This document shows positions 1 to 36,078 of a stretch of DNA of 36,078 bases, one piece after another. This stretch comes from a virus (Duplodnaviria > Caudoviricetes). The notes beneath the pieces are model-generated. The model saw only the letters and a program-made list of their open reading frames with translations, did not search any database and was not told the origin of the DNA. Where the stretch lies: positions 1 through 36,078 of the IMG/VR virus record IMGVR_UViG_3300008085_000069. One strand, written 5' to 3'. Each line of letters begins with the position of its first letter. The first letter of the stretch is position 1. Made by a program: the position numbers and the translations under genes.

Positions 1-123
1 AGGGACAGGCCTTCGAAGCGCCCGCCGAATATGGTATGCTCTCCGAAGGAGCCGTCAATGAAGAGCAAGCCGAATTTGATTTCGATGCGCTACCACCAGA
101 AGAGCAAAACGCTTCTGGACGGG
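1..123. repeat. Terminal direct repeat (copy 1), circular-assembly overlap
   Basis: 1-123 is identical to 35956-36078 (AGGGACAGGCC...CTGGACGGG), and a reading frame continues across the join. Confidence 0.97.
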
Positions 124-3100
124 ACGACGCCGCCGGAGACGGGGACGTTCAGCCCACAGGCCGCGTATCGGTCTATCGACCCAAAGGCTCCTCCCTCCCC
201 CGAAAAATCCGCGCCGAACTCGCCGCCCGCGTCGATCAGATCCAGACCGGAACCTTCCGAGTCGGTTTAGACCGGATCGAGTCGGCCGCCGACGCCGCCC
301 ACGTCCTGGCTTCCCTGCGCAAAAAGGCCAAGGAGAATTTTGCCGTCCTGGTCACCGGGGAAGAGAGCCAGCCCCTGGCCATCCTCGATGTCTCCACCGG
401 CAGCGCAAGCTCCTCCATCGTCGACCCCAAGGTCTTCGCCGGGGCCATCCTGGACGTTCCTGGCGCGAAGCACGTCTGGTTCGGCCACAACCACCCCACC
501 GGCATCACCACCCCCTCCAGCGAGGACAAGGGGATCACCTCCCGCCTGGCCGACCTGCTTCAGGATTCCGGCGTGGAGTTCTCCGGCCATGTGATCATCG
601 GCCGCGACGGCGACTATACCGCCCTCGGCACGACCGGCGCCGTGGACCGTTCCGGCCGGGCGACCGCCGCCGCCAGGCGGGGCGAGGTGCCGGTGATGGA
701 TTCGCGCCTCATGGCCCGCAGCAGCGAGGCGGCCATCTCCAGCGCCGACGCCGCCGCCGATTACCTGCGCGGAAAAGGGGACGGGATCCTGCTGGTCAAC
801 AACAAGCACGCCCCCGTCGCCTGGGTGGCCATGACTCCCGAGGAGATGGGCAAGCTTCGCCAGGGGGATGTCTCCCGGGGATCGGCCCTGCTTTTGCGGG
901 CGGCCAGCCAGTCCAACGCCGCGGCGATGATCGTCCAGGTAGAGAAGAGCGAGGACAGCGCCGCCGCCGAGAACGTGGCCCGCTTCGGCAACGCCTCGAA
1001 TATCCGGCCCCTGGATCTTCTGGCCGGTGGCAAGTCGGCTGCCGAAATGGGTGTCATGCCCACCAGCGCCACCTTCTACCAGGACACCGAAACCCTTCTG
1101 GCCGTCGTCGAGAGGCTCAAGGAGCACCTCGCCTACCTTCGGGAGAAGTACGGGGAGCGGCCCGACGAGCAGCAGCAGGAGGAGATCGACCAGGCGGAGC
1201 GGGAGCTCTTCCAGACCCTCTCTTCCGAGAAGCTCGGCTCCATCACCTTTAGCCCAGGCCTGCGCGAGATCTCCTTTTTCGAGAAGGCGGACCTCTCGAC
1301 CTTCCTGCACGAATCGGGACACGCCTGGCTGGAGGAGTTGCGCCAGGACGCCTTCCGCGACAATGCCCCCGATCAAGTGAAAGAAGACTGGCAGAGCATC
1401 GCCGCCTGGCTGGGGATCGATCCCGACAAGGAGATCCCCGTCGCCGCCCACGAGACCTTCGCCCGGGGGGTCGAGGCCTACATTCTGGAGGGGAACGCCC
1501 CTTCCGCCGAGCTGGCACCGGTCTTCCAGCGCTTCAAGGCCTGGCTGCTGCGGATCTACAAGAGCCTGAAGAACCTCAATGTCACCCTGAACCCGGACGT
1601 GCGCCAGGTCATGGACCGGCTGCTGGCCACCGACGAGCAGATCCGCCAGGCCGAGCAGATGCAGAGCTTCGCCCCCCTGTTCGCCGACGCCGCCGAGGCG
1701 GGAATGAGCGAGACCGGGTTCGCCGCCTACCGCAAGATCGCCGAAGTTGCCCACGAGGAGGCCGCCCGCGACCTGCAGCAGAAGCTGATGGCCGAGCTGA
1801 CCCGCGAGCAGAAGGCGTGGTGGAAGGAGGAGCGGGTCAAGGTCCGCGCCGAGGTCGAAGCCGAAGCGAAAAAGAATCCCGTCTATCAGGCTTTCCAGCT
1901 CCTGACCCGGGGGGAGGACTTCGAGGGGAACGCCACCGAGGGGTTCAAGATCGCCAAGGCGGCCCTGGTGAAGATGTACGGGGAGGCTTTCGTCAAGAGG
2001 CTCCCCAGAGCCTTCCAGCGGGTCTATACGAAAAAAGGGGGGATGCACCCCGACGAGGCAGCCGAGGTCTTCGGCTTTACTTCCGGCGACGAGATGGTGC
2101 AGGCCATGGTCAACACGCCGCCGATGAAGCAGGCCATCGAGGCGGAGACCGACGTGCGCATGCGCGAGCTCTACGGCGACATGATGCTGGACGGCTCCAT
2201 CGCCGACGAGGCGATGAATTCCGTGCACTCCGACCAGCGGGGGAAGGTCCTGCAAGCCGAGCTTCGGGCGCTGAGAAAGAAACAGCGCGAAGTCTCCCCC
2301 TTCGTCCAGGCCGCCCGAAAAGAACAGAAAGAAGCCGAGCGCGAGGGGCGCAAGGAGATCGAGGCCATCCCCCCCCTGCAGGCCTTTCGCCTCTTCGCTG
2401 CCCAGCTGATCGGGGCCAAGGCGGTCCAGGACATTCGCCCGGATCTCTACCTGAAGGCCGAGCAGAAGGCGGGACGGCTCGCCTTCGAGGCCGCGGCGAA
2501 GAAGGACTATGCGACCGCCGCCGAGGAGAAGCGCAAGCAGCTCTTGAATCACTTCCTCTTCATCGAGGCGCGAAAGGCCCGCGAAGAAGCGGAGAAGATC
2601 TACGATTACGCCCGGCGCCTGGAGAAGCCCGCTTCCCAGTCGCGGATCGGCAAGGCCGGCGGGGATTATCTCGACCAGATCAACGCCATCCTGGAGAAGT
2701 ACGAATTCAAGGCCGTCTCCCGGAGCACTCTGGAGAAGCGCCAGTCGTTACTGGAGTGGGCCAGGCAGCAGGAGGAGCTGGGACTGGAGGCGGCCATCCC
2801 CCAGGAGGTGCTAGACCAGATCGGCCGACGCAACTACAAGACCCTCTCCATCGACGCGCTACGGGCCGTCCGGGACGCCCTGAAGAACATCGAACACCTC
2901 TCCCGCGAGGCCAACCGCATCCGCATCGAGGGGGAGGAGATCGAGCTGAACGAGGCCGTCCGCGAGCTCTCGGCATCGGCCAATGAGCATTTCGATCCGA
3001 AGAAGCTCCCCATCGACAAGGAGACGCGCAGCTGGATTGAGAAGAAGAAGGAGACCCTCTCGCGCCTGGACGCCTCGCTGATCAAGGCCGAGCAGCTCAT

Positions 3101-4967
3101 CGAATGGCTCGACGGCGGGGCGGTGAACGGTCCCTGGAACCGGATGATCTTCGAGCCCCTGGCCAAGGCGCAGGCCAAAGAATTCGACCTGACGAAGACC
3201 TACACCCAGAAGATCGCCGAACTCTTCCAGGCCTACGGCAAGGAGAAGGGGAGCCTGCTGGTGGAGAAGGTCTATATCCCCGCCCTGGGCGAATCGCTCA
3301 CCCGCCAGGCTATCCTGGCGGTGGCCCTGAACACCGGCAACGCCTCCAACTATGCCAAGCTCTTGGAGGGCTACCAGTGGACGCCGGAGCAGGCGGAGCA
3401 GATTCTCTCCCACCTCGACGGCTCCGACTGGGCTTTCGTGCAGAGCGTCTGGGACACCATCGAGACGCTGTGGCCGGAGATCGCCGCCATGGAGAAGCGG
3501 TTCACCGGCCTGGAGCCGCCCAAGGTGCAGGCGCGGGAGTTTAACAATCGGCACGGCTCCTTCAAGGGGGGCTACTATCCGGTGGTCTACGATCCGCTGC
3601 ATTCCCAGGCGGGCGAGAAGCAGACCGACGCCCGCGGGGAGAAGCTCTTCGATACGACCTACGTACGAGCCACCACCGAGAAGGGGCACACCAAGGCCAG
3701 GATCGAGCAGGCCGCCTATCCGATCCTGCTCTCGCTGGAGATCATCCCCCAGCACCTGGCCCAGGTGATCCACGACATCACCCACCGCGAAGCCGTGGTC
3801 AACGCCAACCGCCTGCTGACCAAACTCAAGGACACCTTGAACGCCACGGCCGGACCGGCCTACCACAGGATGCTCAAGCAGTGGCTGGCCACCGTCGCCA
3901 ACGATCGCAACATCGACCAGACCGGCACCGAGTTCTGGAGCCGCTTTCTGACCTCCCTGCGGATCAACGCCACCATCGTCGGCATGGGCCTGCGGGTGAC
4001 CACCATGTTCACCCAGATCGCCGGCCTCTCCCAATCCCTCGATATCGTCAAGGGGCGCTACCTGGCGAAGGGGCTGCGGACATTCGTCCAGCATCCTTTC
4101 CAGGCGCGGGCCTGGGTCAACGAGAAGTCGGGAGAGATGCGCCACCGCTCCAACGCCCTGGACCGCGACATCCGCGACGGGGTGCGCAAGCTGATGGGGA
4201 AAAAGGGGGCCCGGGCCTGGATTCAGTCCAAGAGCTTCTCCGGCATCGCACTCTTCGACGCCATCGTCTCCACCCCCACCTGGCTGGGAGCCTACGAGCA
4301 GGCCAAGGCGGAAGGGCTCGCCGAAGCCGAGGCGGTCAAGTCGGGGGACCGGGCGGTCAGACTCTCGCAAGGGGCGGGCGGGGCGAAGGATCTGTCGGCC
4401 GTGCAGCGTGCCAACGACCTGATGAAGCTCTTCACCATGTTCTATTCCTACTTCTCCGTCCTCTACAACCGCCTGCGCAACATGGGACGGCTGAAGGGCA
4501 TCGGCGAGATCGGCTTCATGGACGTGGCCTGGAAGAGCTTCGTCATGGTCATGGCCCCAGCGGTCATTGCCGAGCTGCTGGCCAACCGGGGACCGGACGA
4601 CGACGAAGAGCCGGCCGAGTGGGCGCTGCGCAAGATCGCCCTTTATCCCTTCATGACCGTCCCCATCGTGCGCGACATGGCCAACGTCTGGGATTCCGGC
4701 TACAGCTACACCCTGACCCCCCTGTCCAGAGCCCTGGAGATGTCGGCCCGGCTCCCCGGCCAGATCGCCGACACCATCGAGGGCGAGAAGGACGTGGACG
4801 ATCTGGTCTTCCAGGCCTTCGACCTGCCCGGCTACATTTTCGGTCTGCCCACCGGCCAGGTGCGAAACACCACCCGCTACATCTGGGACGTATGGAGCGG
4901 CGACATTCAGCCCGAGGACGGCGGCGATATCGCCAAGGGCCTCTTATTCGGTGAAAGGAGAAAGTAA
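1..4967 (+). CDS. C-terminal part of giant (~2,401 aa) polyvalent internal virion/ejection protein with JAB (RadC-like) and zincin-like HExxH domains; starts at 33717
   Basis: In frame with GTG 33717 across the junction; JAB motif E...HNHPTG...PSSED; ADLSTFLHESGH and HETFARGVEAY motifs; lies between a gp15-like gene and the tail fibre. Confidence 0.88.
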   Translation, partial: GQAFEAPAEYGMLSEGAVNEEQAEFDFDALPPEEQNASGRDDAAGDGDVQPTGRVSVYRPKGSSLPRKIRAELAARVDQIQTGTFRVGLDRIESAADAAHVLASLRKKAKENFAVLVTGEESQPLAILDVSTGSASSSIVDPKVFAGAILDVPGAKHVWFGHNHPTGITTPSSEDKGITSRLADLLQDSGVEFSGHVIIGRDGDYTALGTTGAVDRSGRATAAARRGEVPVMDSRLMARSSEAAISSADAAADYLRGKGDGILLVNNKHAPVAWVAMTPEEMGKLRQGDVSRGSALLLRAASQSNAAAMIVQVEKSEDSAAAENVARFGNASNIRPLDLLAGGKSAAEMGVMPTSATFYQDTETLLAVVERLKEHLAYLREKYGERPDEQQQEEIDQAERELFQTLSSEKLGSITFSPGLREISFFEKADLSTFLHESGHAWLEELRQDAFRDNAPDQVKEDWQSIAAWLGIDPDKEIPVAAHETFARGVEAYILEGNAPSAELAPVFQRFKAWLLRIYKSLKNLNVTLNPDVRQVMDRLLATDEQIRQAEQMQSFAPLFADAAEAGMSETGFAAYRKIAEVAHEEAARDLQQKLMAELTREQKAWWKEERVKVRAEVEAEAKKNPVYQAFQLLTRGEDFEGNATEGFKIAKAALVKMYGEAFVKRLPRAFQRVYTKKGGMHPDEAAEVFGFTSGDEMVQAMVNTPPMKQAIEAETDVRMRELYGDMMLDGSIADEAMNSVHSDQRGKVLQAELRALRKKQREVSPFVQAARKEQKEAEREGRKEIEAIPPLQAFRLFAAQLIGAKAVQDIRPDLYLKAEQKAGRLAFEAAAKKDYATAAEEKRKQLLNHFLFIEARKAREEAEKIYDYARRLEKPASQSRIGKAGGDYLDQINAILEKYEFKAVSRSTLEKRQSLLEWARQQEELGLEAAIPQEVLDQIGRRNYKTLSIDALRAVRDALKNIEHLSREANRIRIEGEEIELNEAVRELSASANEHFDPKKLPIDKETRSWIEKKKETLSRLDASLIKAEQLIEWLDGGAVNGPWNRMIFEPLAKAQAKEFDLTKTYTQKIAELFQAYGKEKGSLLVEKVYIPALGESLTRQAILAVALNTGNASNYAKLLEGYQWTPEQAEQILSHLDGSDWAFVQSVWDTIETLWPEIAAMEKRFTGLEPPKVQAREFNNRHGSFKGGYYPVVYDPLHSQAGEKQTDARGEKLFDTTYVRATTEKGHTKARIEQAAYPILLSLEIIPQHLAQVIHDITHREAVVNANRLLTKLKDTLNATAGPAYHRMLKQWLATVANDRNIDQTGTEFWSRFLTSLRINATIVGMGLRVTTMFTQIAGLSQSLDIVKGRYLAKGLRTFVQHPFQARAWVNEKSGEMRHRSNALDRDIRDGVRKLMGKKGARAWIQSKSFSGIALFDAIVSTPTWLGAYEQAKAEGLAEAEAVKSGDRAVRLSQGAGGAKDLSAVQRANDLMKLFTMFYSYFSVLYNRLRNMGRLKGIGEIGFMDVAWKSFVMVMAPAVIAELLANRGPDDDEEPAEWALRKIALYPFMTVPIVRDMANVWDSGYSYTLTPLSRALEMSARLPGQIADTIEGEKDVDDLVFQAFDLPGYIFGLPTGQVRNTTRYIWDVWSGDIQPEDGGDIAKGLLFGERRK

Positions 4968-7553
4968 ATGACGGTTCTATCGACCACCAGCTCGCAGAGG
5001 TTCCACGGCTCCGGCAGCGCGGGGCCGTTCACCTTCTCCTGGTGCTTTTTGGCCAACAATGACATCAAGGTCTATCGGATCGCCGCGCCCAACGAGGCGG
5101 ACGTGTCCCTGGAAGATCCGGTCCTGCTGACCGAAGGGGACGACTACACCCTGACCGGCGCGGGAAGCTACACCGGGGGGAGCCTGACCCTCGCCACAGC
5201 ACTGGCCAACGGGGTGGACTTGGTGGTCAAGCGCCGCACGGCCACCTTGCAGACGACCGACATCCGCAATCAGGGGAACAACTTCTACCCCGAGGTCCAC
5301 GAGGACGCTTTCGACGCCCAGGTGATGATGATACAGGATCGCGACCGGGAGTTGACCGACCATACTGCCGAAATTGGCGGGCTGAAGACGCGAATGGCCA
5401 CCGCCGAAACCGACATTGCCACCAATGTGGCGGCAATCGCGCAGGAGCAGGAACAGATCGACACCCACACCGGCCAGATCAGCAGGGCGCTGAAGTTCCC
5501 ACTAGGAGATTTGGCAAATGCGGTTCTACCTGCCGCCTCCGCTCGTGCCAACAAGCTGCAGGGATACGACGCAGCCGGGGGGTTGGCTCTGTTTTCCCCG
5601 GGTCTCGCGGCGGGGGAATACGTCGTCACCACGGATCCGGTGGCCGGTGCCGTTGCACAATATGACGCCGAGGGGAGAGTGGGGGGGAATGCCTATTTAA
5701 AGACTCCGGTCGCCGCTGCGACGACCCTGCCGATTACCCTGTCCGGCGAGCAAACAATCGATGGCGTGGCCATCTTCGATGGCATGCGGGTGCTGGTTAA
5801 GGATCAATATGCAGGCGCTGCCAACGGTATCTATGTTGCCTCGACTGGGGGGTGGGTGCGCTCATCTGATTGCGATGCGGCAGCGGAGTTGGCCGGCGCC
5901 GTCGTCATGGTGCTGTCGGGCGATAAAAACAAAGGGGCGATGTTTCGCTGCATCACGCAAGGGGTCACGCTCGGCACTACATCCCTTGATTTTCGCCGGG
6001 ACGGTGCGGGGCGGAGTTTGGCGGATGCCGTCGCCACCGGCCGCATCATTTCACAGGTAGGCGACAGCAATACCGATAACGTCGCTGGGCGTACCGCCTG
6101 GCAGGTGGTTGCAGACCTCGAATGGTTTGGGGTCGGCGCACCCCTGGAAGGGTGGACCAATTACAACATCGGCCTAAACGGGTCGCAAATCGTCTCTTGG
6201 CTGGCTGGGATCCCTAGCGGCTCGACCGCCACGGCGGTGACGACACGGGGCAACCCCTGGGCGGCGGTCAACGCCGACCCGGATATCATCGTTGTGCGAC
6301 TGGGGACGAACGACTTCAGCCAGGATTCCACCCAGGGAACTTCCGGGGTTTTGGTTACCGCCCGGGCCGGTTTTGCCAAACTCCTGACCTTTTTATTGTC
6401 AGGCTCCCGCGCTCACCTCTTGCTGGTGATGCCGCAACCTTTCGCCTACGAATCGTTTCCCGGCGTGACCTGGGCAAGTGCTGATGAGGCTGCAGAATAC
6501 TCGGCGCGGATGCGGACGCTGTATCGGGAGTGGATCGGCGTCAATGACCGGGTGACCGTCTATGACAGCCATATGGACCTGTTCGGGCTGCGTATCGACA
6601 ATAAAGCGGTCAATGCTTTAGACCCCATCACCGCAGCCCCGATGATGGCGGACAGCCTGCATCTCAGCGATATCGGCTTTCGCCGCTTTGCGGAGCGGAC
6701 GGCCAGGTTGTTCGCGCCAGGGATGCGCCGAAGCTCCAAGTTTGCCAAAGTCGGCAACGACGTACACATGGCGATGCGCTTTGGTGTGCCTGTTTACATC
6801 GCCGCTACGGAGGTGAGCGGCACCCTGCTGACCGTCCGCTCGGAGCCGCAGAAGGTGCTGCGTGGTAACAGAGGGGATCTCTATACTTCGGACCGCTCCT
6901 CCCTGGCAGGGGACACCCCGCTGTTGGATGCGGCGTTTGTCTCCGGTCGCCATGGGGCAAGGGCTGAACTTCTGGCCCTTCACAACGCCACGGTAAAAAT
7001 CAAATTCATGAACACCGGGACTATTGTTTCCCCGACGACCTTTAAATTCAGTTCGACGGCCGTCGTTGTCTCGGGTGAGTCCGCCGACAAGTTTCTGATC
7101 ACCGGCGCGGCTACCACCGAAACCGGCCCAGCGCTGATCTATGTGGAGAAGTGGTATGACAACCCGTATGCCACCCGGGAAATAATCCCGGTTTCCGTCG
7201 AGAGAACAACGGACATTATCGTGCCGTTTCTGGGCCAACGGGGGATGCAGGCAGAGCTTTTTTCTGTACACGCCGGGCGGATCGGGTTTGTTGGGATAGG
7301 TGGCAGCTTCGATGTTTATTATTTTTCAGGCAACAGCGGGTTGGTGACGGGAACTTTGGCTTTTACCGTCACCTTCGTGGCAGGAACCGCCCTGGCCACA
7401 GGCGTTCTGAATGAAACCAATTTCCCCAGCGGAGTCAAGTTTGATGCGCGCAGCCCAACCCGCTATCACGGCTTTCGCCTCACCAATTTCGTAAACTTCG
7501 GGGGGGCCGGAACCCCGGGGACGGTGAACCTTGGGGTCCGTTATTATGATTAG
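4968..7553 (+). CDS. Tail fibre/tailspike with N-terminal podoviral anchor domain and SGNH/GDSL esterase domain
   Basis: N-terminus GSGSAGPFTF...FYPEVHEDAFD typical of podoviral fibre anchors; SGNH blocks GDSNT, GLNG, GTND, DSLH; SD AGGAG. Confidence 0.85.
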   Translation: MTVLSTTSSQRFHGSGSAGPFTFSWCFLANNDIKVYRIAAPNEADVSLEDPVLLTEGDDYTLTGAGSYTGGSLTLATALANGVDLVVKRRTATLQTTDIRNQGNNFYPEVHEDAFDAQVMMIQDRDRELTDHTAEIGGLKTRMATAETDIATNVAAIAQEQEQIDTHTGQISRALKFPLGDLANAVLPAASARANKLQGYDAAGGLALFSPGLAAGEYVVTTDPVAGAVAQYDAEGRVGGNAYLKTPVAAATTLPITLSGEQTIDGVAIFDGMRVLVKDQYAGAANGIYVASTGGWVRSSDCDAAAELAGAVVMVLSGDKNKGAMFRCITQGVTLGTTSLDFRRDGAGRSLADAVATGRIISQVGDSNTDNVAGRTAWQVVADLEWFGVGAPLEGWTNYNIGLNGSQIVSWLAGIPSGSTATAVTTRGNPWAAVNADPDIIVVRLGTNDFSQDSTQGTSGVLVTARAGFAKLLTFLLSGSRAHLLLVMPQPFAYESFPGVTWASADEAAEYSARMRTLYREWIGVNDRVTVYDSHMDLFGLRIDNKAVNALDPITAAPMMADSLHLSDIGFRRFAERTARLFAPGMRRSSKFAKVGNDVHMAMRFGVPVYIAATEVSGTLLTVRSEPQKVLRGNRGDLYTSDRSSLAGDTPLLDAAFVSGRHGARAELLALHNATVKIKFMNTGTIVSPTTFKFSSTAVVVSGESADKFLITGAATTETGPALIYVEKWYDNPYATREIIPVSVERTTDIIVPFLGQRGMQAELFSVHAGRIGFVGIGGSFDVYYFSGNSGLVTGTLAFTVTFVAGTALATGVLNETNFPSGVKFDARSPTRYHGFRLTNFVNFGGAGTPGTVNLGVRYYD

Positions 7554-7635
7554 CCTTTGCGTCGACCTCTGCATGGAGAGCTACCGGCAGCTGATTGCCT
7601 ACAGATAAGGCCTCCCGGATAGTCCGGCATCGGCC

Positions 7636-7663
7636 AACCCCTCAGCCTCCGAGGGGTTTTTTT
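7636..7663 (+). terminator. Rho-independent terminator ending the late operon
   Basis: AACCCCTC-agcctcc-GAGGGGTT followed by a T run. Confidence 0.85.
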
Positions 7664-7906
7664 ACTGTTCCCAAAACTGTTCCCACTTCCGGTGAACATT
7701 GCCCGGATTCGAGGAGGCAACTGGAGGACTCAGCCGCACATAAACCCAGTAATATAGGCCTTTTTGCCGCACCCTGCGGAGCTGTCCCGGTAGTCGATGG
7801 AGAATGCTTCGCGCTTCTTCAGGGCCGCGGCGCACTTGGGGCACGGGCCCGCCTTTCTCCTCCAGACGGCGCAGGAGATGCACTGATGTTTATTGAAGAT
7901 GCCCAT
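7662..7906 (-). pseudogene. Probable tyrosine integrase remnant (N-terminal Zn-finger/arm domain, frameshifted, catalytic domain missing)
   Basis: ORF 7906-7730 reads MGIFNKHQCISC...PCPKC...FSIDYRDSS; another frame continues RVRQKG...KWEQFWEQ to 7662; it occupies the usual int position downstream of the repressor. Confidence 0.45.
7664..7685. repeat. Tandem 10-bp direct repeat ACTGTTCCCA, resembling arm-type integrase binding sites
   Basis: Copies at 7664-7673 and 7676-7685, at the 3' end of the integrase-like remnant. Confidence 0.5.
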
Positions 7907-8044
7907 CTATTCGAGATGTTTTTCGAGGGAGGAGAGAAAGAGGAGCCCGCGGCTTTTGTTTTTTACATACGCCGCCGCCGATTGAGCGACTAGGGCGGCG
8001 CACCCGGCCAGGACCAGGGCGACCAACACTATTCCCTTCCGCAT
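7907..8044 (-). CDS. Small predicted lipoprotein (45 aa), possible superinfection-exclusion protein or a remnant of one
   Basis: MRKGIVLVALVLAGC lipobox; purine-rich SD upstream; in the repressor operon. Confidence 0.5.
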   Translation of the reverse strand: MRKGIVLVALVLAGCAALVAQSAAAYVKNKSRGLLFLSSLEKHLE

Positions 8045-8157
8045 CCTTCCCTCCCTTGATCTTCCAACCACTGCACTTCGCGCCGTGCCATCCGAATCAG
8101 GTAATCCACCGACTCCCGATCCAACTTCCTTACCAGTTTCAATAACTCTTCTTCCAA
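8029..8157 (-). CDS. Small hypothetical protein (42 aa, TTG start)
   Basis: SD GGAGGT before TTG GAA GAA GAG; helical sequence MEEELLKLVRKLDRESVDYLIRMARREV. Confidence 0.5.
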   Translation of the reverse strand: MEEELLKLVRKLDRESVDYLIRMARREVQWLEDQGREGCGRE

Positions 8158-8225
8158 AACCCCACCTCCCGAAAAGCAAAACCAACGACGCCTCGGATGG
8201 TAAGGGAAGGGTGTGACAGAATATG

Positions 8226-8561
8226 TCACGAGTGGCGGGCTTCGTTCTGCGCCCGCAGGGCGGCCCGCAGGATATCGCGTTGACCGATGGGGGTCGATTC
8301 CCGGTAAGCCTGGAGAAGGTCCTGCTCGTCGGCGCTGACGCCCGTCCCCTCCTGGCCCGTCTCGATCCCCCGGTAGATGAAGTCCATGCTCACGTTGAAG
8401 CGCTCGGCCAGGGTCTCCACGAACTCCGGCGGAGGGACGATCTGCCCGGTCACCAACTTCTGGTAGCGGTCGAGCTTCCCCCCCAGCAGGTCGGCCATCT
8501 CCTGGTTTTTCATCCCGCCCTGTAAAAATTTTATCTGCATGCCGATTTTTTTCTTATCCAT
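8226..8561 (-). CDS. XRE-family HTH repressor (CI-like, 111 aa, no S24 peptidase domain)
   Basis: IGMQIKFL...NQEMADLLG...LAERFNVSMDFIYRG HTH_3 pattern; C-terminal DEQDLLQAYR; divergent from the early operon. Confidence 0.85.
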   Translation of the reverse strand: MDKKKIGMQIKFLQGGMKNQEMADLLGGKLDRYQKLVTGQIVPPPEFVETLAERFNVSMDFIYRGIETGQEGTGVSADEQDLLQAYRESTPIGQRDILRAALRAQNEARHS

Positions 8562-8596
8562 CCCCGAAGTATAGGGCGGCCCGCGTTTTCTTTCAA
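8562..8596 (-). promoter_or_regulatory. Sigma70 promoter for the repressor (PRM-like), giving a leaderless mRNA
   Basis: -35 TTGAAA (8596-8591), 17-bp spacer, -10 TATACT (8573-8568), 6 nt to ATG 8561, no SD. Confidence 0.75.
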
Positions 8597-8620
8597 TAGC
8601 TAAGTTATTGATTTCACTCC

Positions 8621-8740
8621 TGTAATTCATTTCTGCCAGCCTGTAAATTAATTCTCGGTTCATGTAAAATATTTTCCTTTTTTCTGTTGACATAGGAAAA
8701 AAATTACAGTACAAAGGAGGCGAGCTGTAACAATTTTACA
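8621..8740. promoter_or_regulatory. Operator array TGTAA-N5-TT(A/C/T)
   Basis: TGTAA at 8621, 8642, 8663 and 8726 (palindromic TGTAA-CAATT-TTACA), plus an inverted copy at 8694-8708. Confidence 0.7.
8687..8715 (+). promoter_or_regulatory. Early rightward promoter (PR-like)
   Basis: TTGACA 8687-8692, 17-bp spacer, TACAAA 8710-8715; an operator lies inside the spacer. Confidence 0.7.
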
Positions 8741-8759
8741 AGGAGAAAGGGATAAAGCT

Positions 8760-8912
8760 ATGGAGACGGCATCGAAGCCGATTCGAATTTCCCCCGAATC
8801 GCACAAGGACCTGAAGGCCCTGGCGGCTCGCAAGGGGACCAAGCTGGCGCAGGAGGCGGAGAAGGCCATTCAAACCCACCTGCGCCGGGAACAGAAGAAG
8901 CTGGCCAGCTAA
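8760..8912 (+). CDS. Ribbon-helix-helix DNA-binding protein in the Cro position (50 aa)
   Basis: METASKPIRISPESHKDLKALAARKGTKLAQEAEKAI shows the RHH strand-helix-helix pattern; not in the ORF track. Confidence 0.75.
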   Translation: METASKPIRISPESHKDLKALAARKGTKLAQEAEKAIQTHLRREQKKLAS

Positions 8913-9022
8913 TGCGGGTGCGCGGTATCGGCAAGGAGCGGCTCTTTTCCCGTGATGAGGTGATGGGACTGTTGGCCGAGAACTGTTGCTCGATCATCGA
9001 CGAACGAAGGAGCCGGGCATGA
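8912..9022 (+). CDS. 36-aa ORF, possible excisionase-like fragment
   Basis: TAATG overlap with the RHH gene; GIGKERLFSRDEV resembles the wing of Xis-like HTH proteins. Confidence 0.35.
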   Translation: MRVRGIGKERLFSRDEVMGLLAENCCSIIDERRSRA

Positions 9023-9079
9023 GTCTGGAGAAGTGGGCGAAGGCCGCCGCTTACCGGCTGCAATTGCATGGAGGCAAGG

Positions 9080-9244
9080 ATGAACAGGAGATCGCTGAAG
9101 GGATTTTGGCGGAGCTACAACGAGGAGATCGCTACGGTCGTGCTGCTGGCTGTGCTTGTGGCGGCTGTTGCGCTGATGGGCTTCACCGCCCTGTCGCCGG
9201 ACGAGATGCTGGCGCTAACTGACCGGTTGCTGGAGGCCCAATGA
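9080..9244 (+). CDS. Small membrane protein (54 aa)
   Basis: SD GGAGG; TM segment IATVVLLAVLVAAVALMGFTAL; ATGA overlap with 9241. Confidence 0.65.
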   Translation: MNRRSLKGFWRSYNEEIATVVLLAVLVAAVALMGFTALSPDEMLALTDRLLEAQ

Positions 9245-9483
9245 TCGACGCACGCATCGCCGGGATTCCATGCCTGATCGAAGTCGACAGCTGCACCATC
9301 GTCCCGCCCTGGAAGGGACCGGCCAGCACCGCCCCGTCGGATCTGGACTATTACGGCTACAGCGAGATCGAGTTCACCGTCTGCGACCGTCGGGGACGGC
9401 CCGCCCCCTGGCTGGAGCGCAAGATGAGCAAGCAGGACCGGATCGCCATCGAAGAAGAGATCCTCGCCAGCCGGCGAGACTAG
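9241..9483 (+). CDS. Hypothetical phage protein
   Basis: SD GGAGG, phage-typical codon usage. Confidence 0.75.
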   Translation: MIDARIAGIPCLIEVDSCTIVPPWKGPASTAPSDLDYYGYSEIEFTVCDRRGRPAPWLERKMSKQDRIAIEEEILASRRD

Positions 9484-9502
9484 TCACCAAAAGGAGAGAG
9501 AG

Positions 9503-10732
9503 ATGGAATTAGCGATTCAGAACATCAACATCCCCAAGGAGTACGGCGTCAGTGACGCGAAGATCGCCGAGATCGCCGAGAAGTACAAGGACCTGCAGGA
9601 GATCAAGGACACCGCCTCGCGGTCCATGGCCGCTGCCGGGCGACGGGAATGCCGGGAGCTGCGGGTGGCCATCGAGCACAAGCGCAAGGAACTGAAGGCC
9701 GACGCTCTGGAGTTCGGCCGCCGGGTCGACGGCGAGGCCAAGCGGATCATCGAGAAGTTGCGCGAGATCGAAGAGCCCCTCGATGCCCTGATCAAGGCCG
9801 ACGAGGCCCGCCGGGAAGAGGAGCGCCAGGCCAAGCTTCGCACCATCGCCGAAGCCGAAGCCAAGGAGCGGGCGCGGATCGACGCCATCAGGGACCGCAT
9901 TGAGCGGAACTATGGGGCCGCCCGGATTCTCTCCCTGCACTCGATGTCGGCGCAGGAGCTCGGTGGACTCCCGATGGAAGCCGACCTCGAAGGCTATGAG
10001 GAGTTGGCCGAAGAGGCCCAAGCGCGGCGCGAAGAGTTCACCGCCAAAGCCATGGAGATTTTGGAGCAGAAGACGGCCGCCGAAGCCCTGGTGGAGCGCC
10101 AGCGCCTGGAGGCGGAGCGGCTGGCCGAAGAGCGCCGGTCCTTCGAAGAAGAACAGCGCCTCGCCCGGGAGAAGGCCGAAGCCGAGCAGAGAGCCCGCGA
10201 GGAGAATGAGCGCCATGAACGCGAAGAGCGCGAGCGGATGGAGGCCGAGCGGCAGGCCCGCATCCAGGAAGAGCAGGAGCGGATGGAGGCCGAGCGCCGC
10301 AAGCTGCGCGAGGAGCAGGAGGCCATGGAGGCCGAGAAGCGCCGGATCGAAGAAGAGCGCCTGGCCAAGATCCGCGCCGAGGACGAGGAGAATCGCCGCC
10401 AGGAGCTGGCGGAGCAGGCTCGCCTTCGCGCCGAGCAGGAGCTCAAGGAGCGCCAGGAACGCGAAGAGCGCGAGCGCCGGGACCGGGAAGAGGCCGAGCG
10501 GATGGCCAAGGAGCGCCAGGAGATGCTGCGCCCGGACCGGGAGAAGCTCAAGCTCTTGGCCGGATCCCTGTGCGCCCTGCCGTTTCCCAACCTGACCACC
10601 GCCGAGGGGCACAAGGCCATGGCCCGGATCGAGAAGAAGTTCGACGCTCTGGCCGAGTTCATCGTCATGCAGGCCGAGAAGATGGCCGAGGAGCCCGAAG
10701 AGGTCGAGCCGCTGGAGGCGGCCACGGCATGA
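9503..10732 (+). CDS. Long coiled-coil protein of the recombination module (DUF1351-like N-terminus)
   Basis: LRVAIEHKRKELKADALEFGRRVDGEAK motif; E/R/A-rich coiled coil; upstream of ERF. Confidence 0.75.
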   Translation: MELAIQNINIPKEYGVSDAKIAEIAEKYKDLQEIKDTASRSMAAAGRRECRELRVAIEHKRKELKADALEFGRRVDGEAKRIIEKLREIEEPLDALIKADEARREEERQAKLRTIAEAEAKERARIDAIRDRIERNYGAARILSLHSMSAQELGGLPMEADLEGYEELAEEAQARREEFTAKAMEILEQKTAAEALVERQRLEAERLAEERRSFEEEQRLAREKAEAEQRAREENERHEREERERMEAERQARIQEEQERMEAERRKLREEQEAMEAEKRRIEEERLAKIRAEDEENRRQELAEQARLRAEQELKERQEREERERRDREEAERMAKERQEMLRPDREKLKLLAGSLCALPFPNLTTAEGHKAMARIEKKFDALAEFIVMQAEKMAEEPEEVEPLEAATA

Positions 10733-10881
10733 AGCCGCGGCGGATTCTGGAGCATGAGCCGTGCCGGTGCTGCAAGGGGAGGTTCCCCGAGATCTGCCTG
10801 ACCTGCAAGGGCGCCGGCATCACCGACAAGAGGATCACGATCTACCCCGATGGGGGAAGAGAGATGGAGAGGCCGCGATGA
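10729..10881 (+). CDS. Small zinc-finger protein (50 aa)
   Basis: CRCCKG...CLTCKGAG; ATGA overlaps on both sides. Confidence 0.65.
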   Translation: MKPRRILEHEPCRCCKGRFPEICLTCKGAGITDKRITIYPDGGREMERPR

Positions 10882-11621
10882 CCACGGAGAACAACAACAG
10901 AGACATGATTGTCCATGAGGCCAGGGCCATCACGCCCATGGACCTGATCCAGCAGGCCAGCGGGGCGGGGGCGTCCATCGAAAAGATGGAGCAGCTGTTC
11001 ACCCTTCAGCTGCGCTGGGAAGAGAACGAGTCGAAGAAGGCTTATCACCGGGCCGTCGCCGCCTTCAAGTCGGAGACGATCAACATCGTCAAGGATAAGA
11101 AGGTCGGCTACACCAACAAAGACGGGACCTTCACCGGCTACACCCACGCCACCCTTGGCAACATCGTCCAGACCATCATCCCCATCATGGGCAAACACGG
11201 GCTGTCCCATTCGTGGAACGTCGAGCAGGCGGGCAACATATCGGTGACCTGCCGGCTGGCCCACGAACTCGGACACTCCACCTCCGTCACGATGGAAGCC
11301 GGCAAAGACGACTCCGGCAAGAAGAACGCCATCCAGCAGGTGGCCTCGACCATCACCTACCTGGAGCGCTACACCCTGCTGGCTATTACCGGCCTGGCCA
11401 CGGCCGACCAGGACGACGACGCCAAGGAGAGCGAAGCGCCCAAGGTCCAGCTCATGGACGACGAGCAGCTGGCCAATATCGACGCCCTGATCTGCGAGAC
11501 GGGGGCCAACGTGGCAGCTTTTTGCAAATACATGCGGGTGGAGAAAATCACCGACATCCCCGCTGCCCACTATGTGGCCGCCGTACGGGCCTTGGAGAAA
11601 AAACGGAAGGAGGCGAAGTAA
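10878..11621 (+). CDS. erf: ERF-family single-strand annealing protein
   Basis: YTHATL, HGLSHSW, AHELGH, Q.VASTITYLERYTLLAITGLAT.DQDDD signature. Confidence 0.9.
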   Translation: MTTENNNRDMIVHEARAITPMDLIQQASGAGASIEKMEQLFTLQLRWEENESKKAYHRAVAAFKSETINIVKDKKVGYTNKDGTFTGYTHATLGNIVQTIIPIMGKHGLSHSWNVEQAGNISVTCRLAHELGHSTSVTMEAGKDDSGKKNAIQQVASTITYLERYTLLAITGLATADQDDDAKESEAPKVQLMDDEQLANIDALICETGANVAAFCKYMRVEKITDIPAAHYVAAVRALEKKRKEAK

Positions 11622-12247
11622 TGAGCGCTGCTATCGAACAGAGGACTGAGGAATGGTTTGCCGCCCGCTTGGGCAAGGTGACCGCCAGTAAGATCAACGA
11701 TGTCATGGCCCGGCTGAAAAATGGCGGGGAGGCGGCCGGGCGCAAGAACTACCGGGTGCAGCTGGCCGTCGAACGCCTGACGGGGCAGAAGACCAACACC
11801 TTCGCCAACGGGGCCATGCAGTGGGGGATCGATCAGGAGCCCTTCGCCCGCGAAGCCTATGAGTTCATAGCCGGGACTTCCGTGGAGCAGGTCGGCTTCG
11901 TCGATCACGCCCACCTCCCCATGGCCGGGTGCTCTCCGGACGGGATGATCGGGAGCGACGGCATGTGCGAGATCAAGTGCCCCAACACCGCCACCCATGT
12001 CGAATGGATGCTGGCGGGTAATGTCCCCTCCGAGCACGTCAACCAGATGCTCTTCCAGATGGACTGCTGCAAGCGGCAGTGGTGCGATTTCGTCAGTTAC
12101 GACCCGAGGATGCCGATCGATCTGCAGCTCTTCGTTAGGCGTCTGCACTGGGACGACGCCGCCATCGAAAAGATCCGCTATGAGGTCATCGCCCTTCTCG
12201 ACGAAGTAGATCAGCTGATCACTCAGCTCGAAGCGATCCGCGCATGA
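11621..12247 (+). CDS. YqaJ/lambda-type exonuclease
   Basis: QRTEEWFAARLGKVTAS, CSPDG, EIKCP, WCDFVSYDPR. Confidence 0.93.
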   Translation: MSAAIEQRTEEWFAARLGKVTASKINDVMARLKNGGEAAGRKNYRVQLAVERLTGQKTNTFANGAMQWGIDQEPFAREAYEFIAGTSVEQVGFVDHAHLPMAGCSPDGMIGSDGMCEIKCPNTATHVEWMLAGNVPSEHVNQMLFQMDCCKRQWCDFVSYDPRMPIDLQLFVRRLHWDDAAIEKIRYEVIALLDEVDQLITQLEAIRA

Positions 12248-12711
12248 AGACCGTCCTTCGCACCGAGCAGGACCGCAACCGCCTGCGGGAGATCGTAGAA
12301 AGGATGCCTCTCGACCCTCCACGGGAGGTGGAGATCCGTATCGCCAAAGATGCCCGGTCCATCCAGCAGCATCGATTGTACTGGGTCTGGAATACCCACA
12401 TCGCCGGGGAGACCGGACACTCCAAAGACGAGATCCACGAGATGAACAAGGAGCGGTTTCTCGTGCGGATCTACGAAAGGGACGATAGCGGCTTTGCGGC
12501 CATGATCGAAGCGGTGCGAGAAGTTTACAGAAGGGGGATGAAGGTCCAGGGCCAAGCCCTCAAAAAGGAAATACTCCGCCTGACTTCGACGGCGACGGCC
12601 AACAAGGAACAGTTCACGGAATTTCTGAGCGACATGGAGCGCTATTACATGGACCAAGGGATTTATCTCCCAAGGCCGGAAGATGTTTATAGGGAGGCTA
12701 TGGCGGCATGA
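12244..12711 (+). CDS. ninB: NinB/Orf-like recombination protein
   Basis: RSIQQHRLYWVW...HEMNKERFL...STATANKEQFTEFL. Confidence 0.8.
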   Translation: MKTVLRTEQDRNRLREIVERMPLDPPREVEIRIAKDARSIQQHRLYWVWNTHIAGETGHSKDEIHEMNKERFLVRIYERDDSGFAAMIEAVREVYRRGMKVQGQALKKEILRLTSTATANKEQFTEFLSDMERYYMDQGIYLPRPEDVYREAMAA

Positions 12712-13265
12712 AAGAAGAGTGGAGACCAGTTCCTGGATGGGAGGGAGTTTACGAAGTCTCGAGCTTTTGTCGGGTGCGGAGCTTGACCAGACAGATATCA
12801 ACGTGTGGAAGGTCAAGGAATTTCACAACCAGGGAGCTTAAGGGGAGGCTTTTGGTCCCGACTCTGGACAGGGCCGGATACTTACGGGTGGACCTGAAGT
12901 TTGGGAGGAAGAGAAAGAATTCTTTGCTTCATCGAGTCTTTGCAGAGGTGTTTATACCCAACCCAGAAGGGAAGCCCCACATCAACCACAAAGACGGAGT
13001 GAAGACGAATAACGACTCAAGCAACCTCGAATGGTGCAGCCACAAAGAAAACATGGGACACGCATTCTCCACCGGCTTGACGCCAAGACCTAAAAACGGA
13101 TCTGGCGAACTGTCACCGGCAAGCAAGTTGGCAGCAGAAGATGTTGCCGAGATCAAGGAACGCCTGAAAGCAGGGGAAGGCGGGGGCAGCATCGCCAATG
13201 ATTATCCCGTCAGCCGTAATGCAATCTACGAAATAAAAGCAGGCCGATCATGGAGGGCCGCATGA
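12708..13265 (+). CDS. NUMOD4-HNH homing endonuclease
   Basis: EEWRPVPGWEGVYEVSS (NUMOD4); HRVFAEVF, INHKDGVKTNN..SNLEWCSHKEN (HNH); more AT-rich than neighbours. Confidence 0.92.
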   Translation: MKEEWRPVPGWEGVYEVSSFCRVRSLTRQISTCGRSRNFTTRELKGRLLVPTLDRAGYLRVDLKFGRKRKNSLLHRVFAEVFIPNPEGKPHINHKDGVKTNNDSSNLEWCSHKENMGHAFSTGLTPRPKNGSGELSPASKLAAEDVAEIKERLKAGEGGGSIANDYPVSRNAIYEIKAGRSWRAA

Positions 13266-13588
13266 GCGAAGAGGCCGCCATCTACGCATTTCCGAAACGG
13301 CAGCGCTGGGAGTCCAAGAAGTACCGGGACGCCGCCAAGGATCAGCCCTGCACCCTGCGACTGTCCTGCTGCAACCGCGACAAGAAGACCACCGCCCTGG
13401 CCCACCGTCCGGGCGCGGGCATGGGGATCAAGGCCGACGACTTCGACGCGGTGGACGCCTGCAGCGCCTGCCATGACGCACTGGACGGCCGCGCCGACTG
13501 GCCTGAGGGGTACGACAAGCGGGAGGAGTTCGAGCGTGCCCGGTGGGAGACGGTGACCAGCCGCCTTAGAAGAGGAGTCCTCAGGTGA
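13262..13588 (+). CDS. DUF1364-like zinc-binding putative nuclease
   Basis: AAKDQPCTLRL.CC...LAH...GMGIKADD...ACSACHDALDG. Confidence 0.85.
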   Translation: MSEEAAIYAFPKRQRWESKKYRDAAKDQPCTLRLSCCNRDKKTTALAHRPGAGMGIKADDFDAVDACSACHDALDGRADWPEGYDKREEFERARWETVTSRLRRGVLR

Positions 13589-13761
13589 TTCGTGCCTGCT
13601 TTGCCGACAATGCCGACCTGCCGCTGGTCTACAATCACGACACGGGGGAGGTGTGGAACTGCACCCCGGCCGCTCAGGGGACGCCGAAGGCTGCCTGTCC
13701 CCACTGGCAACCGCAGCGGGCCATCGACCTAGCCCTCGACATCCTGGGGGTGAAGGAATGA
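13585..13761 (+). CDS. Hypothetical protein (58 aa)
   Basis: SD GAGGAG, GTGA overlap, open frame to TGA 13761. Confidence 0.55.
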   Translation: MIRACFADNADLPLVYNHDTGEVWNCTPAAQGTPKAACPHWQPQRAIDLALDILGVKE

Positions 13762-13801
13762 TGCAGAGTAAGTCCCATCAACCCGAGAAAGGAGACACCC
13801 G

Positions 13802-13891
13802 ATGTTCAACAAGGAGGACTATCCACCGCTGACCCTCGCCAACATCAAGATCTGGCTGGCCGAGCGCACGGACGTGAAGATTCTGGGATAA
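13802..13891 (+). CDS. 29-aa ORF, possibly a gene remnant
   Basis: SD AAGGAG; MFNKEDYPPLTLANIKIWLAERTDVKILG. Confidence 0.35.
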   Translation: MFNKEDYPPLTLANIKIWLAERTDVKILG

Positions 13892-13945
13892 ACAAAATGG
13901 GCGGGTGCCGTGGGCGTAAGGGGCGGCAGTAAAGGAGAGAGTGTG

Positions 13946-14374
13946 ATGATTCAATTTTTTGTACCGGGGACCCCGGTCCCCAAGGGGAGCGCCAAGGCCT
14001 TTGTCAACAAGCGCACCGGCCGCGCCCAGGTGTTGCAGGATAACCGGGAGAAGCAAAGGCCGTGGGCCTCGCTGGTTTCCTTCCAGGCGCAACAGGTGGT
14101 TTCCGCCGTCACCGTCGGCCCGGTGCGCCTCACCCTGCACTTCACTTTGCCACGGCCCAAGTCCCACTTCGGCAGCGGTAAGAACACAGCGATCGTCAAG
14201 GCGAGCGCCCCCTACCTGCACGTCTCCAAGCCGGATCTCGACAAACTGGTGCGCTGTGTCAAGGACGCCCTGACAGGAGTCGTTTACCACGACGACAGCC
14301 AGGTCTGTTCCCTGGTGACAGGCAAGGTCTACGGGGACCGGACGGGGGTTCTGGTCAAGGTGGAGGCGCTGTGA
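13946..14374 (+). CDS. rusA: RusA-family Holliday junction resolvase
   Basis: VPGTPVPKGS, KPDLDKL, DALTGVVYHDDSQV. Confidence 0.92.
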   Translation: MIQFFVPGTPVPKGSAKAFVNKRTGRAQVLQDNREKQRPWASLVSFQAQQVVSAVTVGPVRLTLHFTLPRPKSHFGSGKNTAIVKASAPYLHVSKPDLDKLVRCVKDALTGVVYHDDSQVCSLVTGKVYGDRTGVLVKVEAL

Positions 14375-14571
14375 ACCTCTATCCCCGCACCCGCCAGATT
14401 ATCCTGGCCGAGAGGGTGGTCACCGAACTGCTGACGGCCAATGAAGCCACGACGCCATTTCAGGCCAAGCGGGCGCTGAAGCTCGCCATCGCCACGGCGC
14501 AGGAGTACGAGCGGGAGCGGCAGATGGATCTGGCCTACAAGGAGAGAGGAAGGAAACAGCGCGATGTCTGA
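14371..14571 (+). CDS. Hypothetical protein
   Basis: GTGA overlap and SD GGAGG. Confidence 0.65.
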   Translation: MNLYPRTRQIILAERVVTELLTANEATTPFQAKRALKLAIATAQEYERERQMDLAYKERGRKQRDV

Positions 14572-14905
14572 TGTAACGGAAGCAAGACGACAGCCGACCT
14601 TGTTTGAGGCCGACCGCCAGACGATGACGGAGGCTATTGCTATCACCACCGACTCCCTGCGGGTCTACGGTGCCAAATATGATCACTGGGTAATCGCATA
14701 CAGCGGCGGGAAGGATTCCTCTGCCTTTGCCAGCCTGGTGCCACAACTGATCGCAAACGGCAACGTTCCGGTTCCGAAGAGCCTGACCGTCCTTTATGCC
14801 GATACCCGTCTCGAGCTGCCACCTCTACAGAACTCGGCCATGGTGATGCTGGACAAACTCCGGGAGCTCGGCTTCGATATCGTCGACATTCTGGAGACCT
14901 CCTGA
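14564..14905 (+). pseudogene. Truncated PAPS-reductase-family (DndC-like) protein, N-terminal 113 aa only
   Basis: PP-loop IAYSGGKDSS and YADTRLELP; lacks the later Cys cluster and P(I/L)..W motifs. Confidence 0.75.
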
Positions 14906-15156
14906 TGGAATCCTGGGACCAGTACCGCCTGCGCATGGAGACCAAAGAAAAGGAAAAGGCCCGCGAGCCCAACCCGATGGTCCGCACCTACGGTCCGGGC
15001 CCGGACGGGCGGATCTGCCGCGAGTGCCGCCACCTGATCGCCAAAAGATTTGCCAAAACCTATTACAAGTGCCGGTACCGGGCGAACACCAACGGCCCAG
15101 GGACCGATCATCGTGTGCGCTGGGGTGCCTGCGCCAAATTTGAGGAGATGCCATGA
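14905..15156 (+). CDS. Cys-rich hypothetical protein
   Basis: CRECRHL...YYKC...ACAKF; TGATG overlap. Confidence 0.7.
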   Translation: MESWDQYRLRMETKEKEKAREPNPMVRTYGPGPDGRICRECRHLIAKRFAKTYYKCRYRANTNGPGTDHRVRWGACAKFEEMP

Positions 15157-15197
15157 ACAGGAAGGAAGTCGAGATCATCCTGAAACGGCTCGAATCA

Positions 15198-15256
15198 CCC
15201 TAACGCTTTAGATAACCGCGCTGGCGTAGCCAGTCCGGTTGATTAGATGGTTATGC
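15198..15256 (-). other. Integron attC site (59-base element)
   Basis: Minus strand: R'' GCATAAC, 5-nt spacer, L'' AATCAACC (extra C), GC stem CTGGC-TAC-GCCAG, L' GGTTATC, 6-nt spacer, R' GTTAGGG; 59 bp. Confidence 0.8.
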
Positions 15257-15550
15257 GCAGCACGCTTGGAGGATGTCATGGAACTGATAAGCGAATCCAA
15301 ACCGATAGCTCGAAAGCACTACAACTGCGATGCCTGCGAGTGGATTTTTAATGGCGACGTCGGACCAGAGTTTTACACGGCTGATGAGCTGCTTCTGATC
15401 GATGCAGCCAAAGCAGACAAACGTAAAATTTTGCCTGGGCAGCGATATGTAAAGCAGACGCTCAGAGATGGCCGTGAACTGCTGACGTACCGCGCCAGAA
15501 TTGACATGCACGATATCTGTCTCAAGTACGACATTTTTTTAGACGCATAA
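15204..15550 (-). mobile_element. Solitary integron-type gene cassette (347 bp)
   Basis: Bounded on the minus strand by G^TTATGC (15551-15545) and the attC R' G^TTAGGG; the first core is the exact complement of R''; AT-richer than flanks. Confidence 0.72.
15278..15550 (+). CDS. Cassette-borne hypothetical protein (90 aa, ARK.Y.CDAC motif)
   Basis: SD GGAGGA; the stop TAA lies inside the GCATAAC core. Confidence 0.8.
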   Translation: MELISESKPIARKHYNCDACEWIFNGDVGPEFYTADELLLIDAAKADKRKILPGQRYVKQTLRDGRELLTYRARIDMHDICLKYDIFLDA

Positions 15551-15551
15551 C

Positions 15552-15684
15552 ACAGCGCCGAGACCTACCTGCGCATCCTGGCCCGGGAAAAGGGGGGAGG
15601 CCTGCGTGGTCGACCTGCTCGACCAGGTGAAGGCGAAGAACCGGGAGCGAGGCTATTACCTGGAGAATGCCGATGAAATGTGAA
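15552..15684 (+). pseudogene. Start-less, frameshifted gene fragment (C-terminus resembles MazG-like proteins)
   Basis: AETYLRILAREKG then, after a frameshift in a G6 run, EACVVDLLDQVKAKNRERGYY. Confidence 0.3.
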
Positions 15685-15703
15685 GGAAGGACAGAAGTCT
15701 ATT

Positions 15704-15722
15704 CCCGCGTCTGCGGGTTTTT
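15704..15722 (+). terminator. Putative intrinsic terminator before the replication module
   Basis: CCCGC-gtct-GCGGG followed by TTTTT. Confidence 0.55.
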
Positions 15723-15805
15723 CCGGCCAGTGTAACAATGGAACAAGGGGAAGAAGGAGGAGTTCAAAGACCGGCGGGAGTATGTCGTCAAGGGAGGGCC
15801 AAACC

Positions 15806-16204
15806 ATGACCAATTTGAAAGAGTACACCGCTTTTGACTGCGAGGAGTGCCCTTTGTCCGACTGTTACCCGGCAAATCCCATGTGCCCCGTACTGAGGAG
15901 AGAGCTGCAAGAGAAAGGTCTACCCCCTCCCGAGATACGCGAGTTGATGCAGGAGATTCCCAGGGTAGGCAGACCGAAAAAAACCCAGGCCGCCCCCCAG
16001 AATTATCAGGACCGGAAGGATTACATGAAGAAGTACAAGCACAACTACCGCCGTGTTTCCTTGCGCGGAGTCAAGCTGCGCAAGATGGACATCGAGGTCC
16101 TGGTGGATCACTTTGATCTCCACGGGGAGGGATTCGAAGCGGAGATCTCGACCATGCTGGAGTTCTGGGCGCAGCTGATCCGGGAGAAGAGGAAGGGATT
16201 ATGA
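15806..16204 (+). CDS. Hypothetical Cys-rich protein with AT-hook-like GRPKK, possible regulator
   Basis: SD GGAGG; CEECPLSDC...C. Confidence 0.7.
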   Translation: MTNLKEYTAFDCEECPLSDCYPANPMCPVLRRELQEKGLPPPEIRELMQEIPRVGRPKKTQAAPQNYQDRKDYMKKYKHNYRRVSLRGVKLRKMDIEVLVDHFDLHGEGFEAEISTMLEFWAQLIREKRKGL

Positions 16205-17328
16205 GGTGGTTTAAACATATCGCAATGACTCACCAGAACGAGGACGGCGCCGCCATCATCGAGACGATGGGAGCTGAAGGGTATGGCGTCTGGTGGATCA
16301 TTCTGGAGGTCATCGCCTCACAGATGGACACGACAGACAAATGCAGCGCCAATTATTCGGCGAAAAAATGGGGAAGTTTCTGCGGGTTTTCTGCCAAAAG
16401 ATTCCAGAAAGTTGCCGAAAAGTTGGCCGAATTTTCGTCAATTTCCGTGAAAAAAACGGGAGAGTTTTTAGAAATTGAGTGCCATAACTTATTGAAATAC
16501 CGAGATGAGTACTCGAAAAAATCCGGACAAACTCCGGACAAAGTCCGGAGCAAGATACAGAAACAGATACAGAAACAGAAACAGAATACAGAGAAGAATA
16601 ATAATCTCTCGTCGGGCAAGCCCGCCGATGAGTGTTTCGGTCTCGAGTCGGTGACCGCTCAGGATTTCAAAGACTGGAAGATCCTTTACCCGGAAGTGAA
16701 CATCCACTTGATCATCAAGAAAGCCGTCGCCTATTGGGATCAGCATCCCGAGCGCCGGGAGAAGGACCTGAAGATCCGCGACTGGATGGTCAAGGCCCTC
16801 CAGAAGGAGCAGGACAAGATCGAGAAAGAGAGGATCGTCGCGGAGTGGTTCGAGGCGGTCTGGGAGATGTACCCACGCAAGGACGGGAAGAAGGAGGCCT
16901 TTCGGCACTTCCGGGCCAGCGTCCAAACCGAGGCCGCCTTGAACGCCCTGCACCAGGCGCTGCGCAACTACCTGCAGCATCTGGCCAGCGAGGGGACCGA
17001 GCCGCGCTTCATCAAGGCCGGATCCACCTGGTTTAACAACTGGCGCGACTGGCTGGAGCGGTCTCCCGTCGGGCCACCAGAACCGCCATCGTTCCCCCGC
17101 AGCCGGCAAGCCCTGGGGAGCGAGGTTTTAGCCGAAATGAAGAGGAGGATACAAAATGGAATGGCTCCTACTGGAGATTCTGAACGGCCTGGAGAAGCTC
17201 TATGCCATCCGCTTGAAGTACGCCCCGGCGGCCGATCAGCTGCAGAACTGCGCCCAGGGGTGGATGGAGGTGGCGATGGAGAATATCTCCCGGCCCGATC
17301 AGGTGGAGGACACCGCTCGAATTCGTGA
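16201..17328 (+). CDS. Replication initiator (lambda O-type architecture, Lin1244/DUF4373-like N-terminus)
   Basis: MRWFKH...GAEGYGVWWIILE; central iterons; FEAVWEMYPRKDGK...STWFNNWRDW. Confidence 0.8.
   Translation: MRWFKHIAMTHQNEDGAAIIETMGAEGYGVWWIILEVIASQMDTTDKCSANYSAKKWGSFCGFSAKRFQKVAEKLAEFSSISVKKTGEFLEIECHNLLKYRDEYSKKSGQTPDKVRSKIQKQIQKQKQNTEKNNNLSSGKPADECFGLESVTAQDFKDWKILYPEVNIHLIIKKAVAYWDQHPERREKDLKIRDWMVKALQKEQDKIEKERIVAEWFEAVWEMYPRKDGKKEAFRHFRASVQTEAALNALHQALRNYLQHLASEGTEPRFIKAGSTWFNNWRDWLERSPVGPPEPPSFPRSRQALGSEVLAEMKRRIQNGMAPTGDSERPGEALCHPLEVRPGGRSAAELRPGVDGGGDGEYLPARSGGGHRSNS
16522..16591. repeat. Putative replication origin: iterons plus A-rich tandem repeats
   Basis: TCCGGA at 16522, 16533 and 16544 (11-bp period), then AGATACAGAAAC x2 and variants. 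Confidence 0.7.
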
Positions 17329-17584
17329 GGCTTTCCGCAAGATGCGGGCGAGCTGCACCGAGTGGCCGGCGCCGGCTCAGCTTCTGGCCGCCCTGCCGGA
17401 GCGCAAGAGGCGGGAGGTATCCGGTAACCTGGTCATGCTTCCAGAGCCGGAGCGGCGGGAGAACTTCAAGCGGCTGGGGCGGCTGATCGCCGAGATCACC
17501 AGCGACAAGGACATCAACGGGGGGAGGATCATCCCCAACGAGAGGCACCGGGCCGAGCGGCACGGGCAGGAAACCGCCAAATAA
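17156..17584 (+). CDS. Hypothetical protein, possible helicase loader (P-position)
   Basis: Strong SD AGGAGGA; WPAPAQLL motif; follows the initiator. Confidence 0.65.
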
Positions 17585-17597
17585 AAGGAGAGTCGGC

Positions 17598-18074
17598 ATG
17601 GTGAACAAGGTAATTTTGCTGGGCAACCTGGGCAAAGACCCGATATTGAAGTACACCCCTTCGGGAGCGGCGGTCTGCACCTTCAGCGTCGCCACCTCGG
17701 AAAAGTTCAAGGACAAAAGCGGTCAGATGCAGGAGAAGACCGAGTGGCACAACATCGTCGTCTGGCGCCAGCTGGCGGAGATCTGCGGCAAGTACCTGCA
17801 AAAGGGGAAGACGGTCTACCTCGAGGGGAAGATCCAGACCCGCAGCTATGACGACCGCGACGGGGCGAAGCGCTATATCACCGAAATCGTCGCTGACCAG
17901 ATGCGCATGGTCGGGTCAAGAGAAGGGCAGGGGCAAGGGGGAGATCGTGGCGCACCGGGCAAACCTCGAAGCGAGGGACCCTCCGGTGGCGGGATGAGCG
18001 AGCCGCCTTTTAACCCGGATGACAATGTTTACTTCTTCCATCCCTACGACCTGATGGAAAGGACGATGCGATGA
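17598..18074 (+). CDS. ssb: Single-stranded DNA-binding protein
   Basis: [36 protein letters not shown]. Confidence 0.97.
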
Positions 18075-18322
18075 GCGGTTTCAAGACCCGCAGCGGCGAT
18101 CCGGCCGTCCAGGGGGAGGATGGCGGATGGTATCAGCCGACGGTGAACCCCTTCGGGCACGGCTGCTGTGACTGCGGCCTCTATCACCAGGTGGAGTTCG
18201 CGCTGGTCGATGAGGCGGGCAATCCGGTCCCCCTTCCCGAGGGGATGGCATTGGCCCTGCGCTTCGCCCGGGACGAGGAGGAGACACAAAGACTGCGGAG
18301 ACACAAAAACTGTTCCCCATAA
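18071..18322 (+). CDS. Hypothetical phage protein with CCDCGL.H motif
   Basis: ATGA overlap with ssb. Confidence 0.75.
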
Positions 18323-18456
18323 CAGGGGAACAACTCGGATGAAATAAACTTTCGTTTATGTTTCCATCCACCCTATGAATAGTGTGAAGAGGGACATACG
18401 CGAAGGACAAAGGGAAGCAACTTCTCCGGGAGTCGCTTTCTCTTTTGGAGCCGACC

Positions 18457-18903
18457 ATGGCCGCGCCTAAGGGGAACCGCTTCTGGGAAGCGAGAAGCTC
18501 CCACGGGCGCAAGCCGATCTTCGGCAAGCCTGAGGATCTGTGGGACGCCTGCGCTCAATACTTTGTCTGGGTGGAGGATAACCCGCTCTGGGAAGCCAAG
18601 CTCACCTCTTACCAGGGTGAGAACAAGATCGAGAAGCTGCCAAAGATGCGGGCCATGACCGTCGGCGGCCTGTGCATTTTTCTCGATATAAACCGGAAGA
18701 CCTGGGCCGACTACGCAAAACGAGAAGATTTTATTCCCGTCTGCATGCGAGCAGAGGAAATCATCCGGGATCAGAAGTTCTCCGGCGCCGCCGCCGAGCT
18801 GCTCAACCCTTCCATTATCGCCCGCGACCTGGGCCTGGCCGACAAGCGCGAGAACACCGGCAAGATCACCCTGGAGGACCTGCTAACCGAGGGGTACAAA
18901 TGA
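18457..18903 (+). CDS. terS: Terminase small subunit (P22 gp3-like)
   Basis: [22 protein letters not shown]...[22 protein letters not shown]. Confidence 0.93.
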
Positions 18904-19136
18904 GGCGGATTTGCTCATGGTGCAACGACGTGATGGGCGAGAAGCCGGGAGTTTCCGACGAGACCCACGGCATTTGCATCCCCTGCCTAGCCCAACACTT
19001 TCCCGGCATGGAAGCCGCCGCTGCCGGGCTGTTTAAACCACACGATCTGGTAGAGAGTGCCGAGATTCCCCGGGTCGAAACCCTAGGAATGGTACGCCCC
19101 AACTTCCCAGGCGAAAGGGTGTGGGTCAAAGGATGA
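18900..19136 (+). CDS. Small zinc-binding protein
   Basis: ICSWC...THGICIPC; ATGA overlaps on both sides. Confidence 0.75.
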
Positions 19137-20617
19137 GCAAGGCGGACCGCTCCAGATCCAGGCTTTGCGCCTGGAGGGAATACCCGGCCCAATTCGTCCA
19201 CGAGAACTTCGGGGTCGAGCCGGACGCCTGGCAGAAGGAGGCCCTGGAGAGTCTTGCCGGTGAGCTCAACCCGCGCCGCCGCGTGCACCTGAAGGCCTGC
19301 ACCGGCCCCGGCAAGACCGCGCTGCTGGCCTGGGAGGGATGGCGACGGCTGGCCTGCTACGGGCACAAAGGGGAGCATCCCAAAGGGGCGGCCCTGGCGG
19401 TGACCAAAGACAACCTCAAAGACAACCTCTGGCCGGAGCTGACCAAGTGGCAGAACCGCTCGGAGTTTCTCACCGCCACCTTTACCGCCACCAAGGAGCG
19501 GATCTACTACAACGATTTCCCGGACACCTGGTTTCTCTCGGCACGATCCTATGCCAAAGACGCCGACTCCGACGCCATCGGCCGGGCACTATCCGGCCTG
19601 CACAGCCAGTATCCGTTTATCCTCCTCGATGAGACCGGCGACATGCCCACCGCTGTCGGCCGGGCCGCCGATCAGATCTTCTCCGGCTCGCCTACCGATG
19701 CGCTGATCCTTGGCGCCGGCAACCCGACCAGCACCGACGGCCTGCTCTACGCCTGCTGTAACGTGCTGCGGGAGATGTGGAAGATCATCACCATTACCGC
19801 CGATCCGGACGATCCGCGGAGAACCCCACGGGTGGAGAAGGCCCACGCCGAGGAGATGATCCGTCTCTACGGCCGGGACAATCCATGGGTGATGGCCACC
19901 ATCCTTGGGCTCTTCCCGTCGGCCGGTTTCAACGCCCTGCTGGGGATCGAGGATCTGGAGGCGGCCATGAAGCGCCACTACCGGATCGACCAGTACGACT
20001 TCGCCGCCAAGCTCCTCGGGGTCGATGTGGCCCGCCAGGGGGACGACGCCAGCACCATCTGCCCGCGTCAGGGTTTGGTCGGCTTCCGGCCGAAGATCTT
20101 TCGCAATTTGCGCTCCACGGTTCTGGCCGGGCACGTCGCCCAGGCCGAGGACAAGTGGGGGGCCGATGGGGTGATCGTCGACGGGACAGGCGGCTGGGGG
20201 GCGGGGGTTCTGGATGCCGGCAACGCCATGGGGCGGGTCTGGTTCGATTGCCAGTACGCGGCCAAAGCCTTCTCCCCCAAGTTCGCCAATAAGCGCACTG
20301 AGAATGCCTTCCTGTGCGCCGAATGGATCAAGAACGGCGGGGCGCTGCCGTACCTGCCCGGACTGATCAAAGAGGCAACCGCCATCAACTACACCTTCAA
20401 GGGCGACAAACTCATCATCGAGCCCAAGGAGGTGATCAAGAGACGCCTGGGGCACTCCACCGACCTGTGGGACGGCTACTGCAACACCTTCGCCTTCCCC
20501 ATCGCCAAGCGGCCGAAGAACGCCGTCAAGAGGCAAACCGGGGAATACGACCCGGTGGCCAGGGCCGCCCACCAGATGCGCCAGGAACAGGACTACAACC
20601 CGGTAGGAGGAATGTGA
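19133..20617 (+). CDS. terL: Terminase large subunit
   Basis: Walker A GPGKT, Walker B ILLDE, GNPT, nuclease GVDVARQGDD. Confidence 0.95.
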   Translation: MSKADRSRSRLCAWREYPAQFVHENFGVEPDAWQKEALESLAGELNPRRRVHLKACTGPGKTALLAWEGWRRLACYGHKGEHPKGAALAVTKDNLKDNLWPELTKWQNRSEFLTATFTATKERIYYNDFPDTWFLSARSYAKDADSDAIGRALSGLHSQYPFILLDETGDMPTAVGRAADQIFSGSPTDALILGAGNPTSTDGLLYACCNVLREMWKIITITADPDDPRRTPRVEKAHAEEMIRLYGRDNPWVMATILGLFPSAGFNALLGIEDLEAAMKRHYRIDQYDFAAKLLGVDVARQGDDASTICPRQGLVGFRPKIFRNLRSTVLAGHVAQAEDKWGADGVIVDGTGGWGAGVLDAGNAMGRVWFDCQYAAKAFSPKFANKRTENAFLCAEWIKNGGALPYLPGLIKEATAINYTFKGDKLIIEPKEVIKRRLGHSTDLWDGYCNTFAFPIAKRPKNAVKRQTGEYDPVARAAHQMRQEQDYNPVGGM

Positions 20618-20823
20618 TGTACAATAAGATCGAGAACAATTTTCGGTACCACGCACCGAAACAAGGGCAACCGGAGAAGTACACCACCCTGAGAGAGAAG
20701 GCCAAGGAGTTGGCTTACCTCATTGATGAGCTCTGTCCCGACAGCCGGGAGAAGTCCGTCGCCCTGACTGAACTCGAAACGTCGGTGATGTGGGCCAATG
20801 CCTCCATTGCCAGAAACGAGTAA
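20617..20823 (+). CDS. Acb2/Tad1-like helical-hairpin protein (68 aa), candidate nucleotide-signal sponge
   Basis: FRYHAPK.GQPEKY..LREKAKELA.LIDELCPDSREKSVALTELETSVMWANASIARNE; SD AGGAGG. Confidence 0.7.
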   Translation: MYNKIENNFRYHAPKQGQPEKYTTLREKAKELAYLIDELCPDSREKSVALTELETSVMWANASIARNE

Positions 20824-20827
20824 GGCC

Positions 20828-21043
20828 ATGCTCAAGGCAGCCGCCTTCATCACCTGCGGAGTAGGAGTGCCCAATCCGCCCCCACCGCCGCCTCCCGCCC
20901 CGGAGATGCAGGACGAGGGGGTTGTGACCTCCAGGGACAACGAGCGGCGCAGACGTCGTGCGGCGGCCTCCAATACCTTTTTGACCCAGGGGCAGGAGAT
21001 GGGTTCCCCGTCGACGGCATCGAAAACCTTACTGGGGCAATAA
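20828..21043 (+). CDS. Small Pro-rich virion protein upstream of the portal
   Basis: C..PPPPPP...RRRR...T(F/I)LT...KTLLGQ pattern typical of pre-portal genes in BPP-1-like phages. Confidence 0.8.
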   Translation: MLKAAAFITCGVGVPNPPPPPPPAPEMQDEGVVTSRDNERRRRRAAASNTFLTQGQEMGSPSTASKTLLGQ

Positions 21044-21047
21044 ATAA

Positions 21048-22724
21048 ATGAAGAGCGAGAACCAGCAGATCATCGAGAAGCTGCAGGCGCGAAAAGCGGC
21101 GCTGATAACCGAGCGAGCCTCTTTTGTGCCGCACTGGCAGGAGATCGCCGAGTTCATCTCCACCCGCACCTCGCGCTTTCTGCGCTCGGATCGCAACCGC
21201 GGTGACAAGGTGAACCAGAAGATCATCAACGAGACGGCGACCCTGGCCCTGCGGACCCTCGAATCCGGCCTGATGGCGGGGATGAGCTCGCCGGCCCGCC
21301 CCTGGTTCGTCCTCGGACCGCCCGATCCGGAGATGCGCGAGTTCGGCCCGGTCAAGGACTGGCTCGACACCGTGACCCGGCTGATGCGCGACGTCTTCGC
21401 CCGCTCGAATCTCTACTCGGTCCTACCTAAACAGTATACCTCCCTCGGGGCCTACGCCACCGGGGCTTTCGGCCTACTAGAGGATGAAAAAGAAGTCATT
21501 CGCTGCTACCCGTTCCCCATCGGCAGTTACATGATCGACTGCAACGAGCGCATGAACGTGGACACCCTCTATCGGGAATTCTCCATGACTGTGCGCCAGC
21601 TGGTCGCCAAGTTCGGGGAAAAGAACGTCTCGCCCACCGTCAAGGGGATGTGGGACAACGGCAACTACGGCACCTGGATTCCGGTGGTACACGCCATCGA
21701 ACCGAACTTCGCCAACCTCCCCGGCAAGCTCGACGCCCGGGACAAACCCTATCTGTCGGTCTACTACGAGGAGGGCCGGGACATCCCCATGCGCCTCTCC
21801 GGCTTTGACGAGTTCCCCTCCATCGTCTCGCGCTGGCACGTCAACGGCGAAGACGCTTGGGGCACCCGCTGCCCGGGGATGGACGCCCTGGGAAGCGTCA
21901 AGGCGCTGCAGCTGGAGGAGCGGCGCAAGTACCAGGCCATGGACAAGATCGTCAACGGCCCGGTCAACGCCGACGCCACCCTGAGAAACACCGGGGCGGA
22001 TCTGCTGCCCGGCGGGGTCAACTGGGTTCCCAACCTCTCCCAATCGGCTGGTACTGCCATCCGGCCGATCTACGACATCGACGCCCGGATCATCGACGTG
22101 CTGCGCCAGGACATCATAGAGGTCACCCACCGGATCCGGCGGATCTTCTTCGAGGACCTGATGCTGATGCTCTCCCAAGGGGACAACCCGGAGATGACCG
22201 CCCGGGAGGTCGAGGAGCGCCACCAGGAAAAGGTGCTGGTTCTCGGCCCGATGATGGAGCAGCAAAACGACGACCTCTTTGACCCGCTGATCGATCGCAC
22301 CTTCAACATCATGCTGCGCCGCGGCATGTTCCCGCCACCGCCCGAGGAGCTGCAGGGTCTGCCGCTGCGGGTGGAGTACACCTCGGTCATGGCTCAGGCG
22401 CAAAAGCTGATCGGCATCGGCGGCATCGAGCGCTTCGTCGGTTTCGTCGGTAACCTCGCCCAGATGCGCCCCGACGCCCTGGACAAGGCCGACATCGACC
22501 AGGCCATCGACGAGTACGGCGACATGCTGGGGATTCCTTCCAAGATCATCGTCCCCGACGAGCAGGTCGCGGCCATCCGCCAGCAGCGGGCACAGCAGCA
22601 ACAGATGCAGCAGGCGGCGGAAATGGCCCCGGCCCTGGCGCAAGGAGCGCAGGCGGCCAAGGCCCTTTCCGAGACCAACGTGCAGGACGTGAGCGCCCTG
22701 ACGCGGCTGATCGGAGGGGCGTAG
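21048..22724 (+). CDS. Portal (head-tail connector) protein
   Basis: LESGLMAGMSSPARPWF, PGMDALG, MTAREVEERHQEK..VLGP, VEYTSVMAQAQK. Confidence 0.95.
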   Translation: MKSENQQIIEKLQARKAALITERASFVPHWQEIAEFISTRTSRFLRSDRNRGDKVNQKIINETATLALRTLESGLMAGMSSPARPWFVLGPPDPEMREFGPVKDWLDTVTRLMRDVFARSNLYSVLPKQYTSLGAYATGAFGLLEDEKEVIRCYPFPIGSYMIDCNERMNVDTLYREFSMTVRQLVAKFGEKNVSPTVKGMWDNGNYGTWIPVVHAIEPNFANLPGKLDARDKPYLSVYYEEGRDIPMRLSGFDEFPSIVSRWHVNGEDAWGTRCPGMDALGSVKALQLEERRKYQAMDKIVNGPVNADATLRNTGADLLPGGVNWVPNLSQSAGTAIRPIYDIDARIIDVLRQDIIEVTHRIRRIFFEDLMLMLSQGDNPEMTAREVEERHQEKVLVLGPMMEQQNDDLFDPLIDRTFNIMLRRGMFPPPPEELQGLPLRVEYTSVMAQAQKLIGIGGIERFVGFVGNLAQMRPDALDKADIDQAIDEYGDMLGIPSKIIVPDEQVAAIRQQRAQQQQMQQAAEMAPALAQGAQAAKALSETNVQDVSALTRLIGGA

Positions 22725-23051
22725 ATGGACCGGGAGAAGGCCAACCTGTGGCGCGAGCGCGAGATCGAGGACCTCAAGGCCGTGATGGATACCAAAGAGG
22801 GACGGCGCTTCATCTGGCGGCTGCTGGGGCAGGCGGGGATTTTTCACCCCTCCTTTGTGGTCGGCGCTCCCGACGTGACGGCCTTCAACGAAGGTGGGCG
22901 GAAGCAGGGGCTTAACCTCATGGCCGAGATCATAAGCGAGACCCCCACCAGTTTTTTGACCATGCAACAGGAGGTGATGAACGATGAGCAGCGAAGACGC
23001 GAAGAAGAGAAGAATTCTGCCGATTCTGATCGCGGCGATTCTCACGACTGA
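22725..23051 (+). CDS. Bbp19-like protein
   Basis: DLKAVMDTKEGRRFIWRLL...TAFNEGGR; between portal and scaffold. Confidence 0.85.
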   Translation: MDREKANLWREREIEDLKAVMDTKEGRRFIWRLLGQAGIFHPSFVVGAPDVTAFNEGGRKQGLNLMAEIISETPTSFLTMQQEVMNDEQRRREEEKNSADSDRGDSHD

Positions 23052-23700
23052 GGAAGCCGGGGAAGGAGCCGGGGAAGGAGCCGGGGAAGGAGCCGGGGAA
23101 GGGACGGGCGAAGGTGAAGGCGCTGGCGAGGGCACCGGGGAAGGTGCCGGCGAAGGCGAAGGCACCGGCGGTGAAGGTGAGGACGAGGGAGAAGGCGAAG
23201 GGGAAGGCGACAAGCCGACCGGCGCCCCCGAAGAGTACGACGCTTTCACCGGTCCCGAGGGGATGGAGCTGGACAAGGAGATCCTCGGCGAGTTCAAGCC
23301 CCTGGCCAAGGAGCTGAACCTCCCCCAGGAGAAGGCTCAGGCCTTTGTCGATCTGGCCGCCAAGATGATGCAGAAGCAGTTCGACGGTATCGTCGCCCAG
23401 CACCAGGAGAAGGTCGGCAACTGGCTCAAGGACGCGCAGCAGGACCCGGAGATCGGCGACGACATAAAGAAAGGTGCGGAGTCTGCCGCCCTGCGGGCCT
23501 TCAACACCATCACCAAAGGCGACGAGAAGGCCAAGTCCATGGTGGACGAGCTGGGCATCGGCAATCACCCCGAATTTTTGCGGATCTTCTACAGGATTTC
23601 GCAGCACATGCGCGAAGACACCTTTGAAATACCTGGCACCGGAGGCCAGGGCGGGTTCAACGACAAGCTGAACGCCCGCTACCCGAACACAAAAGACTAA
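22984..23700 (+). CDS. Capsid scaffolding protein
   Basis: Acidic GE-rich N-terminus, AKELNLPQEKAQ, GIGNHPEFLR; directly upstream of the MCP. Confidence 0.85.
   Translation: MSSEDAKKRRILPILIAAILTTEEAGEGAGEGAGEGAGEGTGEGEGAGEGTGEGAGEGEGTGGEGEDEGEGEGEGDKPTGAPEEYDAFTGPEGMELDKEILGEFKPLAKELNLPQEKAQAFVDLAAKMMQKQFDGIVAQHQEKVGNWLKDAQQDPEIGDDIKKGAESAALRAFNTITKGDEKAKSMVDELGIGNHPEFLRIFYRISQHMREDTFEIPGTGGQGGFNDKLNARYPNTKD
23055..23102 (+). repeat. 12-bp tandem repeat AGCCGGGGAAGG x4 (AGEG) in the scaffold, degenerating to ~23210
   Basis: Read directly from the sequence. Confidence 0.9.
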
Positions 23701-23722
23701 CCCAAAAGGAAGGAGCACAACC

Positions 23723-24766
23723 ATGAAAGTAGCAATTGTAAGGGGTTCTGCGGTCATCACCTCGACCATGGCGACCACCCACCCGACCTTGCTGGACCTC
23801 AAAACCCAGCTCAACCCGGATGGCAGCGTGGCCGATGTCATCGAGATCCTCGACCAGGACAACGAGTGTCTGGATGATCTCGTCATGATGGAGGGCAACC
23901 TGCCGACCGGCCACCGGGGAACGATCCGGGCCGGCATCTGCGAGCCCGCCTTCCGTAAGCTCTACGGCCGGGTCCAGCCGTCCAAGAGCGCCTACGTCCA
24001 GGTGACCGACAACTGCGGCATGATGGAGGCCTACCCCGAGGTCGACGCCACGCTGGCCAAACTGTCGGGCAACGTCAAGAAATTCCGCTACAACGAGGAG
24101 ATGGCGCATATCCAGGGTTTCAACCAGAAGCTATCGCGCTACGTCTTCTACGGCAACGAGGCAACCGAGCCCGAGGGCTTCACCGGCCTGGCGCCGCGCT
24201 TCAACAGCACCTCGGCCGAGAACGGCAGCAACATCCTGGCTGGCGCCGCCAATGGCGGCGGGGCCACCAACACCTCCATCTGGCTGCTGACCTGGGGGCC
24301 GCAAACCCTGCACGGGATCTTCCCCAAGGGGAGCAAGGCGGGGATCTCAACCGATGACAAGGGGGAGGTGACTTCCGAGAACGCCGACGGCCTGATGGAG
24401 GTCTTCCGCTCTCACATCAAGTGGGACTTCGGCCTGCATGTGAAGGACTGGCGCTATGCCGTGCGCATCCAGATCGACGCCGCCGCTCTGACCAAGAACG
24501 CCGCCACCGGGGGCGACCTGCTCGACCTGATGGCGCAGTCTCTGGACCTGATCCCCAACATGAACGCCGGCCGCACCGCCTTTTACTGCAACCGCACGGT
24601 GCGCGGCTTCATCCGTCGGCAGATCATGAACAAGACGGTCAACAGCACCCTCTCCATCGAGCAGCTCACCCGCGCCAACGGCGCCCGCGTCCACCTGCCG
24701 ATGTTCGACGGCGTGCCCATCCGCCGGGTGGACCAGCTGTTCAACACCGAAGCCAAGGTGGTCTAA
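23723..24766 (+). CDS. Major capsid protein (BPP-1/epsilon15 type)
   Basis: PTLLD, EGNLPTGH, FTGLAPRFN, TSIWLLTWG, DWRYAVRI, FDGVPIRRVDQL. Confidence 0.95.
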   Translation: MKVAIVRGSAVITSTMATTHPTLLDLKTQLNPDGSVADVIEILDQDNECLDDLVMMEGNLPTGHRGTIRAGICEPAFRKLYGRVQPSKSAYVQVTDNCGMMEAYPEVDATLAKLSGNVKKFRYNEEMAHIQGFNQKLSRYVFYGNEATEPEGFTGLAPRFNSTSAENGSNILAGAANGGGATNTSIWLLTWGPQTLHGIFPKGSKAGISTDDKGEVTSENADGLMEVFRSHIKWDFGLHVKDWRYAVRIQIDAAALTKNAATGGDLLDLMAQSLDLIPNMNAGRTAFYCNRTVRGFIRRQIMNKTVNSTLSIEQLTRANGARVHLPMFDGVPIRRVDQLFNTEAKVV

Positions 24767-24772
24767 ACCGAT

Positions 24773-24804
24773 AAGGGGGAGTGACCCTCCCCCTTTACCC
24801 TTTT
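24773..24804 (+). terminator. Hairpin after the MCP gene (partial terminator or stability element)
   Basis: AAGGGGGAG-tgacc-CTCCCCCTT followed by pyrimidines. Confidence 0.65.
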
Positions 24805-24822
24805 ACAGAGGAGATAAAGACG

Positions 24823-25380
24823 ATGAAAAACTACTTCAGTAAACTCGGATGGCTGACGGTGATCGGCCTGGTTCTGGCTGTCGGCCTTTCCTTTTTCGTG
24901 CATCCGGCCCTCGCCCTGGTCGGGGTAGCCGGGATGATCCTGGACGAGCGCCTGGAGTTTGCCGACGCCACCGCCCTGGACACCACTGGCGCGGCCACCA
25001 AGCTGGTGGGCGACGTGATCGATCTGGGAGCCGCTTCCCGCGATATCGGCCAGGGTGAACCGCTGTACCTGTGCATTCAGGTCGACACCGCCGTCACCTC
25101 GGCCGGGGATGCCACCGTCGCCTTCGAGCTGGCGTCCGATGCCCAGGCGGCCATCGCCGTGGATGGAAGCGCTACGTCCCACTTCAAAACGGCGGCCATT
25201 GGCAAGGCGAATCTGGTGACCGGCTACAGGGCGGTCATGGTGGCGCTGCCCTCTGGGACCTACGAGCGGTATCTTGGCATTCTGGCCACCGTCGGCACGG
25301 CGGCGCTGACCGCCGGCAAGGTCAACGCCTTCCTCACCAAGGACCCCAACGGCTGGAAAGCCTACCCGGACGGGATCTAA
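24823..25380 (+). CDS. Bbp16-like capsid cement/decoration protein with a hydrophobic N-terminal extension
   Basis: SD GAGGAG; core MILDERLEF...VIDLG...DIGQGEPLYL...YERYLG...AGKVNAFL...WKAYPD. Confidence 0.85.
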   Translation: MKNYFSKLGWLTVIGLVLAVGLSFFVHPALALVGVAGMILDERLEFADATALDTTGAATKLVGDVIDLGAASRDIGQGEPLYLCIQVDTAVTSAGDATVAFELASDAQAAIAVDGSATSHFKTAAIGKANLVTGYRAVMVALPSGTYERYLGILATVGTAALTAGKVNAFLTKDPNGWKAYPDGI

Positions 25381-25405
25381 GGGCAACCATTAGCGGAGAT
25401 TAGAT

Positions 25406-25666
25406 ATGAAAAAGCTCTGTTTTATTGAGGGGTCGCTCCAGGAGCTGGAACTGGACGAGAAGGGGCGGCCGATCGAGGCCAAGAAGGAGACCGCGCCCGA
25501 GAAGCCCAAGGACTTCGACCGCAAGGCGGCCATGGCCGAACTGACGGCGGCCGGAGTGGAGTTCAGAGGCAACGCCTCCAACGAGACCTTGGCCGAACTG
25601 CTGGCCGAGGCCAAGAAGGAGACCGCGCCACCCGAAGGCGGGACGGGGGATCAGGACGTCATCTGA
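25406..25666 (+). CDS. Small HeH/LEM-like domain protein
   Basis: AELTAAGVEFRGNASNETLAELL. Confidence 0.7.
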   Translation: MKKLCFIEGSLQELELDEKGRPIEAKKETAPEKPKDFDRKAAMAELTAAGVEFRGNASNETLAELLAEAKKETAPPEGGTGDQDVI

Positions 25667-25728
25667 TCGCCTGTTCATCGAGGGCCGGAGGACCTCTCTC
25701 CCCTCCGGCCCTCCATTGAACAGACGAT
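25666..25728 (+). promoter_or_regulatory. Long imperfect RNA hairpin
   Basis: ATCG.CTGTTCA..GAGGGCCGGAGG-loop-CCTCCGGCCCTC...TGAACAG.CGAT. Confidence 0.65.
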
Positions 25729-25745
25729 TTGAAAGGAGTGAGTTT

Positions 25746-26057
25746 GTGGACATAGATCCTTCGGCAGTGGTGGTCGGTCTGATCATGGCGCTGGGCAACA
25801 TCGGCGGCATTGGCATCATCGTCAAGTCATATACCAAGCGCATCGAGGACAACGAGCAGACCACCAAGGATCAGGGGCTGATGATGGCCCGCGCCGCCGA
25901 GAACCAGGCCCGCGCCGCCGAGACCCTGGAGCGGGTGCAGGACAATATCACCGAACTTTACAACAGTCGCAAAGACCACGACCGAACCCTGACCGCCATT
26001 GAGACCCTGCATGACATCAAGGGCTGCAAGACCTATTACCAGAGGAGCGACACATGA
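25746..26057 (+). CDS. Single-TM coiled-coil membrane protein (holin-like candidate)
   Basis: SD AAGGAG, GTG start; TM AVVVGLIMALGNIGGIGIIV. Confidence 0.6.
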   Translation: MDIDPSAVVVGLIMALGNIGGIGIIVKSYTKRIEDNEQTTKDQGLMMARAAENQARAAETLERVQDNITELYNSRKDHDRTLTAIETLHDIKGCKTYYQRSDT

Positions 26058-26380
26058 AAATGACCAGTATGGAACTGCCTGAGGGCCAGGGCAAGGCCGC
26101 AGATATGCCAGCAGAGATGGAGTCCCCTCGCTACCCGTGGGGGCTGCAGCTGCACCTGGAGAACGAGCAGATAAAAGCACTGGGGATCGAGAGCCTGCCC
26201 AAGGTGGGGCAGAGCCTGACCATCGTCGCCACGGTCAAGGTGACCCGCTGCGGCGAAGAGGAGATGGAAGGGAAGGAGGTCCGCCGGAGCATGGCCCTGC
26301 AGGTCACTGAGATGGGGATGGAAACCGGGCAGATGAACGAGCGCCTCAACGCCCGCTATCCCAATACGACGGAGGAGTAA
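26054..26380 (+). CDS. Capsid-associated 'staple'-like protein (epsilon15 gp10-like)
   Basis: YPWGLQLHL...LGI..LPKVG...LQVTEM. Confidence 0.75.
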   Translation: MKMTSMELPEGQGKAADMPAEMESPRYPWGLQLHLENEQIKALGIESLPKVGQSLTIVATVKVTRCGEEEMEGKEVRRSMALQVTEMGMETGQMNERLNARYPNTTEE

Positions 26381-27004
26381 GTGAAATCCGAGGTCGACCT
26401 CTGCAACCTGGCCCTGTTTCGCATCGGCGTGACCACCACCATCACCAGCCTCACCGAGCGCAGCAAGGAGGCCATCGTCTGCAACGGCGTCTATGAAAAC
26501 GTCCGGGACAAGGTTCTGGAGGCGGCCCCCTGGCCCTTCGCCCGCAAGTTCGCCGACCTGCAGCTGACCGGCAGCGCCCCCGACCGCTGGGCCTACCGCT
26601 ACCAATACCCCACCGACTGCCTGGCCGTGCGCTCGGTCCTGCCGCCGGTCCCCTCGGGACTCTCGCAAAATCTCTATCGGCAGTGGATGCAGCAGTACCA
26701 GGTTCCCTACGAGCTGGTGGAGGGGGCGGACGGCAACCTGACGATTTGCACCGACCGGGAGGAGGCGAATATCGAATACACCGTGCGGGTGACCAATCCG
26801 GTGCGCTTCTCCGCCAAGTTAACCTCCACTCTGGCCTGGGCCATTGCCGCCGAGATCGCCATTCCCCTGGCCAAGGGGATTGACTACGCCAAAAACGCCG
26901 CCGCCATGTACGAGAAGGAGCTGTTCGAGACTTTGGCCAAGATGCTCAACGAGGAGCGGGCGGACGAGGATCCGTTCTCCGAATTCGAGCGGGTGAGGTG
27001 GTAG
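26381..27004 (+). CDS. Tail adaptor (tubular protein A-like)
   Basis: SEVDLCNLAL..IG, WPFARK, WAYRYQYPTDCL. Confidence 0.88.
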   Translation: MKSEVDLCNLALFRIGVTTTITSLTERSKEAIVCNGVYENVRDKVLEAAPWPFARKFADLQLTGSAPDRWAYRYQYPTDCLAVRSVLPPVPSGLSQNLYRQWMQQYQVPYELVEGADGNLTICTDREEANIEYTVRVTNPVRFSAKLTSTLAWAIAAEIAIPLAKGIDYAKNAAAMYEKELFETLAKMLNEERADEDPFSEFERVRW

Positions 27005-29704
27005 ATGAACAATCCCATCGCCGTCTCCCAGCCGTCCTTCACCACCGGGGAACTCTCGCCGAGTCTCTACGGGCGGATCGATCTGGCCCGCTACTATACG
27101 GCGCTGAAGACCTGCCGCAACTTCATCGTGCGCCCCTACGGTGGGGTGATGAACCGCTCCGGCAGCTATTTCGCCGGCAGCGTCAAAGACCACGCCAGAA
27201 AGACGCGGCTAATCGATTTCCAGGTCTCCACCACCCAGACCTACGCCCTGGAGTTCGGCCACAACACCCTGCGCTTTTTTTCCGGCGGCGCTCTGGTGGT
27301 CTACCCGGTGGGGCATGAAAGCGCTGGCGAGCCGGTGGAGCTGGCCACCCCCTGGGGCGAGGCGGACATCTTCGCGCTCAAGGTCACCCAGAGCATCGAC
27401 GTGATGACCCTCTGCCATCCTGACTACCGCACCCGGCAGCTGTCGCGCTTCTCGCATACCGACTGGACCCTGGCCGAGTTCGCCAACGTCGAAGGGCCGT
27501 TTCTCGATATCAATGTCGACAAGACCCTGACCCTTTACGCCTCGGGCTACTCCGGCGACATCACCCTGACCGCCGCCACAGGCATCTTCACCGCCGCGAT
27601 GGTCGGCAGGCTCTTCTATCTCGAGCAGTCCCCGGACATCTCCACGCCGCGCTGGGAAGTTCAGAAGGCGATGAAGATCAACGACATCCGCCGGGCCGGC
27701 GTCTCCTACTACCAGGCTGTGCAGGCCGGGACCACCGGCACCGTGCGTCCCTCGGTGCTGGATGGGATCGAGAACGACGGCGACCCGGGGGTGGTCTGGC
27801 GCTACCTGCATTCGGGCTTCGGCATCGTGCGCATTACCGCCTTCACTTCCGAGACGGAAGTCGCCGCCACCGTCCTTTCGCGCCTGCCCGACTCAGCGGT
27901 CAACGGCGACATCACCCGCGCCATCACCAACGTGGTAGCGGGGAATGAGGCGGTCTACGACCCCGGAGGCGGGGGGCTGATCTCGCCGGCCACCAACGCG
28001 GTGGTCACCTGCCCGGCGCACGGATTCTCCGACGGCGACGACGTGAGCATCTCCGGGGTCACCGGCATGACCGGCATCAACGTCTCGGCCCAGATCATCG
28101 TCAACGACGTCAACAGCTTCCAGCTGTCGGGGGTGATCGGCAGCGGCAGCTACGGCGGTGGCGGCACGGCGGTCAAGACCCTCTCCGGGACCAACACCTA
28201 CAAATGGGCGGTGGAGGCCTGGGGAGGCGAGCAGGGCCACCCGGCAACCACCGTCTACCATCAGCAGCGGCAGATCTTCGGCGGCTCTATCGGCCGGCCG
28301 CAGACCGTCTGGCAGTCGCGGGTGGCGGGCTATATCGATTTCGGCCAGTCCAACCCCCTGCTGGACGACGACGCCATTGTCTTCAATCTCAACTCCAAGC
28401 AGGTCAACGAGATCCGCCACTTCGTGGAGATCGGCGAGCTGGTGGCCCTGACCTCCTACGGGGCCTGGAAGATCCAGAAGGAGCAGGGCAACCTCGTTCC
28501 CCTGGCCAAGTTCCAGGCCAAAGGAGGAGCCTCCCACGTCCCCCCGGTGGTGGTGGGGGATAACGCCCTGTTCGTCCAGGAGAAGGGCGGGGCGATTCGC
28601 TCCCTCTCCTACTTCTTCGACTCCGACTCCTACCGGGGGCGGGACCTGACCATCACCGCCAGTCATCTGCTCTTCGGCAAGACGGTGGTCGATTGGGCCT
28701 ACCAGGAGGCGCCGTTCAACTGCGTGTGGATCGTCACCGACGACGGCCAGCTGCTGGGGCTCACCTACATGCCCGACCAGGAGGTGATCGGCTGGCACCG
28801 GCACGACACCGATGGCCATTTCGAGAGCGTCTGCTGTCTCTCCGAAGGGGGGGAAGACGCCCTCTATGCGGTGATCCGCCGGCAGATCGGCGGCCAGACC
28901 AAGCGATACGTGGAGCGCTTCACCAGCCGCTTCGTCACCGATACCCGCGAGGCGGTCTTTGTCGACTCGGCCCTGACCTACGACGGCCGCAATATGGGGG
29001 CGGGGATCGGTTTCACCCTGACCACCTCTGGCGGTTGGACTTATCAGGACACCCTGACCTTCACCACGGACGGGGCTTTCTTCTCCGGCGCCGCCGATGA
29101 GGGGGACGTGATCGTTCTGCATGACGATGACGGCGAGTCGCTGCGGCTGACCATCATCACCTACGTCTCCGCCACCGAGGGCCTGGTCCTGCCCAACCGC
29201 ACCGTCCCCGAGGAGTGCCGAACCGGCTCCGGCTTCGATGTGGGCCGGGACACCTTCACCGGCCTCTCGCACCTGGAGGGGAAGACCGTCTCGATCTTCG
29301 CCGACGGCAACGTCGCCCCGCAGCAGGTCGTCACCGAGGGGCAGGTTGCCTTACTGACCCCGGCGGTGGTGGTCCATGCCGGCCTGCCCATTGAGGCGGA
29401 TCTGGAGACTCTGGACATCAACGCCCAGGGGCAGACGCTGCAGGACAAATGGAAGAACATCGGCGCCGTGCAGCTGATCGTGGAGAAGACCCGGGGGCTG
29501 TTTATCGGCCCGGACGCCGCGCACCTGCTGGAGGTCAAACCGGAGATGAGCGGCTATTACGACAACCCGGTGGCCGAGGTGACCGGCCCGCTGGAGATGA
29601 ACGTGCTCTCCGACTGGTCCCGGGGCGGGCGGATCTTCATTCGCCAGTCCGACCCCTTGCCGGCCACCATTCTGGCGGCCATTCCGCAGGTGGTGGTGTC
29701 ATGA
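27005..29704 (+). CDS. Tail nozzle (tubular protein B / Bbp13-like) with an inserted FCCH-like beta domain
   Basis: QPSFTTGELSP.LYGRIDL, QEVIGWHRH, LSHLEGKTV, QSDPLPATILA; insert AVVTCPAHGFSDGD.V.ISGVTGMT. Confidence 0.92.
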   Translation: MNNPIAVSQPSFTTGELSPSLYGRIDLARYYTALKTCRNFIVRPYGGVMNRSGSYFAGSVKDHARKTRLIDFQVSTTQTYALEFGHNTLRFFSGGALVVYPVGHESAGEPVELATPWGEADIFALKVTQSIDVMTLCHPDYRTRQLSRFSHTDWTLAEFANVEGPFLDINVDKTLTLYASGYSGDITLTAATGIFTAAMVGRLFYLEQSPDISTPRWEVQKAMKINDIRRAGVSYYQAVQAGTTGTVRPSVLDGIENDGDPGVVWRYLHSGFGIVRITAFTSETEVAATVLSRLPDSAVNGDITRAITNVVAGNEAVYDPGGGGLISPATNAVVTCPAHGFSDGDDVSISGVTGMTGINVSAQIIVNDVNSFQLSGVIGSGSYGGGGTAVKTLSGTNTYKWAVEAWGGEQGHPATTVYHQQRQIFGGSIGRPQTVWQSRVAGYIDFGQSNPLLDDDAIVFNLNSKQVNEIRHFVEIGELVALTSYGAWKIQKEQGNLVPLAKFQAKGGASHVPPVVVGDNALFVQEKGGAIRSLSYFFDSDSYRGRDLTITASHLLFGKTVVDWAYQEAPFNCVWIVTDDGQLLGLTYMPDQEVIGWHRHDTDGHFESVCCLSEGGEDALYAVIRRQIGGQTKRYVERFTSRFVTDTREAVFVDSALTYDGRNMGAGIGFTLTTSGGWTYQDTLTFTTDGAFFSGAADEGDVIVLHDDDGESLRLTIITYVSATEGLVLPNRTVPEECRTGSGFDVGRDTFTGLSHLEGKTVSIFADGNVAPQQVVTEGQVALLTPAVVVHAGLPIEADLETLDINAQGQTLQDKWKNIGAVQLIVEKTRGLFIGPDAAHLLEVKPEMSGYYDNPVAEVTGPLEMNVLSDWSRGGRIFIRQSDPLPATILAAIPQVVVS

Positions 29705-30165
29705 GGGCGAAGATCGTTCAAGCGATTCCCGAGCATATTCCGGCCATCGCCGCCCGCGTGCGCGAGGACGACCGGCGCGAGTTTTCCGCCCTGTTGACCA
29801 CCCCAGAGCGGGCCATGCGCTCCGGGCTCGACCTCTCTCCGGCGGTCTGGACTGGCCTGGTGGACGATATTCCCCTGGCGATGTTCGGCGTTGCTCCGGC
29901 CGGCTTTCTGACCCCCGAGACCGGCCGCCCCTGGCTGATCGGCACCGACCGACTGGACGAACATGCCCTTCTGTTTTTGCGCCGCTGCCGCCCCCAGGTG
30001 GCCCGGATGCTCGACCACTTCCCGGTGCTGATCAACTATGTGGCCAGCTTCAATCACGGGGCCATCGCCTGGCTGAAGTGGCTCGGCTTCCAGTTTGCGC
30101 CGCAACCGGTCCTTCTCGGCAAGGGTGTGCCGTTTTATCGCTTCGAACTGAGGAGGTCTGCATGA
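29701..30165 (+). CDS. GNAT-fold protein (T7 gp13-like position)
   Basis: AMFGV, PWLIGT, LINYV...N..AIAWLKWLGF. Confidence 0.8.
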   Translation: MRAKIVQAIPEHIPAIAARVREDDRREFSALLTTPERAMRSGLDLSPAVWTGLVDDIPLAMFGVAPAGFLTPETGRPWLIGTDRLDEHALLFLRRCRPQVARMLDHFPVLINYVASFNHGAIAWLKWLGFQFAPQPVLLGKGVPFYRFELRRSA

Positions 30166-30665
30166 ACATCATTAAGGGTGCGACCGTTATCACCTGCAAC
30201 CCCGCCATCATTGGGGCCGTTGCCGCCGTGGCCAGCGCCGCCGTCTCCGGTTATGCCACCTATCAGAGCGGGCAGACGCAGAAGAAGGCCGGCAAATACA
30301 ACGAGAAGATGGGCGAATACCGAGCCCTGGACGCCGCCCAGCGAGGAGCCTCCGAGGCCGCCGCCAAGCGCGACCGCGCCCGCCGGATCGCCGCCCAGCA
30401 GGCCGAAGGGATGGCCGCCAGCGGGGTGGACATTAACTCCGGCACGCCTTTGGCGCTGTTGACCGAGACGGCCGGGCTGGGAGAACTCGACGCCCTGACC
30501 ACCGTCAACAACGCCCGCCGCGAGGCCTGGGGCTACCAGACGCAAGGGACTCTCGACCGCTATCAGGGCAAGATGGCCGGCCGGTCTGGTGTTCTCAACG
30601 CCGGGGGAACCTTCCTCGGCGGGGCTTCCAACGCCTATTTCGGCTACAAGGCCGCAACCGCATAG
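30162..30665 (+). CDS. Internal virion/ejection protein (gp14-like)
   Basis: SD AGGAGG; C.P + hydrophobic stretch, AASGVDINSGTPL, NNARREAWG. Confidence 0.85.
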   Translation: MNIIKGATVITCNPAIIGAVAAVASAAVSGYATYQSGQTQKKAGKYNEKMGEYRALDAAQRGASEAAAKRDRARRIAAQQAEGMAASGVDINSGTPLALLTETAGLGELDALTTVNNARREAWGYQTQGTLDRYQGKMAGRSGVLNAGGTFLGGASNAYFGYKAATA

Positions 30666-30673
30666 GGGGCAGA

Positions 30674-31048
30674 GTGAAGAACCATCGGTTCAGTCAAAGG
30701 AGCAAGGAGCGCCTGAGTGGTGTCCACCCCGACCTCATCGCGGTTTGCTACCGCGCCCTTCTCTTGTCGCCTCACGACTTCGGCATCACCGAGGGGCTGC
30801 GCGACAAGGAGCGGCAGAAGGAGCTGGCCGCGCAAGGCAAGTCCACCACCCTGCACAGCTACCACCTGACCGGCAAGGCTGTGGATTTTGCCGTCTTCGT
30901 CGGGGGGAAGCTGACCTGGGACCTCGAATTTTACCGTGACGTGGCGGCGGCGTTTAAGCATGCCGCCAGCGAGTACGGGGTCTCGATCACTTGGGGGGGC
31001 GACTGGAAGACGTTTGTCGACGGTCCCCACATTCAGATGGAGGGATAG
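30674..31048 (+). CDS. Endolysin, M15-family L-Ala-D-Glu peptidase
   Basis: FSQRSKERLSGVHPDL, ITEGLR, SYHLTGKAVD, WGGDWK.FVDGPHIQ. Confidence 0.92.
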   Translation: MKNHRFSQRSKERLSGVHPDLIAVCYRALLLSPHDFGITEGLRDKERQKELAAQGKSTTLHSYHLTGKAVDFAVFVGGKLTWDLEFYRDVAAAFKHAASEYGVSITWGGDWKTFVDGPHIQMEG

Positions 31049-31049
31049 C

Positions 31050-31439
31050 GTGTTGAATAAGATTCTTGGACTCTTCGCTCCGCCTTCCTATCGGGCCGCC
31101 TCCAAGGAAGTTCGCGCCATCGCGGTCAACGGCTGCGGCACCGGGGGATGGAAAGGCTTCCTGGTTCCCGAGACGATGTGGGGGCTGGACATCCGCGAGG
31201 CCTGCAACATCCATGATTGGATGTACCTGGCCGGTGAAACCATCGCCGACAAGGACGAGGCCGACCGCGTTTTTCTGAACAACCTGCTGCGGCTGATCGA
31301 GTCCGGCAGCCGCTGGGAATGGCTCGCCGCTCTTCGCCGCCGCCGCGCCCTGAAATACTACGAAGCCGTCAGGGTCTTTGGTGGCCCGGCATTCTGGAAC
31401 GGGAAGAATCCCCCCGAAACCATGGAGGAAGCCGCATGA
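31050..31439 (+). CDS. Conserved phage protein with NGCG...C.IHD.MY...AD..F motif (PLA2-like/DUF1353-like)
   Basis: VNGCG, ACNIHDWMY, DKDEADRVFLNNL, YYEAVRVFG. Confidence 0.7.
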   Translation: MLNKILGLFAPPSYRAASKEVRAIAVNGCGTGGWKGFLVPETMWGLDIREACNIHDWMYLAGETIADKDEADRVFLNNLLRLIESGSRWEWLAALRRRRALKYYEAVRVFGGPAFWNGKNPPETMEEAA

Positions 31440-31870
31440 AGTACCCCATCGCCATGATCACCATCGCCGCTCTTTTCACCGCCGCCTGCTCGCCCATCGG
31501 CAAGGCCATCGAGAACAACGAGGTCGCCGCCGAGCTGGCCGTCACCATTGCCACCGGCCGGGTCCTCGACAAAAACCCGAGCTGGGCACCGCGGACCGTT
31601 GCCATCACCGCCTCCGCCGGCCAGCATATCACCGGGGATGCCATCCTTCACGAGCTGGAGGAGTATGTCGTCGGACAGATCGACTGGAGCGCTCTTTTTC
31701 CTGATGAGGAGATCGCCCTGCGCGTTCTGCTGGCGGCGGCCAAGGAAGAGATCGCCGCCTACCTCGACGGCAAAGGGTACGAAGACCCTGGCCAGGCCAA
31801 GGTGGAGGCCTCCAAGGTGCTGCTCTGGATCAATCGGGTCGCTTCCGCCTACGTGGCCAGAGGCGTCTAG
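31436..31870 (+). CDS. Predicted lipoprotein in the lysis cluster
   Basis: MKYPIAMITIAALFTAAC lipobox; SD GGAGGA. Confidence 0.7.
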   Translation: MKYPIAMITIAALFTAACSPIGKAIENNEVAAELAVTIATGRVLDKNPSWAPRTVAITASAGQHITGDAILHELEEYVVGQIDWSALFPDEEIALRVLLAAAKEEIAAYLDGKGYEDPGQAKVEASKVLLWINRVASAYVARGV

Positions 31871-31875
31871 AACCT

Positions 31876-32025
31876 GTGAGGTGCCCCCTGCAATACACCG
31901 CCGACCTGTTCAGCGAGGGACTATGCAACGGAACATTGAAAATCGCCGACCCGGAGACTCCCGACGAGCGGATCGTCTGCGAGAAGTGCGGAGCCACATG
32001 GAGCGACGGCCGGAAACCCGAATGA
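31876..32025 (+). CDS. Small zinc-ribbon protein (49 aa)
   Basis: MRCP...C.G.L...CEKCGATW; ATGA overlap with 32022; not in the ORF track. Confidence 0.6.
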   Translation: MRCPLQYTADLFSEGLCNGTLKIADPETPDERIVCEKCGATWSDGRKPE

Positions 32026-33716
32026 GGGGCGCGGCCATCCTCACCACCCCGACCGTGCCGCGCTACGAGCCGACGGAGAAGACCGCCGCCCTGCAGACCC
32101 CCAGAGCCCAAGGGGTGGGACCGGATGCCTTCGGTGGCGGGCTGGCCCGGGGCCTGGGGCAGGCTTCCGGGGACTACCTTTCGGTGCTCAAGCAGGAGAA
32201 GGATCGCGCCGATGCTACCGCCACCCTGGAGAGGCGGGTCGGTCTCGACACCAAGGAAACGGAACTCACCTGGGGGACGGACGATAGCCCAGGGTTTTTG
32301 CGCAGAGAAGGCAAGGAGGTCTTCGGCCTGCCCGAGAAGGTGCTCTCCGACTATGACCTCTACATCGGCAAGCAAGAGGCACAGATCCCCAACGAGGAGC
32401 AGCGCAAGGCCTTCCGTCTCTTTGCCCAGCAGAGGCGCAACTCCCTCAACACCAACTTGCAGCGGCATATCAGCACAGAGAGCGAGAAGTACGCCAAACA
32501 GGCCAATGAGGCGGCCCTCAAATCCACGTTGAACAACGTCGCTCTTTACTACAACGACCCGCAGCGGATCGAGCAGGAATTGAGATTCGGCCTCGGGGTA
32601 ATCGAAAGCAATACTGAGAATGCCTCCATCCCCCGCGAGGCGGTTGACCAGCGCCGCGAACTGCTGACCTCGATGATGCATAAGACCGTCATCGGGCGGC
32701 TGGCCGAGGACTCTCCGCTAAGGGCCAAGGCGTACTTCGAAGCAAACAAAGATCGTCTGACCGGAGATGATGCCGCCAAGATCGAAGCGACCCTGAAGCC
32801 CCTCGCCGAGGCGCAGCAGGGGATGGACGCCGCCGGGGAGATCTTCTACGGGGCAGGCGAGGATGTTCCCCTGGCCGACATGCTCAAGACCGTGCGGGAG
32901 AGACACCCTGATAACCCCAACGTGGTCAAGGCGGCCTCAGCCGAGATCAAGGGGCTCTACGCCGCCCGGGAAGAAGCCAACAAGCAGGCCATCGACGCGG
33001 CCGAAAGCGCCGTCTATGCCTCCATCGCCAAGGTAAAGCTGGCCGGCGGGGTACCGCGTCGGGGGGACGTGCCCCAGGCCGACTGGAATCGGCTGGCGCA
33101 GGTGGCGCCGGAGAAGGTGGAACAGATCCTCTCCAGCATGACCACCGGCCAGGGCTCCCAGCCGTCGACCGACCAGATCACCACCTGGGGGCTGCTGAAG
33201 ACCGACCCAAAGACCCTCACCAAGATCAATCTCGACTCCCTGCTGGTGAAGGGGAAACTCAACCAAGGCCAGTACAAGGACCTTATTACCGATCAGTTAG
33301 CCATCCGCCAGGGCAAAGGGGAGAAAGAGATCACCATCCTCACCAACAAGGCGGCCGTCGATACGGTCTTGAAAGCGGTGGGGATCACCCAGAACAAGAA
33401 CCCGGAGCGCTACGCCAAGTTCTACGAGGCGATGAACCGGCGGATGAAGGCCTTTGAGACGGAAAACGGCAAGGCCCCCAAACAGGAGGAGATCACGAAC
33501 ATGGCCCGGGGCCTGTTGTTCGAAGTCTCCCAGGACGTGAACTGGTGGCCCATCGACAAGTCCGTTCCGGCTTTCGAGGCGGACACGGAGAAAATCCGGG
33601 TACCGGCCAAGGACCAGGCGGCCATCACCCAGAAGCTCAAGACGCGGGGCATCCCGGTCACCGAGGCAACGATCCGGGAGGTCTACCTGGAGGCGCAAAA
33701 AAGGGGAGGCAGTTAA
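32022..33716 (+). CDS. Internal virion/ejection protein (gp15-like)
   Basis: PTVPRYE...AFGGGLARGL N-terminal pattern; helical; precedes the giant ejection protein. Confidence 0.8.
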   Translation: MRGAAILTTPTVPRYEPTEKTAALQTPRAQGVGPDAFGGGLARGLGQASGDYLSVLKQEKDRADATATLERRVGLDTKETELTWGTDDSPGFLRREGKEVFGLPEKVLSDYDLYIGKQEAQIPNEEQRKAFRLFAQQRRNSLNTNLQRHISTESEKYAKQANEAALKSTLNNVALYYNDPQRIEQELRFGLGVIESNTENASIPREAVDQRRELLTSMMHKTVIGRLAEDSPLRAKAYFEANKDRLTGDDAAKIEATLKPLAEAQQGMDAAGEIFYGAGEDVPLADMLKTVRERHPDNPNVVKAASAEIKGLYAAREEANKQAIDAAESAVYASIAKVKLAGGVPRRGDVPQADWNRLAQVAPEKVEQILSSMTTGQGSQPSTDQITTWGLLKTDPKTLTKINLDSLLVKGKLNQGQYKDLITDQLAIRQGKGEKEITILTNKAAVDTVLKAVGITQNKNPERYAKFYEAMNRRMKAFETENGKAPKQEEITNMARGLLFEVSQDVNWWPIDKSVPAFEADTEKIRVPAKDQAAITQKLKTRGIPVTEATIREVYLEAQKRGGS

Positions 33717-36078
33717 GTGGCCGACATCTACGACGACATCATCGATCGCTCCTTCAAGCCGGAGAACCTCCAGCTCAAGGGGTCGATCTACACCTCCCTC
33801 GACAGCAACCCCGACGAAGAGGCCGGGCTGCACAAACTCGCGCAAAAGACCGGTCTGCCGGTGGAGGCGCTGCGCAAAGACCGGGGAGCCGAGGGCCGAC
33901 GCCGGGCCGCCCTGATCGACACCGAGCAGCTCCCCCAGCAGGCCCCGAAGACCGCCGAATTCGTCACCCTGCCGGATAATGCCGCCGTCGCCCATGACGA
34001 CCTTGCCAACCTCTCCGCCCTGGAGAAGCTGGTCACCGCCTTTCGCTCCGGCCGCGAGCAGCAGGAACAGGGACGGCTTTCCCACGCCCGCATGGCCGGG
34101 GAGATCTCCCTGGAGCAGGCCGACCGCTTCCAGACGCTGGAGCGCAGCGTGCGTTCCTCGCAGCGGATGATCGAGGGGGCCAGCGACTATGGCCTGCTCG
34201 ACGCCGCGCAGATCGCCGGCCAGATGTGGGACACCGCCGCCAAGTCGCTGCCGCTGGCCCTGGGGGCGGGCATGACCGCCGGGGGGACGGCCGCCGTCTT
34301 GGGGCAGGTGGGACCGCAAGCGCTGCTGCCCGAGGAGATCATCACCGTTCCGACCGCCTTCGCCACCGCTTTCGGTGTCGGCCTGACCACCGGCTTTCTC
34401 AACGATACGCGCAAGGTCGAAGCGGGCCATGCTTTTATGGGACTCTCGCAGATCCGCGGGGAGAACGGCGAGGCCCTGGACGAAGGTACCGCCGCGACTG
34501 CCGCCCAGACGGTGGGGGTGGTTAACGCCGCCATCGAAGGGCTGGGACTGAAGATCATCACCGCTCCCTACCGCAAGGCGCTGAAGCGGGCCATCACCGC
34601 CAAAGCCGCCGAGGGGGTTACGCAACTGACCGCCCGCCGGGCCGCCGGCCGCTTTGCTGTGGCCTACGGGACGCAGGTCGCCGCCGAGACCGGGCAGGAG
34701 ATCGCCCAGGAGACGGTGAACGTGCTGGCCGAAGAGATGGCCAAGATGGCCAGCGAAGGGGAGTTCGAAAAAACCTCCCCGGAAGAGGTCGCCTCTCGCC
34801 TGTGGGAGATCGCCTCCAAGACCGCCTCCGGCATGGCCTGGCTGGGCCTGCCCGGCGCTGGGATCTCGCTCAACAACGATCTGCAGGCGGCAAGAGCCGC
34901 GAAGAAGAACCAGCAGTTCATGCAGGCCCTCGGCGAGACCGCCCAGGCCTCGAAACTCCGGGAAAGACTGCCGGAGAAATTCAAGGAGCTGGTGGCGAGG
35001 ATCAAGGAAGGCGGGCCGGTGGAGAACATCTATGTCCCCGCCGAGCAGTGGAAGACCTTCTGGCAGGAGCGGGGGATCGATCCGAACGAGATGGCGCAGG
35101 GGCTCAACTATGCCGAGGCCCTGGCCACCGGCAGCGATGTGGTCATTCCCCTAGAGGAGTACGCCACCCGCTTCGCGGCCTCCGAATATCACGGCGAGCT
35201 GATGCGCGACGTGCGCCTGCGCGAGGATCAGATGACCCCCCGCGAGGCCGAGGAGTTCCAGGCCACCGCCGCCGAGCGCTTCGGCTCTCTGGTGGAGGAG
35301 GTTGAAGAGTCCGACTCCTCCCGCCAGGTCTACGAGGATGTCTTCGGGGAGCTGATCGGCATCGGCCGCGAGAGATCGACCGCCGAGCGCGAGGCCCTTC
35401 TGTGGCAGGCCAGGTACCGGGCCCGGGCCGAGCGCCTGGGCATGGACGCCTTCGAGCTCTACCAGCAGGCCCCCCTGAAAATCACCCGGCCGCTGCCGGA
35501 GGTCCTGCAGCGCGGGACCATCAACACCTCCATCGATCCCTATCTCGACACCCTGCGCTCCGGCGAGCTGCCCTTTGCCGATCATGGACCTTCCCTAGTG
35601 GAGTTCATGCGCGAGCGCGGCATTGCCGACGACCGCGGGGATCTGGCATCCATGGACGTGGACAAGGGGCGCAAGCCCTTCACCCGCAAGCTGCTGCGCG
35701 AAGACGGCATTGCCCTGGACAAGGCGGGGGAACTGCTGTGGGAGGCGGGCTACTTCCCCGAGAGACCGACCACCTCCGAAATTCTGGAGGCGGTGGATAA
35801 CGAGCTGCGCGGCACTCCCGTCTACGCCCAGGGGCGGATGGATCTGGAGACCGAGGCCAAGCGCCATGACCTGGAACAGCTCCAGCAGTATCTGCAGTCC
35901 ATGGGGGTCGACCTGGACGCGATGGACAACGAGCAGGTGCGCAAGGTTCTGGATCAGGGACAGGCCTTCGAAGCGCCCGCCGAATATGGTATGCTCTCCG
36001 AAGGAGCCGTCAATGAAGAGCAAGCCGAATTTGATTTCGATGCGCTACCACCAGAAGAGCAAAACGCTTCTGGACGGG
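33717..36078 (+). CDS. N-terminal part of the giant polyvalent ejection protein (continues at 1-4967)
   Basis: SD GGAGG, GTG start (MADIYDDII...), frame open to the window end; 35958-33717 is divisible by 3 and matches the frame of ORF 36..4967. Confidence 0.88.
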   Translation, partial: MADIYDDIIDRSFKPENLQLKGSIYTSLDSNPDEEAGLHKLAQKTGLPVEALRKDRGAEGRRRAALIDTEQLPQQAPKTAEFVTLPDNAAVAHDDLANLSALEKLVTAFRSGREQQEQGRLSHARMAGEISLEQADRFQTLERSVRSSQRMIEGASDYGLLDAAQIAGQMWDTAAKSLPLALGAGMTAGGTAAVLGQVGPQALLPEEIITVPTAFATAFGVGLTTGFLNDTRKVEAGHAFMGLSQIRGENGEALDEGTAATAAQTVGVVNAAIEGLGLKIITAPYRKALKRAITAKAAEGVTQLTARRAAGRFAVAYGTQVAAETGQEIAQETVNVLAEEMAKMASEGEFEKTSPEEVASRLWEIASKTASGMAWLGLPGAGISLNNDLQAARAAKKNQQFMQALGETAQASKLRERLPEKFKELVARIKEGGPVENIYVPAEQWKTFWQERGIDPNEMAQGLNYAEALATGSDVVIPLEEYATRFAASEYHGELMRDVRLREDQMTPREAEEFQATAAERFGSLVEEVEESDSSRQVYEDVFGELIGIGRERSTAEREALLWQARYRARAERLGMDAFELYQQAPLKITRPLPEVLQRGTINTSIDPYLDTLRSGELPFADHGPSLVEFMRERGIADDRGDLASMDVDKGRKPFTRKLLREDGIALDKAGELLWEAGYFPERPTTSEILEAVDNELRGTPVYAQGRMDLETEAKRHDLEQLQQYLQSMGVDLDAMDNEQVRKVLDQGQAFEAPAEYGMLSEGAVNEEQAEFDFDALPPEEQNASGR
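35956..36078. repeat. Terminal direct repeat (copy 2)
   Basis: Identical to 1-123. Confidence 0.97.

Follow-up and report, generated by a model that had tools for sequence, protein, structure and literature searches.

A Thr-ending N-terminal leader shared by head and ejection proteins of an epsilon15/BPP-1-like podophage, and a co-occurring 83-aa Cys/His protein as a candidate peptidase or reader

Short leaders on phage head proteins

To our knowledge, proteolytic maturation is not usually ascribed to podophages of the epsilon15/BPP-1 kind, and the selection of ejection proteins into the podophage head is poorly understood. Short N-terminal leaders on head proteins are described in other phages. 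In Staphylococcus phage 80alpha, capsid and scaffold leaders are cut by the host protease Prp (PMC5744158, PMC9405229), with the Prp motif given as (D/N)LQ(F/L)F|A and the cut at F|A (PMC9405229). The T4 CTS/gp21 propeptides and their counterparts in SPN3US and phiKZ are short N-terminal propeptides found on both ejection and shell proteins of one phage, and their removal depends on a prohead protease encoded by the phage (T4 logo LIE; PMC9026906, PMC10052503). For the podophage phiRIO-1, proteolytic processing was not seen (PMC4819975).

The DNA analysed here (the window, 36,078 nt) is a complete epsilon15/BPP-1-like podophage by its Pfam and PHROG families and gene order, with the gp7 capsid, Bbp16, Bbp19, a T7-like portal, and gp13-gp16 in synteny. 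Its host is likely a member of Desulfuromonadia. The order and families of portal, Bbp19, scaffold, gp7 capsid, Bbp16, tubes, and gp13-gp16 are common to this phage and the described epsilon15/BPP-1-like podophages, but head and ejection proteins begin with a plain Met in most members, whereas the window's group has a leader added. Five proteins of the window carry this leader, which ends in Thr (Table 1).

As in the 80alpha/Prp system, a short N-terminal extension is common to non-homologous head proteins and a phage prohead protease is missing, with no canonical one among the Pfam and PHROG matches of the window (47 ORFs searched with Pfam). Unlike the L27-like motif that host Prp cuts at F|A, the leader here ends in Thr, the hosts tested lack Prp and a long L27, and five or six proteins are tagged, ejection proteins included. 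Placement on ejection and shell proteins of one phage recalls T4, SPN3US, and phiKZ, but the tag here ends in Thr and belongs to a small podophage. The first-pass annotation had named the 80alpha and T4 leaders as analogies, and the comparison holds in that this leader would work alike but belongs to neither system. Lasso-peptide leaders have a penultimate Thr, an upstream Gly, and a YxxP box, and are cut by a B2 protease. The upstream Gly and the conserved Thr at the end of the leader are similar here, but there is no YxxP box and the Gly-to-Thr spacing is one residue shorter; no lasso B1, B2, or C gene occurs among the Pfam matches of the window. Literature searches on such leaders, their hosts, and Prp list no description of this Thr-ending leader.

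Table 1. Positions, in nt of the window, of the five leaders, the candidate gene, and associated features.
Feature	Coordinates	Strand	Gene and family	Remark
RadC-like JAB domain inside gp16	279..626	+		rejected as leader peptidase
HExxH motif in gp16	1308..1322	+		rival enzyme; present also in phages without the Thr leader
83-aa Cys/His protein, NPF-x-H-x-CCDCGL-x-H	18071..18322	+		candidate for cutting or reading the leader; belongs to no known family or fold
Pre-portal leader, 9 aa, MLKAAAFIT then CG	20828..20854	+	20828-21043, phrog_831	
Scaffold leader, 21 aa, ...PILIAAILT then TE	22984..23046	+	22984-23700, phrog_458	
Major capsid leader, 13 aa, MKVAIVRGSAVIT then ST	23723..23761	+	23723-24766, PF20911/phrog_212	
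Bbp16-like cement protein, hydrophobic 37-aa extension	24823..24933	+		distinct from the Thr leader
gp14-like ejection protein leader, 11 aa, MNIIKGATVIT then CNP	30162..30194	+	30162-30665, PF24072/phrog_418	
49-aa four-Cys ORF	31876-32025	+		stop overlaps gp15 start (ATGA); supports the 32022 start
gp15-like ejection protein leader, 8 aa, MRGAAILT then TP	32022..32045	+	32022-33716, phrog_1044/10475	
gp16 gene	33717-36078, continuing at 1-4967 across terminal repeat	+		

The Thr-ending leader and its distribution

The shared leader on five unrelated head and DNA-injection proteins is real. On re-reading of the window translations, all five N-termini are as first annotated, and they end in the consensus [GA]-x-A-[IVF]-[IL]-T, with Lys or Arg at P7 in four of the five. 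The claimed restriction to head and ejection proteins also stands: the leader is missing from the portal, the tail tubes, gp13, gp16, and the non-virion genes of the window. A motif matrix built from the 48 leaders of other phages, with the window excluded and Thr fixed by construction, places the five ORFs at ranks 1-5 of 211 window ORFs, with scores of 15.7-23.9 versus 9.7 for the next. Scores of at least 15.7 occur in 1 of 13,200 shuffled N-termini and at none of 7,466 internal positions. The leaders use every one of the four Thr codons and a range of Ala codons, with synonymous variation among relatives; this variation indicates that constraint acts on the protein and rules out an RNA-level signal. 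The 22984 protein is read as a scaffold from its position and composition, and phrog_458 is labelled 'protease' in PHROG.

Start sites and homologues bear out the proposal that the leader is an added extension. Strong Shine-Dalgarno (SD) sequences precede the starts at 22984, 23723, and 30162, and the gp15 start is coupled to the Cys-rich 49-aa ORF, which has no PHROG match. The pre-portal start lies 4 nt past the stop of an Acb2-like gene and has a weak SD; its homologues in two relatives (L003 and L069) have an AGGAGG SD. An internal Met16 in the capsid (23768) lacks an SD and is Leu in the same two relatives, so these require the upstream start. Among the window ORFs, the pre-portal, scaffold, gp14, and gp15 proteins have no downstream Met close to the family start. 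The PHROG profile matches, each from profile position 2, set in at residue 17 of the capsid, 12 of gp14, and 10 of gp15; as they begin after the leader, the extensions are real. The initial Met of most homologues falls at the leader's Thr position or at the next residue.

Conservation across the phage group is seen in the relatives, where the motif sits on five or six head and ejection proteins and is kept with synonymous codons in G402, G001, G403, G404, G405, G408, G411, and L084. The tagged classes overall are pre-portal, scaffold, capsid, gp14, gp15, and, in some relatives, cement: the Bbp16-like protein bears the Thr leader in G403, G404, G405, G408, and G411 and a different hydrophobic extension in the window. 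Three capsid lineages and two scaffold families carry the leader, and on a quick tree the leader capsids need three label changes, at least two of them forced by starred branches. Six proteins are tagged in G408/G409, and the siphophage G407 has a tagged scaffold from another family (phrog_1793). The leader is absent from the G407 capsid and from gp14 in G405 and L084. A leader-first pattern scan of IMG/VR returned 44 stretches, 10 of which have at least two tagged ORFs, all in the same podophage group; of the rest, 9 have single matches, mostly signal-peptide-like, and 25 have none.

A co-occurring Cys/His protein

The 83-aa gene at 18071, which co-occurs with the leader, was overlooked in the first-pass annotation. 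Its product is found in 8/8 leader-bearing versus 0/42 other records (with G202 and G405 being one prophage), and in 4/4 versus 0/7 among virus records at least 90% complete. Among the matches listed, it is the sole gene outside the virion module that all six leader phages in the comparison share and that the leaderless G406 lacks. A search with the protein, blind to the leader, led to the new leader phages G408/G409 and the siphophage G407. These counts represent few independent events, namely one podophage group, one siphophage, and one fusion, and two leader-bearing fragments are without the gene (G410, 18% complete; G411, 64% complete). The gene lies among replication or early genes in G402, G404, and G405. 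It is found in 1 of 401 phylum genomes, there within the prophage, and is thus not a host gene.

In the fusion, P0155, the 18071 domain precedes a gp15 with 46% identity to that of the window, with the junction at the leader's Thr position. The junction scores -2.6 with the leader matrix and does not count as a leader; the canonical motif is missing at the point of fusion. Only one such protein is at hand, encoded on a 3.9-kb contig, and a frameshift may have created it as a chimera; a search for its locus found none, and a search for longer forms returned two other proteins, P0155 not among them.

Cys32, Cys33, Cys35, and His39 are invariant in the 18071 protein, and NPF is present in 40/46 close versus 8/108 distant family members. 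The wider family comprises 461 matches and is present at 70 additional viral loci where no ORF within 10 kb reaches a score of 15; in 6 of 13 loci inspected by eye, head genes are present without the Thr leader. No Pfam family matches at E 0.05, and neither PHROG nor PDB sequences give a match. Fold searches returned nothing significant with models of pLDDT 81 or 93; with the latter, Foldseek gave none at E 0.001, and the best VIA hit (Z 2.7, rmsd 3.5, 66 aligned) reveals no protease-like fold. These null searches do not show that the fold is new, nor do they exclude a known one. The ESM Atlas contains hypothetical viral clusters only, and cultured phages have one weak match to the protein and three to a distant member.

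Cutting, docking, and candidate enzymes

The sharp sequence boundary suggests that the tag is probably cut. A cut after Thr would yield about the N-terminus of the leaderless homologues. The initiator Met is removed in M-C and M-S and kept in M-I and M-Y; correspondingly, the leader's Thr replaces a removable Met (M-C, M-S), and the next residue replaces a retained one (M-I, M-Y in Bbp16). Ser, Thr, or Cys directly follows the Thr in 44/48 leaders, and Ala and Val also occur, so autoproteolysis needing Ser, Thr, or Cys at this position is not required. Until cut, the tag would keep the proteins as precursors or gather them in the procapsid. That the 18071 protein both recognizes and cuts this removable assembly leader is our tentative preference, plausible but short of probable. 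The protein would bind Zn through its invariant Cys and His residues, and a spare Cys together with the subfamily His30 could, speculatively, act as catalyst.

In a wider reading, conceivable but doubtful, the protein would found a new class of leader peptidases or readers in phages. A portable 8-21-residue Thr-ending tag would have been placed on whatever capsid, scaffold, cement, or ejection protein the phage acquired, and T7-supergroup podophages and a siphophage would thereby switch maturation by proteolysis. Because shell, scaffold, and ejection proteins share one tag, it offers a direct handle on how the head selects its ejection proteins, and the 83-aa protein is a definite candidate with which to test this. 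Should the protein cut, it would be a site-specific protease of very small size and no known fold, and a phage family that is widespread but unannotated would gain its first function. Should it bind without cutting, the tag could serve as a signal for capsid loading, as the T4 CTS does.

In a different explanation, on the whole unlikely, the tag stays uncut or its cutting is incidental. It would be a docking strand by which scaffold, capsid, cement, and ejection proteins assemble with one another or reach a chaperone, with the 18071 protein as a possible adaptor. The P0155 fusion would then replace the tag, consistent with the lost motif, and the 18071 protein has no detected protease fold. 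In 80alpha, assembly requires the scaffold leader but not its cleavage (PMC5744158), and in T4 targeting by the CTS can be separated from its processing (PMC9026906). However, the sharp Thr end followed by a small residue, matching leaderless N-termini, looks like a protease site, and the tag is found on external proteins (capsid, cement) in addition to internal ones.

Cutting of the tag by a protease from the cytoplasm of a Desulfuromonadia host, in the way that 80alpha relies on Prp, is rather unlikely. The leader-bearing prophage L069 is located in a Desulfuromonadales record, proteins of a second prophage (P0015, P0129) carry the NCBI label Geobacter, and the lack of a canonical prohead protease among the window's Pfam and PHROG matches fits a host enzyme. 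However, the host Prp/L27-type system proposed earlier is not borne out: with positive controls included, Prp (PF04327) is found in 0/3 Desulfuromonadia genomes of unstated completeness, and L27 in all three begins Met-Ala-His without an extension, although these may not be the window's host. Moreover, 8/10 prophage capsid matches from the same class lack the Thr leader. The strict motif is at no host protein start in two genomes (35 DNA-pattern matches, 30 loci read); prophage genes are the only true starts among the loci read, with Ser AGY codons at P5 outside the pattern. In a looser SD-anchored scan, 150 of 155 matches were judged by eye and are apparently ordinary folded or signal-peptide starts.

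Improbable, too, is cutting inside the procapsid by the gp16 HExxH zincin domain or another phage metallopeptidase. All 8 leader-bearing podophage records that were checked have HExxH in gp16, and G407, which lacks gp16, has a separate HExxH ORF. The same motif is nevertheless present in gp16 of the leaderless G406 and G310, making this earlier candidate non-discriminating. The JAB domain, also nominated at first, fails because it is present in only 2/9 leader-bearing records and does not track the leader, which ends in Thr and not Gly-Gly.

A class III prepilin signal comprises [KR]G followed by a hydrophobic H-domain. Mimicry of this signal, cut by PilD, had been raised at first. In its favour, gp14, gp15, and a number of capsids contain KG|A or RG|A, and gp14 has a hydrophobic stretch downstream, but such mimicry is very improbable: Gly is at the site in only 30/48 leaders, four of the five proteins (scaffold, capsid, pre-portal, gp15) have no hydrophobic segment after it, and the conserved boundary is the Thr, five residues beyond. 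Equally remote, and largely refuted, is a start-codon artefact or chance likeness, to which the in-frame capsid Met16 and the weak SD at 20828 would lend themselves, but against which stand the Leu at Met16 in relatives, the four proteins without a nearby downstream Met, and a chance rate of 1 in 13,200 per gene.

Thr-ending leaders in an epsilon15/BPP-1-like podophage

The window is an entire virus record of 36 kb that has direct terminal repeats and a GC content of 62%; Pfam and PHROG matches identify it as an epsilon15/BPP-1-like podophage. By the same matches, its genes run in the order TerS, TerL, Acb2-like gene, pre-portal protein, portal, Bbp19, scaffold, gp7 capsid, Bbp16, tail tubes, gp13, gp14, lysis genes, gp15 and gp16, with the large gp16 gene spanning the record ends. 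L069, a close relative with a 70% identical capsid, is a prophage flanked by host genes in a record titled Desulfuromonadales bacterium, and proteins of a second prophage (P0015, P0129) are labeled Geobacter at NCBI. We infer that the window's host belongs to the Desulfuromonadia.

Features of the window and their positions
Feature	Positions	Observation
RadC-like JAB domain in gp16	279-626	Of 11 records, only the window and the G001 prophage have it
PAPS-reductase-like gene	14564-14905	Match covers only profile positions 1-100 of 404; gene apparently truncated
18071 protein	18071-18322 (+)	83-aa Cys/His protein
Acb2/Tad1-family anti-defence gene	20614-20823	PF24729, E 3e-23; between TerL and pre-portal gene
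Pre-portal leader	20828	
Scaffold leader	22984	
Capsid leader	23723	
Hydrophobic, Gly-ending extension on Bbp16	24823-24933	Second extension type; also on Bbp16 of L003 and L069
gp14 leader	30162	
DUF1353/phospholipase-A2-like ORF	31050-31439	Belongs to the lysis module, an insertion separating gp14 from gp15; phrog_1158 relative in siphophage G407
49-aa four-Cys ORF	31876-32025	Coupled to gp15 start; same place as 18071-type domain in P0155; no PHROG match
gp15 leader	32022	

The five leader-bearing N-termini and start codons proposed in the first-pass annotation are all borne out by the window sequence, and its view of the leader as an addition agrees with alignments in which PHROG profiles start directly past the motif. 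Capsid Met16 is Leu in L003 and L069, so these two capsids must use the leader start. Scored with a matrix built from 48 leaders of other phages (P6 G/A, P4 A in 44 of 48, P3 I/V/F, P2 I/L, P1 T, P1' mostly C/T), the five window ORFs take ranks 1-5 of 211. The lowest of their scores is reached by a single sequence among 13,200 shuffled N-termini and by none of 7,466 internal sites. Scores of at least 13 occur in 11 of 2,316 ORFs from leaderless loci, none a true head-protein start as far as readable. Leader codons differ synonymously among phages. The leader is a real, clade-wide, portable tag, and an artefact is extremely improbable.

Distribution of the tag

The same five proteins are tagged in G402 and the G001 prophage. 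Four phages (G403, G404, G411, G408) carry six tagged proteins, the Bbp16 cement protein being the extra, with a degenerate scaffold motif in G403; G405 has five, gp14 excepted, and the fragment L084 has a tagged capsid only. Across 66 capsid loci, with duplicates merged and some loci truncated, the capsid leader is seen solely in copies of the window phage and L003. Among 120 gp14 homologues, scores of at least 10 occur in 22 of the first 50 (two doubtful, 17 part of the matrix training set) and in none of the other 70. In a leader-first scan of IMG/VR, multi-tag loci turned up in this podophage group only (10 of 44 stretches). A 181-aa protein on an unrelated viral contig (L280:3589-4134, minus strand) has a single high-scoring Thr-Cys start, with no second tagged protein in its locus.

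Tagged capsids fall into three lineages, forcing at least two origins in a quick tree of 34 rows. In portal, TerL and gp16, leader phages are closer to one another than to leaderless G406, so the simplest reading would be that one phage group swapped in capsid genes and tagged each.

Fate of the leader and rival explanations

The leader Thr aligns with the initial Met of leaderless gp14, pre-portal and capsid homologues. Leaderless gp14 and pre-portal proteins often begin M-C, and leaderless capsids M-S/A/T. A cut after Thr would give about the same mature start as the leaderless form in each family, because initial Met is removed before small residues. Leaderless Bbp16 begins M-I or M-Y, and its Met lines up with the residue that follows the leader Thr; for gp15 the predicted mature start is uncertain by one residue. 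The G310 prophage has a second type of leader, which likewise ends directly before the pre-portal Cys. The tag is probably a removable assembly leader.

In their way of working, the leaders of 80alpha, 13-14 residues long and cut by Prp at F|A (PMC5744158, PMC9405229), and the T4 CTS and propeptides (PMC9026906, PMC10052503) are similar, but the present leader differs from both systems in their defining features. The podophage phiRIO-1 showed no processing (PMC4819975). The literature searched, which took in few subscription journals, yielded no paper on this leader.

An uncut docking tag is the strongest rival, though unlikely. Slightly less likely is cutting by a host protease. A Prp/L27-type system was rejected (Prp in 0 of 3 genomes, L27 short), and no host protein start in two genomes has the motif in its strict form. 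Cutting by the gp16 zincin is improbable: the HExxH motif proposed earlier is present in all eight leader podophages tested, but also in leaderless G406 and G310. The JAB domain, the other enzyme suggested, drops out, occurring in 2 of 9 leader records; it is an accessory module of the polyvalent ejection protein. Prepilin mimicry can be set aside as highly implausible.

The 18071 protein as a candidate factor

Among the matches listed, one gene outside the virion module, encoding the 18071 protein, is common to six leader phages and missing from G406. Its profile matches 8 of 8 leader-bearing versus 0 of 42 other records, and 3 of 5 in a second set (both misses being fragments). Of 401 genomes from the phylum it matches one, within the prophage. 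A search with the protein returned 12 loci. Six are phages already known or copies, a new tagged lineage accounts for three (L137, L138, L140), L144 is a siphophage with a tape measure and a tagged phrog_1793 scaffold, and L143 stops short of the head genes; L145 and L146 are weak matches with no leader seen in either locus. In the database protein P0155, an 18071-type domain is fused ahead of gp15 with its junction at the Thr position; this protein is a singleton, and the junction does not score as a leader. The AlphaFold model is confident (pLDDT 93), and fold searches with it gave no match.

Other observations weigh against a role. The wider family comprises 461 matches. Distant members lie in 70 further viral loci where no ORF within 10 kb is tagged, and 6 of 13 inspected loci with distant members have untagged head genes. 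Correspondence with the leader is limited to the NPF subfamily (NPF in 40 of 46 close versus 8 of 108 distant members), and its extra His is present in leaderless loci too. Few independent events underlie the co-occurrence, the gene often lies in the early region, and metagenome contigs gave no new locus combining head genes with a close member. The 18071 protein is a concrete, possibly new, candidate enzyme for the leader; the whole statement, that an assembly leader is removed with this protein as factor, falls somewhat short of probable. The wider CCDCGLVH family (L191-L260) is a widespread unannotated phage family, several of whose loci place it near terminase or head genes.

Other N-terminal extensions also occur. 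The hydrophobic, Gly-ending type is found on the pre-portal protein, scaffold and capsid of the G310 prophage (also called L073), which has no 18071 homologue, and in the G408 capsid a hydrophobic stretch is joined with the Thr motif. A third type, mostly ending Pro-Gly-Phe before Gly-Gly, occurs on the pre-portal protein only (L008, L010, L014, L019, L036, L066). Scaffolds of the L075 and L076 prophages carry a basic/hydrophobic extension ahead of an internal Met-Gly.
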